NCBI GenBank assembly: GCA_001821395.1
Contig: MHLM01000001.1
Span: 96,001-160,000 of the forward strand
Origin: Candidatus Lloydbacteria bacterium RIFCSPHIGHO2_02_FULL_50_18
Lineage (GTDB): Bacteria; Patescibacteriota; Minisyncoccia; Phycocordibacterales; UBA6899
DNA length: 64,000 nucleotides
Direction: 5' to 3'
Part shown: piece by piece, positions 1 through 64,000 of the stretch
Position numbering within the stretch: the first letter of the stretch is position 1
Layout of the letters: each line of letters opens with the position of its first letter
Made by a program: the position numbers and the translations under genes
The notes under the pieces: model-generated
Seen by the model: the letters and a program-made list of their open reading frames with translations, nothing else
What the model was told of the DNA's origin: nothing
Database searches by the model: none

Positions 1-658
1 GACCCGTGATCTGCATCCAATGTTCCGTTATGACAAGCGGAACGGGAATATGTTTTGCGATTACCGCAAGCGTGTGTGGTAAACCGAATTCTCCGGACGT
101 TCCCCCGATCGGAACGGGAGGGATATCGAGTATCTCATGTCCCAACACATAGAGACCGGTATTCACTAAGCCGTCTGAGACCAAATGCTTTTCCTCTCTT
201 ATGCCGACGAAATTCCCCTTATCGTCAACAAGCATTTCGCCCCCCATTGCTTTGTTGTGAACACGAGAAACACAAACACCCCACGGAAGTGCAATAAGCC
301 TTCTAATGTCCTCTTTGGCATATAAGTCGTCACCCATCATCACCAAAAAACGTTCTCCAAGGAGCGGTTTTGCGGAAAGCAACGCGCCGGCAGTACCATT
401 CAGATCTTCCTGCACGGCGTAACGTATCGTCCTGCCGCCCCAGGAATCTCCTAAATAGTCCTTGATTTGATTCCCCTGATGCCCTATGACCAAAATGACG
501 TCCTTCACCTCACTCGGAAGTACTGCGAGCTTCCATTCAATAAGCGTTTTTCCATTCACCATCTGTAATGACTTTGGAGTGTCCTTGGTGAGCGGGTACA
601 TCCTTGTTCCCCTTCCCGCTGCAAGAATAACCGCCTGAATGTTTTTTTCGTCTCCCAT
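1..658 (-). CDS. Sugar-phosphate nucleotidyltransferase (NTP-transferase family), C-terminally truncated by window edge
   Basis: Reverse-strand translation from ATG at 656-658: MGDEKNIQAVILAAGKGTRMYPLTKDTPKSL... The G-x-G-T-R nucleotide-binding motif (LAAGKGTRM) is typical of glucose-1-P thymidylyl/uridylyl-transferases. The ORF is open to position 1. Confidence 0.7.
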   Translation of the reverse strand, partial: MGDEKNIQAVILAAGRGTRMYPLTKDTPKSLQMVNGKTLIEWKLAVLPSEVKDVILVIGHQGNQIKDYLGDSWGGRTIRYAVQEDLNGTAGALLSAKPLLGERFLVMMGDDLYAKEDIRRLIALPWGVCVSRVHNKAMGGEMLVDDKGNFVGIREEKHLVSDGLVNTGLYVLGHEILDIPPVPIGGTSGEFGLPHTLAVIAKHIPVPLVITEHWMQITG

Positions 659-838
659 ACAACACAGTATATCATTACTTGTAAATACCAGTTTTGAGGG
701 ATAAGTAGAACAATCGGTGTCGAAATCCTGATATGTTCATATACATATATTCACCGTTCGTCCAACACCATCTTCTCCACTCGATTTCCCCTGTTTGCTG
801 TTTGTGAAAATTTTCGTCTCGCATGCTAAAATGTCGAC

Positions 839-2230
839 ATGAAAAGCCCGTACATCTCAACCTCGCCCACAGGGCTTCGCCTCCCCCCTCAGCATATCGA
901 ATCTGAACAAGCACTCCTAGGTGCGATCCTCATTCGTACCGATTCGCTCTATGAGATATCTGACGCACTGCAATCGGAAATGTTCTACGCAGAAAAGCAT
1001 CGCATCATCTACGAGGCAATGCTCGATCTCCATCGAAAGCACGAGCCGATCGACCTCCTTACGCTCGCAGCAAGACTGGAAGAGCGCTCACACCTCGACC
1101 CTATCGGCGGTCGAGCATATCTCGTCGAGCTCGCCGGTATGGTTCCCTCATCAGCAAACGCAAAGTACTACGCCGAAACAGTGCACAAGAAGCATGTCTT
1201 ACGAAACTTGATCCATACGGCAGATCAAGTGTCCGAACTTGGATACAAAGAAGAACTACCACTAGAGGAAATACTCGATGAAGCAGAGAGCAAGATCTAT
1301 TCCGTCACCAACATCTCCTCAGGAAAAGGTATTCAAAACATCAAGGACGCCCTTGTGGAAGCGTGGGCACGCATCGAGAAGATTCACGAAGAAAAGGACG
1401 GGCTTCGCGGAGTACCAACGGGATTCCCAAGTCTCGACAAGATGCTCTCAGGTCTTCAGAAGTCAGACCTTATCATTCTTGCGGCGCGTCCATCAGTCGG
1501 TAAGACGACGCTCGCCCTCGACATCGCACGGCGTGCAGCCGTCGATCACAATATTCCCGTTGGCATCTTCTCTTTGGAAATGAGCTCGCAGCAGTTGATC
1601 GACCGCATGCTTGCGGCTGAAAGTTCGATCGACGCATGGAAACTTCGCACGGGAAAACTTTCGAAAGATCATGAGTTCGCATATCTGCGCGAAGGACTCG
1701 ATCGTCTTTCAAAAGCCCCGATCTTCATCAACGACCAAGCCGGTATCAACATCATGAACATGCGCTCCGCGGTTCGCCGCATGAAGAGCGAGCATAACCT
1801 CGGACTCGTCATCGTCGACTACCTTCAGCTGATGACTCCGCTCCACTCAACGGACTCGATGGTGCAGCAGGTCACGGAAATTTCTCGGTCTCTCAAGGGC
1901 CTCGCTAAAGACCTCGACGTGCCAGTACTAGCCCTCTCGCAGCTCTCACGTGCCGTTGAGGCGCGCGGAGGACGCCCAAGGCTATCCGACCTTCGCGACT
2001 CAGGTTCGATCGAGCAAGACGCCGACGTCGTCATGTTCATTCATCGTGAGGACAAGGCAAACAAAGACAAGGTGTCAGAAAAGCCGAATATCGCCGAGAT
2101 CATGATCGAAAAACATCGTAACGGACCCACGGGAATGGTCGAACTCTTCTTTGACGAGAAGCACACTACGTTCCGCGAAATAGACAAAAGCCACGGGGGT
2201 GGCGCTGAGTCTTTTGACGACGTCTTTTAG
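839..2230 (+). CDS. dnaB: Replicative DNA helicase DnaB
   Basis: 463 aa with an N-terminal DnaB domain, Walker A ARPSVGKTTLALD and RecA-like C-domain motifs (LSQLSRAVE, DADVVMFIHRED). Confidence 0.9.
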   Translation: MKSPYISTSPTGLRLPPQHIESEQALLGAILIRTDSLYEISDALQSEMFYAEKHRIIYEAMLDLHRKHEPIDLLTLAARLEERSHLDPIGGRAYLVELAGMVPSSANAKYYAETVHKKHVLRNLIHTADQVSELGYKEELPLEEILDEAESKIYSVTNISSGKGIQNIKDALVEAWARIEKIHEEKDGLRGVPTGFPSLDKMLSGLQKSDLIILAARPSVGKTTLALDIARRAAVDHNIPVGIFSLEMSSQQLIDRMLAAESSIDAWKLRTGKLSKDHEFAYLREGLDRLSKAPIFINDQAGINIMNMRSAVRRMKSEHNLGLVIVDYLQLMTPLHSTDSMVQQVTEISRSLKGLAKDLDVPVLALSQLSRAVEARGGRPRLSDLRDSGSIEQDADVVMFIHREDKANKDKVSEKPNIAEIMIEKHRNGPTGMVELFFDEKHTTFREIDKSHGGGAESFDDVF

Positions 2231-2256
2231 GGGATAAATGTGCTAATCTACAGCCT

Positions 2257-2874
2257 ATGGATCCGATCAATAGATTAGCGGCACTTTTTGCTGAATTCCC
2301 CGGAATCGGAGGAAGACAGTCTAAGCGCTTCGTTTTTCACCTCATCAAGAGGGATAAGGCCTATATCAATGAGCTAGTGAAGCTCATCCAATCGCTTCAG
2401 AGTTCGGTGTTCGAATGCACCCGCTGTCATCGCTACTTTATGAAAAAGTATCCGGATGCTCCGGAGGAATGTTTCATTTGCATCGACACGAGCCGTGATC
2501 ATCACACGCTGATGGTTGTCGAAAAAGATTCTGATCTAGAGGCAGTGGAGCGTAGCGGGACATATAAAGGTCTCTACTTCGTACTTGGCGGTACCCTCAC
2601 TATCCTTGAAAAAGACCCGAGTAGAAAGCTGCGGTTCAATGCCCTCCTTGATCTTGTGTCTCAAGAAAAAGATACGATCGAAGAAGTGATCATCGCCTGT
2701 GCGGTAACTCCGGAAAGTGAGCATACGTCCGAATACGTGGAGAGCATGCTTCTCCCCCTCATCCATGAGACCAATACCAAGATCACTCATCTTGGGCGCG
2801 GACTCTCGACCGGCACCGAGCTTGAATACTCCGATGCCGACACGCTTCGCTACGCACTGGAAGGAAGGAAATGA
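2257..2874 (+). CDS. recR: Recombination protein RecR
   Basis: 205 aa. N-terminal HhH (LIEEFPGIGGRQSKRFVFHL), a C4 zinc finger (CTRCHRY...CFIC) and a Toprim domain. Confidence 0.85.
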   Translation: MDPINRLAALFAEFPGIGGRQSKRFVFHLIKRDKAYINELVKLIQSLQSSVFECTRCHRYFMKKYPDAPEECFICIDTSRDHHTLMVVEKDSDLEAVERSGTYKGLYFVLGGTLTILEKDPSRKLRFNALLDLVSQEKDTIEEVIIACAVTPESEHTSEYVESMLLPLIHETNTKITHLGRGLSTGTELEYSDADTLRYALEGRK

Positions 2875-2917
2875 ACCTCCCCAGGGCTTATGCCGCAGAA
2901 GATTTGTGGGGGCGAAC

Positions 2918-2944
2918 AAAAAACACGCCCTTATAATGGGCGTG
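2918..2944 (-). terminator. Rho-independent terminator for the small minus-strand gene 2955-3188
   Basis: Hairpin cacgccc-ttataat-gggcgtg (2924-2944). It is preceded on + by an A-run, which is a T-run on the minus strand. Confidence 0.6.
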
Positions 2945-2954
2945 CTAACGTGAC

Positions 2955-3188
2955 TCAATGCACAAGTTTCTCGGGCGGACGAAGCGATCCATTACAGAGG
3001 ACCTTGATCGTGACGCCGGTTGTTTGCGCAACTATCTTCGTCGTTTTGTGTCCGTCGACCGCCCCGTGCGGTGCACAAAGGTAGGAGGGTTCACTCTTCG
3101 CATTCTTTTTGATCCCACTTTCCGGAGAGCAAGTGAGTTTTGCGAGCAAGGTAGGCTCTCCACATTCAGGACAAATTCCTTTTTGCAT
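2955..3188 (-). CDS. Small hypothetical zinc-ribbon-like protein (77 aa)
   Basis: MQKGICPECGEPTLLAKLTCSPESG... Strong SD AAGGAG sits 7 nt upstream of the ATG (minus strand cgttAAGGAGttagtATG). The gene has its own downstream terminator and contains a CxxC...C...C pattern. Confidence 0.55.
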   Translation of the reverse strand: MQKGICPECGEPTLLAKLTCSPESGIKKNAKSEPSYLCAPHGAVDGHKTTKIVAQTTGVTIKVLCNGSLRPPEKLVH

Positions 3189-3243
3189 ACTAACTCCTTA
3201 ACGTTGAGGATGATCATCTGTACAAAAGCTAGCACTCACAAGA

Positions 3244-3280
3244 TAAAAAACAAGTCCTCGCAAGAGGACTTTTGTTTTTT
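3244..3280. terminator. Bidirectional rho-independent terminator (serves rplU on minus strand)
   Basis: Hairpin gtcctcgcaagaggac (3254-3269) flanked by an A-run (3244-3250) and a T-run (3270-3280). It lies immediately after the rplU stop codon. Confidence 0.8.
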
Positions 3281-3623
3281 AGCCGATCGATTCGATCTTC
3301 ACCTCAGTGAAGGGCTGACGATGACCGTTCTTCTTGTAGTAACGACTCTTTGCACGATACTTAACGACCATCACCTTCTTGTGGCGTCCGTCGCCCACAA
3401 CCGATGCTGAGACCTTTGCTCCCGGGATATAAGGTGCTCCAACTGTTGTAGCCCCCTCACTGTCCATTAAAAGCACCTGATCAAAGACGATCTTGGTTCC
3501 AACCTCGTTAACCAAGGCTGGTTCGTTAGGCTTTGCCTCTTGAGATAATTTCTCAATTTTGAGGACATCGCCCACTTCAACCTTATACTGCTTTCCCCCT
3601 GTTTGTATTACTGCGAATGACAT
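3279..3623 (-). CDS. rplU: 50S ribosomal protein L21
   Basis: 114 aa: MSFAVIQTGGKQYKVEVGDVLKIEKL..., the canonical L21 N-terminus. Confidence 0.9.
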   Translation of the reverse strand: MSFAVIQTGGKQYKVEVGDVLKIEKLSQEAKPNEPALVNEVGTKIVFDQVLLMDSEGATTVGAPYIPGAKVSASVVGDGRHKKVMVVKYRAKSRYYKKNGHRQPFTEVKIESIG

Positions 3624-3632
3624 AGTGGAGCC

Positions 3633-3660
3633 ATTCTACATGCTTTTTTATATATTGCAA
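3633..3660 (-). promoter_or_regulatory. Putative sigma70 promoter for rplU
   Basis: Minus strand TTGCAA - 16 nt - TAGAAT, ending about 10 nt upstream of the rplU ATG. Confidence 0.45.
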
Positions 3661-3759
3661 ATAGCCGGTACTTGACATAATAATATAAGATGGCATTATT
3701 TGCCCGCTCGTGAGCGCACACTGCAGAAGAGCGAAAGGATGTACCCGTCAAAAATCCAT

Positions 3760-4854
3760 TTACGCATCCTCCATCCTTGGCTTCTCAAGAAGAGTGGGTT
3801 CAAGTCCCGGGGTATTCCCAGTTATACGTGTGACATCTTTGTCGAGTTTCCCCATTTCCTTATAAGCGGCGTTATAGTGGTTCACTGTCGTACTAAGCGC
3901 ATTTCCAAGCTTTCCCATATAGTCCTCATAAGCCTTAAGATGCTTTCCCAGCTCATCGACGCGCTTAATGATGTCTTTAGCAGATTCCTCGATCTTGAAG
4001 GCCTTAAAGCCGTACAAGACCGACTGGAGATAGGCCGCGAAGGTCGTCGGGGAAACAATGATGACCTTCTTTTCATTATAGGCATAGTCAATGAGATTCC
4101 TAGTATTCACCTTGATCGCCCCCACTTCATTCACCAAGAGGTCGTAATATATGCCCTCCGCGGGAATAAACATGAACGCAAACGGGAGCGTCCCCTCTTC
4201 AGGGCGAATATATTTTGAGGTTTCATCGATACGTTTCTTAAGATCGTTTTTGAATTCTTTTTCAAGCTCTTCACGCTGCTTGTCGTCGACCGCCATCGTC
4301 ACACGATTATAGTTATCAAGTGAAAACTTTGCGTCGACGGGAATGAAGCCATCTTTAGTGATGATGACCGCATCGACGGCGTCGTTGTTGAGAAAACGAT
4401 GCTGCATCTTATATGCACCGGGTGGCAGAATATTCGAGAGAATAAGCTCAAGCGATGCTTCGCCCAGGTTGCCGCGTTGTTTCTGGTGTTTGAGTACTTT
4501 TTCAAGATTCGCAAGCTGTTCTGCGATCGCCATGAATCGCGTCGTTGATTCGTTGGTCTTGGTCTGCTCGCGCGCTACTTCAACGAGACTCTTATTCATC
4601 TGCTCGTTTATCTCGCGAAGCAGTTTTTGTGATTCAGAGAATTGTGTCCGCACTGCCTCCGTCATGTCGCGGCGAGATTCCCCCATCTTTGAATCGATGG
4701 TCTTTGCGAGTTCCGCCATCTGCTGTTGAAGCATCAAAAGCGCCTGTGCATTGGCACTCTCTTTCGGAGTCACCTCAGTGCGCAACTTCAAATAGACCAG
4801 GGCGACGATTACTCCCACTAAACAACCAATGACAATGAAGATAAGGTTATCCAT
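3760..4854 (-). CDS. rmuC: DNA recombination protein RmuC
   Basis: 364 aa with an N-terminal TM helix, a long coiled coil and a C-terminal RmuC-family region (FMFIPAEGIYYDLL..., VIIVSPTTFAAYLQSV). Confidence 0.75.
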   Translation of the reverse strand: MDNLIFIVIGCLVGVIVALVYLKLRTEVTPKESANAQALLMLQQQMAELAKTIDSKMGESRRDMTEAVRTQFSESQKLLREINEQMNKSLVEVAREQTKTNESTTRFMAIAEQLANLEKVLKHQKQRGNLGEASLELILSNILPPGAYKMQHRFLNNDAVDAVIITKDGFIPVDAKFSLDNYNRVTMAVDDKQREELEKEFKNDLKKRIDETSKYIRPEEGTLPFAFMFIPAEGIYYDLLVNEVGAIKVNTRNLIDYAYNEKKVIIVSPTTFAAYLQSVLYGFKAFKIEESAKDIIKRVDELGKHLKAYEDYMGKLGNALSTTVNHYNAAYKEMGKLDKDVTRITGNTPGLEPTLLEKPRMEDA

Positions 4855-4872
4855 ATTCGATATCGTATCATG

Positions 4873-7587
4873 CTAGCGGCGACGCTCAAACAGGAAATAC
4901 TTAGCGACCTCAACGGCAAAAAGATTGGCAATGATTGCAATTAGAAGCGGGAGTAGGTGTGGGGTAATGGCCATGTCGCTCAAGCGAAGCAGGTGACGAA
5001 CTAATTCAATCTTCAGCGCAAGAACGAGGCCGAAAATTGCAAAAGCGAAGGCTCCGAGTAAATATCGATTTGTCCAAAATTTTATCCTGTGCAATGGTGC
5101 CCGCAGGTCTTTAAGAGAGAAAGCAATGAGTATCGTGCCGAGCGTCAAAAAGAGGAATGCGAGGGTGCGAGCGTCGGAAATAGGGAGCATGCGGACCTTT
5201 AAGAGATAGGCATAGAACAAAAGAATCGTTACTCCACCGGAAATTCCTACCGCAACGATGAATCTCGTTAATTGGGGGGAGAGCATATTGCGCGCGCCTG
5301 CAACCCTCGGGTCGCGGCGCATAAGATCTCCTTCCTTGGGCTCAAACGCAAACGCAAAATTCATAAATCCCTCCGTAAGCATGTTGGTCCATAGTATCTG
5401 GGCGGGCAATATGGGAATGGGGATCCCGAATGCAAGTGCACCGCCTACCGCAATGATCTCAGTAAATGATGTCGACAAAAGATATGCGACGATCTTTCGG
5501 AGATTGTCCACGATACGGCGACCCTCCTCTATCGCGGCAACGATGATCGCGAAACTGTTATTGAGCAGGACAAGATCTGATGCTTCTTTTGCCACTTCTG
5601 TTCCTGAGCCTAGTGCAACTCCGATGTTTGCAGCCCGCAATGCGGGAGCATCATTTACCCCGTCGCCGGTCATTGCAACGATCTCACCGGAAGCTGAAAG
5701 CACGCGAGTTAAACGAAGTTTATGCTCAGGTAGCATGCGCGCAAAAACAGTTGTCGTATGAAGCATCTTCACGAGATCCTCATCAGTTGCACTTTCAACG
5801 TCAGTCCCCATCGCGACATCGTCACCGTTTTTCCAAATACCGCACTCCCTTGCTATCGTCCTCGCAGTCTCAGGATTATCCCCTGTTGCCATAATAACGC
5901 GCGAGCCCGCAAGCTGTGCGATGCGGATCGCATCTTTGACATCATCACGAAGCGGATCATGCAGTACGATAAAACCGGCAAAAACAAGCCGCTCAGTGAT
6001 CTTTGCCCTTATTTGCGCAGTGTTTTCTTCAAATGACTCAACCGAGGTGTCTTGATATGCTACGCCGATCAATCGAAAGCCGTCACTGGTATATTGCTTA
6101 AGCTCTCGTTCAAGGCGTTCCTTGATCTCCTTAGCATTAATGTGCGTTTTCCCCTGCACATATACCTCGGTAGCATGCTCCAAAATATATTCCGGTGCCC
6201 CCGTAACATAAATACGATTATGCTTTAGTCCGCGCACATGATGCAGTGAAACCGCAACGCGGTATTTAGATTCGAACGGAAAAATATCGATGCGGGGATA
6301 ATTCTTCAAAAGCTCCGTTTGATTCAATCCCGATGCAAGGGCAGCAAGAACAACTGCGCGTTCGACAGGTCTCCCTCGTACGACCTGTTCAGAAAGTGAG
6401 TCCTCTGCGCCACCCTTACGCTCGATGAATGCATCCGAACACAGTGCGGCAAACTCGAGCACGTCTCGCTCGTCCCCGTGCACCTCGTGATCCTTATGCT
6501 CATCGACGCGATCGGCTACCGCAAGAATACCACCATACGTCACGACTTTCGCAACCACCATTTCTGCACGTGTCAGTGTTCCCGTTTTATCGGTGAGAAT
6601 AACCGTCGTAGATCCGAGTGTTTCTGCGGCCAAAAGATTTCGTACCAGACCACCCCGCTTCAGTATCGCCTCCATTCCCACCGCAAGCACGACCGTCACC
6701 GCCGCAGGTAGCCCCTCGGGAATAGCCGCAACGGCAATAGCGATCGAGATGAGCAATAGTTCCGTGAGTGGTTCGCCGCGCATGACTCCAAGCATAAAGA
6801 TGCCGAAAAGTGCAAAGAGTACTATATAGGACATGAGTCGGGCGACACGAGTAATATTTTCCTGGAGCGGAGTAAGCAGATCGCCACCCTCACCGAGTGA
6901 TACGGCGATTGCTCCTATGCGTGTCGCATTTCCTATGGCAACAACGACCCCCATACCTGAACCACCCGTTACGAGTGTGCCCATGAAAACCATGTTTTTC
7001 TGTTCCACAAAAGGTACGACGGTATCATACGCTTCGGTGCGCTTGTGCACATCGATCCACTCTCCGGTGAGCGGAGATTCATTCACATCAAGGTTATTCG
7101 CAGAAATAATCCGTATATCAGCCGGGACATTCACTCCGGTCTCAAGCACAACGAGATCTCCGGTGGTTAGGTCTTCAGCAGAAATGCGCTCCTTCATTCC
7201 GTTGCGCACCACTGTGGCAAATTTTTCTTGTGATTCACGCAAGCGCTCAAATGCGCTCGACGCACGACCTTCCTGATAGAGACTGATCGCAATATTGATG
7301 ATAAGGGCCAAAAAAATAACAGTAGAATCTACATACTGTCCAAGAAGCGTTGTCACGATTCCAGCACACAAGAGAATGAACGTCAGAGGATTTTTGAGCT
7401 CGCCGACAATTCGGTCGATCGGTGTTATCCTTTTTTCTTCCCTGAACGCATTTGGCCCAACCTCAGCGAGGCGCGAAAGTGCAGCCTTCGTTGTGAGTCC
7501 ATCCTTAAGGTCCGTGTGTAATATTTTTGCTACGGCTTCGCCATTCATGCGATACCATTCGTGTCCATCCGATTTTGTTTCATGCAT
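4873..7587 (-). CDS. Cation-transporting P-type ATPase (type II, Ca2+/Mg2+-like)
   Basis: Phosphorylation motif ILTDKTGTLT and hinge motif MTGDGVNDAPAL, with 8-10 TM helices and TGES-like GDLVVLETG. The start is chosen at the ATG giving MHETKSDGHEW, directly downstream of a TATAAT. The longer ORF from 7662 would overlap the upstream gene and its terminator. Confidence 0.85.
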   Translation of the reverse strand: MHETKSDGHEWYRMNGEAVAKILHTDLKDGLTTKAALSRLAEVGPNAFREEKRITPIDRIVGELKNPLTFILLCAGIVTTLLGQYVDSTVIFLALIINIAISLYQEGRASSAFERLRESQEKFATVVRNGMKERISAEDLTTGDLVVLETGVNVPADIRIISANNLDVNESPLTGEWIDVHKRTEAYDTVVPFVEQKNMVFMGTLVTGGSGMGVVVAIGNATRIGAIAVSLGEGGDLLTPLQENITRVARLMSYIVLFALFGIFMLGVMRGEPLTELLLISIAIAVAAIPEGLPAAVTVVLAVGMEAILKRGGLVRNLLAAETLGSTTVILTDKTGTLTRAEMVVAKVVTYGGILAVADRVDEHKDHEVHGDERDVLEFAALCSDAFIERKGGAEDSLSEQVVRGRPVERAVVLAALASGLNQTELLKNYPRIDIFPFESKYRVAVSLHHVRGLKHNRIYVTGAPEYILEHATEVYVQGKTHINAKEIKERLERELKQYTSDGFRLIGVAYQDTSVESFEENTAQIRAKITERLVFAGFIVLHDPLRDDVKDAIRIAQLAGSRVIMATGDNPETARTIARECGIWKNGDDVAMGTDVESATDEDLVKMLHTTTVFARMLPEHKLRLTRVLSASGEIVAMTGDGVNDAPALRAANIGVALGSGTEVAKEASDLVLLNNSFAIIVAAIEEGRRIVDNLRKIVAYLLSTSFTEIIAVGGALAFGIPIPILPAQILWTNMLTEGFMNFAFAFEPKEGDLMRRDPRVAGARNMLSPQLTRFIVAVGISGGVTILLFYAYLLKVRMLPISDARTLAFLFLTLGTILIAFSLKDLRAPLHRIKFWTNRYLLGAFAFAIFGLVLALKIELVRHLLRLSDMAITPHLLPLLIAIIANLFAVEVAKYFLFERRR

Positions 7588-7601
7588 CGTATTATTATAC
7601 C

Positions 7602-7627
7602 AAAAAAAAGAGGCCCGTATGGGCCTC
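7602..7627 (-). terminator. Rho-independent terminator after the GGDEF gene
   Basis: Minus strand gaggcccatacgggcctc followed by T8. Confidence 0.75.
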
Positions 7628-7642
7628 AGTGGGAGAACAAGT

Positions 7643-8320
7643 TTATGTTTTTTTTGCGTCACGCTCGCGCTTCATACGAAATACGGCACGGTCTGCGGCG
7701 AGGATCAGATCAAGGATCTTCTCGGGATCATTGATCGTGATCACCTTGAACGAAAAGGACATGAGCACTTCAGAAGTTTCATCGTTGATCCGATCAAGAC
7801 TCCACGGATACCGGCCAAACGACCGCTTGAGCTCATTCATGCGCATCTCGATGTATTCCGAAGAGATGCCCTCAGCGATGACGATAAACTCATCACCTCC
7901 GACGCGTCCCGCCATGTCATAATCGCGAAAATGATCATTGATCAAACGCCCAAAGACCCGCAGCACTTCATCACCGCCGGCATGACCAAAAGCAGTATTG
8001 ATGCTTTTGAACCGGTCGAGATCGAGCACCACAAGCGATCCGTAGGTTTCTCCATTCTTCAGCGTGCGCCTACGCATGCGCGGAAGTATGATCTTCTCAA
8101 TAAGCATAAAGAATGCATCCCGAGTGAACAGACCCGTTAGCTTATCCGTAATGAGTTGCTTGTGAGTACGCGCCAGGAAAATCGTAAGCGCATCCCACCC
8201 ACCGCGTTCAAACGACGACCTTGCCTCGACAAGAAAGCGCTGAAAAAGACTTATGGACGGCGTACGTTGCTTTTCGAAAACCTGAACTTCAGGCGGGACG
8301 ACCGATTTTAAAGCTGACAT
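7643..8320 (-). CDS. Diguanylate cyclase (GGDEF domain)
   Basis: DKLTGLFTRDAF and RVGGDEFIVIA (the GGDEF active site) are present. An alternative start at 8371 adds 17 aa. Confidence 0.8.
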   Translation of the reverse strand: MSALKSVVPPEVQVFEKQRTPSISLFQRFLVEARSSFERGGWDALTIFLARTHKQLITDKLTGLFTRDAFFMLIEKIILPRMRRRTLKNGETYGSLVVLDLDRFKSINTAFGHAGGDEVLRVFGRLINDHFRDYDMAGRVGGDEFIVIAEGISSEYIEMRMNELKRSFGRYPWSLDRINDETSEVLMSFSFKVITINDPEKILDLILAADRAVFRMKRERDAKKT

Positions 8321-8458
8321 TTTGATTCCTTTCGGTGTTCGTAAACTATTGAAAAACAGAACTCTGCGCAAACCATAGCACTGTTATCAATATTAGTCAA
8401 ATACTCGAATGACTATTTTGACGTTATACTCCCCTATATATTTGCTAATCCAACCACC

Positions 8459-8911
8459 ATGCTCCACCAACAAATTCGCGAAGAGATAAAAAACGCCATG
8501 CGTGCAAAAGAGACACTCAGACTTGAGGTCCTTCGCTCCATCCTAACCGGATTTATCAATGAATTGGTCGCAACGCGTCGAACACCGCAAGAGATACTTG
8601 AAGACGCCGGCTGTATCACGGTGATCAAACGCCAAGTAAAACAGCGCAAAGATTCCTACGAACAATTCATGGCGGGCGGACGCCCGGAGCTTGCACAGAA
8701 AGAGAAGGACGAGCTCGTTATCCTTGAGGCGTTCCTCCCTCAAATGATGGGGCGTGAAGAGATCAAGAAGATCGCAGAAAAAACAAAGGCCGAACTCGGA
8801 GTGACCGACAAAAGTGGAATGGGTAAATTCATCGGTGCAGTCATGAAAGCATGCGGCGGAAATGCGGATGGTAACGACGTGAAGGCCGTTGTCGAAGAAC
8901 TCCTCTCCTAG
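8459..8911 (+). CDS. yqeY: GatB/YqeY domain protein
   Basis: 150 aa: MLHQQIREEIKNAMRAKETLRLEVLRSIL..., a YqeY-family signature. Confidence 0.75.
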   Translation: MLHQQIREEIKNAMRAKETLRLEVLRSILTGFINELVATRRTPQEILEDAGCITVIKRQVKQRKDSYEQFMAGGRPELAQKEKDELVILEAFLPQMMGREEIKKIAEKTKAELGVTDKSGMGKFIGAVMKACGGNADGNDVKAVVEELLS

Positions 8912-9043
8912 CAAAAACAGGGATCATGTCACTCAAGCTACATAGGGTACCCCTATGTAGCTTTGCCATTGCGTAGATGCAATATTTATGATATAATGAA
9001 CCTAGCAAATTTAAGTACTTTTCATCATTTTCAGGAGATAAAA

Positions 9044-9733
9044 ATGCTCGATAAAATCATTCTCGCGGATGAGGTATCTCACCTCATCAAGACTACCTAT
9101 CGAGATACGCCGAAGGGCATGCTTCCGTTCAACCTCGCTTTCACCGACGTGATGAATAAACACGGCGTCACCGGAAGTGCCCGCGGTGGGCTCAAGTCTG
9201 AAATTGGTCGTATTCTTGCGACTCGTCCACGTACGACAAGAACGACGGGGATCAGCAAAAAGAGACCGACGACACCTTCTGTGAAAACGCAGGAATTCTC
9301 GGTGACCGAGAAGACACATAACCGAGTCATACTGGTTCATCTTTCAACTGGGTGCGAAATCACCTATGTCCACAGCACGGAGGGGCTGGTGGTCTGTAGC
9401 TCGCATAGGGGTTATCCGACACTTCAAGTGATAAGGCAAGGAGCAATTATTGCGGCATCATATTTTGTCGGCATGGACCAAGGGGTTATCGAGCAGTCAT
9501 CAATCACACTTGGCGAGCGTTCGGATGATATAGCGACCCTCACGATCGCAGGCAAATGGAAAATGATCGCCTGTCGAGGAGCAAAAGGCTCGATTGTGGC
9601 TCAAGTGAGTGATAGCAGGTCGGGCAAACCAGTCAAACAAAAAGACTTACCGGGGATGCTTCTTCAAGAGGCACGGGCTATTGTGTCCCGATATTTCATG
9701 GACACGCGCACCGGTGACTTTTTCACAAAATGA
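9044..9733 (+). CDS. Hypothetical protein (229 aa)
   Basis: Start MLDKIILADEV with SD caGGAGataaaaATG. An upstream promoter-like TTGCGT-17-TATAAT is present, and a terminator hairpin follows at 9747-9776. No recognisable family. Confidence 0.6.
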   Translation: MLDKIILADEVSHLIKTTYRDTPKGMLPFNLAFTDVMNKHGVTGSARGGLKSEIGRILATRPRTTRTTGISKKRPTTPSVKTQEFSVTEKTHNRVILVHLSTGCEITYVHSTEGLVVCSSHRGYPTLQVIRQGAIIAASYFVGMDQGVIEQSSITLGERSDDIATLTIAGKWKMIACRGAKGSIVAQVSDSRSGKPVKQKDLPGMLLQEARAIVSRYFMDTRTGDFFTK

Positions 9734-9746
9734 GCTTTTTTCCACA

Positions 9747-9776
9747 GATGCAACCCAAAAGGTTGCATCTTTTTTA
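9747..9776 (+). terminator. Rho-independent terminator
   Basis: gatgcaacc-caaaa-ggttgcatc followed by T7. Confidence 0.75.
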
Positions 9777-9820
9777 TTACAAAATGATATACTTTCTATA
9801 TTAACAATAACGCTGACATT

Positions 9821-10015
9821 ATGCAGAGCAATCATGCATACAATCTGATGAAGCAATATGTCCAGGAGCACAAGAGCCTCTGGCGTATCAAGCGAGATTA
9901 CATCAAGGATGCAAAAGGGCATCCGGATGCGATCGCTTTCTGGAAGAAAATGCAGGTCGAGAAAGAGAAGCATTTAGCGGAGCTACAGAAACTCGTCGCG
10001 AAATACACCAAATAA
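9821..10015 (+). CDS. Small hypothetical protein (64 aa)
   Basis: Lys-rich helical ORF followed by a terminator at 10044-10075. No SD was seen, so confidence is low. Confidence 0.35.
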   Translation: MQSNHAYNLMKQYVQEHKSLWRIKRDYIKDAKGHPDAIAFWKKMQVEKEKHLAELQKLVAKYTK

Positions 10016-10043
10016 TTATTTCCTTATTTGTCTGTAAACAATC

Positions 10044-10075
10044 CCCCGTGTCCGCAAGCACGCGGGTTTTGTTTT
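10044..10075 (+). terminator. Rho-independent terminator
   Basis: GC-rich hairpin cccgtgtccgcaagcacgcggg followed by ttttgtttt. Confidence 0.65.
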
Positions 10076-10114
10076 ATATAAAGCAAAAACGAAAACTTCA
10101 ACTTGTACTCAAAT

Positions 10115-10145
10115 GAAAAAACTTGCACAAAAGTGCAAGTTTTTA
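10115..10145. terminator. Bidirectional terminator (serves the LOG gene on the minus strand)
   Basis: aacttgcacaaaagtgcaagtt flanked by A5 and T5. Confidence 0.7.
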
Positions 10146-10166
10146 TATATGCTGCATTACGCGTAA

Positions 10167-10907
10167 CTAGAAGTTCGGCTCATGAAAATACTTCTTATAG
10201 AATTTATTGATGATCGCAACCGCCTCCTCGGGCGTATCGACAACATGAAAGAGTTCGAGATCTTCCTTGCTGATATTTCTTTCATCCAACATTTCTTTCC
10301 TGAACCACTCAGCCAAACCTCCCCAATAATCAGTACCAACGAGCACAATAGGAAAACGGGCGATCTTCTCCGTCTGAATAAGCGTCAGCGCTTCCGATAG
10401 TTCGTCAATCGTGCCATACCCTCCGGGAAGCACAACAAAACCTTGCGCATAGCGCATGAACATGACCTTACGTACAAAAAAATACTTAAAATTAAAGATC
10501 TTATCAGTATCAATAAACACATTATGATGCTGCTCGAATGGGAGCTGAATATTGAGTCCAACAGACCTTCCTCCTGCGCGTTGTGCACCCTTATTCGCCG
10601 CCTCCATAATACCCCCGCCGCCGCCCGAGATGATCCCATAACCGCACGTCGTGAGCTGGAAGGCGATCTCCTCTCCAAGCTTATAATACTTATTATTCGG
10701 ATCAGTGCGGGCGGAGCCAAAAATGGATACGCATGGGCCGATCTTGTTCAGACGCTCAAAGCCATCCACGAATTCAGCCATTACTTTAAAGATGTGCCAC
10801 GAGTCATTTCCCTTTAGTCCGCCGCCTTTCCATGTACGCTCCGTAACAGCGGCAAACGCTTTCTTAATGCGAGCTTCGCCACTTTTGGTGATTTCTTTCT
10901 TAGCCAT
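10167..10907 (-). CDS. LOG family protein (cytokinin riboside 5'-monophosphate phosphoribohydrolase-like, TIGR00730)
   Basis: GGGGGIMEAANKGA and PGGYGTIDEL motifs. Confidence 0.8.
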   Translation of the reverse strand: MAKKEITKSGEARIKKAFAAVTERTWKGGGLKGNDSWHIFKVMAEFVDGFERLNKIGPCVSIFGSARTDPNNKYYKLGEEIAFQLTTCGYGIISGGGGGIMEAANKGAQRAGGRSVGLNIQLPFEQHHNVFIDTDKIFNFKYFFVRKVMFMRYAQGFVVLPGGYGTIDELSEALTLIQTEKIARFPIVLVGTDYWGGLAEWFRKEMLDERNISKEDLELFHVVDTPEEAVAIINKFYKKYFHEPNF

Positions 10908-10976
10908 ATCATCTTAGAGTAGAGGTATGCCAAAAAAATGCAAGCCAGTTGTGCATCGAAGTAAAATAAGGGGCTG

Positions 10977-11519
10977 CTAAAGAATGCTTTCCAGTTGAGC
11001 GAGATCAACCACCACCTGATCCGGCGCTAAGAGTGCATCATGGAGCATTCCCTGCGCTAAGGGAACACGGTCAATGCGAATACAACGAATATCCGGATTT
11101 TTTCGCTTCACTTCATCGATATTCTGCGGTGAATCATCGACGAATGTATGTTCCCAGCCCGGGTCTCCGACACGTGATAAATATTTACTCGCCTCTTCAC
11201 CCTTACCGGTCAAATTGTCCGTACTACCCTGCGTAATAATGACATCATCAACAAGGGGGATGATCCCCGAACCGCGAAGCTTTTTTCGCTGCAGAACGAC
11301 ATTGACCGCATACGTGAGAATAACAATGCGATGAGTTAAGCGCACTCGCTTCAAAAAATTGACGGTATCCGGATAAAGATAACTCGCAAAATCCGGCGGG
11401 GCTATCTCGCCGGACGTCAATGCGAGGATCCGTTCAAAACGATTCGGACCGATCCACGCATACAGCTGATCGGTATCAAAAATGGTTCGGTCGAAATCGA
11501 GGAATACTATGGGCTTCAT
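10977..11519 (-). CDS. HAD-family hydrolase
   Basis: Start MKPIVFLDFDRTIF carries motif I DxDxT. The longer ORF begins at 11549. Confidence 0.65.
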   Translation of the reverse strand: MKPIVFLDFDRTIFDTDQLYAWIGPNRFERILALTSGEIAPPDFASYLYPDTVNFLKRVRLTHRIVILTYAVNVVLQRKKLRGSGIIPLVDDVIITQGSTDNLTGKGEEASKYLSRVGDPGWEHTFVDDSPQNIDEVKRKNPDIRCIRIDRVPLAQGMLHDALLAPDQVVVDLAQLESIL

Positions 11520-11555
11520 GTATTCACTATACCAGAAGCAGAAAGGCAATGGTGC

Positions 11556-12029
11556 CTACTTCGGCGTATCTGTTGCTGTTCCTGTCTGAAGCGAGAGATT
11601 TGCGAGTCCGTGCTGCAAAAATTCCTTATCATACATGTCGGCCCTTTCTTCAAGCAGATTCTCATAATTCTCTTCAGACATTTTTTCCTTAACGTCTTTC
11701 CCGTGCATCGCTTCGACATCACGCTCGGCAAGTTTCTCCGACAAGAGTTCAACCATGACATGGAGATCGTATTCATCCATCAACTTGTTCACTTCGGGGT
11801 CGTTCTCAAATACGCGCGAAGGATGATGATGCTCTTCACCCGCCAGCTTGTGTCGTGAAGTAGCCGCTGGATACCCGGCATCTTTTGCACGCGAAAAGAC
11901 GTACTGCTCAAGATCATCATACGCTACCTCAAAATCAATATCGCGATGACCGTTCGCGACCGTATTCGCTATATAGACCATCCGTAAAAGGGTCTTGAAT
12001 TGTTCGGGGGTGAATGCAAGTCCTATCAT
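11556..12029 (-). CDS. Hypothetical protein (157 aa)
   Basis: Acidic, helical ORF with no recognisable motif. Confidence 0.45.
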   Translation of the reverse strand: MIGLAFTPEQFKTLLRMVYIANTVANGHRDIDFEVAYDDLEQYVFSRAKDAGYPAATSRHKLAGEEHHHPSRVFENDPEVNKLMDEYDLHVMVELLSEKLAERDVEAMHGKDVKEKMSEENYENLLEERADMYDKEFLQHGLANLSLQTGTATDTPK

Positions 12030-12063
12030 AGAAAATGACTATAACACAACACCGGATGCGACA

Positions 12064-12324
12064 CTATTCGAAGAGCGCAGCGTTCGTTTCCGCATTGCGC
12101 TCATTCAATTTCTTCTGCACAACCTTTGCGGCATCGACATCCGCATGTGCTCGCTCAAACCCAGTCCTCGCGGGCGTTCCGCTTGCAGAAAGTGGCTGAA
12201 ACGAATCGGTCGCCGGAGGCAGTTGCGGCGTGAAATATATCTTTGTATACAATAGTCCGATGATCGCGACGATGACCATAAGTGCGATGAGTGGAAGATA
12301 GCCGCCTTCGCTGTTCTTTTGCAT
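12064..12324 (-). CDS. Small membrane-anchored hypothetical protein
   Basis: Start MQKNSEGGYLPLIALMVIVAIIGLLYTKIYF, with a single N-terminal TM helix. Confidence 0.45.
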   Translation of the reverse strand: MQKNSEGGYLPLIALMVIVAIIGLLYTKIYFTPQLPPATDSFQPLSASGTPARTGFERAHADVDAAKVVQKKLNERNAETNAALFE

Positions 12325-12391
12325 AAACAAATAGTAGCGATATTTAAGCAATGAGACAATATCAGGGCGCTCCCCAAAATAATAAAAATGT

Positions 12392-12823
12392 TCAATGGCC
12401 ACCTTTTGCGAACACCGTAAGCGCACGTCTCCGCACGAGGTGATCAGGTACGGTTTGCGCAACAAGAGCCCAGAATTCTTTGGAATGATCGAACATCACG
12501 AGATGACAGAGTTCGTGCACGATAATGTAATCCTGGAGCGGTTCGGGCAGTGTCAGGATCCGATAGTTAAAATTAAGATTCCCCTTCTTTGAACAGCTCC
12601 CCCAACGTGAGCGCTGATCCCTGATCGCGACCCTGTTGTACGCCAAATTGTAATGCCGATTCCACTCTGAGAGTTTGCGATGCACCAATATACGCGCTTC
12701 TTCTTTCTGTGCCGTATACGCCCGTTTTGAGCCCGTGAGACCGCCTATCCGACGTCGTTTGGTATAAATACGGTAGCGGACCGGGAATAGACCGAAGAGC
12801 CTTTTGAGGATGATGCGTGGCAT
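12392..12823 (-). CDS. YgjP-like metal-dependent hydrolase (DUF45/M48-like, HExxH)
   Basis: IIVHELCHLVMFDHSKEFWALV matches the DUF45 signature. Confidence 0.75.
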   Translation of the reverse strand: MPRIILKRLFGLFPVRYRIYTKRRRIGGLTGSKRAYTAQKEEARILVHRKLSEWNRHYNLAYNRVAIRDQRSRWGSCSKKGNLNFNYRILTLPEPLQDYIIVHELCHLVMFDHSKEFWALVAQTVPDHLVRRRALTVFAKGGH

Positions 12824-12879
12824 ATATAGGCAGTATTATCGCATGATACCTCTACCTCGGCACGTTTGACCTGTTCCCG

Positions 12880-13060
12880 ATAATTTACATGAAATGAAAC
12901 GGACCGCCATCGCGTCATAAGCAACAGCATGAGCCGGTGAACTATTTCAGCAATTGCCTTTTCGGCAGAAAGACGACCGTCGGGTTGTTTTTCCGGAAAC
13001 AGATCCAATTTTCGCATAGATCGCATCGACATCTTTTTTATTCATTTTTATGTAGGCCTA
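12880..13060 (-). pseudogene. Remnant of a PAS-domain gene (truncated paralog of 15350-15919)
   Basis: The translated fragment DLFPEKQPDGRLSAEKAIAEI matches NLSPEKQPDGRLSHEKAKEMI of the PAS protein. The DNA segment gaaagacg(a/g)ccgtcgggttgtttttccgga is shared with 15661-15695. Confidence 0.55.
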
Positions 13061-13104
13061 TTGATTTGATGGATGATGTGACACAAGGTCAATTATCCGC
13101 ACCA

Positions 13105-14925
13105 CTAAACGACAGGCAAACAAACAGTGATGGTCGTACCCTCAATGGGCCTGGACTCAACAGAAACAATTCCTCCATTTTTTTCTATGGCATCCTTTAT
13201 GAATACTTGATTTGCCGTTGCCGCGCCCTTCTCCTTATCACTCATACGGCCTGACGTGGGTATGGAGATTTTTAATAGGTCATCCTTCGAACTATCGAAT
13301 TCGGTACTGACAATGATTGTTTTAAGATATTTTTCAGTAGTTTCGTGCGAAATATGTATTGCCCCACCCTTTTTACCATGCTTGATCACATGATCCAGTA
13401 TGCCGAATATTGCATTTTCAATGACTGTCGGATTATCAACAAGGACGTTCAGAGATTCATCGGACGAGTCGTAATGCAAGCTGACCTCTTTTCGAAAAAG
13501 CAGTGGCATAAGAGCTATGTGTAACCGGTGTATCGTGGATATCATATCAAGCCCGATTTTTGATCGAATATTCATACGCTCAACCTCCTCGAGCAAATTA
13601 TCTATAATTTGAGTTATTTTCTGCGACTCATTTGCCAAAAGACTGATTCCTATCGACATGTCTGGGATAAGTTTTGTTATGCTCTCACGAGCATCGTTGA
13701 ACTGCTTAGCTACGGAATTAATGAGAGCCATTGGCACCTTCAGTTCCTGAACTTTATGCTGCAACACGATGAACATATCACCCAAACTGACTGTCATAGA
13801 ATTCATGCTTTCAGCAAGCTCGCTAAATTCGTCTCCCGTCTCTACCTCAATACGTTGAGAGAAATCGCCTGTTTTGATCGCTTCTGAGAGCGATTGAAAT
13901 TTCGACATTGGACTAATAAAAATGATGATTGTGCGATAAGCAAAAACAGAAACCAATAAAATACCTATCAGGAAAATAATAATACTCCTTACCACGATCG
14001 AGAGGACCGTATCCTCAACGCTCTGCATTCCTGTCTCTGTTACCAAGAAAAATGGGAGGTCTTCAAATTTAATCACCGAAATATTTTCGTTTTCTTTATC
14101 TTCCGCATCATAAATTTTTATCGTTACCATCTTCGTATAGGTATCGATGATTGTTTGCACCTCATTGTATTGTAACGGTACAACCTCCTTACCAAGCAAT
14201 TTACTCGTCTGTGTGATAAGTGCGATATTTTTAGACGAAAGTGTGCCAACACTTTTCAGAAAACGTTCGGATCGATTGGAAACTAAAATGATACCGAAAC
14301 TATCGGTAAGCATAACCGTACTTGTGTTTAACAGGTGACTGCGGAGGATCGAATCATCGATCTCGGTACTGTTTGTCTTGACCACCAAAACACCAACGAC
14401 ACTGCCGTCAGCGCTCTTTACTGGGTAAGAATAATAGTAGCCAAATTGATGGCTCGTGCTACCAATTGCAACATCAATATATGCATTACCACTCAATGCT
14501 TGTTTAAAATAATCCCGAAAACTATAGTCCTCTCCGATAAAACGCGCATCTGTTGAAACAAGGCCAATACCATGAGTATCCAAAAGGTAGATGGCCAAAT
14601 ATTTGACGTTTTCCTTTGTATATTCTGAAAAAATATCCAAAAGTACTTTTTTCTTCGCTTCGTCTGGGTGAATGGAAAAATCTCGCACTAAGGAGTTAGT
14701 CCCGAGCATTTTTGCAAATAGCTGATTAGTCTTTATCACCTGAGCAGTATGATGGACCTGCTCGGTCGCTATAACATTGATGTTGTTGATATTCCCCTCG
14801 ACAAGCGCAAAATTTACATAAAACGATATGACGAACGCCGTTAAAATACATAAAACAACAGATGATAAAACAAAAAGAATCGTTATTTTCGTTCGGACTG
14901 AAAAATTTCGGATATGAGATAGCAT
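13105..14925 (-). CDS. Cache-HAMP sensor histidine kinase-like protein (probable pseudokinase)
   Basis: N-terminal TM, a dCache-like periplasmic domain (YYSYPVKSADGSVVGVLVVK), a second TM and HAMP. The H-box-like segment is VQELKVPMALINSVAKQF, with Gln at the phospho-His position. The HATPase_c region has a degenerate N-box (ILDHVIKHG) and no DxGxG. Confidence 0.7.
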   Translation of the reverse strand: MLSHIRNFSVRTKITILFVLSSVVLCILTAFVISFYVNFALVEGNINNINVIATEQVHHTAQVIKTNQLFAKMLGTNSLVRDFSIHPDEAKKKVLLDIFSEYTKENVKYLAIYLLDTHGIGLVSTDARFIGEDYSFRDYFKQALSGNAYIDVAIGSTSHQFGYYYSYPVKSADGSVVGVLVVKTNSTEIDDSILRSHLLNTSTVMLTDSFGIILVSNRSERFLKSVGTLSSKNIALITQTSKLLGKEVVPLQYNEVQTIIDTYTKMVTIKIYDAEDKENENISVIKFEDLPFFLVTETGMQSVEDTVLSIVVRSIIIFLIGILLVSVFAYRTIIIFISPMSKFQSLSEAIKTGDFSQRIEVETGDEFSELAESMNSMTVSLGDMFIVLQHKVQELKVPMALINSVAKQFNDARESITKLIPDMSIGISLLANESQKITQIIDNLLEEVERMNIRSKIGLDMISTIHRLHIALMPLLFRKEVSLHYDSSDESLNVLVDNPTVIENAIFGILDHVIKHGKKGGAIHISHETTEKYLKTIIVSTEFDSSKDDLLKISIPTSGRMSDKEKGAATANQVFIKDAIEKNGGIVSVESRPIEGTTITVCLPVV

Positions 14926-15349
14926 AGAGATTTTTCTTAACCGGTAACTCGATCATTTGCCATCACCATGACACGGTGCACTCTCGGTCAATAATTTATT
15001 CCTAAAAAGACGGGTCCATTGCAAGAACATTGTTTGATACTCGCAGCAAGCGTTCTTTGTCCATTTTTATTAACAAGAGAATGCATTTTTCATCGTCGCG
15101 GGGCAAACACTTAACTCCATCAGTATACTATGTATTACAATAGGAAACCATATAATTTCTCACTGGAACATATCTTACCCGTATTGCTTCGGCGTTATCA
15201 TTGAGATCATTCTTGCGTCCCAAGATGACGCTCTTCGACAACGGTACACATGACGAAAGATTAGTGAAGTGCCTTTGTGAACCTTGCGAAAAGCAGAAAA
15301 AACGAAAAATATTCCACGACGACTAGGGCGGCAAGGATGGGGGCTTGTG

Positions 15350-15919
15350 CTATTTCTGCAATTTTCTCCGGATCTCTTCTATTTCGCTCCGTAGTTCGTT
15401 CTTTTCTATTTCATGCTTTTTCATCAACCGATTCATCTTTTCAACTTCCTCACTTTTCTCTTTTATGAGCAAGTGGTCTGCGATCTTCTCTTTTGTAACA
15501 TCTCTTACGGTGGCCTCAATGATCGACTGATCGCAAAGATCAATACGTGCAAGCAGTACTGTTGCAGGGAACTCTTCGCCATTCAGCCTGCGGTGTGTCC
15601 ATTCGAAAAAATGTGAGCCGTCATGCATCGCCGCGTTGATCATCTCCTTGGCCTTTTCGTGCGAAAGACGGCCGTCGGGTTGTTTTTCCGGAGAGAGATT
15701 CCAAGGTCCATTCGCAGTAAATTCTGTCTTATCTTTTGCTCCAAACATTTTTAATGCGGCGGCATTTCCATCGGTGAAACTCCATGCAGGAGGTTCAAGC
15801 GTCATAAGTGCGTCCGCAGAACTTTCAAAAAGCGCGCGGTAGCGCAATTCATCACCTTTTAAGACCTCTTCTAGCGTCTCACGATAGATTGCATCGACAT
15901 TTTTTTTATTAGTGTTCAT
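15350..15919 (-). CDS. PAS domain protein with C-terminal coiled coil
   Basis: ESSADALMTLEPPAWSFTDGNAAALKMFGAKDK..., a PAS fold. The C-terminus is a charged helix. Confidence 0.65.
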   Translation of the reverse strand: MNTNKKNVDAIYRETLEEVLKGDELRYRALFESSADALMTLEPPAWSFTDGNAAALKMFGAKDKTEFTANGPWNLSPEKQPDGRLSHEKAKEMINAAMHDGSHFFEWTHRRLNGEEFPATVLLARIDLCDQSIIEATVRDVTKEKIADHLLIKEKSEEVEKMNRLMKKHEIEKNELRSEIEEIRRKLQK

Positions 15920-15974
15920 GTGGGTTTATTAATTGATGAATAATGCATTTAAAATGACTGATCATGCCTCAAAC

Positions 15975-18023
15975 TCAAACGAATGGTAAGTACACCGACA
16001 CGGTCGTCCCTGCTCCCAATTCGGATTCAATAGTGATGATTCCACTGTTTTCTTCTATGTTATTCTTGATGGTCAGCAGACCTAATTGGGGCACTTTTGC
16101 GTATTCGACACTTATTGATTTCGGGGTAGGAGCATATATTTTTAACATATCCTCCTTAGAAATTCCGAGCCCGTTATCTCTAATGATCGTTTTGAAATAT
16201 TTTCCCGCAGCATCATGTTCAATAAATATATCTCCGCCGCGCTTACTGAATTTGATTGCGTTATCCAGCAGACCTGCAAATGATCGTTCGATCAATTCCG
16301 GATCATCGACCAGAACGTGAACGAAGGTTTCGGGCGGTTCATAGTGGATAGCCACCTCCGACAGAGAAGCAGAGGGGACCAGACGGGCCTGCAGACTCTT
16401 GAGCATCGTTACGAGGTCAAATATCATTTTATGTCTAATGTTCGCACCCTCGATCTCATCAAGGAGGCCGTCTACCATTTGCGTTATTTCTTGCGAAGCA
16501 TCAACAATAAGGCTGATCCCCATCGACATGTCCGGAATGAGCGCCGTGATCTTCTGTCGCGCATCATTGAATTGCTTAGCTACGGAATTGATGATGATAA
16601 GAGGGGGCTTCAATTCCTGAATGACACTTGCAATCAAGTCTGTTTTTCTCTTTTCTAACAATAATTCTTCTGTTGTGTTTCTTAAAGTTACGATGCATCC
16701 GGTCACGACATTATTGTCATTCTTTATCGGCGCGGCGCTGCTCACGACCGATACTTCATTTCCTCCTTTGTCGACGATCACAGTATGATCTTCCGAAGAT
16801 CTTTTTTCTCCACCAAGCATCGCCTCTTCAATGAACAATATGTTCGCTTTTTTATCACCCACTCTCACCAGTTTCACAATATCCTTAAAATTCTGACCCA
16901 TCGCCTCCTCGTCCGTGATATCGGTAAAATCTTCCATTACATTATTCCAAAGCGCTATCTTCCAATTTCTATCTATTACCAACATGCCGTCACTGATACT
17001 ATTAAGATAGACCTTCTCCCTACGGCGCAATTCGCTCGAGACGGAAAATATTTTCAAGACTAGCAGCGTAAGCAACAATAGAAATAATCCGACTATAATG
17101 TCCACAAAAGCCACGTGCGTCAAACTGGAATAATAGTCCGCAAAAGCAAACTGTGTCGGACGTTGAACGACAACGCCCCATTTGTACTCGGGAATTTGCC
17201 CGTACGCAGAAAGCGCCTCCTCGCCCCCCATTTCATCATAGGTAATCTCTACGAAGCTTTTGCCACTCAATACTTCTTTTACCGCACTGACCTGCGAATA
17301 ATTAACAAACCCATTATTGAGATCAAAATACGGATGCACGAGCAGGTTGCCATTCTTATCTATAAGATAGGTAAAACCGCCGGGTCCAACATCAACATTA
17401 CGGATCCACGCGGCAATTTTATCCAGTGAAGTTTGAACAAGAAGATATCCGACAACAACGTTCTTTTCGTCACGCACCGGCGCGGCGACGACAGTAACAT
17501 ACACTTCTGGGTGGATTCCCCTTTTGAACACCCCGCTAATTTCTAGCTTTCCCGTAACCGTAATATTTTTGTACCATTCACGATCAGCACGACTTTGTCC
17601 GATGATCGACGGATCGGCAGGATACACATCAATAAGTATGCCGGCTGGATCGAGCAGTGCAACGCCAACAACATCAGAATTACCCATGGCGATATTCCCT
17701 AACAAAAGACTGTTTTTATCCCATTTTGCCTCCTTTGTGTAGTTTACGATATTTGCCTTCGACGCATGCGTAATGACAAGATCCTCAAGAAGATCCAACC
17801 TTGGGGTTACAATGCTCTTCGTATGTTCAACAAGTGCAGCACTGCGCTCATACACGTCAGTTCTCAATACATTCCGATAGGTGACAAAATCATATCCGGT
17901 TGCCAAAATATATGGAACCATTACTGCGAGAATGATCAACAGCCTACTTCTCCAGGAGGTTGGTTCTACAAAGGAAACACTATTGGACACTCGTTTCAGA
18001 ACCTCTTTGACCATATTTAGCAA
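15975..18023 (-). CDS. Cache-PAS sensor histidine kinase-like protein (H-box His replaced by Gln)
   Basis: TM, a dCache-like domain, TM, PAS, then the H-box-like ASVIQELKPPLIIINSVAKQF. HATPase_c is present with N-box LLDNAIKFS and G1 RDNGLGI. Confidence 0.75.
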   Translation of the reverse strand: MLNMVKEVLKRVSNSVSFVEPTSWRSRLLIILAVMVPYILATGYDFVTYRNVLRTDVYERSAALVEHTKSIVTPRLDLLEDLVITHASKANIVNYTKEAKWDKNSLLLGNIAMGNSDVVGVALLDPAGILIDVYPADPSIIGQSRADREWYKNITVTGKLEISGVFKRGIHPEVYVTVVAAPVRDEKNVVVGYLLVQTSLDKIAAWIRNVDVGPGGFTYLIDKNGNLLVHPYFDLNNGFVNYSQVSAVKEVLSGKSFVEITYDEMGGEEALSAYGQIPEYKWGVVVQRPTQFAFADYYSSLTHVAFVDIIVGLFLLLLTLLVLKIFSVSSELRRREKVYLNSISDGMLVIDRNWKIALWNNVMEDFTDITDEEAMGQNFKDIVKLVRVGDKKANILFIEEAMLGGEKRSSEDHTVIVDKGGNEVSVVSSAAPIKNDNNVVTGCIVTLRNTTEELLLEKRKTDLIASVIQELKPPLIIINSVAKQFNDARQKITALIPDMSMGISLIVDASQEITQMVDGLLDEIEGANIRHKMIFDLVTMLKSLQARLVPSASLSEVAIHYEPPETFVHVLVDDPELIERSFAGLLDNAIKFSKRGGDIFIEHDAAGKYFKTIIRDNGLGISKEDMLKIYAPTPKSISVEYAKVPQLGLLTIKNNIEENSGIITIESELGAGTTVSVYLPFV

Positions 18024-18182
18024 AATTTTTTTGTTGTTCGTAAAAAATTCGAACGTAAGACCACGTCAGTATACTACAAATTATAGTAAGGGACCATGAA
18101 GTTACTCAATAGTAACACGTTCTGAGTACGTCCTTCCGTATTTTTTAGAACCTGCACTTCCATATCTCATTTGCAATCGCCC

Positions 18183-21100
18183 CTAATCCAGCTTTTTAGT
18201 CCCTCGTTTTGCGATCATTCCGGAAAGCGGGAACAAACAAGCAAATACCGTGTCCTCACCGACCTTTGATGTGAACCAGATCTTCCCGCCCGCATTTTCG
18301 ACGATCTGCTTCACAACATACAGCCCGAGCCCTGTACCATCCACGTCCTGTTTTTGGGCATTACTTGCCCGAAACATCTTCTGAAATATCTGTGACTGTT
18401 CACCTTCGGGGATCGGCTCTCCGTTGTTTGACACACTAAAGATGACGTTGCCGCCGTCAGCATGAAGCACTACCGTGATTCTCCCATTATCCTGGGTGTA
18501 CTTAACCGCATTCGAAATAAAATTCTGAAACACCACACGCAGCAGCTTCGCATCGGCAGGGATGATCGGTAATTGCGCGTCGAAGTGCGTGATCATCTGA
18601 TGACCTTTTTGTGCGATACGTCCCTCCATTTCCTTGAGTACCTCATTGCACACTGCGACGAAATCAGTCGGCGTCGGCTCAACGATGAAGACGCCCATCT
18701 CAATACGAGAAACATTGAGGAGTGCGTGGATCAATTCGTTGATACGCGTATTCAGAGAGTAAGTCTCACGCAATATCTCCTTCTGATTATCGGGCATTTC
18801 ACCGTAATCACCATCCAAGAGCATCTCAAGATTCCACTGTATCGCGCCGACTGGAGTCTTTAATTGGTGCGAAGCGAGTGAGACAAATTCGGTTTTTTCC
18901 CTATCGACGATCGATTCTTTCGTGATGTCCCAATTCACACCAACCATCTTGATTGCCTTTCCGTCACCGTCACGCTCGACGAGCGCATGGTCTTGAATAT
19001 AATGCGTTTCCCCACTTGGCCATATGATACGAAATTGCATATTGAACTCCTTTTCACCTCTTAGTGCCGCCTGGATAGCATCGTCTCTCAATTTTTTGTC
19101 ATCAGGGTGCAGTCTTTTTTGCCACGCCTCGAACGTTCTCTCGGACTCTTCTTTCGACATTGCGTACAGCGCGTACATTTGATCATTCCATGAGATCTTG
19201 TCTTTTGTGATATCCCATTCCCACACACCGATCTGTGCCGACTCGGTTGCAAGAGCCAGTCTCCGCGATACTTTTGCAAGATTCTCTTTTTCGCTTTCAA
19301 CGTCATCTAAAATATTAAGCACTGCTTTTTTGGTATTTTCCAGTTCGGCAATATTTGTCACGAGGTCACTGTTCGCATTTTCCGCATACGCGATCGCCTG
19401 TTTTTTTGACCGTGCAGTCACATATATCACACCAAAAAGCGCAAAGCTCATTAACAGGCCGACCACGACAATGAGGTAGCGCAACACGGCATAGGTACGG
19501 CCATTCGGAAGTAATGGCGCATTAGTAAATTCGATCGTCCATGGGTGATCAGCCACATACATCGTTACCGTAGTTCTGAACGTAAGATCCGACGCCCACC
19601 CCTCTACGCCCTCGCTCGCATCGAACATTAATCGTTCGGGAAGCATTCGCAGTCCGTCATAGATGCGGAATGTGATGTCCGCGCTTTTGAAAGCCTGACT
19701 TCCGCGTACAAGTTCGGCGGCATCGATCACGCTGAACACATAACCGAAGACGCTTTCTGGCTGCCGGGAAACACTGCCAGACGCAACATCGCCCCAATGT
19801 ACGGGGGCGTACGCGACGAAACCCGCCTTCATGCCTGCCCCCTCCTGTTGCATCAACATCACTCGGCCGGAGATAGAGGCCTCACCAGAGGCGCTTGCCG
19901 ACGCCATCGCACTGCGCCTCGTCTTCTCCGTAGACATATCAAAACCTATGGACCGACGATCCATTTCCGTAGGGGGCTCCACATAAAGAATGGGTGTATA
20001 TGCACTTCTCTCGCCTTCGGGTGTGATAACAAAATCAGGAAGCCCCTCTTTGCGCATAGAAGCAATGAATGCATCTTTTTCATCGGATGAAACGATCTGT
20101 GCAAATCCCAAACCCTGTATGCCGGGATAATTCTTGAACACTTTGATCGCCGTAAGATATGCACGCCATTCATCTCTGCTTACGGTTTGACTCGCAGCAA
20201 AGAGGCCTCCGGTTCCTCGGAGCGTATTGACGTAGATCTCCATCTGCTTTTGAATGTTAGCGCTGATCTCAGCGACCTCAGTAGCGAAATGAGACTGCTT
20301 TTCCTTCTCAGCATTTGCTTCAAATAAATAATACACGACAAACGTGATCGCGATGCTCACAATAAATATGATCAGAGCGATCCAATTTTCCCTCCAGAAA
20401 TTTTTGACCATTGTTACTTGTCGAATGTACATTAACATGAACAAAACGAGAAGAAGGAGCAAGAATGGGACTCCGAACTGAAAGAAAATGATCTTATTTC
20501 GCTCTTGTTCCGCCATTTGTACGTGCGCCCGGACACTTTCATCTGTATATGTATTTAAAAATTGGTTATATGGCAGCGATCTTTCACCGGTCTTTATGTC
20601 AAAATAAAAATAATCTATTGAAAAATCTTCCATTTTCACGACGTGACCAGAGATCGGTTCGATCCACATAAAAAGATCGCTTGAGAGCTTTACCCCGCGG
20701 GTCTCCGGTACCCCGGGAAGGAATCCCATGAGCTCCGTTTGGTCGGTCGGCTCAATATTGCTTTTTTGGTACTTGAATACTTTTAACCCGTACAAGGTCT
20801 CCTCACCTACGTACTTCATCTGTGAAGGAGTGTTGTTGCTTGCATGCCAGTACGTGAAAGAACTACCCCCCTTGAGCCATCTGGGCGCAAAAAGATACCC
20901 GTCCCTATCTCTATCTCCGGCACCCCTTACGTGTTGCCCGTTCAGCGCATTTATCCCATAGAGTGGCTCTGCGCGAAAGATGGTCTTTCCGTCCAGTGAT
21001 GCGACGTGAAATATATTTTTTATCGTGAAGATGAATCCCGCATACGAAACGACCTCATAAGAAAAATCCGTTTTGGAGTATTGTTCAGCACCAAATTCAC

Positions 21101-21290
21101 CAATGGATGCATCATAAAAATTATCAACAGACACCATGTCCGCCTTGTACGTAAAATCGCTCGGTATCATCAATAGATACGGGGCGACAAGAAAATACCA
21201 TAACGGGACAAATAGCAAGACTGCAAAAGAAAATATGTTCCTGCGCACATATTGAATAAAGGCTGTGATCGTATGTTTTATCTTATCCAT
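18183..21290 (-). CDS. CHASE-PAS sensor histidine kinase (canonical)
   Basis: 1035 aa. It has a large extracytoplasmic N-region, a CHASE-like domain (GIQGLGFAQ..., PILYVEP), PAS, an intact H-box SLASHQLKTPVGAI, an N-box and G-boxes DGTGLGLYVV. Confidence 0.8.
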   Translation of the reverse strand: MDKIKHTITAFIQYVRRNIFSFAVLLFVPLWYFLVAPYLLMIPSDFTYKADMVSVDNFYDASIGEFGAEQYSKTDFSYEVVSYAGFIFTIKNIFHVASLDGKTIFRAEPLYGINALNGQHVRGAGDRDRDGYLFAPRWLKGGSSFTYWHASNNTPSQMKYVGEETLYGLKVFKYQKSNIEPTDQTELMGFLPGVPETRGVKLSSDLFMWIEPISGHVVKMEDFSIDYFYFDIKTGERSLPYNQFLNTYTDESVRAHVQMAEQERNKIIFFQFGVPFLLLLLVLFMLMYIRQVTMVKNFWRENWIALIIFIVSIAITFVVYYLFEANAEKEKQSHFATEVAEISANIQKQMEIYVNTLRGTGGLFAASQTVSRDEWRAYLTAIKVFKNYPGIQGLGFAQIVSSDEKDAFIASMRKEGLPDFVITPEGERSAYTPILYVEPPTEMDRRSIGFDMSTEKTRRSAMASASASGEASISGRVMLMQQEGAGMKAGFVAYAPVHWGDVASGSVSRQPESVFGYVFSVIDAAELVRGSQAFKSADITFRIYDGLRMLPERLMFDASEGVEGWASDLTFRTTVTMYVADHPWTIEFTNAPLLPNGRTYAVLRYLIVVVGLLMSFALFGVIYVTARSKKQAIAYAENANSDLVTNIAELENTKKAVLNILDDVESEKENLAKVSRRLALATESAQIGVWEWDITKDKISWNDQMYALYAMSKEESERTFEAWQKRLHPDDKKLRDDAIQAALRGEKEFNMQFRIIWPSGETHYIQDHALVERDGDGKAIKMVGVNWDITKESIVDREKTEFVSLASHQLKTPVGAIQWNLEMLLDGDYGEMPDNQKEILRETYSLNTRINELIHALLNVSRIEMGVFIVEPTPTDFVAVCNEVLKEMEGRIAQKGHQMITHFDAQLPIIPADAKLLRVVFQNFISNAVKYTQDNGRITVVLHADGGNVIFSVSNNGEPIPEGEQSQIFQKMFRASNAQKQDVDGTGLGLYVVKQIVENAGGKIWFTSKVGEDTVFACLFPLSGMIAKRGTKKLD

Positions 21291-21473
21291 ATATGATGCT
21301 CCGGTATTTATACAGAAAATTCATCATTACCCAGAATATTTTTCTATGACTCCATAAAGTATAGCAAATAAAATGTTTGAACCATATGGACGCGTTTATA
21401 CATGAGACAAAGTCCTTAGATCGGCGTTCGCGCAAAAAAACTCGGTGGAAAAAGTTTGTACCGATAATTCCCT

Positions 21474-21872
21474 CTACCGTTCTTGCCATAAAGAAACGAC
21501 AAGCGGGTTAAGGGAGCCGGTAGTAATGTGAACATTACGGACGATATCACTCACGGAACCAACAACGGCGATCGCACGTGATGTTCCACCGGTATTGCTC
21601 ACCGTATATGTACAAGTGCTCTCGTTAAGCATTACGTTCCCCGTGCCGGTGTATGAATTATTTTCACGTAGTGTTTCTAGCGCAACCTCCGCACAAGCAT
21701 TCACAAGAGCCTTGGCGTGAACTCCATTTCTTGTGTTAATACTCCCCCTGATCGACCACATACTGCTTGTTGCGAGTGCAAGAGTGAGGGAAAGCGCAGT
21801 ACCGCCGAGAACGATGACGATGAAAAGCGTCGAGAATCCTTTTTGAACTTTTTTGTGGAAAAGATATTTCAT
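21474..21872 (-). CDS. Prepilin-like (pseudopilin) protein
   Basis: N-terminus MKYLFHKKVQKG-FSTLFIVIVLGGTAL is a class III signal-like region. It lacks Glu5. Confidence 0.5.
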   Translation of the reverse strand: MKYLFHKKVQKGFSTLFIVIVLGGTALSLTLALATSSMWSIRGSINTRNGVHAKALVNACAEVALETLRENNSYTGTGNVMLNESTCTYTVSNTGGTSRAIAVVGSVSDIVRNVHITTGSLNPLVVSLWQER

Positions 21873-21873
21873 A

Positions 21874-22386
21874 TCATTTACGTAATGCTCCGCTACCGTC
21901 AAAACGCACCACGTACGGAATGCCGGCACCGGCATTTGTCGTTGCACTCGTCAGTACAAAGCTGACTTGGACGATGTTAGGCGTACCCGGTTGAGAAAAG
22001 TTCGAGAAGATAAGATCGCTTATGATAACTTTGTTATTAGTGAGCTCAATCGGAGCACCGACACCTTCAGTGACATAGAGCACCCCGCCGCTTGCAGAGA
22101 ACGTCGTAGGACTCGTAGCGGGCGTTTCAGTGATCACACTCAGAAGTCCACCGAGCGCACCGACGGCGGGACTATTGACCTGACTGGCATTACGGAGCGT
22201 TTGCGTTATTGTTTTTATTGCACGCGAGCCCTGAGCGTTCACCTCAAACACGCTTTGACTGTGCAAACGCGCGGAGATGAGGCCAGCGGAAAAACTCATC
22301 AGCCCGATCACGAACACGCCGAATATCGCCACGTAGACGATCATTTCTATAAGTGAGAAGCCTTTTTGCATATCATATATTTTCAT
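21874..22386 (-). CDS. Type IV pilin-like protein (prepilin N-terminal cleavage/methylation domain)
   Basis: MKIYDMQKG|FSLIEMIVYVAIFGV is the canonical G-F-x-x-x-E prepilin motif. Confidence 0.75.
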   Translation of the reverse strand: MKIYDMQKGFSLIEMIVYVAIFGVFVIGLMSFSAGLISARLHSQSVFEVNAQGSRAIKTITQTLRNASQVNSPAVGALGGLLSVITETPATSPTTFSASGGVLYVTEGVGAPIELTNNKVIISDLIFSNFSQPGTPNIVQVSFVLTSATTNAGAGIPYVVRFDGSGALRK

Positions 22387-22387
22387 A

Positions 22388-24091
22388 TCATAAGGGCGTC
22401 AGACCGACACTAAAGACATGTTTCACCGTGGAGCCAGACGTCCCAATGCTATCGATAACCCCCGTTACTCCCGGTGCAACAATGAACCTGCGATAACTGG
22501 CCCTCGAGAAATCTGATGTGTTTGCACCGCGATCGTAATCTTCGGTCCACCCGCCCCCCTGCGTGAGCGGATTGGCAAACGTGCGCACGGTGGTAGTGTA
22601 CATGCTTGCAAAGACGAGCACTGTTGTGTTGGCGGTTGGAATCGTCATTGATGCGGCACGATAGGTCGTATTACTGACCACGTATTTCGTATTTGAAAAT
22701 ACAGAAATGGGATTTAAGACATCAAAGCAACCACGATATGCGGATAGCGTTACTGCGATCTTTGAGGCGGCGCTAAATCCAAATGTATAATTTGCCCCCT
22801 CAGCCGCTCCTGCGATCTTGTAATAGAGTGCCTGATTGTAGTTACCATTCCTGTGACGGCCGACAAGATTCCATCCAGCGGGTATCACCGACAATCTATC
22901 GATATTTGCGGCAGGATTATGAAGGATGTGAGCAAAAAGAATATCCCCCGCGGCGACTCCGGTTGGCTTCGTTACAACCGCTGAAGCAGATGACGCAGAA
23001 TCGTACACGGTTGGAATACCGACCGGTGCTGAGGCAACAACGCAAGTAGCTGCACCCGTCGTAAATGTTCCATCAGCTGAATAGCCCGTTCCCGTGGTGT
23101 TTATCGCATAGCCACGATAGTAGTACGTCGTTGCTGCAGTGAATCCCGTACGTGCCTGGGTAAATATGCCAAGCGTCGTTCCTCCTTCCGCGACACAATT
23201 TGTCGTAGGTGCGGGTGTTGTTCCCCAACATATTCCGCGCTCTCCGATCGAGGCCGGAATACCGAGTGACGTGACGTTTGCTCCAAGTGTCGCGGTCGTC
23301 TCGGTAATAAGGGCTGCGGTTGGAGTAGTAACCGTGGGGATCACATATTCTTCATACGTAATAGTGCATAATTTTGTGTCGCCATTGGCAAGCATAATGC
23401 TATTTCCAAGGCAATCAGCAGAAAGTGTCAGAGCGTAATTGGGGTCGATCGTTGTCAAAAAAGTGTACACACCGGGACCGAGCGTCATCGTGAACGGTGA
23501 ATAAACGATCGGAATATTCACGGTATTCTGCACGGGTGGTTCTACGGAATTATCCCACGCCAACGTCTGAAGACTATTGGGAAGGAAGTCGCCGAGGACT
23601 TTTGTACCACCATGATTCACTACCGTCTTGTTCACCGTGAGCCCAATATTGAGCGGTGCACGCCAATTCGTAAGATACGTATCCATGGCAACCGTGTGAA
23701 TTCCTAGAACCTGGTCTTCCCACGAAACGACCGTATGTATCCTCTTTTGATCGCTATTGACGGTCGAGAGCGTGACCGTTCGCGAGAAAATACCCTGCAC
23801 ATCGAATGAACCGGATAGGGCCCAAACATTAGCGAGATTGGCGAGACCATAAGTGCCGTCGGGCAAATTTACGAAATCATACTGCGCATCGCGCAGATTT
23901 CTTATTATCTCAAAAGATGCTTCGGCAAGAAAAGCGGCTCTCTCACTGTTCGCGACATGTCGCGCATTACGTGCAACGGTTGTTGTGGCACCTATTGTAG
24001 CAACAACAAAAACCATAAACACTGATAATGCGATCAGTATCTCGATCAAAGAAGATCCGCGACTATTAATATGTGATGGTACCTTTTGCAT
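22388..24091 (-). CDS. Large type IV pilin-like protein (567 aa)
   Basis: N-terminus RG|SSLIEILIALSVFMVFVV is a prepilin motif with Glu5. The long Thr/Gly/Ala-rich beta-rich C-region suggests a minor or tip pilin or an adhesin. Confidence 0.7.
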   Translation of the reverse strand: MQKVPSHINSRGSSLIEILIALSVFMVFVVATIGATTTVARNARHVANSERAAFLAEASFEIIRNLRDAQYDFVNLPDGTYGLANLANVWALSGSFDVQGIFSRTVTLSTVNSDQKRIHTVVSWEDQVLGIHTVAMDTYLTNWRAPLNIGLTVNKTVVNHGGTKVLGDFLPNSLQTLAWDNSVEPPVQNTVNIPIVYSPFTMTLGPGVYTFLTTIDPNYALTLSADCLGNSIMLANGDTKLCTITYEEYVIPTVTTPTAALITETTATLGANVTSLGIPASIGERGICWGTTPAPTTNCVAEGGTTLGIFTQARTGFTAATTYYYRGYAINTTGTGYSADGTFTTGAATCVVASAPVGIPTVYDSASSASAVVTKPTGVAAGDILFAHILHNPAANIDRLSVIPAGWNLVGRHRNGNYNQALYYKIAGAAEGANYTFGFSAASKIAVTLSAYRGCFDVLNPISVFSNTKYVVSNTTYRAASMTIPTANTTVLVFASMYTTTVRTFANPLTQGGGWTEDYDRGANTSDFSRASYRRFIVAPGVTGVIDSIGTSGSTVKHVFSVGLTPL

Positions 24092-24527
24092 TGATGATAA
24101 TATTCCTTACACCAAAACTATTCGTGAGCGTTACCGAACCTGCCCCACCCGTGTTTCCCGTAACTTTCTCGAAGACGATCTCGGAAAGCCCTCCTGCGAA
24201 TACGCCACTCGGCAGGTCGAGCTTCTGGTCTGCTGAGATATCTCTTAGGGCATAGACCCCACCCTTAAAGACGACCACGGAACTCGTAAGTAATGCTACC
24301 CCCCATGGTGAGTCGGCTTTCCCCGACTCCGCATTCGCCTGTGCGTGACGGAGCGCCCCGACGACTCCCATCGTCGCGATCTCGAGATTTTCATGAGCCT
24401 TGAAACTGCCGTAGACTGTTATGGAGACCGCAGTAAGCAACATTATAATGCCAACGACCACGATCAACTCGACGAGTGTGATCCCACGGTGTGATGATCC
24501 TTTAATTGATCTGACTTGATAGTCCAT
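24066..24527 (-). CDS. Type IV pilin-like protein
   Basis: Start MDYQVRSIKGSSHRG|ITLVELIVVVGIIMLL is a prepilin motif. Confidence 0.7.
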   Translation of the reverse strand: MDYQVRSIKGSSHRGITLVELIVVVGIIMLLTAVSITVYGSFKAHENLEIATMGVVGALRHAQANAESGKADSPWGVALLTSSVVVFKGGVYALRDISADQKLDLPSGVFAGGLSEIVFEKVTGNTGGAGSVTLTNSFGVRNIIINAKGTITY

Positions 24528-25638
24528 ATAGTGGTCCCATGATAGCGAGCACAATAAAGCCGACGATCAGACCCACCACGATCAAAACGATCGGTTCTAA
24601 TATGGTGGCAAGATCACGCGACATTGCGTCTGTTTTTTCTTCAAAAATAATACCGATGCGGATGAATGTTTCCGACAACTTCCCGGACTTTTCGGCGGAG
24701 ATAATAAGCTGCTGTATCGGAATGGGAATGAATCGATCTATGTTCAGTAGACTGCCAAATGCTTCTCTGAACGATTCCCCGCGGAGCACGCTTGATTGCA
24801 GGTGCTCATAAAACCTTGCGTATGAGTCATATGATGTCCCTCTTTTGACCGAATCAAGCGCGTCAGCAACCGGGAATCCGGCTTGCAAAAGCACGCCGAA
24901 GATATACCCGAAACGCGCAACCTCGACCCCCTGCACGAGATCTTTTATCCCTGGTATGTGAAAAAGAATTACATCGCCGATGAATTTGGTTCTTTTATAA
25001 AAAAAACATGTATATACCAGAAGACCGATAGCGATGACGGATATAGGCACCGCAAAAGCACCATACTGCTCAAAGAAAGAGCCCATAGAGACCAATATTC
25101 TCGTCGCAAGAGGAAGCTCTCCCTTTGTTTCTGAAAAAATAGCGACAATCTTCGGTAGCACGAGCCACGCACTTCCCAGTGCGATGATAAGAGCGAGAAA
25201 AAAGACGATGCCCGGATACAACAATGCGGACCGGAGTCGTGAGTGGAACATCTTCTCTTTGTGCTGCTGAACGGTGACAAGATTCAAATGATCTGACAGC
25301 CTTCCCGCCTCCTCACCCGAACGAATGAGCGAGATGATGCGTTCTGAAAAAAGTTTTGTCTCCGAAAACGACCTCCAAAGCGGCATTCCCGAATTCACCA
25401 TCGACTCGATCGCAGCGGTAATCTTCTTCATCTTGCGTGTCTTGACCGAAAGACTGAGTGCTGCAAGGGCTGCGGATATCCCCATACCGGAAGAAATGAG
25501 CAGGCTCAAGTTTTCGATGAAATAGTCACGCTCATCACCGAAACCAACACTGAGGTACGGCCAGTCGGGGCGATATTCGAATGGGACTTCTTTAAAACCC
25601 TCATGTTCACGCGATTTTCGAAATTTTATTTGTTGCAT
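24502..25638 (-). CDS. pilC: Type IV pilus assembly platform protein PilC (GspF family)
   Basis: 378 aa with two GspF repeats and 3 TM helices. Confidence 0.8.
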   Translation of the reverse strand: MQQIKFRKSREHEGFKEVPFEYRPDWPYLSVGFGDERDYFIENLSLLISSGMGISAALAALSLSVKTRKMKKITAAIESMVNSGMPLWRSFSETKLFSERIISLIRSGEEAGRLSDHLNLVTVQQHKEKMFHSRLRSALLYPGIVFFLALIIALGSAWLVLPKIVAIFSETKGELPLATRILVSMGSFFEQYGAFAVPISVIAIGLLVYTCFFYKRTKFIGDVILFHIPGIKDLVQGVEVARFGYIFGVLLQAGFPVADALDSVKRGTSYDSYARFYEHLQSSVLRGESFREAFGSLLNIDRFIPIPIQQLIISAEKSGKLSETFIRIGIIFEEKTDAMSRDLATILEPIVLIVVGLIVGFIVLAIMGPLYGLSSQIN

Positions 25639-25647
25639 GGTCGTTTA

Positions 25648-27294
25648 TTAAGAACCGACAACACGAAGCACTTCTTCGATGGTTGTCATACCAGCTTTTA
25701 CTTTTTCGATGCCATCCTCAAACATGGAGACGAATCCCTGGCTCTTGATGAGCGCCATCACGTCTTTGGTCGACGGGCTCTTTGCAATAAGATTTTGTAG
25801 CTCAGGAGAGGTGCTTAAAAACTCAAATACTCCGATACGCCCCTTATACCCAGTATGCGAACAAACCTCACAGCCGTTTCCCTTATAAAGGGTCGCCCCA
25901 TCCTTAAAATGTCGGGCAACCTCCGAGCCAAACGACTCGAGCTCAGCGACCTTGTTTATGCGAAAACTTACCTTACACGAATCACAAATTTTGCGTACGA
26001 GCCTTTGACCAACGATCAACTCGAGCGTCGAGCCGACCAAAAATGGCTCAACGCCCATATCGATGAAACGTGGGATTGCTGTTGCCGCATTATTGGCGTG
26101 AAAGGTCGAAAGCATTAGATGCCCCGTCAACGCTGCGTTGACCGCGATATCAGCCGTTTCAAGATCGCGGATTTCTCCGACAAAGATGGTGTTCGGGTCT
26201 TGACGCATGATCGCGCGAAGTCCGTTTCCGAACGTCAGATTCGTCTGAGTATTGACCTGGATCTGATTTATTCCGTGGATCTTATATTCGACCGGATCTT
26301 CGATCGTCGTGATGTTCGTGCCCCTCGTATTGATGATCTTGATGATCGAGTAGAGCGTTGTTGTCTTACCGCTCCCCGTAGGACCAGTTACTAGGATCAT
26401 GCCGAACGGCTTCTTTGCGCTTTTAATGATCTGTTCCTGTAATGCGAGAGATAATCCAATGTCACTCAGACCGAGATCACGGACGGATGAAGAAAGAATG
26501 CGGATAGCGACCTTTTCCCCGTCGAGCGTAGGAACTATCGACACCCGGAGGTCGACCATCTCTGTGTGACTCGGAGATGCGTAGCGAATGACCCCGTCCT
26601 GTGCACTGAAATGCTCATCGATACGTAACTTGGACTGGACCTTCAAACGATTGACGATATTCTCATAGTATTCTTTCGGCATTTCGCCGACATCATGAAG
26701 TACGCCGTCTATCCTGAAGCGGATGACAACGCGATGCTCTTCGGGTTCACAATGAATATCGGACACCTTGAGCAGTAACGCCTCCTCAAATATCTGATTG
26801 ATGATCTCCGGAGCTGCACGCCCCTTGCTATCGATGATCTTCGCGAAGATCGCCCCTAATCCCAGATGGTAGTTCGCAAAGATAGCATCAATTTCATCAG
26901 GGATTGCGAGAGTGATCGTCAGTTTTTTATCGGGAAATAGCGGCTGCAGATTCGCCAAGAGTTCTTCCTGTGTGGGGTCATCAGTTGCGATGACTACGTC
27001 TGAACCTTTTTGTGAATAAACTACCGTACGATATTTTTTGGCAAGCTCCTCGGGAATAAGAAAAACCTGTTCTTTTCTGGGGCTGTGCGCTTCGAGATCG
27101 GAATAAGAAACCCCGAAAGACTCTGCGAATGCCTGACCGATGATTGCCCTCGAAAGCAAGCCCTGACCGAGCAAATAATCAACGAATGAACCGCGATGTT
27201 CTTTCGCGTATTCTTCCGCGATTGCAATATCTTTTTCTTCGATATAATTCCCGGCAAGAAGAACTTTTTTGATCGCTTCGTCATTAAAATTCAT
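25648..27294 (-). CDS. pilB: Type IV pilus assembly ATPase PilB (GspE family)
   Basis: Walker A GPTGSGKTTTLYS, Asp and His boxes, and a tetracysteine CDSC...CEVC. Confidence 0.85.
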   Translation of the reverse strand: MNFNDEAIKKVLLAGNYIEEKDIAIAEEYAKEHRGSFVDYLLGQGLLSRAIIGQAFAESFGVSYSDLEAHSPRKEQVFLIPEELAKKYRTVVYSQKGSDVVIATDDPTQEELLANLQPLFPDKKLTITLAIPDEIDAIFANYHLGLGAIFAKIIDSKGRAAPEIINQIFEEALLLKVSDIHCEPEEHRVVIRFRIDGVLHDVGEMPKEYYENIVNRLKVQSKLRIDEHFSAQDGVIRYASPSHTEMVDLRVSIVPTLDGEKVAIRILSSSVRDLGLSDIGLSLALQEQIIKSAKKPFGMILVTGPTGSGKTTTLYSIIKIINTRGTNITTIEDPVEYKIHGINQIQVNTQTNLTFGNGLRAIMRQDPNTIFVGEIRDLETADIAVNAALTGHLMLSTFHANNAATAIPRFIDMGVEPFLVGSTLELIVGQRLVRKICDSCKVSFRINKVAELESFGSEVARHFKDGATLYKGNGCEVCSHTGYKGRIGVFEFLSTSPELQNLIAKSPSTKDVMALIKSQGFVSMFEDGIEKVKAGMTTIEEVLRVVGS

Positions 27295-27306
27295 AAAAAT
27301 TACTCG

Positions 27307-27693
27307 TTATTTTTTTTGAAATAATTGTTCGACCCTTCTAATAACCTCGGCGATCGGCGTATCGGATTTGGAAATAAAGTCTGTAGCCCCCAGTGAGCGC
27401 GCCTTCTTCTCGTCTTCTTCCTGACTAAGATTCGACAAAACGAGAATGGGTATCTTGTTGTTTTTTTTCTGTAATCGTTCAAGGACCTCAAAGCCGTTCA
27501 CGATAGGCATGATGAGGTCGCACACGAGAAGATCAAAATGAGAGCGTTCAATCAAGGAGAGCGCCTCTTCTCCGTTCGGCACACTCTCCGCATAAAAACC
27601 CGAATTTTGGAGTTTTAAAACAAGCGCACGTGAATACGCCCTTTCATCCTCAGCAATAAGAATCCTCTTCTTACTTTTCTCACTTGGCGGCAT
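27307..27693 (-). CDS. Response regulator receiver domain protein (CheY-like, stand-alone)
   Basis: KRILIAEDERAYSRALVLKL... with a phospho-Asp in FDLLVCDLIMP and a conserved K in ILVLSNLS. Confidence 0.75.
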   Translation of the reverse strand: MPPSEKSKKRILIAEDERAYSRALVLKLQNSGFYAESVPNGEEALSLIERSHFDLLVCDLIMPIVNGFEVLERLQKKNNKIPILVLSNLSQEEDEKKARSLGATDFISKSDTPIAEVIRRVEQLFQKK

Positions 27694-27859
27694 CAATAAA
27701 GTGTAACACAATTTTTATAGAAGCTTTAATTTATTGCATACGTGAATATGCCAACAAGCGATAGTTTCCGTACGAACGATTTACCAAATTCTCATCTGGT
27801 AGACATCGCAACCATGGCAATGGGGCTTAGCGCTCAGTCAACCGCGCATGACCGATGGT

Positions 27860-29320
27860 TTATGATCCTTTATGCGATGCCTCCTCGAGCTTCTCCTTAA
27901 GATCGGCTATCTCTTTTTTTAATTCGGTCATCTTCAACTCCCGTCCGATCATGAATTTATTCATCTGCTCGGTTTCTTTCATCATTTTTTTCAGATCGTC
28001 CGTTCGCACGGCCACTTTCACTTCAAGACTCTTGTCTTTTTCCTCGAGTGATCGCTTGAATTCTTCCGTCCTGTCTAAGACTTCTTTTTCAAGATATTTA
28101 CTTTTTTCTTCCATCACTTTTTCCAATTCTTTCGTGCGTTCACGCACCTTGTTCTCAAGGGCCGTAAAGGTATCCCCCAAGCTAGTAGTCATAGCATTCA
28201 TCGTTTCAGCGAGTTCGCCGAATTCATCGTCCGTCTTGACCTCTACCCGCTGGGAAAAATCTCCCCTCTTGATCGCCTCCGACAGTGACCGTAATTTTGA
28301 AAGCGGGCTAATAAAAATGATTATTGCACGATACGTCAAAAAGGAGACGAGCAAGATACCTAACAAAAAAATCGCGATGATCTTCATGACAATCGACAGT
28401 ACGGTGTCTTCAACACCTTGCATCCCGATCTCTGAGACCAGGTAGAATGGGAGGTCGTCAAATTTGATCACTGAAATATTCTCGTTTTCGTTATCTTTCG
28501 GATCAAAATAGTTTATTGTGACACTCCCGGTGTAGGTATCTATGATCTTTTGCACCTCGTTATATTGAAGCGGTACCACCTCTTTGCCAAGCAACTTATT
28601 CGTCTCTGCGATTAATGCGGAATTCTCAGGAGAAAGAGCGCCGATGCTTTTTAAAAAACGATCCGGGCGGTTTGAGACCAAAATGATGCCAAAACCATCA
28701 GTAAGCATTACGGAACTTGTGTTTGACAGCTCACTGCGCAAGATCGAATTGTCGATCTCAGTATTACTAGCCTTGACCACCACAATTCCGATCACAGTAC
28801 CACCGTCATCTTTTACTGGATAAGAAAAATAATAACCAAATTGATTACTTACGCTGCCGATCGCGTTATCAATATACGCTTCGCCGCGCATTGCAAATTT
28901 ATAATAATCGCGAAAACTATAATTCTGACCGACGAAACGCACATCTGTTGAAACAACACCTGAGCCGTGAGTATCCAAGAGGTAAATGGCAAGATACTTG
29001 CTGTTTTCCTTTGTGTAACCTGAAAAAACATCTAAAAGTTCTTTCCCTTTCGTCTCGTTCGGATTGAGGAAATACTCTCTCACCAGGGAATTCGTCCCAA
29101 GCATTTTTGAAAAAAGCTGATCGGTCTTAATGATCTGAGCGGTATAGTGGACCTGTTCGATCGCTATCTTGTTGATGTTGCTGATGTTCCCTTCAATGAG
29201 CGCGATATTGACGTAGAAATAGGTGACGAGCGTCGTAAGCGCGCATAAAAAAATAGACAATAAAACAAATAGGATCGTGATCTTTGCTCGTACTGAAGAA
29301 ATTCGGATCTTGGGTAACAT
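27860..29320 (-). CDS. Cache-HAMP signalling protein with C-terminal coiled coil (kinase-less paralog of 13105-14925)
   Basis: The N-terminal 370 aa are about 70% identical to the 13105-14925 protein (the same FLCxLT...YVN(I/F)AL(I/V)EGNI(S/N)NIN and YFSYPVK blocks). HAMP is followed by a 110-aa heptad-rich charged coiled coil with no HATPase. Confidence 0.7.
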   Translation of the reverse strand: MLPKIRISSVRAKITILFVLLSIFLCALTTLVTYFYVNIALIEGNISNINKIAIEQVHYTAQIIKTDQLFSKMLGTNSLVREYFLNPNETKGKELLDVFSGYTKENSKYLAIYLLDTHGSGVVSTDVRFVGQNYSFRDYYKFAMRGEAYIDNAIGSVSNQFGYYFSYPVKDDGGTVIGIVVVKASNTEIDNSILRSELSNTSSVMLTDGFGIILVSNRPDRFLKSIGALSPENSALIAETNKLLGKEVVPLQYNEVQKIIDTYTGSVTINYFDPKDNENENISVIKFDDLPFYLVSEIGMQGVEDTVLSIVMKIIAIFLLGILLVSFLTYRAIIIFISPLSKLRSLSEAIKRGDFSQRVEVKTDDEFGELAETMNAMTTSLGDTFTALENKVRERTKELEKVMEEKSKYLEKEVLDRTEEFKRSLEEKDKSLEVKVAVRTDDLKKMMKETEQMNKFMIGRELKMTELKKEIADLKEKLEEASHKGS

Positions 29321-29432
29321 AGAGGTCTTTCTTATGAAAAAACGTCACACGTGTCGTTGCTATAATGATAGCACCAATGGCCATTGAACAAAAATAACTG
29401 GGGCACGAAGTTCCCCGTATATGATCAGGGCG

Positions 29433-29825
29433 CTACGCACCGTAGGGATTGCTGCCATTCGCCCAACTTGATTCGAGATAGACCGCAGGACTGTCGGGGA
29501 GGAGTTTTCCCGTTTGCATATTTTGGATATGTACAAGCGGAGTTGCTCCGCCATTGCGCGCGATGATGACCCAGCTTAGTTCCGGATGTTGCTCTGCTAC
29601 TTCGCCATACATGAATCCACGAAATGCGTCAGTTCCGGAATCAATCACCATTGCCTCGGGGAAATTGTGAGCGATGTTTCTCGCCACTGCACTTTCAGCC
29701 AAGATCGGCAGATCGCGAAATTCCAGATGGGTTCCTTTTATTTTTTTTTGCAGCCAAACTGCGCGATAAGCGGACGGACCGCCTTCATAGTGTTCATTCT
29801 GGTTGATCTGTTCAAAATTATTCAT
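29433..29825 (-). CDS. Hypothetical protein (130 aa)
   Basis: ORF with no recognisable motif. Confidence 0.4.
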   Translation of the reverse strand: MNNFEQINQNEHYEGGPSAYRAVWLQKKIKGTHLEFRDLPILAESAVARNIAHNFPEAMVIDSGTDAFRGFMYGEVAEQHPELSWVIIARNGGATPLVHIQNMQTGKLLPDSPAVYLESSWANGSNPYGA

Positions 29826-29864
29826 AGTCTCTGTAATTATACAATACGTGAGCCCTTGGATTCA

Positions 29865-29899
29865 ATTATATCTTTATTATATACGTCTCCCCCATGCAG
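29865..29899. repeat. 35-bp direct repeat, copy 1 (copy 2 at 34287-34321)
   Basis: ttatatctttattatatacgtctcc(c/g)ccatgcagc, 34/35 identical. Confidence 0.85.
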
Positions 29900-29937
29900 C
29901 ACACCTCTTAAATATTAGCGCTGAGACTGTTCAAAGT

Positions 29938-29954
29938 GCTGCGGGGCTTGGAGT
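29938..29954 (-). repeat. Partial copy of the tRNA-Gln 3' end (att-like direct repeat)
   Basis: ctgcggggcttggagtc versus ctgcgggacttggagtc at the 3' end of the intact tRNA-Gln (35899-35915): 16/17, same orientation. Confidence 0.7.
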
Positions 29955-30250
29955 CACCCACATGTCCTGACAAAAAGATATTCACTACAATCTTTTTGCT
30001 GAATGAATCGGTCTCGGAAAAATCATACCAACCACAGTGGGGATATACCACCCCTTCTACTCTCGTAACTAGGCGTCTCGGTCACTATTTCATTCATAAC
30101 GCCGGCGGCGCCACTGTCTCTCTCAAATTTTCTGGACAAAATGCTCGCACGACCAACAAGGGGTTTGTCTACTCACCAGAAAAGTACAGAATATAGGTAT
30201 CCCCCTGCCAACTTGGGAGTATGCACAGAAATAAAATCAATACCCGCTGG

Positions 30251-30913
30251 CTAATCCTCTTTTTCTATGAGACCGTCTTTCAACCAAATCACTCGGTCCA
30301 TATACTTTCTATCCTCCGGCTCGTGGGTGATCATAATGATGGTCTGATTGAGCTCCTTGTTCAGCTTCTGAAAAAGCCGATACACCACCTCCGATGAAAC
30401 CGTGTCGAGATTTGCAGTTGCTTCATCTGCAAAGAGTATTTTGGGGCTATTAATGAGGGCCCGCGCAATCGCAACGCGCTGTTGTTCACCGCCTGACATC
30501 TCTCCAGGGTAATGATGCAGTCTCTCTTCTAATCCCACAAGCTTCAAGAGTTCTGAAGCTCGTTCCTCGTTATGCGTACCACCAAGGGCCATTCCGGGAA
30601 AATAAACATTCTCAAGTGCAGTAAATTCAGCAATAAGCGCATACTCCTGAAATACATACCCCAAATGATTAAGACGAAATGAGGTGCGCTCAGCATCAGA
30701 AAGGGCAAGAATATCAACATTATCGATGAGCACTGTGCCGGATGTCGGAATATCAAGAAGTCCCAATTGATGCAAGAGTGTTGATTTACCGGATCCACTT
30801 CTCCCCATGAGCGCGACAAACTCGCCCTTCTTTATTTCAAACGAAACCCCCCTCAACGCTCGAGTTGGAACTTCTCCGGGATATGTCTTTGTAAGATTGT
30901 TTACCTTGATCAT
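30251..30913 (-). CDS. ABC transporter ATP-binding protein (MacB/LolD-like)
   Basis: Walker A GRSGSGKSTLL, signature LSGGEQQRVAIARAL and Walker B ILFADE. Confidence 0.85.
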   Translation of the reverse strand: MIKVNNLTKTYPGEVPTRALRGVSFEIKKGEFVALMGRSGSGKSTLLHQLGLLDIPTSGTVLIDNVDILALSDAERTSFRLNHLGYVFQEYALIAEFTALENVYFPGMALGGTHNEERASELLKLVGLEERLHHYPGEMSGGEQQRVAIARALINSPKILFADEATANLDTVSSEVVYRLFQKLNKELNQTIIMITHEPEDRKYMDRVIWLKDGLIEKED

Positions 30914-30924
30914 AATGAATGTGT

Positions 30925-32157
30925 TTAACCCCAGATTGATCTTAAGATATTCTGCCTCGCTACCATTTTTGCAGGAATAAATCCCGCAAAGATTCCCGAA
31001 ATAGTAAGACTGATAATGTTGATAAAAATCTCAATGGGAGTGTACACCAAACTTGCGCTCCCAAACGGCATCGGAATTGGCCGCATTTGCAACAGTGGGA
31101 CCACAAGGGAAAAAACAATCAAAAGCCCCAGCATGGTTCCAAGAGTGACATAGAAAAGGGACTGGAGAACATACGATACCTCGATGATACTTTCCTTGAT
31201 GCCGATTGCTTTTAATATGCCAATTTGTCTGCGCTTGTTCACTGCGTTCACATAAATCATCACAAAGATTGTGATTGCGGCAACAATAATACTAATGACT
31301 GTGACAATAACCGCGATAATATCGAATGCATCAACAAGAATACCGACGGTACTAAGGCGATTCGTGTATTTTTCGATCTTTAAGTTTGGCGCTATCGCTC
31401 CAATCTGCTCGGCGTACTCATCGAGTGTTCCTCGGCCAAGATCCATTCGTACCATGATCTCTGAAGCATTGTCATAAACCGACAATATGGACTCCGCCTC
31501 CTCTGCTGAAATGAATGCAGTGCCTCCAACCGACCCACCCATGCTGATCTTAAATATTCCCCTTATCGTATACGTTCGGGTGATGCCATTGGAATAGGTC
31601 ACCTGGACTTCATCTCCGACAATGGCGCCACCAAGGTCTGATGTTTGCTTTGTCCCAAATCCGCCGGAGAGATTTGCTCCGAGTACGATCTCGTCATTTT
31701 TCAGATCATCTGGGAATTCACCAGAAACGATATTTTTATAGACCGTGAGGATCTTTTTTTCCTCCGATTGAGTCACGCCAACTACTGGTGCAGAGACTCG
31801 CTTGAATTCACCCATCTTTTCCTTGTCATACGCGAACGAACCACCCAACTGATAGTGTCGAGCCGTTCCAATAACTCCAGGAATTGTTCCGATCTGCGCA
31901 CGCACCTTCTCTTGGTTCAAGATAAATTCCTTGACCGTCGGTTCCTCTTGCGGCATGACAATAATATGCGCAGTCGAATTGTCTATCATTGACCGCATGA
32001 TCCCGTCAGAAAAACCGTTCAGAAATCCGGAGACAAACATCAAATTGAAGAATGAGAGAGATAAAATAAATACAGTGAAGACTGCCGTAGACTTATTGCC
32101 CCTCGTGATAGTTTTATAAGCAACAAAAAATGCTGTTTTCAAGTCAGTTCCATTCAT
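30925..32157 (-). CDS. ABC transporter permease (FtsX/MacB-type)
   Basis: 410 aa with an N-terminal TM, a large periplasmic domain and a C-terminal 3-TM FtsX-like region. Confidence 0.75.
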   Translation of the reverse strand: MNGTDLKTAFFVAYKTITRGNKSTAVFTVFILSLSFFNLMFVSGFLNGFSDGIMRSMIDNSTAHIIVMPQEEPTVKEFILNQEKVRAQIGTIPGVIGTARHYQLGGSFAYDKEKMGEFKRVSAPVVGVTQSEEKKILTVYKNIVSGEFPDDLKNDEIVLGANLSGGFGTKQTSDLGGAIVGDEVQVTYSNGITRTYTIRGIFKISMGGSVGGTAFISAEEAESILSVYDNASEIMVRMDLGRGTLDEYAEQIGAIAPNLKIEKYTNRLSTVGILVDAFDIIAVIVTVISIIVAAITIFVMIYVNAVNKRRQIGILKAIGIKESIIEVSYVLQSLFYVTLGTMLGLLIVFSLVVPLLQMRPIPMPFGSASLVYTPIEIFINIISLTISGIFAGFIPAKMVARQNILRSIWG

Positions 32158-32160
32158 GAT

Positions 32161-33711
32161 CTATTTTTGCTTTTTCTCAGCACCAAGAATAACCTGATCT
32201 CCATCGAAAAGACCCGAAATGATCTCGATCATACCGACATCGTTCTCGATGCCCGTATGTACCTCTGTCTCTGTCACCTGACCATCCGTAAGCGTCTGCA
32301 CTATCTTTTTTCCATCCTTGCTTTGTACGGCACTCGCGGGGACAAAAAGTGCATCTTCTGAAATTGCAGTGTTGATCCACACATTAGCCGTCATCCCCGA
32401 TCGAATGCGTTCGTCCACCTTGTCGAACAATATCGTTGTCTGATAATACACGGCACCGCCAATAATTGTCTCAACGGGATCAATAGTAACGACCTTTCCG
32501 CTAAATTCCTCATCTTCAATGGCATCAAACGTGATCCTCGCCTTCTGTCCAATACGTACATTCACAATCTTGTCTTCGACGACATTTAATTGTATTTGCA
32601 ATGCACCACCTGCGGCAAGTGACACTACAATTATGTCTGCACCAACAACCTCACCAACCTCACCCCGGACGTTCGTTACCATGGAGGATACCGGTGCAGA
32701 GATCGTCAAATCCCTCCTCTGTGCTTCTGTCCTCGTAAGGGAAGCTTCTGCTTGTATGATTTGCGCCTGATACACGGCAATATCCGACGACCTTGCCGGG
32801 GCAGTCTTTAGGGTGAGCTGATTCTCTGCGATGTGGAGGGCTGATTCTTTCATTTGGAGATTTTCTTCCGCAAGAAGAAGGTTTGACAGCGCAATGTCAA
32901 CATTCGTTCGCGCTGTGGAAATATCAGTCTTCCACTTATCGATTGTCGCTTGAGTAATCTTGGAACTTGGAGTAAGCGCGTTTACCATCAAGGCCTCATT
33001 CACAAGAAATGCCTTTACCTGTGAGGTATTTTTTTTAGCAAGAGTTGTTGCCAGAACAAGATCGCTCTCCGCTGAAACCTCCGCGAGACTTCCAGCCCAC
33101 TCATTGAGTGTCACCTCGATCCCAACCCTCGCCTCTAGTACCGCGCGCTCAAGTTGCATATCGAACGGAAAACTAAAGAGTAATTGTGGATTAGATGTTT
33201 TAGGATTATCGAACAATTGGTCAGACCTTGCTCGCACTGCGTCATCGGACCGAGTATAGGCACCTTGTAATCTATCAATCATATTCTTCTTTGCATCAAG
33301 AAGTGACTGCTCGGCATTATACACTGCAGTCTCAGAGATACTCACGTCTTCGGGTGACGCTCCACTTAATAGCTGACTTAATTTTGCCTTCTGAAGGTCT
33401 ATTCCCGCTTGCATTTCTTTTACCTGTGCATCGAGCTGAGTGGTATCTTGTTTGGCGAGAAGTTTGCCTGCTGAAATCTTGTCACCAACACGCGCATTCA
33501 AAAAAACAAGCTTGCCGCTTCCCTTGAAGCGCAAGTCAATCTGTGTTGGAGATTCGACTTTTCCACTTGCAGAAACCTCCTGAACAATATCCCCTCTTTT
33601 TGCAACCGCAAGAGTGTAGGAAGGAGCATTCAAACGCTGCATCAAAAAAATGCCGCTAATAGCCAGGGCAATCAGGGTTCCCAATGCGGTAAATAAGATT
33701 TTCTTGTTCAT
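32161..33711 (-). CDS. HlyD-family periplasmic adaptor (membrane fusion protein)
   Basis: N-terminal TM, a biotinyl/lipoyl-like beta hairpin, long coiled coils and a C-terminal beta-barrel region. Confidence 0.75.
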   Translation of the reverse strand: MNKKILFTALGTLIALAISGIFLMQRLNAPSYTLAVAKRGDIVQEVSASGKVESPTQIDLRFKGSGKLVFLNARVGDKISAGKLLAKQDTTQLDAQVKEMQAGIDLQKAKLSQLLSGASPEDVSISETAVYNAEQSLLDAKKNMIDRLQGAYTRSDDAVRARSDQLFDNPKTSNPQLLFSFPFDMQLERAVLEARVGIEVTLNEWAGSLAEVSAESDLVLATTLAKKNTSQVKAFLVNEALMVNALTPSSKITQATIDKWKTDISTARTNVDIALSNLLLAEENLQMKESALHIAENQLTLKTAPARSSDIAVYQAQIIQAEASLTRTEAQRRDLTISAPVSSMVTNVRGEVGEVVGADIIVVSLAAGGALQIQLNVVEDKIVNVRIGQKARITFDAIEDEEFSGKVVTIDPVETIIGGAVYYQTTILFDKVDERIRSGMTANVWINTAISEDALFVPASAVQSKDGKKIVQTLTDGQVTETEVHTGIENDVGMIEIISGLFDGDQVILGAEKKQK

Positions 33712-33824
33712 AAAATACACAAATAATAAAGAGTAAAAAAGACGCAGTCATTTCATTCCACTGCAATTCATCATAATATAAAATATCTTTACAAGCAAGT
33801 TACTTTATGATAAAGTAAACCAAA

Positions 33825-34280
33825 ATGGAACGTAAGGAAACGATAGAAAAACTCATCGCCTCAATACACAAGGAGACTCGGGCTGCGGGGCTTTTTGTGC
33901 ACACTATATCCGAGATCACTGGGATACATTCTACCGACATACGCTGTTTAGAATTTTTAAGTGAGGCACACTCCGCGACTGCCGGAGAACTTGGGAGGGC
34001 TACGGGGCTTACGACAGGGGCAGTCACTGCGATGATCGACAGGCTTGAAAATGGGGGCTTTGTAAAGCGCGAAGCGGATAAAAAAGACCGAAGAAAGATC
34101 ATCATCAGACTCCTGGGAATTCCGAAAAAGCTCAAATTGGTACGGGAAATGTTCTCAAAGCAAATACCCGACATTCTCGCTGAGTACAATACGGCGGAAT
34201 TACTATTGATTGCGAACTGGAACATAAAAATGGCCGCCGTATTTCACGAAAAAATAAGTAAACTCAAAGCAAAAGACTAA
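33825..34280 (+). CDS. MarR-family transcriptional regulator
   Basis: Winged HTH (TAGELGRATGLTTGAVTAMIDRLENGGFV). It is divergent from the efflux operon. Confidence 0.75.
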   Translation: MERKETIEKLIASIHKETRAAGLFVHTISEITGIHSTDIRCLEFLSEAHSATAGELGRATGLTTGAVTAMIDRLENGGFVKREADKKDRRKIIIRLLGIPKKLKLVREMFSKQIPDILAEYNTAELLLIANWNIKMAAVFHEKISKLKAKD

Positions 34281-34286
34281 CATCGC

Positions 34287-34321
34287 TTATATCTTTATTA
34301 TATACGTCTCCGCCATGCAGC
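34287..34321. repeat. 35-bp direct repeat, copy 2
   Basis: See 29865-29899. Confidence 0.85.
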
Positions 34322-34585
34322 GCTTCACAACAAAAACGACATGCGACGTATCTCTTGAATTTATAGGCAACTGAGCCCATTGATCGGGTAATGCCTCGTG
34401 AGACCTCGGAAGCGTATTCTCGCATCGGTTTCCCGTCTTTTGTGCTAAGGTGTCTCGGTTGAGGCCCTCTTGGACGAAATGGGCTTCTGCACAAATGCTG
34501 AAAACCACGTGTGCTCGGTGCGACAAATTGCTATCTTGGCAAAAAAACGATAGCCTTCGAACAGAGCCTGCTGACTGGGGTCATC

Positions 34586-34822
34586 ATGTCATCAATGAAA
34601 TCGGAGTTCCTCAATCATGCAAAATCAATGCTGGAACAGAAGCATGGGAATGTGCTTACGGACGTCGAAAAGCAACTAGTGCTTCAAGCATTTACGGCAT
34701 GGGAGTCACGGTGGAACGATAAGTCGCCGTCATGCACGCTTGATTGCCAGTGGCCGACATTTTCTCAAGAGGAAAAGTGCTCTACAGTGGAACGATTTTG
34801 CAATTCGTATATAAATCCGTAA
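34586..34822 (+). CDS. Hypothetical small protein
   Basis: ORF beginning MSSMKSEFLNHAK, with no SD. Confidence 0.3.
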   Translation: MSSMKSEFLNHAKSMLEQKHGNVLTDVEKQLVLQAFTAWESRWNDKSPSCTLDCQWPTFSQEEKCSTVERFCNSYINP

Positions 34823-35146
34823 ACGAAAGCCGCCGCACAAGAGTGTGGCTTTTTATTTATTTGCTTAATTCAAAAAATAAACATCGTGTCGTGCTAATCG
34901 GTCACTTACGATTTCATGAACGGCCTCTCGGTCATACGAACCTATTCTCGCACTCTGCCTTTCGAAGTGCTGGATGACTCGGTCGCGGATAATTCCTTGT
35001 GAGACGTTGTAAGGATATTCTCACACCCCCTTCACCTCTTGTGCTGATGGGAGTCGGTCAGTAAATATCCCAGAGATTCTTGCTTGCTAAACACAGTGAG
35101 TTCGAGTAGTCTTTGACGCAGAACATTGTTGAGGTAAGGGGTAGTC

Positions 35147-35815
35147 ATGTTGATATATGCCGTAATTGGTACGCTTGTGGTCGCACTGCTCATCTTCTTG
35201 GCGTGCCGTTATTTTCGAAATCATTGCCTCGAGTGCAAAAAGAGGACTGACTGGGACAAATATGACTCCTGCAAAGCGTGCAATGCGGAGCACGAAGCAC
35301 GGGTGTCAAAGCACCGAGAAGAAATGACGGGGCGCATGATTGCGGTCACCCATGAAGTACTTGCACAATCAAGGGCAGAAACGGAAGAATTCGGTTTTAG
35401 TGATTACGATTTCCTCGATAGACCCTGCATGGTCTGTTCGCCTGGCCGGACTACTAGTCACCGAGAACTCTTTCGAGAGCGTGGTCTCGCGGGTAATCCG
35501 CAAGCATGCCAAGATTATTATTGGAACACTCACGTTCCCCTTGCAAGAAAGGCGCACAAAGATCGCGAGTCAAAGAAATTTTGGAAGCGCTGGCTGTACA
35601 TCCCACCGACAAAAGAGGAGGAGGAAGCGGTCAGTCGAGTGAGCTGGTGGCTAAAGAATGCACTCAGTGCGGGTCGTGACGATCTTGCCCAGCTACGCGA
35701 GTACCGGACGTATCACGAAAAGCCTGACCATTGGATGGACATGACTACCAAACAACTCATGGAGCGCCGACTCTCGCGCGCAAAGAAGGCACTAGATTTA
35801 AATATTGATCGGTAA
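35147..35815 (+). CDS. Hypothetical membrane-anchored zinc-ribbon protein
   Basis: N-terminal TM helix, then CLECKK...CKACN. A terminator follows at 35826-35850. Confidence 0.5.
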   Translation: MLIYAVIGTLVVALLIFLACRYFRNHCLECKKRTDWDKYDSCKACNAEHEARVSKHREEMTGRMIAVTHEVLAQSRAETEEFGFSDYDFLDRPCMVCSPGRTTSHRELFRERGLAGNPQACQDYYWNTHVPLARKAHKDRESKKFWKRWLYIPPTKEEEEAVSRVSWWLKNALSAGRDDLAQLREYRTYHEKPDHWMDMTTKQLMERRLSRAKKALDLNIDR

Positions 35816-35825
35816 TGTTTATTTC

Positions 35826-35850
35826 GGGGCCATTAGCGCCCCTTTTTGTT
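35826..35850 (+). terminator. Rho-independent terminator
   Basis: ggggc-cattagc-gcccc followed by tttttgtt. Confidence 0.7.
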
Positions 35851-35898
35851 ATACAAAATATCTTATGCCTCTCGGTCATCCGAACCGATTCTTGATAG

Positions 35899-35969
35899 CT
35901 GCGGGACTTGGAGTCGAACCAAAATTGACGGATTCAAAGTCCGCTGTCCTACCATTAGACGATCCCGCA
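35899..35969 (-). tRNA. tRNA-Gln (anticodon UUG)
   Basis: Manual fold: acceptor UGCGGGA/UCCCGCA with U1-A72 (typical of bacterial tRNA-Gln), anticodon loop CU-UUG-AA, and T-arm UUUGG-UUCGACU-CCAAG. No encoded CCA. Confidence 0.8.
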
Positions 35970-36046
35970 ATAACAGGATAATAGCATTTTATATACGAAA
36001 GACAAAAAAACCGCCGTTACTACGGCGGTGACTGCTTCAACCGATA

Positions 36047-36451
36047 TCACGAATCGCACAATGTCCATTTTGCAGGATTATTCGTATGCTTTGATTGCGT
36101 AATTACCGCCCATTGTGGATCACCATGATTGTGAACGGGGGTAATCGTCTGCAGTGTGTATTCACCCATTTTCTGACTCATGTCTGACCTAAAAACATCA
36201 TCATTGGTGATAGTGCTCGGGTCCCTCTCCGGATGAATACTCGCAAAGAATTCCCTTCGCCAGCCGCGGAGGTCCCCTGTCACAATTGTTCTCTGTACAA
36301 AGATGAATTCGGGACCTGCATTGCAAATGAAATTATAGCGGTGGCCCGTCCCGTCTTCGATCAGGGAAGCATAGGGCGGCAGATTCAGGAAGATGTCTCT
36401 ATTGATCACGGGGTACTCCCCTAGGATGGTGTTTGCATCTCCAGAAACCAT
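36047..36451 (-). CDS. Hypothetical protein (paralog of 36546-36920)
   Basis: Shares the blocks FVQRTIVTGDLRGW and AVITQSKHTNNP with the neighbouring ORF. An alternative TTG start at 36475 is possible. Confidence 0.5.
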   Translation of the reverse strand: MVSGDANTILGEYPVINRDIFLNLPPYASLIEDGTGHRYNFICNAGPEFIFVQRTIVTGDLRGWRREFFASIHPERDPSTITNDDVFRSDMSQKMGEYTLQTITPVHNHGDPQWAVITQSKHTNNPAKWTLCDS

Positions 36452-36545
36452 AATACCAAATATGTATTTTGGCAACTATATATAAAAAATTCACCGCCGA
36501 AATTCGGAGGTGAATGGAGGGTGAAAAGTAAAAAATTAAGAGTGC

Positions 36546-36920
36546 TCAACTCTTAAACCAATCGCGGGGATCGTTCACCATGAACTTCTGAGTGACGATC
36601 ACCGCTTCCGGATTTCCTTCTCGATCACGGACGATTACTTCAACATAAAAAGCACCATAATTTTCCCGCACATCCATCTTGAGCATATCCCCTTGTTTCA
36701 AAGCACGAGGATCTGCATTCACGAGACAAGCATTTTCTTGCTTCAGCCAACCGTTAAAGTGGCGGATAACAATAGTGCGCTGTACATACAGCCGCTGCTC
36801 GTCGATGAACGCCAGGACCGCAAGTTCTTCTCGAGTACCGATTTTACAAATAGTATCGAGCGCAAATACACCGCGAAATGATTCCATCTTTGCCTCTTCT
36901 TGAGGTGGAACAAACAACAC
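36546..36920 (-). CDS. Hypothetical protein (paralog of 36047-36451)
   Basis: YVQRTIVIRHFNGW and AVIVTQKFMVNDP blocks. A terminator hairpin lies at about 36489-36520. Confidence 0.5.
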   Translation of the reverse strand: MLFVPPQEEAKMESFRGVFALDTICKIGTREELAVLAFIDEQRLYVQRTIVIRHFNGWLKQENACLVNADPRALKQGDMLKMDVRENYGAFYVEVIVRDREGNPEAVIVTQKFMVNDPRDWFKS

Positions 36921-36958
36921 CTAAATACCGTTATAGAGGGTGTTGGCAAGAACGTCAA

Positions 36959-37996
36959 CTACTTCCCTTCTCCGGCAACTTTAATAAGCGCTAATTCTAT
37001 CGGGAGCGTCGGTACCGTACTAAATCCGATCTCACGGGTCGCATCGAGAAATGCATAGAGTACATGAGAGTTGATCTTCTTTTCGGGAGAATTTGCCAAT
37101 CGCAACAGAAAAACGAGATCATCAGGAGTGAACTCATCTTTGTAATGACCTTCGGCGTTTTTGTCATAACGCAGCATGAGCGTCGCACGCATCTTTTCAA
37201 GAATGAGTCTCAAGTAGACCTTCATATCAACGTGTTCATCTTTGGCACTTTGTATCGCCGACAAACCGTCGGAAATATTTCCTGACTCGATGGATCCCAG
37301 AACGCGGTTCACAAGATCATGCGTCGGTGCTCCGACGATGCGAGAAACGGTGTCGACATCAAGCCGTCGGTCCTTCGCGGCTACCAGCACTTTTTCAAGT
37401 ACCGAAAGCGTATCGCGAAACGAGCCGTCGCCAAACATCGCAATGATGTCTGCTGAAGGACTGTCGATTGTTACCTGCTCCTTTTTCGCCGTATCGAGCA
37501 CATATTTTTTTAATTCATCGAGAGTCGGATCACGAAACACAAACGACTGGCATCGTGAGATTATGGTATCGGGGAGCTTATCTCTATCGGTGGTCGCAAG
37601 AATAAATACCGCATGCGCGGGAGGTTCCTCCAGAGTCTTGAGGAGTGCATTGAATGCTTCCTTGGTGAGCATGTGTACCTCATCGATAATGTAGACCTTG
37701 TACGGGGATTCGAATGGCATCGAGCGTACCGACTCACGAAGCTCGCGAATGTCGTCAATAGAACGATTTGAGGCACCGTCCATCTCATAGAGATCCGACG
37801 GTTTACACCCAATTTCGGCGGCAAAGATACGCGCAACGCTTGTCTTGCCCGTTCCTCGGCCTCCCGAAAAAAGATAGGCATGAGAAATAGATTTATCCTC
37901 AATCTCACGCAAGAGTATAGAAACAACCTCGTGCTGTCCCTGCACGTCTTCAAACTTACTGGGTCTATATTTCCGATATAAAGCGAGCTCGCTCAT
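36959..37996 (-). CDS. dnaX: DNA polymerase III subunit gamma/tau (short form)
   Basis: YRKYRP, Walker A GGRGTGKTSVARI, and a DEVHML box. Confidence 0.85.
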   Translation of the reverse strand: MSELALYRKYRPSKFEDVQGQHEVVSILLREIEDKSISHAYLFSGGRGTGKTSVARIFAAEIGCKPSDLYEMDGASNRSIDDIRELRESVRSMPFESPYKVYIIDEVHMLTKEAFNALLKTLEEPPAHAVFILATTDRDKLPDTIISRCQSFVFRDPTLDELKKYVLDTAKKEQVTIDSPSADIIAMFGDGSFRDTLSVLEKVLVAAKDRRLDVDTVSRIVGAPTHDLVNRVLGSIESGNISDGLSAIQSAKDEHVDMKVYLRLILEKMRATLMLRYDKNAEGHYKDEFTPDDLVFLLRLANSPEKKINSHVLYAFLDATREIGFSTVPTLPIELALIKVAGEGK

Positions 37997-38104
37997 GTGA
38001 AGAGTATAGCCTGTCTGATACACCTTCTGCAAAGGGATATGCTCGGTCGCGGGGGTGCAACAAAATAGCCCCGACCGTACTGGCGGGGCTATGTTGATGA
38101 AATA

Positions 38105-38323
38105 CTAACAAACGTCAGGGCCGTGGCTTCCGCAACAAAGCTCACCGAGCGCCTCATTCGTTGACGCCTGAATAGCGTCTTTGTGACAGCATGATTCTGC
38201 AGTTTTGCCGCACGGGCATTTTCCATGCTCATCAAGCACCACTTTTTTTTCGTCAGCGGAACATGCGGCAACGCCCTTTTTATCAGACCCTGCACATGCG
38301 CAATCTCCTCCGCAGCCTCCCAT
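38105..38323 (-). CDS. Cys-rich metallothionein-like small protein (72 aa, 13 Cys)
   Basis: MGGCGGDCACAGSDKKGVAACSAD...GKCPCGKTAESCCHKD...ELCCGSHGPDVC. Its start overlaps the stop of the upstream gene (TAATG). Confidence 0.55.
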   Translation of the reverse strand: MGGCGGDCACAGSDKKGVAACSADEKKVVLDEHGKCPCGKTAESCCHKDAIQASTNEALGELCCGSHGPDVC

Positions 38324-38817
38324 TATGATTTTTTCTTCTTAGCTGGAGCCTTCTTGACCGACGCCTTTTTAACAGAGACTTTCTTGGCAACACCTTTCTT
38401 TGCGACGACCTTTCTTACCGTCTTCACTGCTTTCTTTACAGTTTTTTGAACCGCCTTCTTGGCGACTGATCCGCCCTTCTTTGCGGTGCGTGTAAGCTCG
38501 CGCTCGACGTTCTTCCAGTTCTTTTTGAGTTCCACTGCAGCACGATCGAGGTCACTCGCCTTGATCGAGGTCATATTCCCGTAAACCTCTGTCGCGTTAT
38601 CAATGATGGCTGCGTATGCCTTCTGATCAAGCTTCTTCATTTTCTTTGCCGCCTTCATGACATCAGCCTCCAGGTCTCCAACCCACTTTGCCGCCTTTTT
38701 GCGATGAGCTCCTGCATCCTTACTGCCATAAAAATAATACCCCGCTCCGGCCGCGGCCGCTGCTGCGAGCCCCAGACCGACTCCGACTGCTACTTTCTGC
38801 TTATTGACCTTTGCCAT
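38323..38817 (-). CDS. Lys/Ala-rich basic protein with histone H1-like KKAVKK repeats and an N-terminal hydrophobic segment
   Basis: The C-terminus reads AKKAVQKTVKKAVKTVRKVVAKKGVAKKVSVKKASVKKAPAKKKKS. The N-terminus is VAVGVGLGLAAAAAAGAGYYFY. Confidence 0.55.
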   Translation of the reverse strand: MAKVNKQKVAVGVGLGLAAAAAAGAGYYFYGSKDAGAHRKKAAKWVGDLEADVMKAAKKMKKLDQKAYAAIIDNATEVYGNMTSIKASDLDRAAVELKKNWKNVERELTRTAKKGGSVAKKAVQKTVKKAVKTVRKVVAKKGVAKKVSVKKASVKKAPAKKKKS

Positions 38818-38847
38818 ATATTTAAAATTAAATGAATAACACTCATG

Positions 38848-39153
38848 CTACACACCAGCGTCATGCTTATGCTTGCCGCGGGCTTTTTTATTACGTGATA
38901 CAACAGAAGCGAAAAAATCACTCACGTGCTTCACCTTCATTCCCTCTTCGCGAACCCTTGCTCGCAATATCCGGATATCATCACGAATATCGTTGCTCTC
39001 CAAAGTGACATTTTTCATCACCTCGTCAAAGCTTTTGAGAATTCGGATCACATAGAATAATGCAACGATGAGCAATACTCCGAGAGCGATGACCACTCCC
39101 GTAGTTGCAACGAAGAACACATCCATCTTGAAAAAATCATCCATATGATGCAA
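38848..39153 (-). CDS. Small membrane protein (hypothetical)
   Basis: One TM helix (VFFVATTGVVIALGVLLIVALFYVI) followed by a charged tail. Confidence 0.5.
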   Translation of the reverse strand: MHHMDDFFKMDVFFVATTGVVIALGVLLIVALFYVIRILKSFDEVMKNVTLESNDIRDDIRILRARVREEGMKVKHVSDFFASVVSRNKKARGKHKHDAGV

Positions 39154-39185
39154 CTATTATATACCACCCCGCTTTCAGTGCAAAC

Positions 39186-39208
39186 AAAAACCCCTCAACA
39201 ATGAGGGG
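39186..39208 (-). terminator. Rho-independent terminator
   Basis: cccctcaacaatgagggg with a T-run on the minus strand. Confidence 0.65.
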
Positions 39209-39454
39209 TCAGCGATGAATGATGAGGCGCAGGGCGGCTTTGATCATGACCAGCCCCATGATACATGAGAGGAGCGGAATGATGAGCATAAACGAGAATT
39301 TGATGTCGTAGATCACTACGATAGAGAAGTAGGCACACCCGGCAAGCAAGTGCAGCATGCCCCAGATCATGAGACAAAATCCCGCCTTACGCCGAGACTT
39401 TTCAAGGCGGAACGCACGCACGAAGGACTCTGCGAGGTCAACAACGAGCTTCAT
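39209..39454 (-). CDS. Small membrane protein (hypothetical)
   Basis: Two TM helices. The start was chosen at MKLVVD. Confidence 0.4.
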   Translation of the reverse strand: MKLVVDLAESFVRAFRLEKSRRKAGFCLMIWGMLHLLAGCAYFSIVVIYDIKFSFMLIIPLLSCIMGLVMIKAALRLIIHR

Positions 39455-39521
39455 TGAATGAACTCCTTCTACGAATACGGATATCTGTTCATAGCATAGT
39501 ACGAGTGGTACTAATGTCAAT

Positions 39522-40481
39522 TCAACGATCCGTATCAGACAAAAAATCAGTCACGATGGATTCTATCTCCGCCGCCCCACCGGCCTCCATAAGTCTGACG
39601 CGTAATTCCTTTGCGCCGTCGAAGCCATTCACATACGCTTTGTAATGCTTCTTCATCACGGCAAAATTCTTCACATCGCCCAATAGTTCCACGAAGAGCC
39701 TAGTGTGTTCGAGCATGATGGCAAAGCGCTCTGCTAATTTCATTTCATCCAACGATCTGCCGGCAAACAAAAATGGATTACCAAAGATCGCACGGCCGAG
39801 CATGATGCCGTCCGCGCCTGTTTCTTCTGCTTTCTTTTGTGCATCATCGAGATCTTTCACGTCACCGTTGCCGATGATGAGCGTACCCGTTCCTTTCGCC
39901 ATTCGGACCGCTTCCGCTATGTGCTCCCACCTGGCCGGAACATCGGACATTTCTTTTCTCGTTCGTGCGTGTACGGTGATTGCCGCAGGCTTCGCATCAA
40001 GGAGTGCAGAAAGCCACGTATCAAGTTCAACAGCGTTATACCCCACACGCGTCTTCACTGACACGGGGAGCTGGGGTGCACCCTCTTTTGTTGCGGCAAT
40101 GATCTCTTGCGCAAGTTTTGGATGCTTCATCAGACTTGCCCCACCGCCTTGCTTCTCGACGTTCTTATCGGGACAACCCATATTGATATCGATACCATCG
40201 AACCCGAGTTGTGCGATCAATGCTGCAACCTTAAAAAAATGATCGGGCTTTGACCCAAAGACCTGTGCAACGATAGGGCGCTCTTCCTCCGTATACAAGA
40301 GGTCCTTCAAGAGCACTGCGCTTCCCGGCGACAAAAGACCGTCCACGGCGACGAACTCAGTCCAGAGCACATCGGGCTTTCCGTACTTTGCAACAATACG
40401 TCGAAGGGCGGCATCGGTGACATCGGCCATCGGCGCAAGAGCAAAAAAAGGTTTCGGGAGTTGTGCCCAGAAGTTTGACAT
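39522..40481 (-). CDS. dus: tRNA-dihydrouridine synthase
   Basis: FALAPMADVTDAALRRI, GFDGIDINMGCP, and the TIM-barrel catalytic Cys. Confidence 0.85.
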   Translation of the reverse strand: MSNFWAQLPKPFFALAPMADVTDAALRRIVAKYGKPDVLWTEFVAVDGLLSPGSAVLLKDLLYTEEERPIVAQVFGSKPDHFFKVAALIAQLGFDGIDINMGCPDKNVEKQGGGASLMKHPKLAQEIIAATKEGAPQLPVSVKTRVGYNAVELDTWLSALLDAKPAAITVHARTRKEMSDVPARWEHIAEAVRMAKGTGTLIIGNGDVKDLDDAQKKAEETGADGIMLGRAIFGNPFLFAGRSLDEMKLAERFAIMLEHTRLFVELLGDVKNFAVMKKHYKAYVNGFDGAKELRVRLMEAGGAAEIESIVTDFLSDTDR

Positions 40482-40560
40482 TATGGAACTATAAGGTAGT
40501 TCGCAGGGTGGCGTCAACCACATTACTCCTTAATAAACAGACGTCACAAGACGATCGCAT

Positions 40561-43239
40561 TTACTGAACCGGAGGCTGATCAGGCAAACGGAGAAGCGCC
40601 TGATCGAATGCGGAGAGCGGTTCATCTTTCTTTTCCTCTGTCATCAAGCGCGGAAAATCTGCACGCGTGAAAACGAGTGTCGAACCCTGCTCGAGCTTAC
40701 CGCCGATGATCTTCTCGGCGACCTTTTGCTCTATCACCTCTTGGACAGCGCGTGTCATCGGGCGCGCACCCATGTCGGGATCGACACCATCAAGCATGAC
40801 CGCATCGATGACCGTATCATTGATGACCAAATTGATACTTTTTTCACGAAGACGCTTTTGCAGCTTTTTCAGCATGAGTTCTGCTATGCGACGATAATCG
40901 GGAACGGTCAACGGATGGAACAAAATAATGCCGTCGAAACGATTGAAGAGTTCGGGCTTCAGCTTTCCCTGACCGATGATAGTATCAATGATCTCTTTTT
41001 TAACGCTTTCGAGTTCTTTTCCCTCGTGCATTGCCTCGCGTATCTGCGGCGCACCTGCATTCGATGTCGCGATAAAGATCGTATTGCGCGCATTCACCTT
41101 CTTCCCCTGTGCATCATGAAAGACTCCTTCGTCCAAGACCTGAAGAAAGAGATCGAGCACCTTGGTATTCGTCTTTTCAAACTCGTCGAGCAGAAGGACT
41201 CCGTAGGGCTGTTCCTTGAGCAATATTGTAAGTGCTCCGGGTGTTCCATCCATTCCGCCGATCATGCGATCGAGCCCATCATCACCCTGATATTCACTCA
41301 TATCGAGACGCGCCATCGCATTCTCGTTCCCAAAGAACACCGTCGCTAGGGCTTTTGCCGTTTCCGTCTTTCCCACTCCGGTCGGTCCCAAGAAAAGGAA
41401 TGCACCGATCGGTCTGTTCATGTTACGCACACCCGCTCGGGAGCGACGCATGGCATTCGCAATAACTTGAAGCGCCTCCTCCTGACCAACAACGAGTTTT
41501 TGCATAATCGTCTCAAGATTGAGCAATCTATCCCGCTCTTCCTCGCTAATATCACCAACGGGAATACTGGTCTTTTCGTGGATGAATCGCAGCACATCCA
41601 CTTTCTTGACGATGTGCCCTCCGTGCGCAAGCATGCTTGGCGTCAGTTCAACCAAGATATCGATCGCCTTGTCCGGCATGACCCCTTCGCTGAAATAGTG
41701 CTGCGCCCCGCTGATGATCTCAGTGATCGCGGGATAGGTGAAAAAGATGGGATTTCTCCGTTCGGTCTCCTCAGCGACCTCCTCGATGATGCGAACGAGT
41801 GACGCTTCAGCCGGCTCCGTAAGCATCACCTTCTCAAAACGTTTCATGATCGCATTGTTCGGCTCAATGAATTGATGAAATCGGGAATTATCCGCAGTCG
41901 CGATGACTTGAATGAAATCCCCGGAGAGATACGGATCGAGAATGCCGACCACGTCCGCATCAATTGCGAGCGCACCCTGAATAAATCCCGGCAGGTCATC
42001 AATGACGAGAATAATATTCCCCGCCTTTACGGCGTCATTCATGATACGGATAAAAGACGTTTCAAGTTCCTGCTTTGTTTTCATCGTCGCGATGAACGCA
42101 TTCGCATCAAAAGCCATGACCCGCTTGTGCATTAACGTCGGATTGATGTATCCGTTCATGATATCCCGTGCAAAATCCAAGATCACGTCCATTTTACCTG
42201 TGCCTTCTTCACCAACAAGAATAGCATTCGCTTCCTTCGAGCGGGACAAAACGACCTCGAGCTGCTTGATCTGCTCGCTTCCGTAAATGAAGTTAAAACT
42301 CGAACCTCCTCCGATCGCTTCTTTAGTGAGGTCATGACTGAACCGACTGAGCGCATATGCGGAACCGTACGCAAAGTCTGCACCGAACGACGGCGACTGT
42401 CCGAGCGACACCTTACCCCAATAACGTTTTTTCTGTTTTCTTTTTTTGATCTGTCGCTCCACCCACTCGGTCGCTCCGACAAGTTCGCGCTTTCTCACTC
42501 CGAGTCCAAAGAGAAACTGGTAGAAATCCGGATCCAATTCGGTTATTTTGTTTGAAAGATCAAACAGCGTGAAAACTTCACGAAGCTCAGATTCCTTTTC
42601 TGCAAAATTCACGATGGTTGTTCTGTTCTTCAAATACTCTCTGACCGATTCCTCGCCGATGCCGCAACGAGTGAGAATATGCCGTCCATATCGTGAGGTG
42701 GCAAATGCAAAGAGGAGGTCTCCGTGTGCAACGACATAATATATTTCCGCTACCTCGTAATTTGGGATCGTATATGGGGTCTGCGCCCCCACAGCGCCAC
42801 GCTCGAGGAGTGCCTCGACATAATAATAGTAAGAATTGCCGTAGAAGCGAAGCATCTTCATTGTAAGCCAGACCGCAAAAGCCATGAGAAAAATGCCATT
42901 TCCGATAGGATTTTTTGTATCAAGCGGAATACGAGTTCCGCCGACAAAAGGAATGAGGTTCGGAATCGGGGCACTCGTAGGTATCGCGACCTGATCGGCA
43001 CTTGGGACGGTCACCGTATCACCGAAAAACTGCTGATATTGCGTGGGGATAGCGACACCACTCAAAAGCTTCGCCCTGATAAGGGGGGCACAGAGTATTC
43101 CGAGATAGATGATAACGATCGTTCCGCTCAAAACAGAAACCCATCCGCGGATTTTTCTTGATAATACTGCGTCAAGAACGATCGTTTTGTGATAACGCTC
43201 TGCCGGTTCTTTAAAAAAACTGTTATTGAATCCAAGCAT
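40561..43239 (-). CDS. Membrane-anchored ClpA/ClpB-like class I AAA+ ATPase
   Basis: The N-terminal ~300 aa contain 2-3 TM helices. D1 has a degenerate Walker A GEEGTGKM (Met in place of Thr/Ser). D2 is intact: GPTGVGKTETAKALA, LLLDEFEKTNTKVLDLFLQVLDEG, TIFIATSNAG. Confidence 0.75.
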   Translation of the reverse strand: MLGFNNSFFKEPAERYHKTIVLDAVLSRKIRGWVSVLSGTIVIIYLGILCAPLIRAKLLSGVAIPTQYQQFFGDTVTVPSADQVAIPTSAPIPNLIPFVGGTRIPLDTKNPIGNGIFLMAFAVWLTMKMLRFYGNSYYYYVEALLERGAVGAQTPYTIPNYEVAEIYYVVAHGDLLFAFATSRYGRHILTRCGIGEESVREYLKNRTTIVNFAEKESELREVFTLFDLSNKITELDPDFYQFLFGLGVRKRELVGATEWVERQIKKRKQKKRYWGKVSLGQSPSFGADFAYGSAYALSRFSHDLTKEAIGGGSSFNFIYGSEQIKQLEVVLSRSKEANAILVGEEGTGKMDVILDFARDIMNGYINPTLMHKRVMAFDANAFIATMKTKQELETSFIRIMNDAVKAGNIILVIDDLPGFIQGALAIDADVVGILDPYLSGDFIQVIATADNSRFHQFIEPNNAIMKRFEKVMLTEPAEASLVRIIEEVAEETERRNPIFFTYPAITEIISGAQHYFSEGVMPDKAIDILVELTPSMLAHGGHIVKKVDVLRFIHEKTSIPVGDISEEERDRLLNLETIMQKLVVGQEEALQVIANAMRRSRAGVRNMNRPIGAFLFLGPTGVGKTETAKALATVFFGNENAMARLDMSEYQGDDGLDRMIGGMDGTPGALTILLKEQPYGVLLLDEFEKTNTKVLDLFLQVLDEGVFHDAQGKKVNARNTIFIATSNAGAPQIREAMHEGKELESVKKEIIDTIIGQGKLKPELFNRFDGIILFHPLTVPDYRRIAELMLKKLQKRLREKSINLVINDTVIDAVMLDGVDPDMGARPMTRAVQEVIEQKVAEKIIGGKLEQGSTLVFTRADFPRLMTEEKKDEPLSAFDQALLRLPDQPPVQ

Positions 43240-43241
43240 GA

Positions 43242-43703
43242 TCAGAAGGTCAGTGAATGAATTCCGGTAATGAAAAAATGTCCGACAAGAATAGGGAGGA
43301 TCGTCCACAGCAAGATGATCGCCATACCAAGAAGCAGTACGATAAAAAAGCAAATAATGGCAATACCGATGAGCGCACTACGGAGCACAAAGCCGACCAT
43401 CCGCATGATAAAATTGACGACCATGTTGCCAAAAAACTCTCCTGGATCAATGATCAGACTTACTTTTTTCTCCTGAAGCCTCTTGAACGGAGCGACCCAG
43501 CTTCGCACGACGTCAGGAAAAGAAAAAAGATGATTCACATACCAAAGATAGTTCCACCAAATGTGGACAATATCCACATAGGCCAGTGAATAGTGCCAAA
43601 CAAAGTAATCTCGCATGAGCGCCAATAGGGGCATATAGTAAAAGTATATCATGGAGCGGGCAACAACGAATAGCGAGTAGCAAATATGTATAAAAAACCG
43701 CAA
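43242..43703 (-). CDS. Polytopic membrane protein (hypothetical), immediately upstream of the AAA+ gene
   Basis: Four predicted TM helices. Its stop abuts the start of the AAA+ gene. Confidence 0.55.
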   Translation of the reverse strand: MRFFIHICYSLFVVARSMIYFYYMPLLALMRDYFVWHYSLAYVDIVHIWWNYLWYVNHLFSFPDVVRSWVAPFKRLQEKKVSLIIDPGEFFGNMVVNFIMRMVGFVLRSALIGIAIICFFIVLLLGMAIILLWTILPILVGHFFITGIHSLTF

Positions 43704-43737
43704 ACCATTAATGGCGTGCGGTTGTTGTTCAACGGAT

Positions 43738-44331
43738 CTACCTGTACTTATTACACCGAATGAGCTGAGTAAAGTCGTTTTGGTCTTTTATAGCCAGGCA
43801 CATGCCACTCTCATAAAATTCAAATCCATCTCTAGTGATCGCACCGTCAGCACTGTCGGTATCGAGTCTAAAAAAATAACCAGAGACAAATCCATCATTT
43901 GCAGTCTTTAACAGAACACTGTGTCCCTCAGGTTCCACCCTTCCACGATCACGTGCGCGATACTTGATTGTCAGCAATAGTTCGCGTGCTCCTCTATATT
44001 CATGTTTCGCAATAAGTTTTGCCGCCGCAAGCATATCCGTTTCATTGCGGAGCAACGCCAGTGCATGATCCAATTGCTCATATCGTTTAGAGTTCCCCTG
44101 GCAAGAACGATATGCGAAAGTATCGGCATAGACGAGGGCGCCCACTGCCTCGCTAACATCCCCTGACTTGATGGCAAGCGCCGCGTACTTCTCGAACACA
44201 GCGATCTGCCGTTTCATTTTTTGCATTTGCGGCGCACTCATCGAATCGCAGCGCTCTGTGAGTGGCGCGGCAAAGGAAATTTCGGGTAACGCGATAGCAA
44301 GCACAGCAAAAAATATTTTGACAAAATTCAT
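43738..44331 (-). CDS. Secreted hypothetical protein
   Basis: Signal peptide MNFVKIFFAVLAIALPEISFA. Confidence 0.5.
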   Translation of the reverse strand: MNFVKIFFAVLAIALPEISFAAPLTERCDSMSAPQMQKMKRQIAVFEKYAALAIKSGDVSEAVGALVYADTFAYRSCQGNSKRYEQLDHALALLRNETDMLAAAKLIAKHEYRGARELLLTIKYRARDRGRVEPEGHSVLLKTANDGFVSGYFFRLDTDSADGAITRDGFEFYESGMCLAIKDQNDFTQLIRCNKYR

Positions 44332-44412
44332 GATTATCCTTTTCTGCGTGGTCCTAAAACATGGTACCATAAAAACGATAGAAGTCAACATAATGCTACC
44401 AATAGATGGCGG

Positions 44413-45255
44413 CTACTTATAGAATATTTTATTGCCAAAACGCAAGTCGATCGACTTCACCGTTGTTGTCCCCTTCTTTGTACGCGCGATCTCCTCTTCA
44501 GCAAGCTTCAAGTTTGCAACACTTGCGCTCGGATCCTTCGATGAGGTCCATGAAAAAATCCATGGCTTGTCACTCGTGAAGGAGTAATCATGCTCATCAA
44601 GCTGGTCGATCTCATGCACGAAAATTCCCTCCTTTTCCAGCTCAGCAATAACGGCATACACTCTTTCGAGTTCTTCTTTCGGAAGCATAAATAATCCGAT
44701 CGGAGTATCCTGTTCGCTTTCACCCGCAATATTGGTGCGATAAATATCGAACGGGTAACCGGAGTACTCCGGAGCAAGCGCAAATACATAACCCTCACTG
44801 TCGGCGAGATAACAAATACCGCGGTCAGTCGTCGAGGCCTCAGCGCCACTCATGCACCAGAGATGCTTTGGCAGATACTCTATTATATTGATCTTCAGTA
44901 TCTTTTTTGCCTCAACGTTCATGTCGACCGCTTTGATGTGCGCATCAAAAGCGAGTAACGCAAGTGAAAGTTCCGAGCTTGGGTAAAAGAGTGCATTGTT
45001 GCGGTCTATCCTCCAAAGGATCTTTTCGGAAAGTAGTTTTTGTGCGATATTCCTGATCTCATCTGCACTACTTGCTACCGCTCCGGAGACCTCGATCGTA
45101 CTGATGCGAATAGCCTCCCGCTCCGCCCCCCAACTCACCGCGAAAAAAAGAAAATACCCAATCAATAAAAACTGACAGAGCCGTTCGAACGCGAGATCAA
45201 TGCGACGCATCCGGGCTCGTCCTGATTTAAGTGTTTTACGCGAGAGAAAGGCCAT
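44413..45255 (-). CDS. FtsQ/DivIB-like cell division protein (POTRA domain)
   Basis: N-terminal TM and a POTRA-like IRISTIEVSG, with a beta-rich C-domain. Confidence 0.5.
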   Translation of the reverse strand: MAFLSRKTLKSGRARMRRIDLAFERLCQFLLIGYFLFFAVSWGAEREAIRISTIEVSGAVASSADEIRNIAQKLLSEKILWRIDRNNALFYPSSELSLALLAFDAHIKAVDMNVEAKKILKINIIEYLPKHLWCMSGAEASTTDRGICYLADSEGYVFALAPEYSGYPFDIYRTNIAGESEQDTPIGLFMLPKEELERVYAVIAELEKEGIFVHEIDQLDEHDYSFTSDKPWIFSWTSSKDPSASVANLKLAEEEIARTKKGTTTVKSIDLRFGNKIFYK

Positions 45256-45264
45256 ACGCAGAGT

Positions 45265-46530
45265 TTAACCCCCGATGACACTTTTGCCCATGAATTGCTG
45301 CAGCGCTTCCGGAACACGGATCGTACCGTCGGACTGCTGATAGTTCTCAACAATAGAAACAAGGATGCGCGGTGTCGGAATGGCGGTGCAATTAAGCGAG
45401 TGCACAAATCGTAATTTCCCCTCCTTATCGCGATAACGCATATTGAGTCGTCTCGTCTGGAAATCATGAAAATACGACGCGGAACTGATCTCGCGATACT
45501 TCCCTTCACCGGGTACCCACAATTCGATATCATACTTCTTTACCTGACCGAGACCGAGATCTCCTCCGCAATTAACGACCGTGTGATACGGGATACCCAA
45601 GAGCTCAATGAATTCTTCGGTATTGCGGTTGATCTCCTCGTGAAGACGCACCGATTCTTCATGGCTCCCCTCGCACAGTACGACCTGCTCCCATTTAAAG
45701 AATTCATGGACACGGATAAGTCCGCGCGTGTCTTTCCCGTGCGCCCCCGCTTCGCGTCGGAAACATGGAGAGAAAGCGAGGAACTTGATCGGACCGCCCG
45801 AAATATCGATCGTCTCGTCCATATAGTAACCCATCGTGGCAACCTCACCTGTTCCGGCGAGAAAATCGCCGTCTTGGGTCTTATACAGGTCATCTTCGCC
45901 CTGAGGAAGATATCCGGTGCCGAGAAATGTTTCACGCCGTACGAGTGATGGGACGAGCATCGGCATGAAGCCTTTTGCGCCCCAGTGCTTGATCGCGAGT
46001 TGCCAAACCGCATTCGCGAGCATGAAGCCGTCACCCTTGAGAAAATAGCCGCGAAAACCGGACACTTTTGTCCCTCGCTCGAAATCGACCATGTCGTGCT
46101 TTTCCATGAGGTCGATGTGGCTTTGCGCAGGGAAAGGAAATGCGGTCGGTTCACCCCAGCGTTTCACCTCCTGATTCTCTGCATCGCTCTCGCCGTCCGG
46201 AACAGAGATGTCGGGCACGTTCGGTACCTGCAGCATCTCAAACCGCCAGCCCTCCATCACTCCCTTTAATTCTTCTTCTTTTGCCATGAGCGTATCCTTC
46301 AAGAGCTTCATCTGATCGATCATTGACTGTCGTTCGGTCTGATCGCTCGCACGCGCGATCTTGTCGGTATATGAATTCTGCTCAGCGCGCATTGTCTCAA
46401 CCTCAGTGAGCAATGCGGAGCGCCGGCCTTCCAAACGCAACAGTTCATCTACATTAAAATCAATACGCTTCTTTTTGGCCGCCGCCTTGATGAGGTCGGG
46501 GTTTTCTCTTATGAATTTTATATCAAGCAT
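45265..46530 (-). CDS. serS: Seryl-tRNA synthetase
   Basis: MLDIKFIRENPDLIKAAAKKK, class II motifs. Confidence 0.9.
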   Translation of the reverse strand: MLDIKFIRENPDLIKAAAKKKRIDFNVDELLRLEGRRSALLTEVETMRAEQNSYTDKIARASDQTERQSMIDQMKLLKDTLMAKEEELKGVMEGWRFEMLQVPNVPDISVPDGESDAENQEVKRWGEPTAFPFPAQSHIDLMEKHDMVDFERGTKVSGFRGYFLKGDGFMLANAVWQLAIKHWGAKGFMPMLVPSLVRRETFLGTGYLPQGEDDLYKTQDGDFLAGTGEVATMGYYMDETIDISGGPIKFLAFSPCFRREAGAHGKDTRGLIRVHEFFKWEQVVLCEGSHEESVRLHEEINRNTEEFIELLGIPYHTVVNCGGDLGLGQVKKYDIELWVPGEGKYREISSASYFHDFQTRRLNMRYRDKEGKLRFVHSLNCTAIPTPRILVSIVENYQQSDGTIRVPEALQQFMGKSVIGG

Positions 46531-46587
46531 GGAAACATCATAGCAAAACTGCGGGAAAAAGAAAAAAGTACAAAAAAAGCCGGATGT

Positions 46588-46899
46588 TCATCCTGCTTTC
46601 TTGTCGTAACGATTTGGCTTCATATAACGTTCCGCATCCTTTTCACCGAACAAATTGCAAACATCAAGAACATCAAGCGCGTAAAGAAATTTCTTCCATG
46701 CAAATTTCACAACTGTGAATGCGCCAATCGTTGCGCAAGTATAGGCAATCAGCTGCGGGTGAAAAAAATGAGCGCTCAATGTGACCCACAATGACTGAAT
46801 GGCATTTGTACCGAAATGATATACACAGACAATACCGAGCAGTGCAGTCACGACAGAAACAACGACAACTACATATAATCTGAATCTAATGTTGCTCAA
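46588..46899 (-). CDS. Small membrane protein (hypothetical)
   Basis: Three TM helices. Confidence 0.45.
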   Translation of the reverse strand: MSNIRFRLYVVVVVSVVTALLGIVCVYHFGTNAIQSLWVTLSAHFFHPQLIAYTCATIGAFTVVKFAWKKFLYALDVLDVCNLFGEKDAERYMKPNRYDKKAG

Positions 46900-47007
46900 T
46901 TTCTATACCCCTTATACGGTGTCGCATTTCTTGCAAAAGAATATCACTGGATTATCATCTGTCAACTTTCCTGCGATTGCGTTACTTGATCTATAATAGA
47001 ATGCATC

Positions 47008-47880
47008 ATGGGATATACAATCAGACAACTTTCCGACCAGGAGTTCCCTCCCCAGCTTCTCGAAATACCCGAGCCCCCGAAAGAATTATGGCTCGCCGGT
47101 GAACTCCCATCACCCGATACAGTGCTCCTTACCGTCGTCGGTGCACGCAAGCACACCTCGTACGGAAGAGAAGCATGCGAGGAAATCATTGCGGGGCTTG
47201 CGGGATACGACATCACCATTGTCTCCGGACTCGCCATTGGCATTGATGCGATCGCGCACGAGTCGGCGATACGCGCAGGACTTATGACCATCGCTGTTCC
47301 GGGATCGGGACTTGACCCTCGTGTGCTTTATCCGCGCACCAATTACCAACTTGCCGAGCGGATTCTTGAAGCAGGCGGTGCGCTGCTTTCTGAGTTTGCA
47401 CCCGATACCCCTCCTGCTCCGTGGACGTTCCCAAAGAGGAATCGCATCATGGCGGGTCTTGCCCGCGCGACACTCCTTATCGAAGCACAAGAAAGATCCG
47501 GTACGCTCATCACCGCGCGACTTGCCACGGACTATAACCGAGAGCTTCTCGTTGTGCCTGGAAGCATCTTTTCTCCGCTTTCAAAAGGAACGAATCAATT
47601 CATCGCACTCGGGGCAACGCCGGTGACCTCCGCCGCCGACGTGCTCCGAGCGCTTGGATTTAACACTGAGGATATGGCGGAAAAAGTAGAGATCGATCTT
47701 TCACAATTCCCTTCCGATGAGCGAGCAGTGCTTGAGCTCCTCACCGAGCCACTGGAGCGTGAGCGGCTCATTACGCAAATGGGGGTAAGCGCGAGCGATG
47801 CGAATGTGCTTTTGATGAGACTCGAGATCAATGGATACATATCGGATACACCGGAGGGCATTCGCAGGAACTATATATAA
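47008..47880 (+). CDS. dprA: DNA-processing protein DprA (Smf)
   Basis: Rossmann-like VVGARKHTSYGREACEEIIAGLA...VSGLAIGIDAIAHE. Classic dprA-topA synteny. Confidence 0.85.
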   Translation: MGYTIRQLSDQEFPPQLLEIPEPPKELWLAGELPSPDTVLLTVVGARKHTSYGREACEEIIAGLAGYDITIVSGLAIGIDAIAHESAIRAGLMTIAVPGSGLDPRVLYPRTNYQLAERILEAGGALLSEFAPDTPPAPWTFPKRNRIMAGLARATLLIEAQERSGTLITARLATDYNRELLVVPGSIFSPLSKGTNQFIALGATPVTSAADVLRALGFNTEDMAEKVEIDLSQFPSDERAVLELLTEPLERERLITQMGVSASDANVLLMRLEINGYISDTPEGIRRNYI

Positions 47881-48056
47881 TAGCAATGGTAATTACTGCG
47901 TAAGGAAGTCTGCGCAACGTGTGCCAACGTTGCATTTTCACTATTCACAACGCGAAGAAACATGATGATAGCGGTGCTCTTTTTGAAATTTATTTTTTAT
48001 CCACGATTTGCAAATTATTTTTTGGCATGATACTTATTGAAAGCATGTCAGTAGCA

Positions 48057-50243
48057 ATGAAAAACAAAACGCTGGTCATTGTCGAGTCACCGACAAAGAT
48101 CAAGAAGCTTGAAGCCTACCTTGGCGATGACTACATCGTCCTCGCTTCCGTTGGACATATTCGCGACCTCCCAAAATCCAATAAGGTCGCTATCGATATC
48201 GATGGCGGTTTTGTACCGCATTATGAAATTGTTCCGGGGAAGGACAAGGTGGTTCGCGAACTCAAGGAGGCGGCGAAGGTCGTCAAAGAAGTCCTCCTCG
48301 CAACCGACCCCGACCGCGAAGGCGAGGCTATCGCCTGGCACATCGTCGAAGTCCTCGGCCTAAAAAATGCAAAACGTATCGTATTTCATGAAATCACTGA
48401 ATCTGCAATACAAGAAGCGGTGAAACACCCCCGTCCAATCGATGAAAACCTCCGCCAGGCACAGGAAGCACGACGCATCCTTGATCGTCTCGTAGGATAT
48501 GACCTTTCGGGACTTATCTGGAAAAAAGTTCGCTATGGCCTCTCTGCGGGACGCGTGCAATCCCCGGCGCTCCGTATCATCATGGAGCGGGAACGAGAGA
48601 TCCGTGCGTTCATTCCGGAAACATTCTGGAGACTGACCGCGGACGTTGCGACCGCAAAAAAAGAACCATTCACGCTCACCTGTAGCGAGGAGCCGAGAGA
48701 CAAAGAACTTGTAGACAGGATCCTCAAAGAAGGAAAGATGAATGACTGGTATGTCCTCGAAGTGAAAGAAACCCAGGTTGCGCGCACGCCGAAGACTCCT
48801 TTTACTACCTCAACACTCCAGCAGTCCGCATCAACTCGACTCGGACTGTCCCCCTCGCGCACGATGCAGATCGCACAGAAACTTTATGAGGCCGGACTCA
48901 TCAGTTATATGCGTACCGATAGCACCAATCTCGCGCAAGAGGCGCAGAAAGAAATTCTCGCTATGATCGAAAAGACCTATGGCAAGGAAAAGGCGATGGC
49001 ACGTACCTACAAAACGAAGAGCAAGAATGCACAAGAAGCACATGAAGCAATTCGTCCCACGAGCGCATCAAAGAAAAAGGCGGGACTAACTCCAGAGCAG
49101 CAAAGTCTCTATGCCCTGATATGGGAGCGCACGATCGCATCGCAGATGATCGATGCCACCACATTGCGTACAAAAATAGTGGCGAATATAGAGGGAGCAA
49201 AGCAGCCAATTCCCGATTTTCATGCGAACGGATCGCGTATCATCGCAAAAGGATGGCTCGAAGCGGATCCCGATGCCGCTGGCGAAGAAGTCACTCTTCC
49301 AAAAGTTTCATCCGGAGATAAGCTCATACTAAAACAGCTCGACGCCCTCGAGAAGCAAACCGAACCGCTTCCCCGTTACACCGAGGCGGGTCTCATTAAG
49401 GAGCTCGACAAACGCGACATCGGTCGACCGTCGACCTATGCTTCCATCCTCCGGACCATCACCACGAGAGGTTACGTGAATAAAGAAGGCAAGACGCTCA
49501 TACCGACTGATACCGGGGATGTCGTCAGTTCATTCCTCGAACAACACTTTGCCAAATACATCAGTGACACATTCACTGCAGAGATAGAGCAAAAACTCGA
49601 TGATATCGCCCTCGGGAAACGAAAATATGCAAAGACGCTGAAAGAATTTTATGATCCATTCAAAAAAGATGTGAAATCGAAAGATAAAATTGAGAAGATT
49701 ACCAACCTTGGTGAGGCACCGATGGGACTGCTTTGTCCAAAGTGCGGCGGCAATATGATCATCAAGCTCGGCAAGAACGGCAAGTTCTTATCATGCGCAA
49801 AATTTCCGGATTGTGACGGATTGCGCGGTATCGACGGACAAGAGATCGAGGGCCCCCGTCTCACCGGAGAAAAATGCCCCGACTGCGAGAAGGGTGACCT
49901 CATCGAGCGCGAGGGTAAGTTCGGACGATTCATTGCTTGTGCAAACTATCCGAAATGCAAATACATCAAAAAAGATGCCAATCTTAACCCGGTCACCTCA
50001 AGCGGAGTCAAATGTAATATCTGCAACGAGGGCGACATGATCGAGCGACGTGGCAGATTCGGGATATTTTGGTCATGTTCGAACTATCCGAAATGCAAAC
50101 ATGCGATCAAGGCGAAACCGACGGGGAAATTATGCCCAATGTGCCAAGCACTCATGATGGAAGGTACGAAAACAATTCCCGAGAGATGTTCAAAAAAGGA
50201 GTGCCCCAACCATAACCCGCACAAGCTCAATAAACCCAAATAG
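48057..50243 (+). CDS. topA: DNA topoisomerase I
   Basis: Toprim MKNKTLVIVESPTKIKKLEAYLG and the active-site region, with C-terminal C4 zinc ribbons (CPKCGG...C.C). The upstream 46 codons of the long ORF are excluded. Confidence 0.9.
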   Translation: MKNKTLVIVESPTKIKKLEAYLGDDYIVLASVGHIRDLPKSNKVAIDIDGGFVPHYEIVPGKDKVVRELKEAAKVVKEVLLATDPDREGEAIAWHIVEVLGLKNAKRIVFHEITESAIQEAVKHPRPIDENLRQAQEARRILDRLVGYDLSGLIWKKVRYGLSAGRVQSPALRIIMEREREIRAFIPETFWRLTADVATAKKEPFTLTCSEEPRDKELVDRILKEGKMNDWYVLEVKETQVARTPKTPFTTSTLQQSASTRLGLSPSRTMQIAQKLYEAGLISYMRTDSTNLAQEAQKEILAMIEKTYGKEKAMARTYKTKSKNAQEAHEAIRPTSASKKKAGLTPEQQSLYALIWERTIASQMIDATTLRTKIVANIEGAKQPIPDFHANGSRIIAKGWLEADPDAAGEEVTLPKVSSGDKLILKQLDALEKQTEPLPRYTEAGLIKELDKRDIGRPSTYASILRTITTRGYVNKEGKTLIPTDTGDVVSSFLEQHFAKYISDTFTAEIEQKLDDIALGKRKYAKTLKEFYDPFKKDVKSKDKIEKITNLGEAPMGLLCPKCGGNMIIKLGKNGKFLSCAKFPDCDGLRGIDGQEIEGPRLTGEKCPDCEKGDLIEREGKFGRFIACANYPKCKYIKKDANLNPVTSSGVKCNICNEGDMIERRGRFGIFWSCSNYPKCKHAIKAKPTGKLCPMCQALMMEGTKTIPERCSKKECPNHNPHKLNKPK

Positions 50244-50543
50244 GTAGCTTGCAATCTGCATTGCAAGCGGAAAATTGTTTTTGTGAGACGGAGCATTGTT
50301 TCGCCAGCAGGCGAAACGCGAGTCGGGGTCGCGAGCGTTTTCGTTCGACGGAACGAAAACGACTTGTGACCAAAAACTATTCCCGAACGATGCAGCAAGA
50401 AGGAGTGCCCGAATCATAACCCCCACAAACTGAACAAGCTCACATAACACAAATACCACCCGCTCCAGAGAGCGGGTGATTGATTCTTGCTCAACTACCT
50501 ACTTTTTCATCTGTACACAGTTGCACAAATCTGATTTTTCGTT

Positions 50544-52016
50544 ATGATAAAAAATATGGAACATGTCAAGACACTCACCGAAATTACTGAAGTCATGCGC
50601 AGTAAGGAAAAAGAGCACATCGATCTCGTGACAAAGGCCTATAACTTTGCTGAACAAGCGCACCACGGACAGAAACGCTACTCCGGGGATCCGTACTTTA
50701 TCCACGTTGCAGCGGTAGGATATACCCTTGCGGAGATGGGCATGGATACGACCACCATCTCAGCAGGGCTCCTGCATGACGTCGTCGAGGACGCAATGGT
50801 ATCTGAAGATGATATCGAGCGAGAATTCGGAAAAGAGATCCGTTTTCTTGTCGACGGTGTCACAAAGCTCGGTAAGCTCAAATATCATGGGGTCGAAAGA
50901 CATGTCGAAAGCTTGCGCAAACTTTTCGTTTCCACCGCAAAGGACCTGCGAGTCATCATCATCAAGCTTGCCGATCGATTGCATAATGTGAGCACACTTA
51001 AATATATACCGAAGGCCAAGCAGCATCGTATCGCCATGGAGACACTCGAGATCTATGCACCGATCGCAAATCGTCTCTCCATCGGTAAGATCAAGGGCCA
51101 GCTCGAGGATTACTCCTTCCCTTTTGCTTATCCCGAAAAATACGAAGAACTTCAAGCACTGCTCAAGGAGCGAAATAAGGACAATGAAAAGCGTTTGGAA
51201 AAAATATATCGCGGAATCCAGATAGAGCTTGTAAAGAGCGGAATCGTAAATGTGCATGGTGAGTACCGCATCAAGCGCATGTACAGTCTTTATAAGAAAC
51301 TCGCGGAACATGACATGGACATCAGCAAGATCTATGACCTGTCTGCACTGCGGATCGTTGTCCCGACCCTTGCGGACTGTTATCGTGCGCTTGGTATCGT
51401 ACACAGCGTCTGGAGACCGCTTCCCGGCCGCATCAAAGACTATATTGCCTTTCCAAAACCAAACGGCTACCAATCACTGCACACAACGATATTCACCGGC
51501 GACGGCGGCATCGTTGAGGTACAATTTCGCACCGAGGAGATGGACCGCGATGCGGCGCTCGGAATTGCAGCGCACTTTGCATACAAAGAAGGAATTCCGG
51601 GCGACGTGAGTGGCAAACTTCCCAATAAGCTCGATTGGGTGAAGCAAGTTTCGCTATTACAGAAAAATATTTCCGCGTCTGGAGAATACCTTGAAAATCT
51701 TAAGGTTGATTTTTTCGGTGATCGCATATTTCTTTTCACTCCCAAGGGTGACGTTGTCGATCTTCCTCAGGACTCCAGTCCGATCGATTTTGCCTATGCC
51801 ATCCACTCGGATATCGGAGAACATATTTCCGGCGCAAAGATCAACGGAAAATTTCTCGCACTTGATACAAAATTGCACAACGGGGATATCGTCGAAGTCA
51901 TCACCAAAAAAAATGCGAAGCCGTCGATCAAATGGGTTGATTATGCGAAAACAACTTTTGCAAAGCGCAGTATTCGTTCATATCTGCAAAAAGAAGAGGA
52001 GAAACGAAAGCGTTAA
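50544..52016 (+). CDS. rel: Bifunctional (p)ppGpp synthetase/hydrolase, short Rel/SpoT form (HD-synthetase-TGS)
   Basis: HD motif HDVVED, synthetase RIKRMYSLYKK...GYQSLHTT, and TGS. Confidence 0.85.
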   Translation: MIKNMEHVKTLTEITEVMRSKEKEHIDLVTKAYNFAEQAHHGQKRYSGDPYFIHVAAVGYTLAEMGMDTTTISAGLLHDVVEDAMVSEDDIEREFGKEIRFLVDGVTKLGKLKYHGVERHVESLRKLFVSTAKDLRVIIIKLADRLHNVSTLKYIPKAKQHRIAMETLEIYAPIANRLSIGKIKGQLEDYSFPFAYPEKYEELQALLKERNKDNEKRLEKIYRGIQIELVKSGIVNVHGEYRIKRMYSLYKKLAEHDMDISKIYDLSALRIVVPTLADCYRALGIVHSVWRPLPGRIKDYIAFPKPNGYQSLHTTIFTGDGGIVEVQFRTEEMDRDAALGIAAHFAYKEGIPGDVSGKLPNKLDWVKQVSLLQKNISASGEYLENLKVDFFGDRIFLFTPKGDVVDLPQDSSPIDFAYAIHSDIGEHISGAKINGKFLALDTKLHNGDIVEVITKKNAKPSIKWVDYAKTTFAKRSIRSYLQKEEEKRKR

Positions 52017-52114
52017 GGCCTCATCCATTAATAAGTTGCTATAAAAAATGGCTGATGCACAGAGGACCGTCAACACCAATAACGATGAGGTTATTGGTGG
52101 ACGAGTCCTAAGCC

Positions 52115-53290
52115 CTAGATCGAAAAATTGCTGACCGAGTAGAGAGCGTCGTCTTCGGACTCATCGGTCTTTTTTATCTCACCTTCTGCTTCCGGTATCG
52201 CTTCTCGGTCACCTGGAGGCTCATGATGCTCATCGTCGGAAATATCGGTACTGAATCGTTGGAACGAGTCGAGGTGGTCGGGGGCGTCATCAAGAGGTAT
52301 GAGCGGGGCTTGCGGAGCCTCAAACGGCGCAAAAGAATGTCCATCACGGGGAATGACCTCGTCGTGCGATATGCGAATCGGAGTACTCTCCTCGAGTGTT
52401 TTCATTGCCTTGCTTGTGTCCGATGCGGCGGTCGAGGCTTTACGCAGCAGTGAAAGCTGTTCGGAAAAATGCACCTTATCGAGCAATGCACGCAGGTCAT
52501 CACTGGAGAAGAAATCAATGACCAACTTTCCGCCCCCTACCTGTCGACGTTCGATGGAAACGCGCGTTCCTAGGGTTTCCGCAAGCTCCTTTTCAATGAG
52601 CTCCATCTCGGGATCGCGAGGGATCTTGCTGCGTACCCGCTCTTTTGCGATGTGCCGCGCGATCTGTTCTGCCTCCCTCACGGTGAGCTTTTTGAAAAGA
52701 ATTTCTTTATAGAGCGTATTCTGTTCTTCTTTTCGATCGGTAAGCATCATCAAAGGGCGTGCATGCCCCTCAGTGATGCGCCCCTGCGCAAGCGCATCGA
52801 GGATCTCTTTCGGAAGTACGAGCAATCGCAATGTATTCGAAACATACTCACGACTCTTCCCCACTTTCTTTGCGATCTCAGTGTGCTTCAAGCTAAATTC
52901 TTGTGCAAGCCGCGCAAATGAAATAGCGCGATCAACGGGATTGAGGTCTTCGCGCTGCAAGTTCTCGATGATGGCGAGCTCGAGCTTGAGACGCGGATCG
53001 GTCACCGCCTGAATGATAGCCGGCACACGCAAGAGTCCCGCAAGCCTGGAGGCGCGCAAACGACGCTCTCCTGCGATGAGTTCGTATTCCACGACCATTC
53101 CCCCATCAGGTAGCTCAACTTCGCTTCGCGTGACGACGAGCGGCTGAAGCACCCCATACTGGCGGATAGAGTCTGCAAGGTCACGCAAATGAGCTTCGTC
53201 AAACTCTTTTCTCGGCTGATAGGGATTCGGTTTGATCTTCTCGACTTCGATCCAAAAAATGGCGTTGTTTATAAATTCAGACATGCGCAC
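52115..53290 (-). CDS. parB: ParB/Spo0J-like partition protein with long acidic C-terminal extension
   Basis: ParB N-domain GERRLRASRLAGL and HTH. Confidence 0.75.
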   Translation of the reverse strand: MRMSEFINNAIFWIEVEKIKPNPYQPRKEFDEAHLRDLADSIRQYGVLQPLVVTRSEVELPDGGMVVEYELIAGERRLRASRLAGLLRVPAIIQAVTDPRLKLELAIIENLQREDLNPVDRAISFARLAQEFSLKHTEIAKKVGKSREYVSNTLRLLVLPKEILDALAQGRITEGHARPLMMLTDRKEEQNTLYKEILFKKLTVREAEQIARHIAKERVRSKIPRDPEMELIEKELAETLGTRVSIERRQVGGGKLVIDFFSSDDLRALLDKVHFSEQLSLLRKASTAASDTSKAMKTLEESTPIRISHDEVIPRDGHSFAPFEAPQAPLIPLDDAPDHLDSFQRFSTDISDDEHHEPPGDREAIPEAEGEIKKTDESEDDALYSVSNFSI

Positions 53291-53597
53291 ATTCTAGCAT
53301 AGAACCACCCGCCGCAATGATGTGTACAAAGTGTTGATGAGTTTGATTTTTGGATGCGAGTTCGTTACACTATCCCCACAAGCTGGAGTGGCGGAATGGT
53401 AGACGCGTGAGGTGCTGGATTAGCGAAGCAGCGCTTCGCAAGCACCGCAAGGTCGGAGCCATGTCGAGGCTTTGTGAGACAGGCGAGACGGGGTCGCAAG
53501 AACTTATGAGCGAAGCGAATTAGTTACTTGAGACCGACGTAGTCGTGCGCAGTGTGGATGTCGTGAGAATTGTTCAAAAAAATAAATAGTTCGTATT

Positions 53598-53678
53598 GCC
53601 GGAGTGGCGGAATGGTAGACGCGCACGACTCAAAATCGTGTTTCGAAAGAAGTGAGGGTTCAAGTCCCTCCTCCGGCA
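53598..53678 (+). tRNA. tRNA-Leu (anticodon CAA)
   Basis: Acceptor GCCGGAG/CUCCGGC, anticodon loop CU-CAA-AA, a 13-nt variable arm (type II), and T-arm GAGGG-UUCAAGU-CCCUC. It is followed by a hairpin plus T-run at 53694-53713. Confidence 0.8.
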
Positions 53679-53730
53679 CATTTTGAAAAATCAGCCCATG
53701 TGGGCGATTTTTCTTATGTGCCGGAGAGAA

Positions 53731-54067
53731 AGTGCTCTGCGGCACTTTCGTGAGGGACTTGAAAAGCTTTGCGATGTTTATAAAGAATTCTTATTCTGAA
53801 TAAACCGCAAGGGTGTACTGACCGAGTAGCGGTCAAGTCCCCTCTTTCTTTGACAAAAAACGTAGTAACTCGTGACCAAGTCTGATACCCTTGCGTGCTT
53901 TCGTGAGGGACTTGAAAGGGATTTCGATATTTTCAAGGAGCCATGCTCCGAGAAAATCGAAATCCACCTGGCGAAGTAATCGCCAAGTCCCTCGTTAATT
54001 GCATCAATAAGACCTAGTGATTCGTGACCAAGTCCGAGAGTACTGCTCGGCTTCCGTGAGGTGACCC
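53731..54067. repeat. Degenerate tandem repeats containing tRNA-Leu T-arm-like fragments
   Basis: Repeated ctttcgtgagggacttgaaa(ag/gg) at 53745 and 53895, with cttccgtgaggtgaccc at 54048. T-arm-like caagtccc cores occur at 53830, 53878, 53985 and 54030. Confidence 0.6.
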
Positions 54068-54162
54068 ACTAGAGACGCGCATGATTGTACCTGCGCATTG
54101 CACTCATACATATTCTCAAGTAGAGTTGACTCAGAATCTCATAGTCAATTTACGGAGGAAAA

Positions 54163-54642
54163 ATGCAACAAATATCGTCCCTCGGTGAGCTTTCGGCGAT
54201 ACAAAGTACCGCACTCGATGAAGCACTTCTAGTGCTAGAAAACTCCTACAATCCCTATTCTCACTTTTGTGTCGGGGCATGCCTCTATACACAAGACGGA
54301 AAACTGGTATCCGGAACAAATGTCGAAAACGCTGCGTATGGTTCAACCATTTGCGCCGAACGTTCCGCCATTTTGAGTGCAAATGCACTCGGAATCAGAC
54401 GATTCATTGGCATTGCGATCATCGCGCGCGGAGAAAATTTCGACACAACGGAAGTCACTGGTCCGTGCGGAAGCTGTCGGCAAATGCTTTATGAACTTTC
54501 GCAAATTTCGAACTGCGACCTAGAGATCGTTCTTTCGACGTCAAAGAAGGATAAGATCATCGTAACAACAATCAAGGAACTTCTCCCGCTCGCCTTTGGC
54601 CCAGTTGATCTCGGCATCGACATCACCAAGTATCAAAAATAA
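54163..54642 (+). CDS. cdd: Cytidine deaminase
   Basis: CAERSAI...CGSCRQ zinc-binding motifs. Confidence 0.85.
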   Translation: MQQISSLGELSAIQSTALDEALLVLENSYNPYSHFCVGACLYTQDGKLVSGTNVENAAYGSTICAERSAILSANALGIRRFIGIAIIARGENFDTTEVTGPCGSCRQMLYELSQISNCDLEIVLSTSKKDKIIVTTIKELLPLAFGPVDLGIDITKYQK

Positions 54643-54690
54643 TATGTCGGCAATAAAAAAGCGCTCTGATCGAGCGCTTTTTACTTGTAA

Positions 54691-55314
54691 CTATATCTTC
54701 CCAACCAGCTCAATCCCCGGCTTGAGTGTGACCTCTCCCGGTTCCCAGCTTGCGGGACACACATTGCCACCATGCTCAGCGACAAACTTTGCCGCACGTA
54801 ATTTGCGGAGCAACTCCTTTCCGCTTCGTCCGATCGCATTGTCGTTGATCTCCATCGTCTTCAGCACCCCCTCAGGATCAACAATGAAGCTTCCGCGCAG
54901 AGAAAGCCCCGAGTCCCCGCCATCGGCAATATACGTTCCGAAGAGCATCGAAAGACTTCCGTCGGGGTCGGCGACCATCGGATATTGGATCTTCTTGATT
55001 GCAACCGAAGAATCGTGCCATGCTTTGTGTGCGTACACCGTGTCAGTAGAAACCGAAAGCACCTCTGCACCTTCCTTTTTAAATTCTTCATACATGTCCG
55101 CCATTTCTTCAAGCTCAGTCGGGCAGACGAACGTAAAGTCTGCAGGGTAAAAGAAATAGATAACCCACTTTCCAAGGAGGTCTTTTGTCTTAATTTTCGT
55201 CAATGCATCATTTTTAGTATCGTAGACGGCAAGCTCCATCTCTGGGAGCTTATCTCCGATCGACAGTGATACGTCAACCAGATCTCCACCGCATGCACAG
55301 GTCTCTTCATTCAT
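54691..55314 (-). CDS. Peroxiredoxin (AhpC/TSA, typical 2-Cys)
   Basis: FFFYPADFTFVCPTE peroxidatic Cys motif and a resolving Cys near the C-terminus (GGNVCPAS). There is a ~20-aa N-extension. Confidence 0.85.
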   Translation of the reverse strand: MNEETCACGGDLVDVSLSIGDKLPEMELAVYDTKNDALTKIKTKDLLGKWVIYFFYPADFTFVCPTELEEMADMYEEFKKEGAEVLSVSTDTVYAHKAWHDSSVAIKKIQYPMVADPDGSLSMLFGTYIADGGDSGLSLRGSFIVDPEGVLKTMEINDNAIGRSGKELLRKLRAAKFVAEHGGNVCPASWEPGEVTLKPGIELVGKI

Positions 55315-55382
55315 AAGTGTATAATTTTATATGTAAGGCCCAAATTATAGCATTTTTCGTGAAAAGTTCTATACTCTCAAAC

Positions 55383-56285
55383 ATGAATAATGAGAAGCCA
55401 AAAATAGTCGTCGTTGTCGGTCCGACGGCATCGGGAAAGAGCGATCTCGCGGTAATTATCGCGCAAAAATTTAACGGCGAAGTAATTTCCGCGGATTCAC
55501 GTCAAGTATATACAGGGCTCGATATCGGAACAGGAAAAGTGACCGAAGAAGAGATGGGCGGAGTCACTCATCACCTGCTTTCTGTCGTATCTCCGGAGGT
55601 CATCTTTACGGTAAGTGAGTATCGCACCATGGCACAACATGCGATCGACGAGATACTTGCGCGGGGAAAACTGCCCATCATCTGCGGTGGTACAGGATTT
55701 TATATTCAAGCTCTCGTTGACGGGATACAGTTGCCCGATGCACCACCGAACCCAAGGCTGCGCGAAACACTGTCTGCGTTCACGACAACAGCGCTTTTTG
55801 AAAAACTCACAGCCCTTGATCCGGATTTCGCCGACATCGTCGACAAGCACAATCCGCACCGACTCATTCGCGCCATCGAGATCGCGTCAGCGCTCGGGCA
55901 CGTTCCCTCTCTCGAAAAACATCCGCTGTATGATCCGTGCTTTATCGGCATCTCAACAGATCTCTATACACTCCGTGAGCGCATTCACAAAAGACTCCTC
56001 GCACGCCTCAATGCCGGAATGCTTGATGAAATAAAAAGACTTCACGCGGAGGGACTGTTGTGGGAGCGAATGGAGGCGCTCGGACTGGAATATCGCTATC
56101 TTGCGCGCCACCTCACGGGGAAGCTTTCGTTCGACGAGATGACGAAAGAGTTAGAAAATGAGATCTTCCATTATGCCAAAAGACAAATGACCTGGTTCAA
56201 ACGCGATAACCGTATTCATTGGTTTGAAAAAGATGATCTCGTCGCTGTCGAAAAGGAGGTAGGGAAACATCTCCTTCGAGAATGA
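55383..56285 (+). CDS. miaA: tRNA dimethylallyltransferase
   Basis: P-loop VVVGPTASGKSDLAV, with SADSRQVY. Confidence 0.85.
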   Translation: MNNEKPKIVVVVGPTASGKSDLAVIIAQKFNGEVISADSRQVYTGLDIGTGKVTEEEMGGVTHHLLSVVSPEVIFTVSEYRTMAQHAIDEILARGKLPIICGGTGFYIQALVDGIQLPDAPPNPRLRETLSAFTTTALFEKLTALDPDFADIVDKHNPHRLIRAIEIASALGHVPSLEKHPLYDPCFIGISTDLYTLRERIHKRLLARLNAGMLDEIKRLHAEGLLWERMEALGLEYRYLARHLTGKLSFDEMTKELENEIFHYAKRQMTWFKRDNRIHWFEKDDLVAVEKEVGKHLLRE

Positions 56286-56348
56286 TCCTTAAAATATAAA
56301 TTATGTAATTCATATCGGTCGATACAAATTACATAATATATTAACATC

Positions 56349-56376
56349 AAAAACCCCACTCATGGTGGGGTTTTTT
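56349..56376. terminator. Bidirectional terminator
   Basis: aaaaa-ccccactcatggtgggg-tttttt. Confidence 0.8.
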
Positions 56377-56380
56377 ACGA

Positions 56381-57313
56381 CTATTCCTCGCCCATATATT
56401 CGGGCGGGAGAACAAAGACGTGATAATGCGAACGCTCAATGATGAACAGAATTTTATGCTTTTGTTGATCGGCGATAAGCCGGGCCTCAAGCCATGCGCG
56501 TTTCTGTTGACCAATATCCTTCAGACCGAGATCAAGCGAGGACCCACTTGTATGGGTGGAGCACAGAAATGCATAGCGACAGTCTGCGGGCGATAGCCCT
56601 CGCCTCACCTCTTTTGCCTGATCCTCAAAGGAGCGAATCATCGAAGTAACGCGAAGCGGAACGAAATGCTCACCGGCCTGCTCTTCCAGCGCAAAATGCT
56701 GATGCATATCATGAGCAAGTCCCGCGATATAATCGCGCACCCATGGACGAGTGAACCTCCTGTCGGGAGGGATCTCTTTTGACACCACTTCAACGTAAGG
56801 AGACGATATCTCCACAAGCTGACCTCCCGCTTCACGTCGGATATCCGCGAGATCGCGATATCCTCGAAGCCGAAATGTGCGCGCGAGACAAACTTCATGC
56901 CCATGATGCGCCGTGGATCCGCGCAGTGCGGACCAAAAGGCCCTGAGTCCGTTTTCCTCGCGTGCGGTCTGCTCTCGAAACACGAAATCCACTACAGCTC
57001 CAGTGCGATTCGTCTCAGTCACATGGCGGATGCATTCCGAAAATGCATCACGTATCGCCTCTTGCTTCGAGGAAAGCAATAGCTTCGCACCAAGCGGCAC
57101 TCGAGATGGATCGGCAACCGGTGGCAGCTTATTCTGTCTCACTTTGTGCTTTCCGGACCGTTGGGGCTTCTTTACCTTCTTGCACAGCTTTTGTTTATGA
57201 TTCTTCCGGCACTCCGCGCGAACGGACGTGTACTCCGTAGCCGGTGCGGCAAATGTGCTTCCAAAAAGGAGCACCATGAACAAAGCGGCTATCGCTCGTG
57301 CAATATGCTTCAT
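56381..57313 (-). CDS. Secreted LAS/M15-like peptidase (putative D-Ala-D-Ala carboxypeptidase-like)
   Basis: Signal peptide. STHTSGSSLD resembles SxHxxGxAxD and ERSHYH resembles the ExxH zinc motif. Confidence 0.4.
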   Translation of the reverse strand: MKHIARAIAALFMVLLFGSTFAAPATEYTSVRAECRKNHKQKLCKKVKKPQRSGKHKVRQNKLPPVADPSRVPLGAKLLLSSKQEAIRDAFSECIRHVTETNRTGAVVDFVFREQTAREENGLRAFWSALRGSTAHHGHEVCLARTFRLRGYRDLADIRREAGGQLVEISSPYVEVVSKEIPPDRRFTRPWVRDYIAGLAHDMHQHFALEEQAGEHFVPLRVTSMIRSFEDQAKEVRRGLSPADCRYAFLCSTHTSGSSLDLGLKDIGQQKRAWLEARLIADQQKHKILFIIERSHYHVFVLPPEYMGEE

Positions 57314-57378
57314 TGCGTTCCCCCTTCAAAGAAACCTCTACGTTCACGCTAACATGCCTTAGGGTTTGCGCAAGGAGA

Positions 57379-57398
57379 GAAATCAGCGGGCCCACGAG
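57379..57398 (-). repeat. Partial copy of the tRNA-Trp 3' end
   Basis: gcgggcccacgagga(a/g)tcga matches 57554-57573 (19/20). Confidence 0.65.
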
Positions 57399-57554
57399 GA
57401 ATCGATCGCAGTACCGTTCGTTGCGGTCACAGATAATTTCCTCGCCGTCGCACGGAAATTTCCGCGACCCCGACTCGCAACCTCGCTTGCTAGCTCGGTA
57501 TCAGCTCCGTCTCCCGCAAAGCGAAAAACTGCATTCGCAGTTATTTCGTCTTTG

Positions 57555-57625
57555 CGGGCCCACGAGGAGTCGAACCTCGGACTCTTCTTTTGGAGAGAAG
57601 AATTTTACCGCTAAACTATAGGCCC
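57555..57625 (-). tRNA. tRNA-Trp (anticodon CCA)
   Basis: Acceptor GGGCCUA/UGGGCCC, anticodon loop CU-CCA-AA, and T-arm CGAGG-UUCGACU-CCUCG. Confidence 0.8.
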
Positions 57626-57664
57626 TGTATGGGAGAATATAACACGCAACGGGTATTGCTTCAA

Positions 57665-57690
57665 CAAAAAACCACCGAGGGGTGGTTTTT
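57665..57690. terminator. Bidirectional terminator after rpmG
   Basis: aaaaaa-ccaccgaggggtgg-tttttt. Confidence 0.75.
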
Positions 57691-57693
57691 TGA

Positions 57694-57849
57694 TTACTTC
57701 TTTGCTTCTTTGAACGTGACGCGCTTGCGGAGTTTTGCGCTGTATTTCTTGAGTTCGATCTTGCGCGTGACGAGCTTCTTATTCTTGCTGGTCCAGTAGA
57801 CCTCGCCTGTTTCCTTGTGTTTAAGCTGTATGAGATTATCTTGTGACAT
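57694..57849 (-). CDS. rpmG: 50S ribosomal protein L33 (Cys-less form)
   Basis: 51 aa: [51 protein letters not shown]. It was missed by the ORF track because it is under 60 aa. rpmG-tRNA-Trp synteny is common. Confidence 0.75.
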
Positions 57850-57923
57850 ATGGGTCTTGTTAGGTGTTAGCAGGTTACCAAATACCCCTCAAAATGGCAA
57901 GTAGGGCCACCAAATAACAGACC

Positions 57924-59066
57924 CTAAATAACGTAAAATCGCTTGATGAGTGGATTCAGCCTCGTCACCACCTCATAATGCGTCGTAGCGGCAAATTGAG
58001 CCATTTCAGAGGACTCGATAAGCTCTTTGCCTTGTTTGCCGATGAGCACCACTTCATCCCCCATGCGCACGTTCGGAATGTCGGTCACGTCGACCACGAT
58101 CATGTCCATAGCGACACGCCCGACAATGCCGGCGCTTTTCCCCCCGATGAGTACCCTTCCCTTGCTCGACAACATCCTTGGTATTCCGTGCCAATACCCA
58201 ACAGGGATCACCGCAAGCCGCGAATCGCGCCGGAGCATCTCCGTAGAGTCATACCCCACGCGCTCACCTTTCTTTACCTCCTTAACCTCGCCGACAACGG
58301 CCTTCCAGGCAAGTACGGGATACAGGGCGATCGACCGCGACAGATGGTACTTCGCCTCATCAGACGGCCAGAGCCCATAGCAGCCAATACCGATGCGTAC
58401 CATATCGTAATGCGTATTCGGATAAAGCATCGCGCCGCCCGTTGCCGCAGCATGACAGATCGGGTCGTGCCCCGCTTCATAGAATAATACTTTCCACTTT
58501 TCAAATTCAGCCGCTTGCCGTTTCGTAGCATCGCTATTCCTCGGGTTTTTTGCTTCAGCGAAATGGGTGTACAGACCTTCGACACGAAAAATACGGAGTG
58601 GAGTTTGAGCAATTTCACGAAGTAGCTTTAGTGCTTCTTCCATCTGGAATCCTTGACGATGCATTCCGGTATCGACCTTGATGTGTACGAGGAGTGGTTT
58701 TTTTGACGGTGGTAATTTGCACACCTCTTTGAACTGAGCAAAAGAAGATATCGTAATACTGATGTTGTGTTTTCTCGCGTCACGGTAAAGTGAAGGCAAC
58801 GTGAAACCGAGAACGAGGATGGGTACATTGATTCCATTTTTTCGTAACGCCATCGCTTCGGTGATCGAATCAACACCAAGCCAGTCAGCGCCGAGGCGCA
58901 CCATTTCCGGCGCAAATTCATGCAGATTGTGCCCATACGCATTCGACTTCACCACCGCCATCATCATCGTCTTCTTCCCGATCAACTTCCGAAACGTACG
59001 ATAATTTTTCGCTATCGCGCGTTTGTCGACCTCGATCCATGTACGTAAATTCTCTGCATATTTCAT
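57924..59066 (-). CDS. alr: Alanine racemase
   Basis: PLP-Lys motif AVVKSNAYGHN and a C-terminal beta domain. The start is at MKYAENL. Confidence 0.85.
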   Translation of the reverse strand: MKYAENLRTWIEVDKRAIAKNYRTFRKLIGKKTMMMAVVKSNAYGHNLHEFAPEMVRLGADWLGVDSITEAMALRKNGINVPILVLGFTLPSLYRDARKHNISITISSFAQFKEVCKLPPSKKPLLVHIKVDTGMHRQGFQMEEALKLLREIAQTPLRIFRVEGLYTHFAEAKNPRNSDATKRQAAEFEKWKVLFYEAGHDPICHAAATGGAMLYPNTHYDMVRIGIGCYGLWPSDEAKYHLSRSIALYPVLAWKAVVGEVKEVKKGERVGYDSTEMLRRDSRLAVIPVGYWHGIPRMLSSKGRVLIGGKSAGIVGRVAMDMIVVDVTDIPNVRMGDEVVLIGKQGKELIESSEMAQFAATTHYEVVTRLNPLIKRFYVI

Positions 59067-59261
59067 AACAACATCATAACACTGAACAAACGATATGGAG
59101 CAGACTTTAGGCCTCAATGCGATTGAATAGCTATGCACCGATTGCAATACAGAGGGATGTCGCAACCGAAAGCACGGCGATGGCGAATCATTCTATGACA
59201 GCAATACGACGAAACGGTGTTTTACAAATAAAGACGAAGCTGTTATATTGCATTCACAAAT

Positions 59262-59348
59262 GCGTAGGTGGCGGAGCGGTCAATCGCAATAGACTGTAAA
59301 TCTATCGTCCTATGGGCTACGCAGGTTCGAATCCTGCCCTACGCACCA
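59262..59348 (+). tRNA. tRNA-Tyr (anticodon GUA), CCA encoded
   Basis: Acceptor GCGUAGG/CCUACGC, anticodon loop CU-GUA-AA, a long variable arm, and T-arm GCAGG-UUCGAAU-CCUGC, with CCA. Confidence 0.8.
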
Positions 59349-59388
59349 AATAAAATGAGCATCCCTTCCGAGGGATGCTCATTTTATT
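59349..59388 (+). terminator. Long perfect hairpin downstream of tRNA-Tyr
   Basis: aataaaatgagcatccct-tccg-agggatgctcattttatt, an 18-bp stem. Confidence 0.6.
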
Positions 59389-59390
59389 AT

Positions 59391-59560
59391 GCGTAGAGCA
59401 AGCGAAGCTTGCGGGCAGGATTCGAAGACCCTGAGTTTATCGTAGCGAGCTTGTCCTCAAGCGATGCGAGATTCGAAGGGTGTACTGTCCATGTAATGGA
59501 AGAAACTCCTGCCCTTTCAATATGGCTTCCGGCAGGATTCGAAGCCGTTCTCCCATGTTT
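59391..59560. repeat. Three degenerate ~58-nt tandem repeats with tRNA-Tyr T-arm-like cores (caggattcgaag)
   Basis: gcgggcaggattcgaag (59413), gcgagattcgaag (59466) and ccggcaggattcgaag (59530), compared with the tRNA-Tyr gcaggttcgaatcc. Confidence 0.55.
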
Positions 59561-59663
59561 TTGAGCGATGGCTTTGCATCGTGAAAAAATGGGCGACATT
59601 GTTTACTTGCGAACAAACCGACCCTATGGTCGGTTTTACGTATGGTGTCCAGATATATGCCCT

Positions 59664-61778
59664 CTAAATAGCACCACTCTTACATTGCTTACATAAGTCA
59701 CGTACATTCTCGGGAACATAATCACACGACGGTGCGAGTTTGAAATTCTCGCAGACATTTGCGGGCATTCCGCCACCCGACGCGCCAGCAGGAGGCATCA
59801 TACCGGTCGGAATTCCTGCGGGAAGCTCTCCGCTCTTTGGAACTCCCTCGGGACGATAACCTGCTTCGGGGATGCCCTCCTTAGGAATACCCGCTGGCAT
59901 TCCGGCAGGTCTAAAACTCTGCATGCACTCAGCGATAAACGGCTGTACGTCTTCCGGTCCTCGTATTGTAGAAACATCACCGATCTTCGACTTGATACAG
60001 TCACGCATTTCCGCTGGCGCCTGCTCGAGCATCTTATCCATTATTGCAGTCGCATTAGCCGCACATGATTGAAATGCATTCCCCATGTCGGGAGAAAGCT
60101 CGATGCCGTCTCCATTCATGATCTTTTCTACGACATCTTTTCCAAGTTTCTCTTCGATACATGCGCGCATTTCCGGCGGCATCTTCTCAAGACCTTCGCG
60201 CGCCTGTTGCATTCCGCTCTCACGCATGGACTCAAAACACTTTCTCACGATATCTCCGCTTTGCGCATCCATTTCCCCACCCGAAAGCATCTTATCGAGC
60301 CCGCTCGACCCAAGCCCTTTTTCGATACAGGCTTTTGCCTCGGGTGTTGCGATATCCATCGCTGCACTTATCTTTTCTTTTATCTTAGGCATCATATCTG
60401 CCATGCAACCCTTGATCAACTGACCCATATTTTGTGTGGGCATGAACGTACCTTCTGATATCTTTGCCAGCGCTTCTTCTCCTAATTTTTCCTTTAGGCA
60501 TACACGCGCTTCTTCAGGAAGCTGCGGCAAACCGGCACGCAATTGACCCATTCCATCTTTGATCTCTTTCAATTGCTCGGCTGGAATGAGGCCATACTTT
60601 TCGGCAAACTTAAAACATTCTTCCTGGTGCGACGTATCATTACAATACGCCTCACAAGTTTCACGAGAACGGCACCCACCGGGACCCTCTCCGCCGGTCT
60701 TCCTCGCCATCTCGGCATCTTCCTTTGAAATGAGCCCTGCTTTCTCGGCGAAGTTCACACATTCATCGGCATGATCACTTTCGGAACAATATGCTTCACA
60801 AAGCGCTTTTGTTGTGCACTTTCCGGGAGTTTCACCCGACTTCATAAATGGGAGTACTCTGCGCGACTCTGCGACATCTTTTGGATCAATGAACCCTGCT
60901 TTCTCGGCAAACGTGAGACATTCATCAGCATGGGTCGTATCAGCGCAATATGATTCACATGATTTTTTGTCTGTGCAGCCACCCGGAAGCGTCGCGCCTT
61001 CTGCAAGTACTCTGGATATCCGTTTCGCGTCCTGCAATACATCTTTCGGTATCAGGTTGTGTCGTTCTGCAAATAAGAGGCATTCATCCAAATGCGCGAC
61101 TCCATTGCAGTACGCCTCGCATGTTTTTTGGTCCTTACATGCACCGGGACCGTCTCCTCGGAGAACATCGGCAAACTCCCTCGCGCGAGCAGCCTCTTCC
61201 TTTGAGATCATGCCATTTTCTTCCGCATAATCCGTACACGCTACGATGTGCGCCTTGTCATCACAGTACGTCTTGCAGGACGACTGGTCCTTACAATTTC
61301 CGAGCTTAGTGATGGGAAATTTATTCTTCTCAGTTTCCGATCGCTGCAGATGCCCGACCGCACCAAACACACTATCGGTCACGACACCGTCATTGGTGAA
61401 CGTATACACGCGCCCCCACAAATTCAACCTCATATCATCGGGACGCTGCGTCTGATACGAAGTGGAATATATCCCTTTTGTACCCTCGTTGAAACCACTG
61501 ACGCTCCAGTTCATGTCGGCGGCAGTGTATCGAATCGTATATATTTTTCCTGCCATGAGCGTTCCCATGGGGTCGCTCGAACCCTTCCAGCCGGAATCAT
61601 CAAAATTGGCTGTATCAAAATTCACGTAAAATGTTTTTCCCGACTTGATGTACGACTGCCATGGCCCGAGTTCGGGTGCCGCAAACGCAACGATCACCGA
61701 GCTCATGAATATTCCCGCACAAACGATCAGCACTGCAATGTGTCCTGCGAGCACATTCTTCATGTGAAAATTTTTCAT
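59664..61778 (-). CDS. Secreted Cys/His/Met-rich tandem-repeat protein (704 aa)
   Basis: Signal peptide MKNFHMKNVLAGHIAVLIVCAGIF. It has at least six ~45-aa modules G-x-C-x6-C-x3-C-x5-H-x3-C-x2-FAEK-x-G-(L/I)-I, followed by four P-E-x3-C-I-x2-K-L-G modules and a Met/Pro/Gly-rich tail. Confidence 0.7.
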   Translation of the reverse strand: MKNFHMKNVLAGHIAVLIVCAGIFMSSVIVAFAAPELGPWQSYIKSGKTFYVNFDTANFDDSGWKGSSDPMGTLMAGKIYTIRYTAADMNWSVSGFNEGTKGIYSTSYQTQRPDDMRLNLWGRVYTFTNDGVVTDSVFGAVGHLQRSETEKNKFPITKLGNCKDQSSCKTYCDDKAHIVACTDYAEENGMISKEEAARAREFADVLRGDGPGACKDQKTCEAYCNGVAHLDECLLFAERHNLIPKDVLQDAKRISRVLAEGATLPGGCTDKKSCESYCADTTHADECLTFAEKAGFIDPKDVAESRRVLPFMKSGETPGKCTTKALCEAYCSESDHADECVNFAEKAGLISKEDAEMARKTGGEGPGGCRSRETCEAYCNDTSHQEECFKFAEKYGLIPAEQLKEIKDGMGQLRAGLPQLPEEARVCLKEKLGEEALAKISEGTFMPTQNMGQLIKGCMADMMPKIKEKISAAMDIATPEAKACIEKGLGSSGLDKMLSGGEMDAQSGDIVRKCFESMRESGMQQAREGLEKMPPEMRACIEEKLGKDVVEKIMNGDGIELSPDMGNAFQSCAANATAIMDKMLEQAPAEMRDCIKSKIGDVSTIRGPEDVQPFIAECMQSFRPAGMPAGIPKEGIPEAGYRPEGVPKSGELPAGIPTGMMPPAGASGGGMPANVCENFKLAPSCDYVPENVRDLCKQCKSGAI

Positions 61779-61782
61779 ATCG

Positions 61783-62070
61783 CTAGAAAGGATTCTGATA
61801 AGTGTCGGTATACGGATTGACCGTTTTTTCGAACGGATTCGTATCAGGCATCTTTTCGACTGGATTGGATGCACCAGTTTTTTGATAAATATCTCCACCA
61901 AAAGATTCGGCGGGTACCGCCTCTGCCGGTGTGGCATTTGTATCACTTCCTGATAATGTGTTGTCGGTCCCCTTTTGAGAAGTACCGAAATAAAACCAAA
62001 ACATAAACCCTAAAATGACGGCGAACACGAGCGCGGCAAGCGCAAGTAGTACATTTTTTTTCATGATCAA
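61783..62070 (-). CDS. Small secreted hypothetical protein (95 aa)
   Basis: Signal peptide. Its stop lies 4 nt upstream of the start of the large gene. Confidence 0.5.
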   Translation of the reverse strand: MIMKKNVLLALAALVFAVILGFMFWFYFGTSQKGTDNTLSGSDTNATPAEAVPAESFGGDIYQKTGASNPVEKMPDTNPFEKTVNPYTDTYQNPF

Positions 62071-62228
62071 ATTTTATCATATCAAAAAGTATAGTGCGAA
62101 CAGCCGGACTCCACTATGTCGTACCTGATCGACAACATATCGTTACAGAGACACATCTTTACCAGGATCTCGATCATCAATTCAAAACGATGAGCTGTGA
62201 CCATAATGACCCAGCGACTCTGCTCAAA

Positions 62229-62253
62229 GAAAAACCGGCGTTCGCCGGTTTTT
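62229..62253. terminator. Bidirectional terminator after clpB
   Basis: aaaaa-ccggcgttcgccgg-ttttt. Confidence 0.75.
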
Positions 62254-62258
62254 CTTTA

Positions 62259-64000
62259 TTACACCTTCACATTGGACTTCACTCTCACTTTTGAGCGAAT
62301 GGGTTCTCTCTTTTTGTCCACCTTGATGTCGATCTCTTCGCCTTTCATTCCGACAGTGACTAACCCCCCGGACATCATACGTTCTCTGATGATCGCTGAA
62401 GCGACCGGAGTGAGGATCTTGTCTTGGATCAGTCTGCGAAGCGGCCGCGCACCATACTGCGGATTGTATCCGGCCTTTGCAAGATAGCCGAGCGCATCAT
62501 TCGAGATGACCAGCTTGATTTCTTTCGTGAGCAATCGTTCACGAAGTTTTTCAACCTGTAGCGTGACAATATTCTTCAGCGCTTCAGGAGAAAGAATATC
62601 AAACATGATGATGTCATCGAGACGATTCAGAAACTCGGGTCTGAAGTAATCTTTCAACCGAAGCATCACCTTGTCCTTGGTCTGGGTATATTCCTCCGCA
62701 TCGTTCGCATTACCAAAGCCGATCGTCTGCATCTTGTCGATGAATTCGCTTCCGATATTGGAAGTCATCACAATGACGGTATTCTTAAAGTTGACAACGC
62801 GACCCTTGGAATCAGTGAGTCGTCCATCGTCTAAGACTTGAAGCAGGATGTTGAATACCTCAGGATGGGCTTTTTCTATTTCGTCGAAAAGAATGACGGA
62901 GTACGGGCGATGGCGCACCATTTCAGTCAAATTGCCTGACTCTTCATAGCCCACATAGCCGGGAGGAGCTCCGATCAGCTTGGAAACGGCAAATTTCTCC
63001 ATGTATTCGGACATATCAACACGGATCATCGACTTCTCATCGTCGAAGAGAAATCCCGTAAGCGCCTTGGTAAGTTCGGTCTTACCGACTCCTGTTGGAC
63101 CCAAAAAGAGGAACGATCCAATCGGTCGACCCGGGTCGGCGATGCCGACACGCGAACGCTTGATAGCATCGGCGATCTTTTGGATGGCCGCATCCTGCCC
63201 GACCACGCGCTTGCGCAGCTCGTCCTCGATGCGGTTCAGCTTGGATGCCTCTTCCTCAAGCATGCGCGACAAAGGAACTCCGGTCCATTTCGAAACAACT
63301 TTGGCGATGTCCGGCTCGGTCACCTCCTCGTGCAATATCCGCCGTGAGCTTTGCAATTTTTTTAACTTGGCGGTTTTCTCGATCAGCGATTTTTCCAGTG
63401 CGGGAATTTTCCCATAACGGATCTCTGCCGCCTTCGCAAGATCACTACGCAATTCAGCATTTTCAGCCTCGAGTCGAAATGTTTCAAGCTCTTTTTTGAT
63501 ATTGCGGAGTGCTAACACAAGCTCTTTTTCATTCTTCCATTTTAATTCAAATTCACGCGTTTCTTCTTTGAGATCAGCAATCTCCTTGCTGATGATCTTC
63601 ATGCGGTCCTTTGCCTTTTTCCCCGCAGCGCCTTCGGACTCCTGTTTCAAGGCTTCATTTTCAATTTCCAGGCGCATGATCTTGCGATGTGTCTGCTCAA
63701 GGATCGTTGGCTTGTTTTCCAATTCGATGCGCAGTGACGATGCGGCTTCGTCGATAAGATCGACCGCCTTGTCGGGAAGAAAACGATCGGAGATATAACG
63801 GCTCGACAGATTCACTGCCGCCAAGATAGAGTCATCGGTGATCTTCACGCCGTGAAATATCTCGTATTTCTCCTTGAGTCCGCGCAAAATAGCCACCGCA
63901 TCCTCGATCGAGGGTTCGTTGATATAGACCGGCTGAAAACGTCGCGTAAGCGCCGGGTCCTTTTCGATATATTTTTGATACTCCTTAAGTGTGGTCGCAC
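62259..64000 (-). CDS. clpB: Chaperone ClpB (3' portion; N-terminus beyond window end)
   Basis: Reading frame open to position 64000: ...ATTLKEYQKYIEKDPALTRRFQPVYINEPSIEDAVAILRGLKEKYE..., then the middle coiled-coil domain and NBD2 with GPTGVGKTELTKALT and ILFDEIEKAHPEVFNILLQVLDDG. Confidence 0.9.
   Translation of the reverse strand, partial: ATTLKEYQKYIEKDPALTRRFQPVYINEPSIEDAVAILRGLKEKYEIFHGVKITDDSILAAVNLSSRYISDRFLPDKAVDLIDEAASSLRIELENKPTILEQTHRKIMRLEIENEALKQESEGAAGKKAKDRMKIISKEIADLKEETREFELKWKNEKELVLALRNIKKELETFRLEAENAELRSDLAKAAEIRYGKIPALEKSLIEKTAKLKKLQSSRRILHEEVTEPDIAKVVSKWTGVPLSRMLEEEASKLNRIEDELRKRVVGQDAAIQKIADAIKRSRVGIADPGRPIGSFLFLGPTGVGKTELTKALTGFLFDDEKSMIRVDMSEYMEKFAVSKLIGAPPGYVGYEESGNLTEMVRHRPYSVILFDEIEKAHPEVFNILLQVLDDGRLTDSKGRVVNFKNTVIVMTSNIGSEFIDKMQTIGFGNANDAEEYTQTKDKVMLRLKDYFRPEFLNRLDDIIMFDILSPEALKNIVTLQVEKLRERLLTKEIKLVISNDALGYLAKAGYNPQYGARPLRRLIQDKILTPVASAIIRERMMSGGLVTVGMKGEEIDIKVDKKREPIRSKVRVKSNVKV

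Follow-up and report, generated by a model that had tools for sequence, protein, structure and literature searches.

An apparent insertion hot spot at tRNA-Gln and a probable old composite around a MarR-linked exporter operon in Candidatus Lloydbacteria

The window, by which we mean the whole 64,000-nt stretch of Candidatus Lloydbacteria DNA that was analysed, contains an intact minus-strand tRNA-Gln gene, to which the Rfam tRNA model RF00005 aligns at 35899-35969 (60.8 bits, E 1.7e-11), and downstream of its 3' end lies a variable zone of about 6 kb. A preliminary description of the same DNA had listed this tRNA together with an ABC ATPase, an FtsX permease, an HlyD-type adaptor and a divergent MarR regulator, and all of these were recovered. 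The genes and signals of the zone and its flanks are as follows.

36029-36010: terminator of the gene upstream of tRNA-Gln (terminator scan)
36005-35978: promoter-like site next to tRNA-Gln (promoter scan)
35898-35969, minus strand: intact tRNA-Gln(UUG), anchor of the variable zone (ARAGORN, ttg anticodon)
35147-35815, plus strand: 222-aa protein with no family match, in module 1, reading toward the tRNA (ORF list)
34511-34822, plus strand: uncalled 103-aa ORF, candidate small gene of module 2 (ORF list)
33825-34280, plus strand: MarR-family winged-helix regulator, divergent from the pump operon (Pfam)
33800-33818: perfect 9+1+9 palindrome TTACTTTAT-G-ATAAAGTAA, ending 7 nt before the marR ATG (sequence)
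32161-33720, minus strand: membrane-fusion (periplasmic adaptor) protein, MacA/YknX-like, 519 aa (TIGR01730, HlyD)
30925-32157, minus strand: FtsX-fold ABC permease, MacB/LolC/YknZ-type, 410 aa (PF02687, 9.1e-11)
30251-30913, minus strand: ABC ATPase, LolD/MacB-NBD/YknY type, 220 aa (PF00005, 1.3e-34)
29865-29836: promoter-like TTGAAT-18-TATAAT of hyp130, directly after sequence U copy A (promoter scan)
29433-29825, minus strand: hyp130, a 130-aa protein, first gene past the variable zone (ORF list)

The pump operon is predicted to encode an ordinary MarR-controlled exporter of the MacAB/YknXYZ type. In NCBIfam, the ATPase matches LolD (4.5e-69) and MacB (5.1e-53), both under the equivalog cut-offs. 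The permease, which belongs to a 90% identity cluster of 20 members from several Lloydbacteria/Patescibacteria genomes, has its C-terminal FtsX domain at residues 284-404, aligns with LolCE over residues 25-352 and is also matched by the MacB model; permeases of the MacB class are characterised by this fold and by a large extracytoplasmic domain separating TM1 from TM2. The adaptor exceeds the cut-off of TIGR01730 RND_mfp (132.9 bits against 94.9), matches the MacA model at 1.5e-32, and combines HlyD_D23 and HlyD_3 (Pfam) with annotated YknX barrel and C-terminal domains. We take Bacillus subtilis YknXYZ to be the closest architectural analogue, going by the annotated domain names. The layout of MacAB-type (type VII ABC) exporters and YknXYZ recurs here, with the LolD/MacB-type ATPase encoded apart from the FtsX-fold permease, and both in one operon with a YknX-type adaptor; unlike those systems, the operon has neither an outer-membrane partner nor a YknW-like fourth gene, and its regulation is by a divergent MarR protein. 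The ATPase would drive the FtsX-fold permease, and the adaptor would clear the membrane surface of a toxic compound or a peptide by expelling it.

The regulator exceeds the cut-offs of both PF12802 (8.6e-13, 48.7 bits) and PF01047 (2.2e-12, 47.1 bits). The palindrome at 33800-33818 is a candidate MarR operator, as it falls within a block of ~45 nt that is near-identical between the window and the related locus L112, the remaining intergenic region being divergent. MarR may bind this site and repress the divergent pump operon until a ligand lifts the repression. The winged-helix domain, the divergent layout and the interspecies conservation of a perfect 9-bp inverted repeat are shared with MarR repressors that have palindromic operators, whereas the candidate palindrome, unlike usual MarR operators, leaves a gap of just 7 nt to the marR ATG.

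The 222-aa protein has an N-terminal hydrophobic stretch and a CxxC...CxxC motif, matches nothing in Pfam, PHROGs or NCBIfam, is unrelated to serine recombinases, and is represented by only 13 clusters among 1.84 billion proteins, with a best full-length match of 59%; its gene is followed by a terminator-like hairpin at 35826-35842 and is missing from L112. The 103-aa ORF, also with no family match (Pfam, PHROGs, NCBIfam), precedes a terminator-like hairpin at 34832-34849.

Three related loci, L112-L114, share the stretch 30253-34267 (marR-MFP-FtsX-ABC) at 76% nucleotide identity. Relative to L112, amino acid identity is 92% for the permease, 92% for the ABC ATPase and 78% for MarR (tblastn; 76% in a full MAFFT alignment), and the divergence of the operon block amounts to a dS of 1.3-3.1 with a dN of 0.05 for FtsX and ABC. 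In these relatives the operon lies near tRNA-Gln, but it is not bracketed by tRNA and repeat, the tRNA standing inverted at its opposite side, so that much of the segment occurs in relatives without the bracketing repeat from which the preliminary description had argued. GC content, GC3 and codon usage do not set the segment apart from native composition, and all same-species contigs of sufficient length carry it, with no presence/absence polymorphism in population contigs. The accessory character that had been ascribed to the pump operon, and the compositional contrast by which it was to be checked, find no support in dS, composition or distribution. By sequence comparison, the marR-exporter block is a long-resident Lloydbacteria operon that in another species lies beside tRNA-Gln in the opposite orientation to the tRNA.

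Repeat searches and alignments added a second set of features to the zone, which we group into modules and junctions.

Module 1: the 222-aa gene; proximal end at motif M copy 1
Module 2, ~34414-34947: ~0.5 kb with a possible small ORF; proximal end at motif M copy 2
Module 3: marR and the three-gene MacAB/YknXYZ-type exporter, bracketed by copies A and B
35867-35892, minus strand: motif M copy 1, 26 nt (AGAATCGGTTCGGATGACCGAGAGGC), 5 nt past the tRNA-Gln 3' end (repeat search)
34950-34984, minus strand: scar copy C, a decayed tRNA-3'-end-like stretch (GACCGAGTCATCCAGC) plus ~21 nt
34923-34948, minus strand: motif M copy 2, 24/26, right after copy C (repeat and pattern search)
34287-34363, minus strand: scar copy B, second copy of sequence U (upstream of hyp130, after the 18-mer)
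30017-30250: species-specific non-coding spacer, from the ABC stop codon to the distal scars
29976-30016, minus strand: weak, putative displaced tRNA-Gln 3' end (29998-30016), continuing into the initial ~22 nt of the trailer (AAAAAGATTGTAGTGAATATCT) (local alignment)
29938-29975, minus strand: last 38 nt of the trailer, in which 29938-29955 is the 3' arm mimicking the tRNA 3' end (L111 comparison)
29866-29937, minus strand: sequence U copy A, from the 18-mer to the hyp130 promoter, distal partner of copy B

The last 18 nt of tRNA-Gln (GCTGCGGGACTTGGAGTC, 35898-35915) recur in the same orientation at 29938-29955, with 17/18 identity and an A->G mismatch. The 17-nt repeat of the preliminary description is thus real and correctly oriented, its copy lying at 29939-29955, one base from the 29938-29954 given there; its view that the copy is no second tRNA also holds, as both ARAGORN and Rfam (E<=1) detect no tRNA here. 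The copy comprises the 3' part of the T-loop, the 3' strands of T-stem and acceptor, the discriminator and one further base, and it sits downstream of the tRNA-Gln 3' end, the geometry expected of a displaced fragment. Chance similarity could be argued from the shortness of the 18-mer and from the mismatch, which would break acceptor pair 7:66. This explanation is refuted, its probability being practically nil: searching both strands of the 64 kb with up to 3 mismatches gives no further match, shuffles expect 0.06 even at that tolerance, and in L102, L107, L036 and L024 the tRNA-mimicking arm follows each genome's own tRNA-Gln sequence.

The repeat was previously read as the mark of a single ~6 kb integrative element in the tRNA-Gln 3' end, with the tRNA as attL, the 18-mer as attR, and an integrase that was lost or acted in trans. 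A non-random 17/18 direct repeat with the right geometry and no second tRNA is what such an element would leave. In the sister species L111, however, the 18-mer and the 20 adjacent island-side nucleotides are identical to the window (29938-29975, 38/38), and different DNA follows: a full trailer and a decayed tRNA end take the place of the pump operon. As the surrounding DNA is 83% identical (0.83^38 ~0.001), constraint on the 38 nt is suggested; as they are common to L111, the repeat appears to predate the species and not to have been created by insertion of the present content.

In L111, these 38 nt terminate a conserved trailer of ~190 nt that elsewhere stands directly 3' of tRNA-Gln (L102/L104, L107 and L026, and partially L018), and to which hyp130 is linked in L111 and L098. 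The trailer is palindromic, its 5' arm being complementary to the tRNA-Gln 3' end and its 3' arm a copy of it, with a covarying hairpin inside. The well-preserved 18-mer accordingly reads as the 3' arm of this conserved trailer, whose normal place is behind tRNA-Gln, and it appears to be older than the present content. A weaker yet more plausible candidate for a displaced tRNA end is 29998-30016. The 70 nt past the homology breakpoint align to positions 24-45 of L111 with a score reached by 4/2000 shuffles, and to the tRNA end and trailer start of L102 with one reached by 7/2000, although the tRNA-like part taken alone is not significant.

The interval 29938-35897 consists of at least three modules parted by decayed copies of one junction, that is, a tRNA-3'-end-like stretch and the sequence following it. 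Motif M occurs twice in the window by pattern search (0 expected), and the repeat search finds a partial M-like stretch at 30070-30084 within the spacer 30017-30250, which has no homology to L112 or to the trailers of L111, L098, L102 and L107. The ~21 nt of copy C correspond to the start of the sequence after the 18-mer in L111, and an L111 junction 23-mer, CAGCACTTCGAAAGGCCGAGCGC, finds its sole match in the window at 34950-34972 on the minus strand (2 mismatches, 0 expected). Copy B, which ends 6 nt from the marR stop codon, is matched by the L111 23-mer TAAATTCAAGAGATACGCTGCAT at 34341-34363 on the minus strand (2 mismatches, 0 expected) and, in blastn, by L111 235-285 at 34363-34313; it keeps 26 nt that copy A lost between two copies of GCTGCATG. 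A 35-nt direct repeat with 34/35 identity (29866-29900 and 34287-34321, 0 expected by chance) brackets only the pump operon. Taken singly, the decayed stretches resembling tRNA in copy C, copy B and 29998-30016 are weak. The extra junction copies and the stronger repeat around the operon alone indicate that the interval is composite.

Across ~30 relatives (Candidatus Lloydbacteria, Paceibacteria), synteny on the dnaX side always ends at tRNA-Gln, and the sequences differ from the first base past its 3' end. The linkage from dnaX to tRNA-Gln is kept in ~20 relatives, and all close relatives are colinear with the window on the side from dnaX to Top1 (36959-50243), at DnaX identities of 68-91%. 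Downstream content includes a P-type ATPase with CsoR in L102, ASCH in L105 and small ORFs in L107 and L110, and in four loci (L108, L109, L025 and L015) a large serine recombinase directly follows tRNA-Gln. L108 and L109 are 99.55% identical over dnaX, tRNA-Gln and a 427-aa Resolvase+Recombinase+Zn-ribbon gene, and their cargo is unrelated (Type ISP R-M and SNF2 versus Type I R-M and KAP NTPase); the recombinases of L025 and L015 are homologous to theirs and are placed and oriented alike. Displaced pieces of tRNA-Gln were seen in L008 (+5154), L024 (+94), L036 (+187), L102 (+190) and L112 (54 nt). These comparisons support the DNA downstream of tRNA-Gln as an insertion hot spot, lineage-wide in Candidatus Lloydbacteria and related Paceibacteria. 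The preliminary description is supported in seeing a site of insertion at this tRNA and in deriving the repeat from it, and not supported in proposing one ~6 kb attL/attR element with the pump as cargo; of the tyrosine or serine integrase it envisaged, the relatives have the serine kind and not the tyrosine kind.

The recombinase-bearing islands of these relatives lend the single-element reading some weight. At least two internal scar copies, the stronger repeat around the operon only, the unbracketed operon of L112-L114, a dS near saturation, native composition and the uniform presence of the segment in population contigs all stand against it, and we judge it very unlikely. In agreement with what had been reported, no integrase or recombinase was found in the segment, whether among its ORFs in Pfam, PHROGs and NCBIfam scans, by tblastn with a related serine recombinase (E<=10), or among all six-frame fragments with an HMM built from related serine recombinases. 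The recombinase gene of the relatives adjoins the tRNA 3' end and reads toward it, where the window has the unrelated 222-aa gene. As for an empty site, a junction of tRNA-Gln with hyp130 was found in no relative; among the closest relatives the contigs run out within ~0.1-0.9 kb of the tRNA, and that of L111 terminates at the decayed tRNA remnant.

We regard 29938-35897 as probably an old, fixed, recombinase-less composite, the remnant of a series of insertions and rearrangements that struck the dnaX-linked tRNA-Gln(UUG) at its 3' end. Site-specific recombinases like the large serine enzymes of the relatives would have made insertions at tRNA-Gln, each pushing the earlier junction away from the tRNA, and the recombinase genes would have been lost afterwards. 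The enzyme class is extrapolated from relatives, since the window has no detected recombinase or remnant. Duplications and deletions would have been added by homologous or illegitimate recombination, which is needed for part of the structure because the scars hold 21 to ~90 nt of flank past the tRNA-like core, and simple core-site recombination does not duplicate flank. The farthest and presumably oldest copy is the best preserved, which calls for the extra assumption of trailer selection or gene conversion. The backbone hyp234-GT2-SLT-DsbD, downstream in L102, L107, L110 and L112, is missing from the whole window, and a larger rearrangement must therefore also have taken place in this lineage.

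The same flank sequence in the scars could instead mean that no mobile-element insertion made the interval. The operon and its neighbours would then be ancestral genes of the dnaX region, and the tRNA-like copies and duplicated flanks would stem from local inversions, duplications, deletions and, following natural transformation, homology-facilitated recombination, with the palindromic trailer and tRNA pieces from unrelated earlier events as seeds. Relative to dnaX, the operon points the same way in the window and in L112, with the tRNA inverted and at the opposite side; deletions between short repeats did occur, as in the 26-nt loss noted above; composition is native; and type IV pilus genes and DprA in the window make transformation plausible. 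Yet L102, L107 and L110, with a DnaX nearer to the window's than is that of L112, lack the operon in the stretch from dnaX to the GT2-SLT backbone; the relatives diverge exactly from the tRNA-Gln 3' end; active-looking recombinase islands occupy the same site; and motif M follows both the tRNA and copy C, a pattern that two inserts with a common end would give. On balance we find this explanation doubtful, albeit one to be taken seriously.

The locus may be compared with known tRNA-linked systems. Islands in tRNA genes, as catalogued by Islander/TIGER, split the tRNA gene, restore it and leave a displaced fragment at the far end; they are usually catalysed by tyrosine integrases and are defined by an integrase gene inside, usually near the tRNA, and by an uninterrupted counterpart of the site in related genomes (PMC4383910). 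The zone resembles them in its intact tRNA at one end and direct 3'-end copy downstream, and in downstream content that varies among relatives with recurrent insertions at the same tRNA. It departs from them in that it has no integrase, its fragment is common to a sister species and part of a conserved trailer, several scars lie inside, the cargo is old and of native composition, and the tRNA-Gln recombinases of relatives are of the large serine type. Integrase-less att-flanked remnants and tandem accretion are familiar from cis-mobilisable elements next to ICEs, and large serine recombinases make ccr-less pseudo-SCC and composite SCC arrays at rlmH. Like such arrays, the locus has modules parted by att-like scars at one site, some without a recombinase of their own, and a conserved gene is targeted at its 3' end by serine recombinases (here in relatives); unlike SCC arrays, its scars are decayed and include flank DNA, and the gene targeted is one for a tRNA, in a CPR bacterium that is uncultured.

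The trailer is the one item at this locus that could repay further work. It might be a functional element and no scar, either a folded recombination site for serine recombinases or an unannotated structured RNA co-transcribed with the tRNA, a proposal that we rate as quite unlikely. As a recombination site, its logic would be analogous to integron attC, with modules stacked and swapped at tRNA-Gln by serine recombinases, and the locus would be a cassette platform in CPR bacteria. Were the trailer functional, the window would contain a decayed array of such a platform, its conserved 38-nt end still under selection.

For island finders, the locus illustrates that a repeat matching a tRNA fragment cleanly need not bound the genes between its copies, and can instead be old and conserved. 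Little is known of the gain and loss of accessory genes in CPR/Patescibacteria, whose genomes are very small. The comparisons made here suggest that the tRNA-linked insertion hot spot of cultured bacteria also operates in Lloydbacteria, that in relatives it is associated with large serine recombinases and with restriction-modification cargo that differs between near-identical strains, and that the locus may show what such a tRNA insertion site looks like after long decay.

The tRNA-Gln(ttg) gene identified by ARAGORN at 35898-35969 (minus strand; 60.8 bits over 35899-35969 with the Rfam tRNA model) ends in an 18-mer, GCTGCGGGACTTGGAGTC (35898-35915), of which a same-orientation copy with one mismatch lies downstream of the tRNA 3' end at 29938-29955. 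This copy spans part of the T-loop, the 3' strand of the T-stem, the 3' strand of the acceptor stem and the discriminator. Chance similarity of this copy to the tRNA-Gln end is very improbable, as a search of both strands of the window with up to three mismatches returned no further match and only 0.06 were expected. ARAGORN and Rfam detect no second tRNA or pseudo-tRNA at the copy. The preliminary description, which read the pair as the attL and attR of a single ~6 kb island, was thus correct that the repeat is real, derives from the tRNA 3' end and does not belong to another tRNA. A search of IMG/VR for a viral attP that exactly matches the 21-mer at the tRNA-Gln 3' end gave nothing. The features of the interval are as follows.

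30251-30913, ABC ATPase
30925-32157, FtsX-fold permease
32161-33720, membrane-fusion protein (adaptor), TIGR01730 above cut-off
33825-34280, MarR, divergent from the pump genes
35147-35815, 222-aa protein, no family assignment
35898-35969, minus strand, tRNA-Gln(ttg)

All four efflux and regulatory genes originally named were recovered, and the reported absence of an integrase was borne out by Pfam, PHROGs and NCBIfam scans, tblastn and a recombinase HMM of the interval. Nothing resembling a decayed recombinase came out of tblastn at E<=10 or of an HMM built from three related serine recombinases; run against all six-frame fragments of 34281-35897 and 29826-30260, the HMM reached E 0.9 at best. 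The 222-aa protein and a 193-aa ORF from a relative's contig (L008), guessed by eye to be C-terminal recombinase remnants, failed this HMM test. Between marR and the 222-aa gene, 34281-35146 (~0.85 kb) holds no family-assigned gene, and gene callers place only a 53-aa ORF there (34264-34425). Public annotations do not call a 103-aa ORF within 34511-34849; a good terminator-like hairpin follows it (34832-34849), and it could be a genuine small gene. The proposed check of GC skew and codon usage disclosed no compositional island: none of GC, GC skew, GC3 and codon usage stands out, with GC, GC3 and codon usage of the five interval genes inside the window's range.

The order dnaX then tRNA-Gln is kept in ~20 Paceibacteria species representatives. 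In all closer relatives, obtained via DnaX homologues of 68-91% identity (L-numbers denote their contigs), the dnaX-to-topoisomerase I side (36959-50243) is colinear with the window, and differences begin at the first base past tRNA-Gln and extend to gene content. L102 carries a P-type ATPase, a CsoR-like repressor and an FAD oxidase, L105 an ASCH protein, and L107 and L110 small ORFs followed by a hyp234-GT2-SLT-DsbD backbone that is missing from the entire window. The dnaX-tRNA-Gln spacer is variable too, with two orphan ORFs (142 and 124 aa) in the window (35970-36958), 111- and 154-aa ORFs in L100 (one 40% identical to the 142-aa ORF), VanY and other genes in L102, L108 and L112, and none in L105. 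Contigs L100, L101, L104, L105 and L106, from the closest relatives, stop ~0.1-0.9 kb past tRNA-Gln, and L111, from a sister species, stops at a remnant of this tRNA; repeats or strain heterogeneity at the site would be expected to break assemblies in this way.

Several relatives carry recombinases or displaced tRNA ends at this position. L108 and L109 are 99.55% identical across dnaX, tRNA-Gln and a 427-aa Resolvase+Recombinase+Zn-ribbon gene, which lies ~130 nt off the tRNA-Gln end and is oriented toward the tRNA, whereas the cargo beyond it is unrelated (Type ISP R-M and SNF2 versus Type I R-M hsdMSR and KAP NTPase). This near-identical recombinase stretch with divergent defence cargo (L108 11949-19791; L109 11948-19790) has the look of a Lloydbacteria defence island that is anchored by its recombinase and swaps cargo. 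Homologous recombinases occupy the same position in L025, where the reading frame runs open into the tRNA, and in L015. Downstream of tRNA-Gln, its 3' end is directly repeated in L008 (+5154), L024 (+94), L036 (+187), L102 (+190) and L028 (+1253). In L008 a CRISPR-like mini-array (11761-11870; the 37-nt sequence GTTTCAATCCGCGCTCCCGGTGTGACCCGAGAGCGAT twice, 36 nt apart) lies between tRNA-Gln and the 17/18 copy 5.1 kb off. Another Lloydbacteria species has tRNA-Gln inverted relative to dnaX (L112 12773-13034; likewise L113 and L114), with a 54-nt 3' partial copy 48 nt downstream of the tRNA and a ~20-24-nt 5' partial copy 68 nt upstream (13015-13034), which are multiple recombination scars in one tRNA locus. 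Site-specific insertion at tRNA-Gln is therefore well founded as a general idea, because relatives vary from the tRNA onward and carry both recombinases and tRNA copies. The site is a hot spot, and the enzymes found there are large serine recombinases.

Proteins identical to those of the window are encoded in Candidatus Lloydbacteria bacterium RIFCSPHIGHO2_01_FULL... (locus tags A2845_02655-02685), and an identical copy of the 130-aa protein encoded just beyond the variable zone (29433-29825, minus strand) is found on 20 contigs from several samples. Every sufficiently long contig shows the window arrangement, so this population seems to have the segment fixed. An empty site sought through this left flank was not found: the 130-aa protein has two homologues only (77% and 56%), neither of them in a related context, and a metagenome scan with the flanking dCache-HAMP protein gave a closest match of 45%. 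The only close relative for this flank is the 2.7-kb contig L111, whose DNA is 83% identical to window 27508-29975 and whose dCache-HAMP protein is 89% identical. Elsewhere in the window, 13105-14925 encodes another protein of this kind, a 606-aa paralogue of the flanking dCache-HAMP protein; its GC is low (0.40), and it has 74% nucleotide identity to the L111 copy over 1.16 kb.

L111 contains the 18-mer copy, mismatch included, together with the next 20 nt on the supposed island side, so that 38/38 nt are identical to window 29938-29975. Past this match the two diverge. Where the window has the pump operon, L111 has ~170 nt of other sequence, which a decayed tRNA-Gln 3' end precedes at the edge of the contig. 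Homologous DNA directly follows tRNA-Gln in L102 and L104 and also precedes the 130-aa gene in L098 (45-165). We refer to this conserved palindromic sequence of ~140-190 nt as the trailer, and its plan is recognisable in L102 (12424-12630), L104 (3043-3157), L107 (2165-2320), L111 (29-214) and L026 (12150-12316, minus strand), and partly in L018 (6585-6732, minus strand). It consists of a short palindrome with A/T flanks, a 5' arm that is the complement of the tRNA-Gln acceptor 3' strand, a hairpin, a complement of half the T-arm, an interior that varies but includes motifs like GACGGAGC and GCCGAGTCGGGGTCGAGAG, and a 3' arm copying the tRNA-Gln 3' end. The presumed attR is thus the trailer 3' arm and predates the split of the window species from that of L111; the repeat is older than the species. 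What can still be recognised of the trailer in the window is its first ~22 nt and its last 38 nt, preceded by a weak tRNA-end remnant (29976-30016). Comparison of 29976-30250 with four trailers gave no significant similarity, so the whole trailer is not in the window, and 30017-30250 has no match to trailers of relatives.

The identity of 38/38 at 29938-29975, against 83% over the adjacent 2.5 kb, points to the trailer end being under selection or subject to gene conversion. Trailer arms match each genome's own tRNA-Gln sequence. Across five sequences the hairpin keeps its pairing despite changes on both sides at 6/8 pairs (82.5% paired, versus 57% in shuffles and 22-52% with partner columns slid), in an alignment of five to eight sequences made partly by hand; an automatic consensus fold gave 0 pairs, the underlying MAFFT alignment being too poor. 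Near-identical interior motifs (GCCGAGTCGGGGTCGAGAGTACTTAGTATTTTACG) are common to the L018 and L102 trailers, whose DnaX proteins are 49% and 82% identical to the window's, respectively. That the trailer is a functional element rather than a scar, either a folded recombination site or a structured RNA, seems doubtful. Its identification as a tmRNA or another known RNA is rejected: it has no Rfam match at E<=1 and no ARAGORN tmRNA call, and by eye it is without a T-arm, a tag reading frame or a hammerhead core.

A 35-nt direct repeat (29866-29900 and 34287-34321; 34/35), stronger than the 18-mer, encloses the pump operon and the distal scars, by which we mean decayed junction copies. Alignment with L111 shows that the sequence after the 18-mer occurs a second time at 34287-34363; this second copy keeps 26 nt that are absent from the copy beside the 130-aa gene, where they were lost between two GCTGCATG repeats. 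A third, partial junction copy at 34950-34984 carries the L111 junction 23-mer with 2 mismatches, a better match than the original position, and directly beside it (34923-34948) is repeated a 26-nt motif found 5 nt past tRNA-Gln (35867-35892). Several scar assignments are based on short, decayed matches. Chance expectation is 0 matches each for the second copy, third copy, 26-nt motif and 35-nt repeat. From these several junction copies and repeats follows a module-by-module order: tRNA, the 222-aa gene as module 1, a scar, the ~0.5 kb of module 2 (where a 103-aa ORF with terminator is possible), a further scar, module 3 (marR and pump), spacer, tRNA-end remnant with truncated trailer, and 130-aa gene. 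Recombination at the core site alone is insufficient, because the scars contain flank DNA. A history of rearrangement only, with no insertions, would accommodate such flank DNA; set beside the recombinases at this tRNA in relatives, we consider it unlikely, if a serious competitor.

The age of the pump operon bears on whether it is cargo. Its permease falls in a 90% identity cluster of 20 members from several genomes, one of which led to L112-L114, where the matching block runs precisely from marR to the ATPase (window 30253-34267; 76% nucleotide identity) and DnaX is 68% identical. Amino acid identity is 78% for MarR, 73% for the adaptor and 92% for both permease and ATPase. Recent horizontal transfer, which 92% against 68% for DnaX might imply, is ruled out by dS of 1.3-3.1, near saturation (undefined for dnaX). 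Since dN is 0.05 for permease and ATPase at such dS, the high identity reflects strong constraint after old divergence. In the marR-adaptor intergenic region a ~45-nt block is almost identical in both species and contains the perfect palindrome TTACTTTAT-G-ATAAAGTAA (33800-33818). The L112 species has the block ~6.4 kb downstream of dnaX, oriented to dnaX as in the window, with the inverted tRNA-Gln at the ATPase side and then the GT2-SLT backbone; the 222-aa gene, module 2 and spacers are not common to the two species. L102, L107 and L110 lack the block in the stretch from dnaX to the backbone. The operon is thus old, its composition is native, and a second species has it in a different arrangement. 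Despite the tRNA-derived repeat on which it was built, the single-element model is improbable.

On balance, and with modest confidence, we favour an old composite of serial insertions at a tRNA-Gln hot spot whose recombinases were later lost. The insertions would have been made by enzymes resembling the L108, L025 and L015 recombinases, whose genes would then have disappeared from this locus, and homologous or illegitimate recombination may later have reshaped the interval. Judged by its families, the cargo probably acts as a MarR-repressed exporter of the MacAB/YknXYZ type. Set against the Islander definition (PMC4383910), the locus has the tRNA but lacks the integrase; the 17/18 copy is a candidate at most for the displaced fragment, and among the relatives compared none joins tRNA-Gln directly to the 130-aa gene as an empty site would. 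Its closest likeness is to composite arrays at one att site that have decayed and carry no integrase. Within this locus it is the trailer that may be new.

Follow-up and report, generated by a model that had tools for sequence, protein, structure and literature searches.

The minus strand of a 64,000-nucleotide stretch of a Candidatus Lloydbacteria genome (Parcubacteria/CPR), referred to here as the window, carries a compact unit of the tm–YtxH-like–Cys-rich type, in which the genes encoding a single-pass membrane protein of about 98 amino acids and a 164-aa YtxH-like protein are followed by that of a 72-aa Cys-rich protein, which probably binds metal ions via its cysteines. The small ORF is a genuine conserved gene, and its product is a small protein, conserved but without annotation, for which a role can plausibly be proposed. 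As regards this role, we give about even chances to a lineage-specific metal-thiolate (metallothionein-like) protein, translationally coupled to its upstream neighbor and belonging to a membrane-associated stress module.

The 72-aa protein (gene 3, ORF at 38105-38323 on the minus strand, with its TAG stop codon at 38105-38107) is identical to an NCBI entry named hypothetical protein A2845_02710. It has a mass of about 7 kDa and contains 2 His and 11 Cys residues (positions 4, 8, 10, 21, 36, 38, 45, 46, 63, 64, and 72), which amount to 15% of its 72 residues; the earlier note on this DNA had given 13. The cysteines occur once in a CxxxC, twice in a CxC, and twice in a CC arrangement, so that the first two motifs listed in that note, CxC and CC, were recovered, and the third, CxxC, is absent from the protein. 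Phe, Trp, and Tyr are lacking altogether and account for 0.8% of the residues on average in the family. No other ORF of 45 aa or longer in the window reaches 15% Cys. A search of 1.8 billion proteins yielded 27 family representatives at 50% identity, and 54 distinct homologs were collected, all confined to one clade. The family members are 56 to 102 aa long, with a mean Cys content of 12.4%, and their consensus is MxGCGGxCxCA..C..VxLDxxGKCPCGKxxxxCCHKD..NxAxxELCxPHxGKHxC. The core residues Cys4, 8, 10, 21, 36, 38, 45, and 46 and His47 are kept in at least 93% of the 54 sequences, and a C-terminal Cys/His module occurs in about 80% of them, being missing from seven short members. Several non-ligand residues are also near-invariant (D31, G34, K35, P37, G39, K40, N56, E61, and L62), and the Cys-free linkers vary between the conserved Cys blocks of the alignment. 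The ELCEPHNGKHVC module is carried by a homolog of the protein.

In the window, the open frame of the Cys-rich ORF contains no other start codon. The ORF was intact at every related locus examined, and it was found along with its conserved cysteines in each of the clade's 30 lineages, even though the identity of the neighboring protein has fallen to about 50%. The dN/dS values were mostly saturated across the pairs, just four of which had a dS below about 0.6 or a near-complete alignment: in three of these four lowest-dS pairs, the Cys-rich gene gave values of 0.09, 0.09, and 0.27, with similar values for the neighboring gene, and in the fourth (L029/L030), the omega of 0.87 is distorted by a deletion and does not reflect relaxed selection. 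In one strain variant, the C-terminal module has been lost via a deletion of roughly 62 bp. The outcomes that the earlier note had set against its own reading, a small ORF not conserved or out of frame in relatives and homologs annotated as ferredoxin-like, were not encountered: conservation extends to the reading frame of the ORF, and none of the homologs carries a ferredoxin annotation.

Neither the protein nor its family matched anything in Pfam, NCBIfam, or the PDB sequences at E≤1 or E≤10, and the 29 family members compared with Pfam gave no match at E≤1. Judged from its sequence, the family is unannotated and lies outside all the known metallothionein families. The AF2 model of the 72-aa protein, which includes no metals, is poor (pLDDT 56), the sole moderately confident stretch being residues 25-50 (pLDDT about 75) around VxLDxxGKCPCGK...CCH, and the model matched no solved fold in the PDB. 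Two other possibilities were ruled out: a lipoprotein or secreted peptide, as no signal peptide or lipobox precedes Cys4, and a RiPP precursor, as no maturase occurs nearby and the neighbors are housekeeping genes.

The upstream gene (gene 2, ORF at 38323-38817, minus strand) and the Cys-rich gene were both found on the minus strand, with lengths of 164 and 72 aa and with the TAATG overlap described (38321-38325, minus strand), where a single base belongs both to the TAA stop of the YtxH-like gene and to the ATG of the Cys-rich gene. Of 32 distinct loci, 23 have a Cys-rich start that overlaps the upstream stop or lies at most 2 nt from it (TAATG overlap in 8, a 4-nt overlap in L060, and a spacer of 1-2 nt in 14). 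A promoter-like site on the minus strand (TTTGCA-17-TATAAT, a consensus match at 39156-39184) ends 11 nt before the ATG of gene 1, such sites being no commoner in the region than in shuffles, and a terminator-like hairpin with a T-run (39189-39210, minus strand) separates the unit from dus on its 5' side. On the 3' side, a terminator-like hairpin (38065-38092) followed by TTTGTTGC, together spanning 38057-38092 of the minus strand, begins 12 nt past the Cys-rich stop and has a fold energy of -24.2 kcal/mol (z = -2.8); comparable hairpins differing in sequence occur 3' of the Cys-rich gene in about 13 of the 33 other loci examined. The next gene, dnaX (36959-38032, minus strand), encoding the clamp-loader ATPase, was identified by its Pfam DNA_pol3_delta2 and AAA matches and by synteny, and is the invariant downstream neighbor of the unit; it is probably a separate transcription unit from the Cys-rich gene. 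No metal transporter or metal sensor was found among the genes adjoining the unit, and no riboswitch or other Rfam family in or near it. At a distance of 4-8 kb, there are a MarR regulator and a MacAB/HlyD-like efflux set, neither of which shows signs of being linked to the unit.

The order tm–YtxH-like–Cys-rich was observed in all 15 motif-selected genome loci with upstream sequence, and dnaX comes next in the 13 of these 15 loci reaching far enough downstream. In the adjacency check proposed in the earlier note, the pairing proved invariant: every locus with the Cys motif and upstream sequence carries a homolog of the 164-aa protein gene directly 5'. In L023, ribosomal protein genes replace dus upstream, yet the linkage of the three genes is kept. 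In the tree of the YtxH-like proteins, the 30 Cys-positive loci all fall into one clade without any losses, and the Cys-rich gene is present in every sampled lineage of this clade, always between the YtxH-like gene and dnaX. Since all the Cys-positive loci belong to one clade, shared ancestry may explain why the synteny is conserved, in place of a functional link, and the Cys-rich gene is as invariably linked to dnaX as to the YtxH-like gene.

The 164-aa protein belongs to a large Parcubacterial family, with 497 homologs in Parcubacteria, which seems to be distantly related to YtxH. The PF12732 (YtxH) profile matched 5 of 33 family members (best E 7.7e-6) and is a precomputed assignment on two database homologs; in the case of the window's own protein, no Pfam family, PF12732 included, matched at E≤1. 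Its architecture is that of YtxH proteins, in which an N-terminal hydrophobic helix precedes an amphipathic helical region within about 100-160 aa. The hydrophobic Gly/Ala-rich N-segment reported previously was found at residues 9-30 (VAVGVGLGLAAAAAAGAGYYFY; 38728-38793, minus strand); it shows the highest conservation within the family and is a presumed anchor, predicted to insert into the membrane. The AF2 model shows a low-confidence helix here (residues 15-29) and further helices at residues 35-58, 65-80, 87-99, and 101-114 (pLDDT about 75-83 over residues 35-114). The protein contains 38 Lys in 164 residues, 21 of which belong to the last 52: this disordered, polylysine-type tail rich in Lys, Ala, and Val (residues 113-164, defined by composition; 38326-38481, minus strand) consists of short imperfect repeats, encoded by 15- and 21-nt tandem repeats, and is modeled with low confidence. 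A Lys tail is present throughout the family, with or without a Cys-rich gene downstream, and varies in sequence and length.

The first gene of the unit (38848-39144, minus strand; ORF, with NCBI model A2845_02720 of 98 aa) was not mentioned in the earlier note, and it forms part of the conserved unit. Its product gave a sub-threshold hit with DUF948 (PF06103; E 0.048-0.052, 14 bits against a cut-off of 37.2), which was detectable in 4 of 14 members of the gene 1 family; two homologs are labeled YoxC by JGI. A membrane protein of about 95 aa of this weakly DUF948/YoxC-like type is encoded ahead of almost every member of the YtxH-like family, and of 80 loci from metagenomes, about 75 have gene 1 immediately 5' of the YtxH-like gene. 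Genes 1 and 2 are a pair conserved across Parcubacteria, where it is near-universal.

Taken as a metallothionein-like protein, the Cys-rich product would be cytoplasmic, because it has no signal peptide, and its eight near-invariant core cysteines and one His would bind metal ions in a thiolate cluster. The CxC and CC spacing is typical of bridged clusters such as M3Cys9 rather than of isolated zinc fingers, and the optional C-terminal module might form a smaller Cys2His1-2 site. Translational coupling would cause the Cys-rich and YtxH-like proteins to be made in a fixed proportion, and the peptide, as part of a stress module associated with the membrane and comparable to that encoded by the Bacillus ytxG-ytxH-brxC genes, could buffer metals of the Zn/Cu type or thiol-reactive oxidants, or both. 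Since the metal-loaded protein would be strongly anionic, the polycationic tail of the gene 2 product might even serve it as a docking site, which is pure speculation.

A folded domain made for a specific interaction would account for the near-invariant non-ligand residues as well as a generic metal sponge would, or better. The strongest of the other explanations, unlikely in our opinion, is that the protein is a structural zinc-cluster adaptor, a small domain with two or three structural Zn ions which binds DnaX, nucleic acid, or the YtxH-like protein. The strictly conserved spacing in the family and the restriction of the higher pLDDT to residues 25-50 are consistent with such a domain, and so is the constant position of the gene directly 5' of dnaX. 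The DnaX proteins of E. coli and Bacillus carry a 4-Cys zinc module in the region starting at the Walker A motif, and those of the Cys-positive clade have 0-1 Cys in the 55 residues starting from Walker A (2 in a truncated ORF). The adaptor would have to be reconciled, however, with the terminator-like hairpins that part the Cys-rich gene from dnaX in the window and about 13 other loci, with a coupling that is to the upstream gene and not to dnaX, with CxC and CC motifs that are unusual in mononuclear zinc fingers, and with a C-terminal module that seven short members and one strain variant do without.

It is improbable that the peptide is a metal-free thiol-disulfide redox protein or sacrificial thiol buffer standing in for BrxC or a DsbA-like protein. 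What speaks for it is the third position of the unit, which is occupied by thiol-redox proteins in ytxGH-brxC and at 8 of the 48 distinct Cys-negative loci where the downstream sequence sufficed. In other Parcubacteria, the gene 1-gene 2 pair is followed by the gene of a DsbA-like protein that is anchored in the membrane and has a CPFC site. In addition, no low-molecular-weight thiol system is known from CPR bacteria. The DsbA-like cases belong mostly to one clade of the YtxH-like tree, though, and these proteins are not equivalent to a cytoplasmic peptide because they are membrane-anchored with an extracytoplasmic domain. In other lineages, the third gene varies widely (HD hydrolase, ECF sigma factor, TrpRS, and others), so that the idea of a thiol protein in this slot rests on few cases. 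The Cys-rich protein itself has neither a thioredoxin fold nor a CxxC active site, and its ten conserved Cys and conserved His far exceed the needs of a redox couple, the conservation of the His pointing to metal ligation.

Slightly less probable again is an iron-sulfur protein of small size, in which one or two Fe-S clusters, bound by the eight core cysteines, would serve to transfer electrons or as a sensor. The presence of eight conserved Cys within about 45 residues would suit this function, as would the host, which belongs to an anaerobic and fermentative lineage rich in Fe-S proteins. Against this, neither the CxxCxxCxxxCP pattern nor any other Fe-S pattern is present in the family, none of the 29 members matched a Fer4-type or other Fe-S Pfam family at E≤1, CxC and vicinal CC are atypical ligands of cubane clusters, and genes encoding redox partners are absent nearby. 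Lastly, a spurious or decaying ORF with no function, which its shortness, its lack of annotation, its restriction to one clade, and the strain with the deletion of roughly 62 bp might suggest, is effectively refuted by the intact frame and conserved Cys in all 30 lineages and by dN/dS values down to 0.09.

To return to the metallothionein-like reading, the 72-aa protein shares with known metallothioneins a mass under about 10 kDa and a high Cys content in CxC/CC motifs with few aromatic residues, its Cys fraction being at the low end for these proteins and close to that of the plant and bacterial ones. The metallothionein-like character proposed in the earlier note was borne out in terms of size, cysteines, and aromatic residues, and does not extend to membership of a known family, given the absence of any Pfam match and the shuffle-level scores. 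These scores were obtained by comparing the family profile with seven metallothioneins and with 200 composition-preserving shuffles: SmtA, MymT, human MT2A, and plant MT2a scored no better than the shuffles (SmtA -12.8 bits, under 199 of the 200; MymT -3.9 bits, not above them), and only Cup1 and MtnA beat all 200, with absolute scores of about 0 bits.

The BmtA/SmtA metallothioneins (PF02069) hold a Zn4Cys9His2 cluster around a zinc-finger-like fold. The Cys-rich family resembles them in being composed of small, presumably cytoplasmic proteins (about 55-80 aa) with about 10 Cys and 2 His candidate ligands, CxC motifs, very few aromatic residues, and some conserved non-ligand residues, which suggest that the chain adopts a defined fold and is not a random coil. 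It differs from them in that it is unrelated in sequence and has another Cys spacing (PF02069 matched neither the window protein nor the 29 members at E≤1), that no smtB-type metal sensor occurs beside the gene, and that its metal binding is putative. Yeast Cup1 and Drosophila MtnA show a local likeness, KCPCG followed by a Lys/Glu-rich spacer and then CC, but with other spacer lengths, and scores of about 0 bits are no evidence of homology; this likeness looks like convergence of short Cys motifs and gives a weak hint towards Cu(I). Zn3Cys9 clusters also occur outside the metallothioneins, in the pre-SET domains and the CXC domain of MSL2/tesmin, which are eukaryotic chromatin domains inside large proteins. 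Here the analogy is purely structural and concerns the way in which 8 Cys and 1 His might be employed, nine ligands, largely in CxC-type motifs, being possibly able to form a triangular three-metal cluster with a structural or binding role, and neither a sequence nor a fold match with the Cys-rich protein was found.

The biological function of bacterial metallothioneins has been investigated in just two kinds, SmtA and MymT (PMC7387436). No paper discussing a metallothionein of the present bacteria was found in the literature, and if the Cys-rich proteins were a third, unrelated family, they would broaden the view of how metals or thiol stress are handled in minimal genomes, their hosts being ultra-small CPR bacteria of groundwater and glacier-fed streams.

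As regards histone H1, chlamydial Hc1-Hc2, and AlgP-type tails, the likeness of the 164-aa protein consists in its low-complexity Lys/Ala/Val composition and short repeats. Unlike H1, it has no globular domain, and its tail is borne by a predicted membrane-anchored YtxH-like helical domain. The histone-H1-like label given previously thus holds for the composition of the Lys-rich tail and fails as a family identity: a histone relative was rejected, as no Pfam histone family and no linker-histone or Hc1 model matched, and the NCBIfam Hc2 model reached only E 0.85 and 9.8 bits against a cut-off of 135. One homolog is called histone H1/5 in the JGI automatic annotation.

The statement in the earlier note that the pairing is not a described operon was half right, since genes 1 and 2 resemble ytxG-ytxH of a Bacillus operon in which the third gene also encodes a thiol protein (PMC8113031). 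In B. subtilis, this ytxGH-brxC operon is controlled by sigmaB/sigmaH and encodes, in this order, a DUF948 protein, YtxH, and a monothiol bacilliredoxin (PMC8113031). The window shows the same succession as the general-stress operon ytxG-ytxH-brxC (ytxJ), namely a small membrane DUF948-like protein, a YtxH-type protein, and a small thiol protein, in co-directional order and with tight spacing; the promoter and terminators are predicted, and genes 1 and 2 are weak homologs. It differs in its third gene, which encodes a 10-Cys peptide unrelated to BrxC instead of a thioredoxin-fold bacilliredoxin, and in the long Lys-rich tail added to the Parcubacterial YtxH-like proteins; bacillithiol itself is not known from CPR bacteria. 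The boldest version of the comparison, which we regard as a distinctly doubtful one, would make the peptide the founder of a family of bacterial metallothioneins that has so far gone unrecognized and has no forerunner in the Candidate Phyla Radiation, acting as the soluble metal- or oxidant-scavenging arm of an ancient YtxG/YtxH-type module common to Firmicutes and Parcubacteria, in which the third-slot thiol protein is interchangeable (BrxC in Bacillus, a DsbA-like protein in some Parcubacteria, and the peptide in the Lloydbacteria clade) and the anionic peptide docks on the polycationic tail. If this were true, it would provide the first functional handle on YtxG and YtxH, the roles of which have been unknown for decades. 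The apparently fixed coupling with the YtxH-like gene, the near-universal Parcubacterial pair, and the parallel of this pair with ytxGH-brxC may together allow the function of the general-stress proteins YtxG and YtxH to be approached by comparison.

The Cys-rich gene (38105-38323, minus strand) encodes a 72-aa protein, and the last base of the TAA codon ending the preceding 164-aa ORF is also the A of its ATG (TAATG), which confirms the stop/start overlap described in the earlier note. No alternative start codon occurs in this open frame. The protein, MGGCGGDCACAGSDKKGVAACSADEKKVVLDEHGKCPCGKTAESCCHKDAIQASTNEALGELCCGSHGPDVC, contains two His, no aromatic residues and 11 Cys, arranged as one CxxxC, two CxC, and two CC, instead of the 13 Cys with CxxC arrangements previously reported: CxxC is absent from it. 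Among the ORFs of 45 aa or longer in the window, no other reaches 15% Cys. The earlier note was essentially right, except that it miscounted the Cys residues and missed the first gene of the unit. A Candidatus Lloydbacteria MAG from Rifle groundwater (Parcubacteria, CPR) encodes hypothetical proteins identical to both window proteins (72 and 164 aa).

The first gene, named tm here (38848-39144, minus strand), is located directly upstream of the YtxH-like gene (38323-38817, minus strand) and encodes a 98-aa protein that spans the membrane once and has a conserved, helical cytoplasmic part. Its similarity to DUF948 is weak (E 0.048, below threshold), a match being obtained in four of 14 members, and two homologs are named 'YoxC' by JGI. 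When 80 Parcubacterial metagenome loci were retrieved by way of the YtxH-like protein (within the retrieved loci L024-L105), about 75 had a tm gene (~95 aa) immediately before the YtxH-like gene; this pair is thus a conserved core across Parcubacteria, extending far beyond the Cys-rich clade. A predicted promoter-like site (TTTGCA-17-TATAAT) ends 11 nt before the tm ATG, with a predicted terminator-like hairpin just upstream. The spacer between tm and the upstream gene dus is filled by a 103-aa strongly hydrophobic ORF (39209-39520, minus strand) with no Pfam match, the 3' end of which overlaps this hairpin by 2 nt (39209-39210); the equivalent spacer in L001, a related locus, is shorter and has no gene called. 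At the other end, a predicted hairpin with a U-run (-24 kcal/mol, z = -2.8) begins 12 nt beyond the stop codon of the Cys-rich gene. The fact that comparable hairpins of unrelated sequence recur 3' of this gene in about 13 of the 33 other loci examined suggests that it ends the transcript and that dnaX (36959-38032, minus strand) is transcribed separately. Of 32 distinct loci, nine have a Cys-rich start codon that overlaps the preceding stop (TAATG in eight, a 4-nt overlap in one); in 14 the two are 1-2 nt apart, and in the other nine 35-80 nt apart.

Only three clusters of Cys-rich homologs were obtained by word-indexed search, and an exhaustive HMM search among 1.8 billion cluster representatives gave 27, each of them a stand-alone protein 56-92 aa long. 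When one genome for each of 185,579 species was scanned for the motif, 16 loci were identified; one is labelled Saccharibacteria, and the others belong to MAGs of Lloydbacteria, Paceibacterota or Patescibacteria. With further homologs taken from loci fetched via the neighboring gene, 54 distinct sequences were available, in which C36, C38, K40, C45, and C46 are invariant and C4, C8, C10, C21, P37, G39, and H47 are at least 93% conserved. About 80% of them carry the C-terminal module NxAxxELCxPHxGKHxC, which seven short members lack. Since two near-identical strains (L029:3447-3701 and L030:3447-3701), the YtxH-like genes of which are 99% identical, differ by a ~62-bp deletion removing this Cys/His module, the reading frame running through into downstream sequence, the module seems to be dispensable or prone to loss. 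Four pairs had diverged little enough to give an informative dS: three yielded dN/dS values of 0.09, 0.09, and 0.27, matching those of the YtxH-like gene (0.07-0.12), and the fourth, the deletion pair, gave 0.87. Judging from this conservation and the low dN/dS values, the Cys-rich ORF is a real gene under purifying selection, and not one that is unconserved or out of frame in relatives, as the earlier note had allowed.

The Cys-rich protein of the window had no match at E<=1 in Pfam or NCBIfam, nor had 29 members of the family in Pfam, and none of the PDB sequences matched the family profile at E<=10. When seven metallothioneins were scored with the profile, SmtA, MymT, human MT2A, and Arabidopsis MT2a failed to outscore their own shuffles, and Drosophila MtnA and yeast Cup1 alone beat all 200, with absolute scores of about 0 bits. 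The likeness of these two lies in a local KCPCG...CC motif and is a resemblance of motifs, not homology. The term metallothionein-like is apt as regards composition, but the protein failed every family-membership test that could be run. These proteins constitute a new, unannotated family, which belongs to the known general type of small, Cys-rich, and probably metal-binding proteins.

The 164-aa protein does possess the hydrophobic Gly/Ala-rich segment previously noted (residues 9-30), as well as a tail in which 21 of the last 52 residues are Lys and the coding sequence of which consists of short, imperfect 15- and 21-nt repeats. Its homologs, at least 497 in number and all from Parcubacteria, share the conserved N-segment GVGLGLAAAAAAGAGYYFYG and a conserved helical domain (...ELKxNWKxVE...). 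The Lys-rich tail varies in sequence and length and occurs throughout the family, also in the many members that lack a Cys-rich neighbor. PF12732 (YtxH-like) matched five of 33 family members (best E 7.7e-6), the window protein not being among them. Histone identity was rejected, as histone-family profiles did not match (Hc2 9.8 bits, as against a cut-off of 135); 'H1-like' thus describes only the Lys-rich composition, and 'histone-like' should give way to 'YtxH-like with a Lys-rich tail'.

In every motif-found locus with upstream sequence, the order is tm, YtxH-like, Cys-rich, so that the Cys-rich gene always stands adjacent to and 3' of the YtxH-like gene, and dnaX follows wherever the contig reaches. 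The order also persists where the upstream context differs, for example in L023, which has ribosomal protein genes in place of dus. In a neighbor-joining tree of the YtxH-like proteins, all 30 loci carrying the Cys-rich gene form a single clade without losses, which points to a single acquisition and strict retention thereafter. For the same reason, the conserved synteny could largely reflect descent; the linkage of the Cys-rich gene to dnaX is no less invariable than that to the YtxH-like gene, and the functional association of the Cys-rich gene with its neighbors, though interesting, is putative. Outside this clade, the gene 3' of the pair varies: in eight of 48 distinct loci, mostly belonging to a single clade, its product is a DsbA-like protein with a membrane anchor and a CPFC site, and other loci carry an HD hydrolase, an ECF sigma factor, TrpRS, a PyrF-like protein (identified by eye only), and others. 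DsbA/Thioredoxin_4 proteins (CPFC-type active site) were located 3' of the pair in L024 (3049-3759), L025 (3001-3756), L043, L044, and L066, and also in L072, L074, L091, L094, L099, and L103; most of these cases group in one clade of the YtxH-like tree, with two outliers, which may reflect function or inherited synteny.

Two adjacent paralogs (36047-36475 and 36546-36920, minus strand; 25% identity, E 4e-12), belonging to no Pfam family, lie 3' of dnaX in the window. A 222-aa ORF (35147-35815, plus strand), also with no Pfam family, has a hydrophobic segment at its N-terminus and then CxxC...CxxC, which may be a zinc ribbon, and ends 83 nt upstream of a tRNA-Gln gene (35898-35969). The gene for a MarR-family regulator (33825-34280, plus strand) is divergently oriented to three genes, which encode an HlyD-type membrane-fusion protein (32161-33720), an FtsX-type permease (30925-32157), and an ABC ATPase (30251-30913); the whole group (30251-34280), 4-8 kb from the Cys-rich unit, has the appearance of a MacAB-like efflux set. 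No metal sensor, metal transporter or riboswitch was found near the unit.

The Cys-rich gene is conserved, coupled, and clade-restricted, with an invariant Cys/His pattern. M3Cys9 clusters occur in metallothionein beta-domains and a Zn4Cys9His2 cluster in SmtA. From metalloprotein chemistry, eight Cys and one His in CxC, CC, and CxxxC would suit a bridged metal-thiolate cluster better than separate zinc fingers, and the C-terminal C-x2-H-x3-H-x-C module would resemble an extra mononuclear site. Since it has no signal peptide, the protein is presumably cytoplasmic; its net charge, -4 before metal binding, would become strongly anionic with metal-bound thiolates, the opposite of its neighbor's +21 tail. 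Because of these features, we favor a metallothionein-like metal or oxidant buffer produced in fixed proportion to the YtxH-like protein, a reading with roughly an even chance of being correct; metal binding alone can be held with greater confidence than the whole package. It is unlikely, although conceivable, that the protein is a structural zinc-cluster adaptor, possibly for DnaX: the 55-residue window from Walker A, in which DnaX of E. coli and Bacillus has a 4-Cys zinc module, contains 0-1 Cys in the DnaX of the Cys-positive clade (L001-L065 and the window sequence), the lone exception being a truncated ORF in L026 with two. That these Cys residues serve a metal-free thiol-redox protein is more doubtful, and an Fe-S protein slightly more so again, no Fe-S binding pattern being present. 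In view of the conservation and low dN/dS, a spurious ORF is scarcely credible.

The closest described arrangement to the unit comprising the putative buffer is ytxG-ytxH-brxC of Bacillus subtilis, which is controlled by sigmaB/sigmaH and encodes a DUF948 protein, YtxH, and a monothiol bacilliredoxin (PMC8113031); strong induction of YtxH by a copper ionophore was observed in a proteome study (PMC10140759). The claim that the pairing is not a described operon has to be qualified by this partial precedent in Firmicutes: the order of protein types is the same in the Lloydbacterial unit, with a 10-Cys peptide in third position. The resemblance is best regarded as an analogy, with weak homology in the case of the first two genes.

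Follow-up and report, generated by a model that had tools for sequence, protein, structure and literature searches.

Among the described systems closest to the locus analysed here are integrative elements and introns. The e14 element integrates at the 3′ end of a conserved protein gene, icd, and tRNA and tmRNA genes are reportedly the classical integration targets, as Williams is said to have set out in 2002. Group I introns have a 5′ junction that usually follows a U. Self-splicing introns of this group are frequent in the tRNA genes of Patescibacteria (PMC13011429). Full-text searches of the literature yielded no account of the element described below; what they returned for Patescibacteria tRNAs was limited to canonical group I introns of the anticodon loop.

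We analysed a 64-kb stretch of DNA (the window), in which an earlier note had pointed out a diverged duplicate of the topA 3′ end around a hairpin-rich insert. This insert belongs to an abundant family of small insertion elements of Patescibacteria, structured and of RNA type, which apparently has not been described before. The locus comprises the following features:

48057-50243, forward strand: topA, complete gene (728 aa), whose own tail is tail copy 1
50166-50177, forward strand: topA junction region ACGAAAACAATT, 11/12 complementary to the guide; the duplicated segment begins here
50169-50243, forward strand: tail copy 1, KTIPERCSKKECPNHNPHKLNKPK and stop, the translated topA end
50247-50268, forward strand: hairpin H, GCTTGCAAT-CTGC-ATTGCAAGC, arms 50247-50255 and 50260-50268
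50273-50284, forward strand: guide AATTGTTTTTGT, antisense to the start of both topA tail copies
50285-50371, forward strand: conserved core, topA copy, made of GAG-A-CGGAGC, P2, GCGAG-T-CGGGGTCGC and P3
50298-50317, forward strand: P2 hairpin of this core, a self-complementary match
50327-50371, forward strand: long P3 hairpin of this core, closed by GGUCGC/GUGACC, arms 50336-50346 and 50351-50361
50373-50447, forward strand: tail copy 2, KTIPERCSKKECPNHNPHKLNKLT and stop, beginning immediately 3′ of GUGACC
50457-50478, forward strand: terminator-like GC hairpin, 3′ of tail copy 2

The TopA protein of the window is 100% identical to that of Ca. Lloydbacteria RIFCSPHIGHO2_01_FULL_49_22, and the junction lies at a fixed point in topA, with 24 codons left before the stop. 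The duplication reported earlier is real: a direct repeat (50169-50242 versus 50373-50446) extends over 74 nt with 77% identity and a spacing of 204 nt. Comparison of the two tails revealed 22 identical residues (KTIPERCSKKECPNHNPHKLNK) encoded with 13 synonymous and 0 non-synonymous codon differences, while the final two codons are unlike (PK in copy 1, LT in copy 2), with a stop in both. The three hairpins announced between the copies were recovered at 50247-50268, 50298-50317 and 50336-50361, and the GC hairpin beyond the second copy is present at 50457-50478 rather than at 50459-50482; it is the sole canonical terminator-like site of the topA unit. The supposed 145-bp triple hairpin is better described as hairpin H followed by the guide and then by a two-domain conserved core. 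The hairpin-rich insert between the tails measures 128 nt, and the insert region folds far better than shuffled sequences (z = -6.75). No sigma-70-like promoter was detected in 49900-50700, using a consensus that may not apply to this phylum. Tail copy 2 lies in no other gene and is thus not the end of a different real one, and the proposal of a small structured element inserted at the topA 3′ end, flanked by two versions of the tail, is supported. The guide at 50273-50284, antisense to both tail starts, had been missed.

The family core reads …AG-N-CGGAGC, hairpin, GCGAG-N′-CGGGGUCGC, long hairpin, GUGACC. The search for further copies that had been suggested yielded at least ~130 of them in Patescibacteria DNA, well beyond the source genome (10 + 104 + ~19 with the covariance model R1), the metagenome loci being among the matches listed for a strict pattern of one core subfamily, in a biased dataset. 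In the DNA sampled here, the family was seen only in Patescibacteria. The elements are non-coding and ~75-200 nt long, with a core of ~75-95 nt, and CUGC-type-loop hairpins occupy the position of hairpin H in other copies too. The covariation evidence for an RNA fold on the strand of the host gene is strong: 83.4% of the cells are paired compared with 67.2% in shuffles (0/500), double-change cells number 455 versus 148, and the covariation score is 0.427 versus 0.07-0.19 in slid controls. One G.U pair of the core is conserved in 79/80, and the strand of the fold is therefore fixed. The core also contains tandem G.A motifs and a long-range N/N′ pair, which is Watson-Crick in 60/78 for 24.7 expected.

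At least five family copies are present in the window, with five in one 12-kb locus. Outside topA, they are the following:

57386-57553, reverse strand: second family copy, directly 3′ of tRNA-Trp (57554-57625)
53382-53550, forward strand: third family copy, in mirror arrangement upstream of tRNA-Leu(CAA), core at 53445-53535
53680-54029, forward strand: two tandem units of a diverged subfamily, 3′ of tRNA-Leu(CAA)

In the tRNA-Trp copy, the core ends with GACC at 57425, beyond which 37 nt of the tRNA 3′ part are repeated (57386-57422, 76%). The mirror copy harbors a 26-nt repeat of the tRNA 5′ part (53382-53407, 96%), and its guide (53541-53550) is antisense to tRNA-Leu(CAA) positions 53621-53630. 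The tandem units end with GTGACC at 53877 and 54029, each then continuing with AAGTC… (the T-loop repeat), and their guides (53716-53726, 53752-53763 and 53905-53916) match the tRNA-Leu(CAA) 3′ end perfectly in antisense.

On its host-facing side, each copy of the family carries a variable guide, antisense to the host gene over a stretch that spans the insertion junction. Exact antisense matches of 8 nt or more with the 3′ end of the neighbouring tRNA were found in 51/65 tRNA-linked copies, against 1/65 in the sense control, and some guide/target matches within the window are perfect over 10-12 nt. The topA guides follow the codon spelling of tail copy 1 (GTTTTTGT with ACAAAAAC; GGTCTTCGT with ACGAAGACC, in relatives). 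The host sequence from the junction onward is repeated immediately 3′ of GUGACC; in tRNA-linked copies, exact repeats of 16-29 nt, running from T-loop position 57 to the tRNA 3′ end, come directly after GACC. Repeat length varies from ~5 to >70 nt, in step with how far the junction lies from the gene end.

Regarding the targets, the core adjoins tRNA genes of 18 amino-acid specificities and tmRNA genes (L081, L123), and it is found at topA in eight Paceibacteria lineages, one of them with a truncated remnant. In tRNAs the element targets the T-loop, the anticodon loop or the 3′ end; tmRNA genes and the site in topA complete the list. Comparison of the topA 3′ region in relatives, another suggestion of the earlier note, revealed occupied sites (L200, L206, L207, L212, L005 and L110), empty sites (L201-L204, L208, L209, L213-L215, L002-L004 and L006-L008) and a remnant (L205), mixed among relatives with TopA identities of 78-93%. 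Two core lineages were found at this same site, with an identity of 0.95 within a lineage and 0.67-0.76 between them. The topA core of L206 shares 0.90 identity with the tRNA-Trp copy of the window, and cores at different tRNA genes are 90-94% identical. Tandem arrays were observed in L100 (x3), L091, L177 and at the tRNA-Leu of the window.

No recombinase, integrase, transposase or reverse transcriptase was found in the 64-kb window, and a pooled Pfam scan of 140 ORFs flanking the copies detected neither these four enzymes nor any enriched one. Viral contigs gave two matches, both failing the covariance model, and no autonomous or cargo-bearing version. The existence of autonomous versions was rejected, as the viral matches are spurious and neither the flanking ORFs nor the window hold a mobility gene. 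Rfam 15 gave no match for the element, only tRNAs, one group I intron and sub-threshold noise.

We consider it fairly probable that the family is a guide-directed, non-autonomous insertion element, which preserves its essential target by duplicating the gene end. Mobility and guide-directed targeting are here deduced from comparisons of sequences rather than from an insertion event caught in near-identical genomes. The element would spread by guide-directed insertion, nucleic-acid pairing selecting the site, and catalysis could come from a host enzyme or from the element RNA itself. It could persist in essential genes because insertion would be coupled to duplication or replacement of the gene end. 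At topA, the upstream repeat gives the last 24 codons and the stop, and the downstream repeat retains the original-type terminator.

The synonymous-only differences over the 22 shared codons of the two topA tails lie far beyond chance, since one random change in tail copy 2 has P = 0.19 of being synonymous, and ~0.01% of the simulations with five random substitutions kept the peptide. Tail copy 2 has no in-frame start codon and is preceded by an in-frame TGA. Its independent translation was rejected for want of this start codon; stop read-through or ribosome hopping into it was rejected because of the upstream TGA and of a frame that is inconsistent among loci (the window, with a spacing of 204 nt, and L005, with 201 nt, keep the frame; L200, 196 nt, L110, 200 nt, and L206, 178 nt, do not). 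Downstream topA copies evolve like functional tails, with synonymous/non-synonymous differences of 16/0, 12/1 and 12/4; the first value opposes tail copy 2 of the window to that of L200, two genomes whose topA bodies show a saturated synonymous divergence of 49%. The decay expected of a simple displaced remnant is not seen; this calls for insertion that is recent or repeated, or else for selection that still acts on copy 2.

As to which tail is native, the co-divergence of copy 1 with the topA body appears to favour copy 1, while the terminator context appears to favour copy 2. Synonymous sites are saturated between all genomes compared (0.47-0.63), even at 93% TopA identity, so that 22-codon tails are not assignable to a native or element origin; a nearest-neighbour comparison of the tails was abandoned for this reason. 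Deviations from CPNHNPHK concern 5/8 occupied and 3/13 empty topA sites, a non-significant difference, and are also found in tail copy 2 of L207 and L212. Relaxed selection on tail copy 1 in occupied genomes was rejected on these two grounds.

The functional behavior of the downstream copies is also what would be expected if the element were an intron-like RNA, a possibility that we find doubtful. The segment from the junction in copy 1 to GUGACC would be removed from the transcript, by self-catalysis or by a host RNA enzyme, joining the gene body to copy 2, with the guide acting like the internal guide sequence of group I introns. Unspliced RNA would still work, the removed segment opening with a full copy of the downstream exon, and mobility would occur by reverse splicing. 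The guide is indeed complementary to the uninterrupted gene across the junction, and the RNA-type fold lies on the sense strand within the topA transcription unit, upstream of its only canonical terminator. In-silico removal, joining the 5′ part to repeat copy 2, gives a valid tRNA in 33/63 cases, and in the tRNA-Ser(UGA) of L180 the core sits inside the T-loop with no intact copy within 420 nt. However, the upstream tRNA is intact in 63/63 cases, where splicing is unneeded, and two rounds of in-silico element removal left L180 as the single interrupted tRNA among ~130 copies; without its insert, this tRNA has a non-canonical T-loop (UAGGAAU) and may be a pseudogene. The group I model RF00028 gave no match at E<=10 in 49800-50800, although in the same run it detected a genuine group I intron in L180 (7812-8057). 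A core of ~75-95 nt is far below the size of any self-splicing intron known to us, and the 5′ junction of the element copies follows a C. Moreover, tail copy 2 is lost in L205 and altered in L207 (H>L and K>T), and many downstream tRNA repeats are decayed.

With the same low probability, the core could be a new, very small catalytic or enzyme-recruiting RNA, ensuring guide-sited integration into, and excision from, RNA or DNA and invading essential genes (tRNA, tmRNA and topA). It would in effect be a bacterial intron or retro-mobile element of a new class, in which a fail-safe copy of the downstream exon protects the host and processed and unprocessed transcripts are both functional. Such an RNA would explain the guide resembling an internal guide sequence, the purifying selection on a topA copy 2 that looks untranslated, and the tRNA-Ser of L180.

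A miniature integrative element of the e14/21-icd and tRNA-island type, dependent on a recombinase encoded elsewhere, is unlikely. A small circle would integrate and bring a replacement 3′ end (copy 1), copy 2 being the displaced native end, and the conserved fold would be a binding region for the recombinase or an accessory protein, possibly as folded single-stranded DNA. The targets are the classical ones (T-loop, anticodon loop and 3′ end of tRNAs, tmRNA, and the 3′ end of a conserved protein gene), the terminator after copy 2 resembles the canonical terminators of empty-site relatives, the copies differ mostly by synonymous changes as in icd, and tandem arrays form at one site. Yet no integrase lies near any of the ~130 copies, nor was a cargo-bearing version found, and one recombinase would have to accept at least 18 different tRNA T-arms plus topA. 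The repeat and guide of each copy match its own host gene, unlike a fixed attP, while the conserved G.U pair and the tandem G.A motifs point to RNA. Between the window and L200, tail copy 1 has diverged at the same pace as the gene body (50% versus 49%), which fits a vertically inherited native tail.

More improbable still is a non-mobile, cis-acting RNA domain in the 3′ trailer or 3′ UTR of tRNA, tmRNA and topA transcripts, whose pairing with the upstream RNA would control processing, stability or termination, the downstream repeat being a competing partner. The sense-strand fold, the co-transcribed position, a guide able to pair alternatively with either tail copy, and the lack of any mobility enzyme among the flanking ORFs would agree with it. 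But only ~12 nt of the 75-nt topA repeat can pair with the guide, whereas the whole repeat keeps its reading frame and stop. Patchiness among close relatives, with remnants, also argues against such a domain, as do the tandem arrays, the repeats running into non-functional flanks (L169, L088 and L091) and the mirror-image 5′ arrangement. Finally, a one-off event in one genome (tandem duplication, illegitimate join with foreign DNA or chance repeat), which the locus alone would resemble as a partial duplication with an insert, has a negligible probability: six other topA loci, one truncated remnant and >100 tRNA/tmRNA loci share this architecture and core, and the existence of such a family refutes it.

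If the guide-directed insertion that we favour is correct, the reduced genomes of Patescibacteria would hold many copies of an unannotated RNA element that uses base pairing to target the most conserved cellular genes, which nonetheless stay functional. For a selfish element, this would be a novel mode of life within essential genes, as well as a natural, programmable, nucleic-acid-guided insertion with no linked protein gene. The element would also be a source of artefacts in the annotation of tRNAs and gene ends in this phylum; if its RNA proved catalytic, few known splicing or integrating RNAs would be as small. For testing site choice, >100 natural guide/target pairs are at hand.

Among known systems, MITEs and REPIN-type repeats are, like the element, small, abundant, non-coding, hairpin-rich and enzyme-less. 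The idea of a MITE with an unusually long target duplication does not hold, as the element has no terminal inverted repeats and no fixed-length short target duplication, the repeat ranging from 5 to >70 nt, and it is strictly tied to gene 3′ parts and carries a target-specific guide. Diversity-generating retroelements also place a diverged copy of a gene 3′ end shortly downstream. A template/variable repeat pair was rejected at topA, where the mismatches affect all bases instead of being confined to adenine, are synonymous rather than diversifying, and have no reverse transcriptase nearby in the window. As in the IS110 bridge RNA, the IS200/IS605 omega RNA with TnpB and the CRISPR-associated transposons, the end of the element bears a structured non-coding RNA, part of which matches the insertion target, and tRNA genes serve as homing sites in guide-RNA mobile elements too. 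In contrast to these, the element consists of RNA only, with no adjacent recombinase, TnpB or cas gene and no similarity to their RNAs in Rfam, and it duplicates the target segment.

The group I introns found in bacterial tRNA genes, in Patescibacteria among others (PMC13011429), share with the element their tRNA residence, the phylum, a sense-strand structured RNA and an internal guide complementary to the exon across the junction. The element differs by a core of 75-95 nt that is not that of RF00028, by a junction in the T-loop or 3′ end instead of the anticodon loop, and by a host gene that is normally uninterrupted, a full copy of the downstream exon coming first, with the tRNA-Ser of L180 as the exception. 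The e14/21 elements in icd of E. coli and the tRNA/tmRNA islands resemble it in the kinds of target, in a gene completed by a second 3′ end, in mainly synonymous differences between versions and in the tandem occupation of one site; in both, a direct repeat of the target 3′ segment flanks the insert and the upstream copy completes the gene. Compared with them, the element is ~100 times smaller, lacks integrase and cargo, and displays an RNA-type fold and a target-specific antisense guide, and a single family spans many tRNA genes plus topA, with a repeat that always matches the local gene.

The duplicated topA end in the window exemplifies a structured, non-autonomous element with a guide, which is widespread in Patescibacteria, sits at the ends of tRNA, tmRNA and topA genes and leaves them complete. 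Its features at topA are as follows:

48057-50243, + strand: topA, topoisomerase I, 728 aa
50273-50284: guide of the element (AATTGTTTTTGT), antisense to nt 1-12 of either tail copy
50457-50478: GC hairpin 3' of copy 2

The encoded TopA is 100% identical to that of Candidatus Lloydbacteria RIFCSPHIGHO2_01_FULL_49_22. As the earlier note had described, the 3' end of the gene is repeated downstream in diverged form: the last 74 nt (50169-50242) recur at 50373-50446 with 77% identity and a spacing of 204 nt. Codon-by-codon comparison of the two copies revealed 22 identical residues (KTIPERCSKKECPNHNPHKLNK) with 13 differently spelled codons, among them a serine that is TCA in one copy and AGC in the other; the peptides part at the two final residues alone, and a stop codon closes each copy. 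The three hairpins reported between the copies and the GC hairpin beyond them were all recovered, and the predicted fold of the repeat/insert region is far stronger than that of shuffled controls (z = -6.75). The guide had been overlooked in that note.

The proposed comparison with relatives, for which we fetched Patescibacteria loci and contigs (L-handles), recovered this layout in part. The topA site is occupied in the window, L200 (93% TopA identity), L206 (81%), L207 (80%), L212 (77%), L005 and L110, and empty in L201/L202, L203/L204, L208, L209, L213-L215, L002-L004 and L006-L008. In L005 (64% TopA identity), the stop, hairpins and second tail copy follow one another as in the window, and the stems have changed in sequence and kept their pairing. 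One further locus (81% TopA identity) carries a remnant:

L205, 4685-4750: truncated element 3' of topA, with hairpin, guide and first half of P2

Here copy 1 is kept and copy 2 is gone; where the missing part would stand, a small convergent ORF has its terminator. Losing copy 2 and most of the core is thus evidently harmless. The junction falls at the same codons in every occupied site, Thr-Lys-Thr of MEGTKTIPERC. The guide tracks the codon spelling of copy 1; that of L200 fits copy 1 and not copy 2. The gene order dprA - topA - relA/spoT homologue - parB (convergent; window 47008-53290) is common to most Lloydbacteria/Paceibacteria relatives, several of which have a small opposite-strand ORF between topA and relA.

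In the window tail stretch, a random mutation is synonymous with a probability of 0.19, and in simulation the peptide survived five random substitutions in about 0.01% of trials. The exact 22-residue peptide is encoded by six sequences (both copies of the window and of L200, L201, and copy 1 of L205) that differ pairwise by 9-16 codons, all synonymous, with 16 synonymous and 0 non-synonymous codons between copy 2 of the window and copy 2 of L200. Within genomes, synonymous/non-synonymous counts between copies were 12/1 (L206), 12/4 (L110), 6/4 (L005) and 0/3 (L207). Copy 2 of L207 looks like a recent re-copy, now decaying; the other ratios are similar to those between functional tails of different species. 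These sequence comparisons make a solid case that selection on the TopA peptide has shaped the downstream copies, which would either have been functional tails until recently (through repeated or recent insertion, or lineage exchange) or still be under selection. Between the topA bodies of the window and L200, 49% of conserved codons already show synonymous differences, and the synonymous difference of 0.47-0.63 in all genome pairs amounts to saturation. Tails can therefore not be assigned as 'native' or 'imported', and the search for a native copy by nearest-neighbour tail comparison was dropped. Relaxed selection on copy 1 was also considered and dropped. Read-through into copy 2 cannot be a general route, since only 2/5 loci have their copies in frame and copy 2 comes after an in-frame TGA. 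A conserved serine of the tail switches repeatedly between TCN and AGY among lineages and between copies within one genome (window, 50190-50192 versus 50394-50396; L200; L110; L206); such a switch normally takes two substitutions.

Other copies of the hairpin element, which the earlier note had suggested seeking, extend well past the topA locus. The core motif occurs two further times in the window, beside tRNA-Trp and tRNA-Leu, and adjoins tRNAs on other Paceibacteria contigs. A covariance model, R1, built from six copies retrieved more behind tRNA-Lys, tRNA-Leu and tRNA-Trp genes. Scanning metagenome contigs by exact pattern gave at least 119 stretches, from which R1 was used to discard chance matches in GC-rich coding DNA. 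At least about 130 genuine copies remained across the window, relatives and metagenome contigs, and targets among the matches listed comprise tRNA genes of at least 18 amino-acid specificities, tmRNA genes (L081, L123) and topA. No Rfam family matches the element and full-text literature searches found nothing comparable, the nearest paper reporting that Patescibacteria tRNAs carry canonical group I introns in their anticodon loop (PMC13011429).

A consensus and fold were derived from an 80-sequence alignment. The core reads …AG-N-CGGAGC – P2 hairpin – C-GCGAG-N'-CGGGGUCGC – long P3 hairpin – GUGACC, P3 often carrying an apical GAGCGACGGCGAG. The fold is well supported: 83.4% of cells are paired versus 67.2% in shuffles (0/500 reach 83.4%), both sides of a pair are changed in 455 cells versus 148, and the covariation score is 0.427 versus 0.07-0.19 with slid partners. 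The long-range N/N' pair is Watson-Crick in 60/78 sequences (expected 24.7), and an apical pair alternates between C-G and U-A. In the closing helix GGUCGC/GUGACC, a G.U pair is retained in 79/80 copies; as it would be a C.A mismatch on the opposite strand, this fits an RNA read on the strand of the host gene. In the window, the sole canonical terminator-like site lies 3' of copy 2 and no promoter-like site was detected between topA and the element with a sigma-70-like consensus, which may not be the phylum's; the element is thus predicted to belong to the topA transcription unit.

At tRNA genes, the segment just 5' of the core matches the 3' part of the adjacent tRNA exactly in antisense over 8 nt or more in 51 of 65 tRNA-linked copies, compared with 1/65 in the sense control; over the same 65 copies, the longest antisense match averages 10.1 nt versus 5.1 nt in shuffles. 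Many copies have a guide in two halves around a small hairpin, one for the acceptor 3' strand together with a few adjoining bases and one for the T-loop and T-stem 3' strand. Directly 3' of GUGACC, the remainder of the tRNA from T-loop position 57 onward recurs, often exactly for 16-29 nt and at times running on into the flank. The junction lies at the acceptor end in other copies, and the tRNA-Trp copy has a 37-nt repeat extending back toward the anticodon arm. In L084, L114, L081, L099, L139 and L174, an extra segment of 9-21 nt splits the repeat 2-4 bases past GACC; in three of these the segment has a common motif, GCGTACTCGC, which is a small hairpin.

Two core lineages share the topA site. 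Identity is 0.95 between the cores of the window and L200, drops to 0.67-0.76 when these are compared with L206, L207, L005 and L110, and reaches 0.90 between the L206 core and that of the window tRNA-Trp copy. Cores at different tRNA genes can be 90-94% identical, and tandem arrays occur. One such array and the tRNA-Leu(CAA) locus of the window comprise:

L100, 9568-9934, - strand: tandem array of three identical units, period 134 nt, behind tRNA-Arg(UCU)
Window, 53382-53550: mirror-image copy upstream of tRNA-Leu(CAA)
Window, 53680-54029: diverged subfamily, two units in tandem, period ~152 nt, downstream of tRNA-Leu(CAA)

The site pattern, the two lineages, the similar cores at different tRNAs and the arrays would be signatures of a moving element. 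At tRNA-Leu(CAA), perfect antisense guides of 12, 12 and 11 nt were found. R1 gives the tandem units no significant score, so the family is broader than R1. In the mirror copy, 26 nt of the tRNA 5' part are repeated first, then come the core and a perfect guide of 10 nt, and last the intact tRNA; this guide is antisense to the D/anticodon-stem junction ~70 nt downstream. As in other copies, the guide is on the side of the complete gene, with the partial repeat beyond the core. The mirror copy suggests that the element can also occupy the 5' parts of genes.

The likeliest mechanism, which we consider rather probable, would be guide-directed insertion that duplicates the gene end. The most interesting rival, an intron-like RNA whose spare exon copy acts as a fail-safe, is unlikely. 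The upstream tRNA is intact on its own in 63/63 tRNA-linked copies; in 33 of them, fusing the 5' part with the downstream repeat would give a valid tRNA as well. Wider in silico removal of the element gave a single exception, first flagged by the Rfam tRNA model, so the family is not an obligate intron. The exception and a group I intron on its contig are:

L180, 3341-3498, - strand: tRNA-Ser(UGA) with an insert of ~77-80 nt (short core form) inside the T-loop
L180, 7812-8057: canonical group I intron (RF00028, 51 bits), on this contig with five element copies

No intact copy of this tRNA-Ser(UGA) lies within 420 nt; it is missed by ARAGORN and spanned by the Rfam tRNA model. Its T-loop is non-canonical once the insert is removed, so it may be a pseudogene; it may also represent a 'naked' state of the element or a tRNA requiring insert removal. 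For the family, RNA-level excision could conceivably occur. The RF00028 model detects the L180 intron, a positive control, and gives no match to the element, which is therefore no group I intron.

The 30 largest window ORFs are housekeeping genes, including DnaB, RecR, RmuC, pilus/T2SS, DprA-TopA-RelA/SpoT-ParB, MiaA and ClpB, with no integrase, transposase, reverse transcriptase or nuclease among them. Three large ORFs, all on the - strand, have no Pfam match at E<=1e-5 (59664-61946, 760 aa; 22388-24091, 567 aa; 56381-57313, 310 aa). Pfam families recur at most three times among 140 ORFs flanking metagenome copies, and the 25 most frequent families listed include no recombinase. Viral contigs gave two matches, both of which fail the covariance model.

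Judged by their defining features, the element stands apart from integrase-type islands, MITEs, group I introns, DGRs and known guide-RNA transposons. It behaves like integrating elements in bringing or creating a spare gene end.
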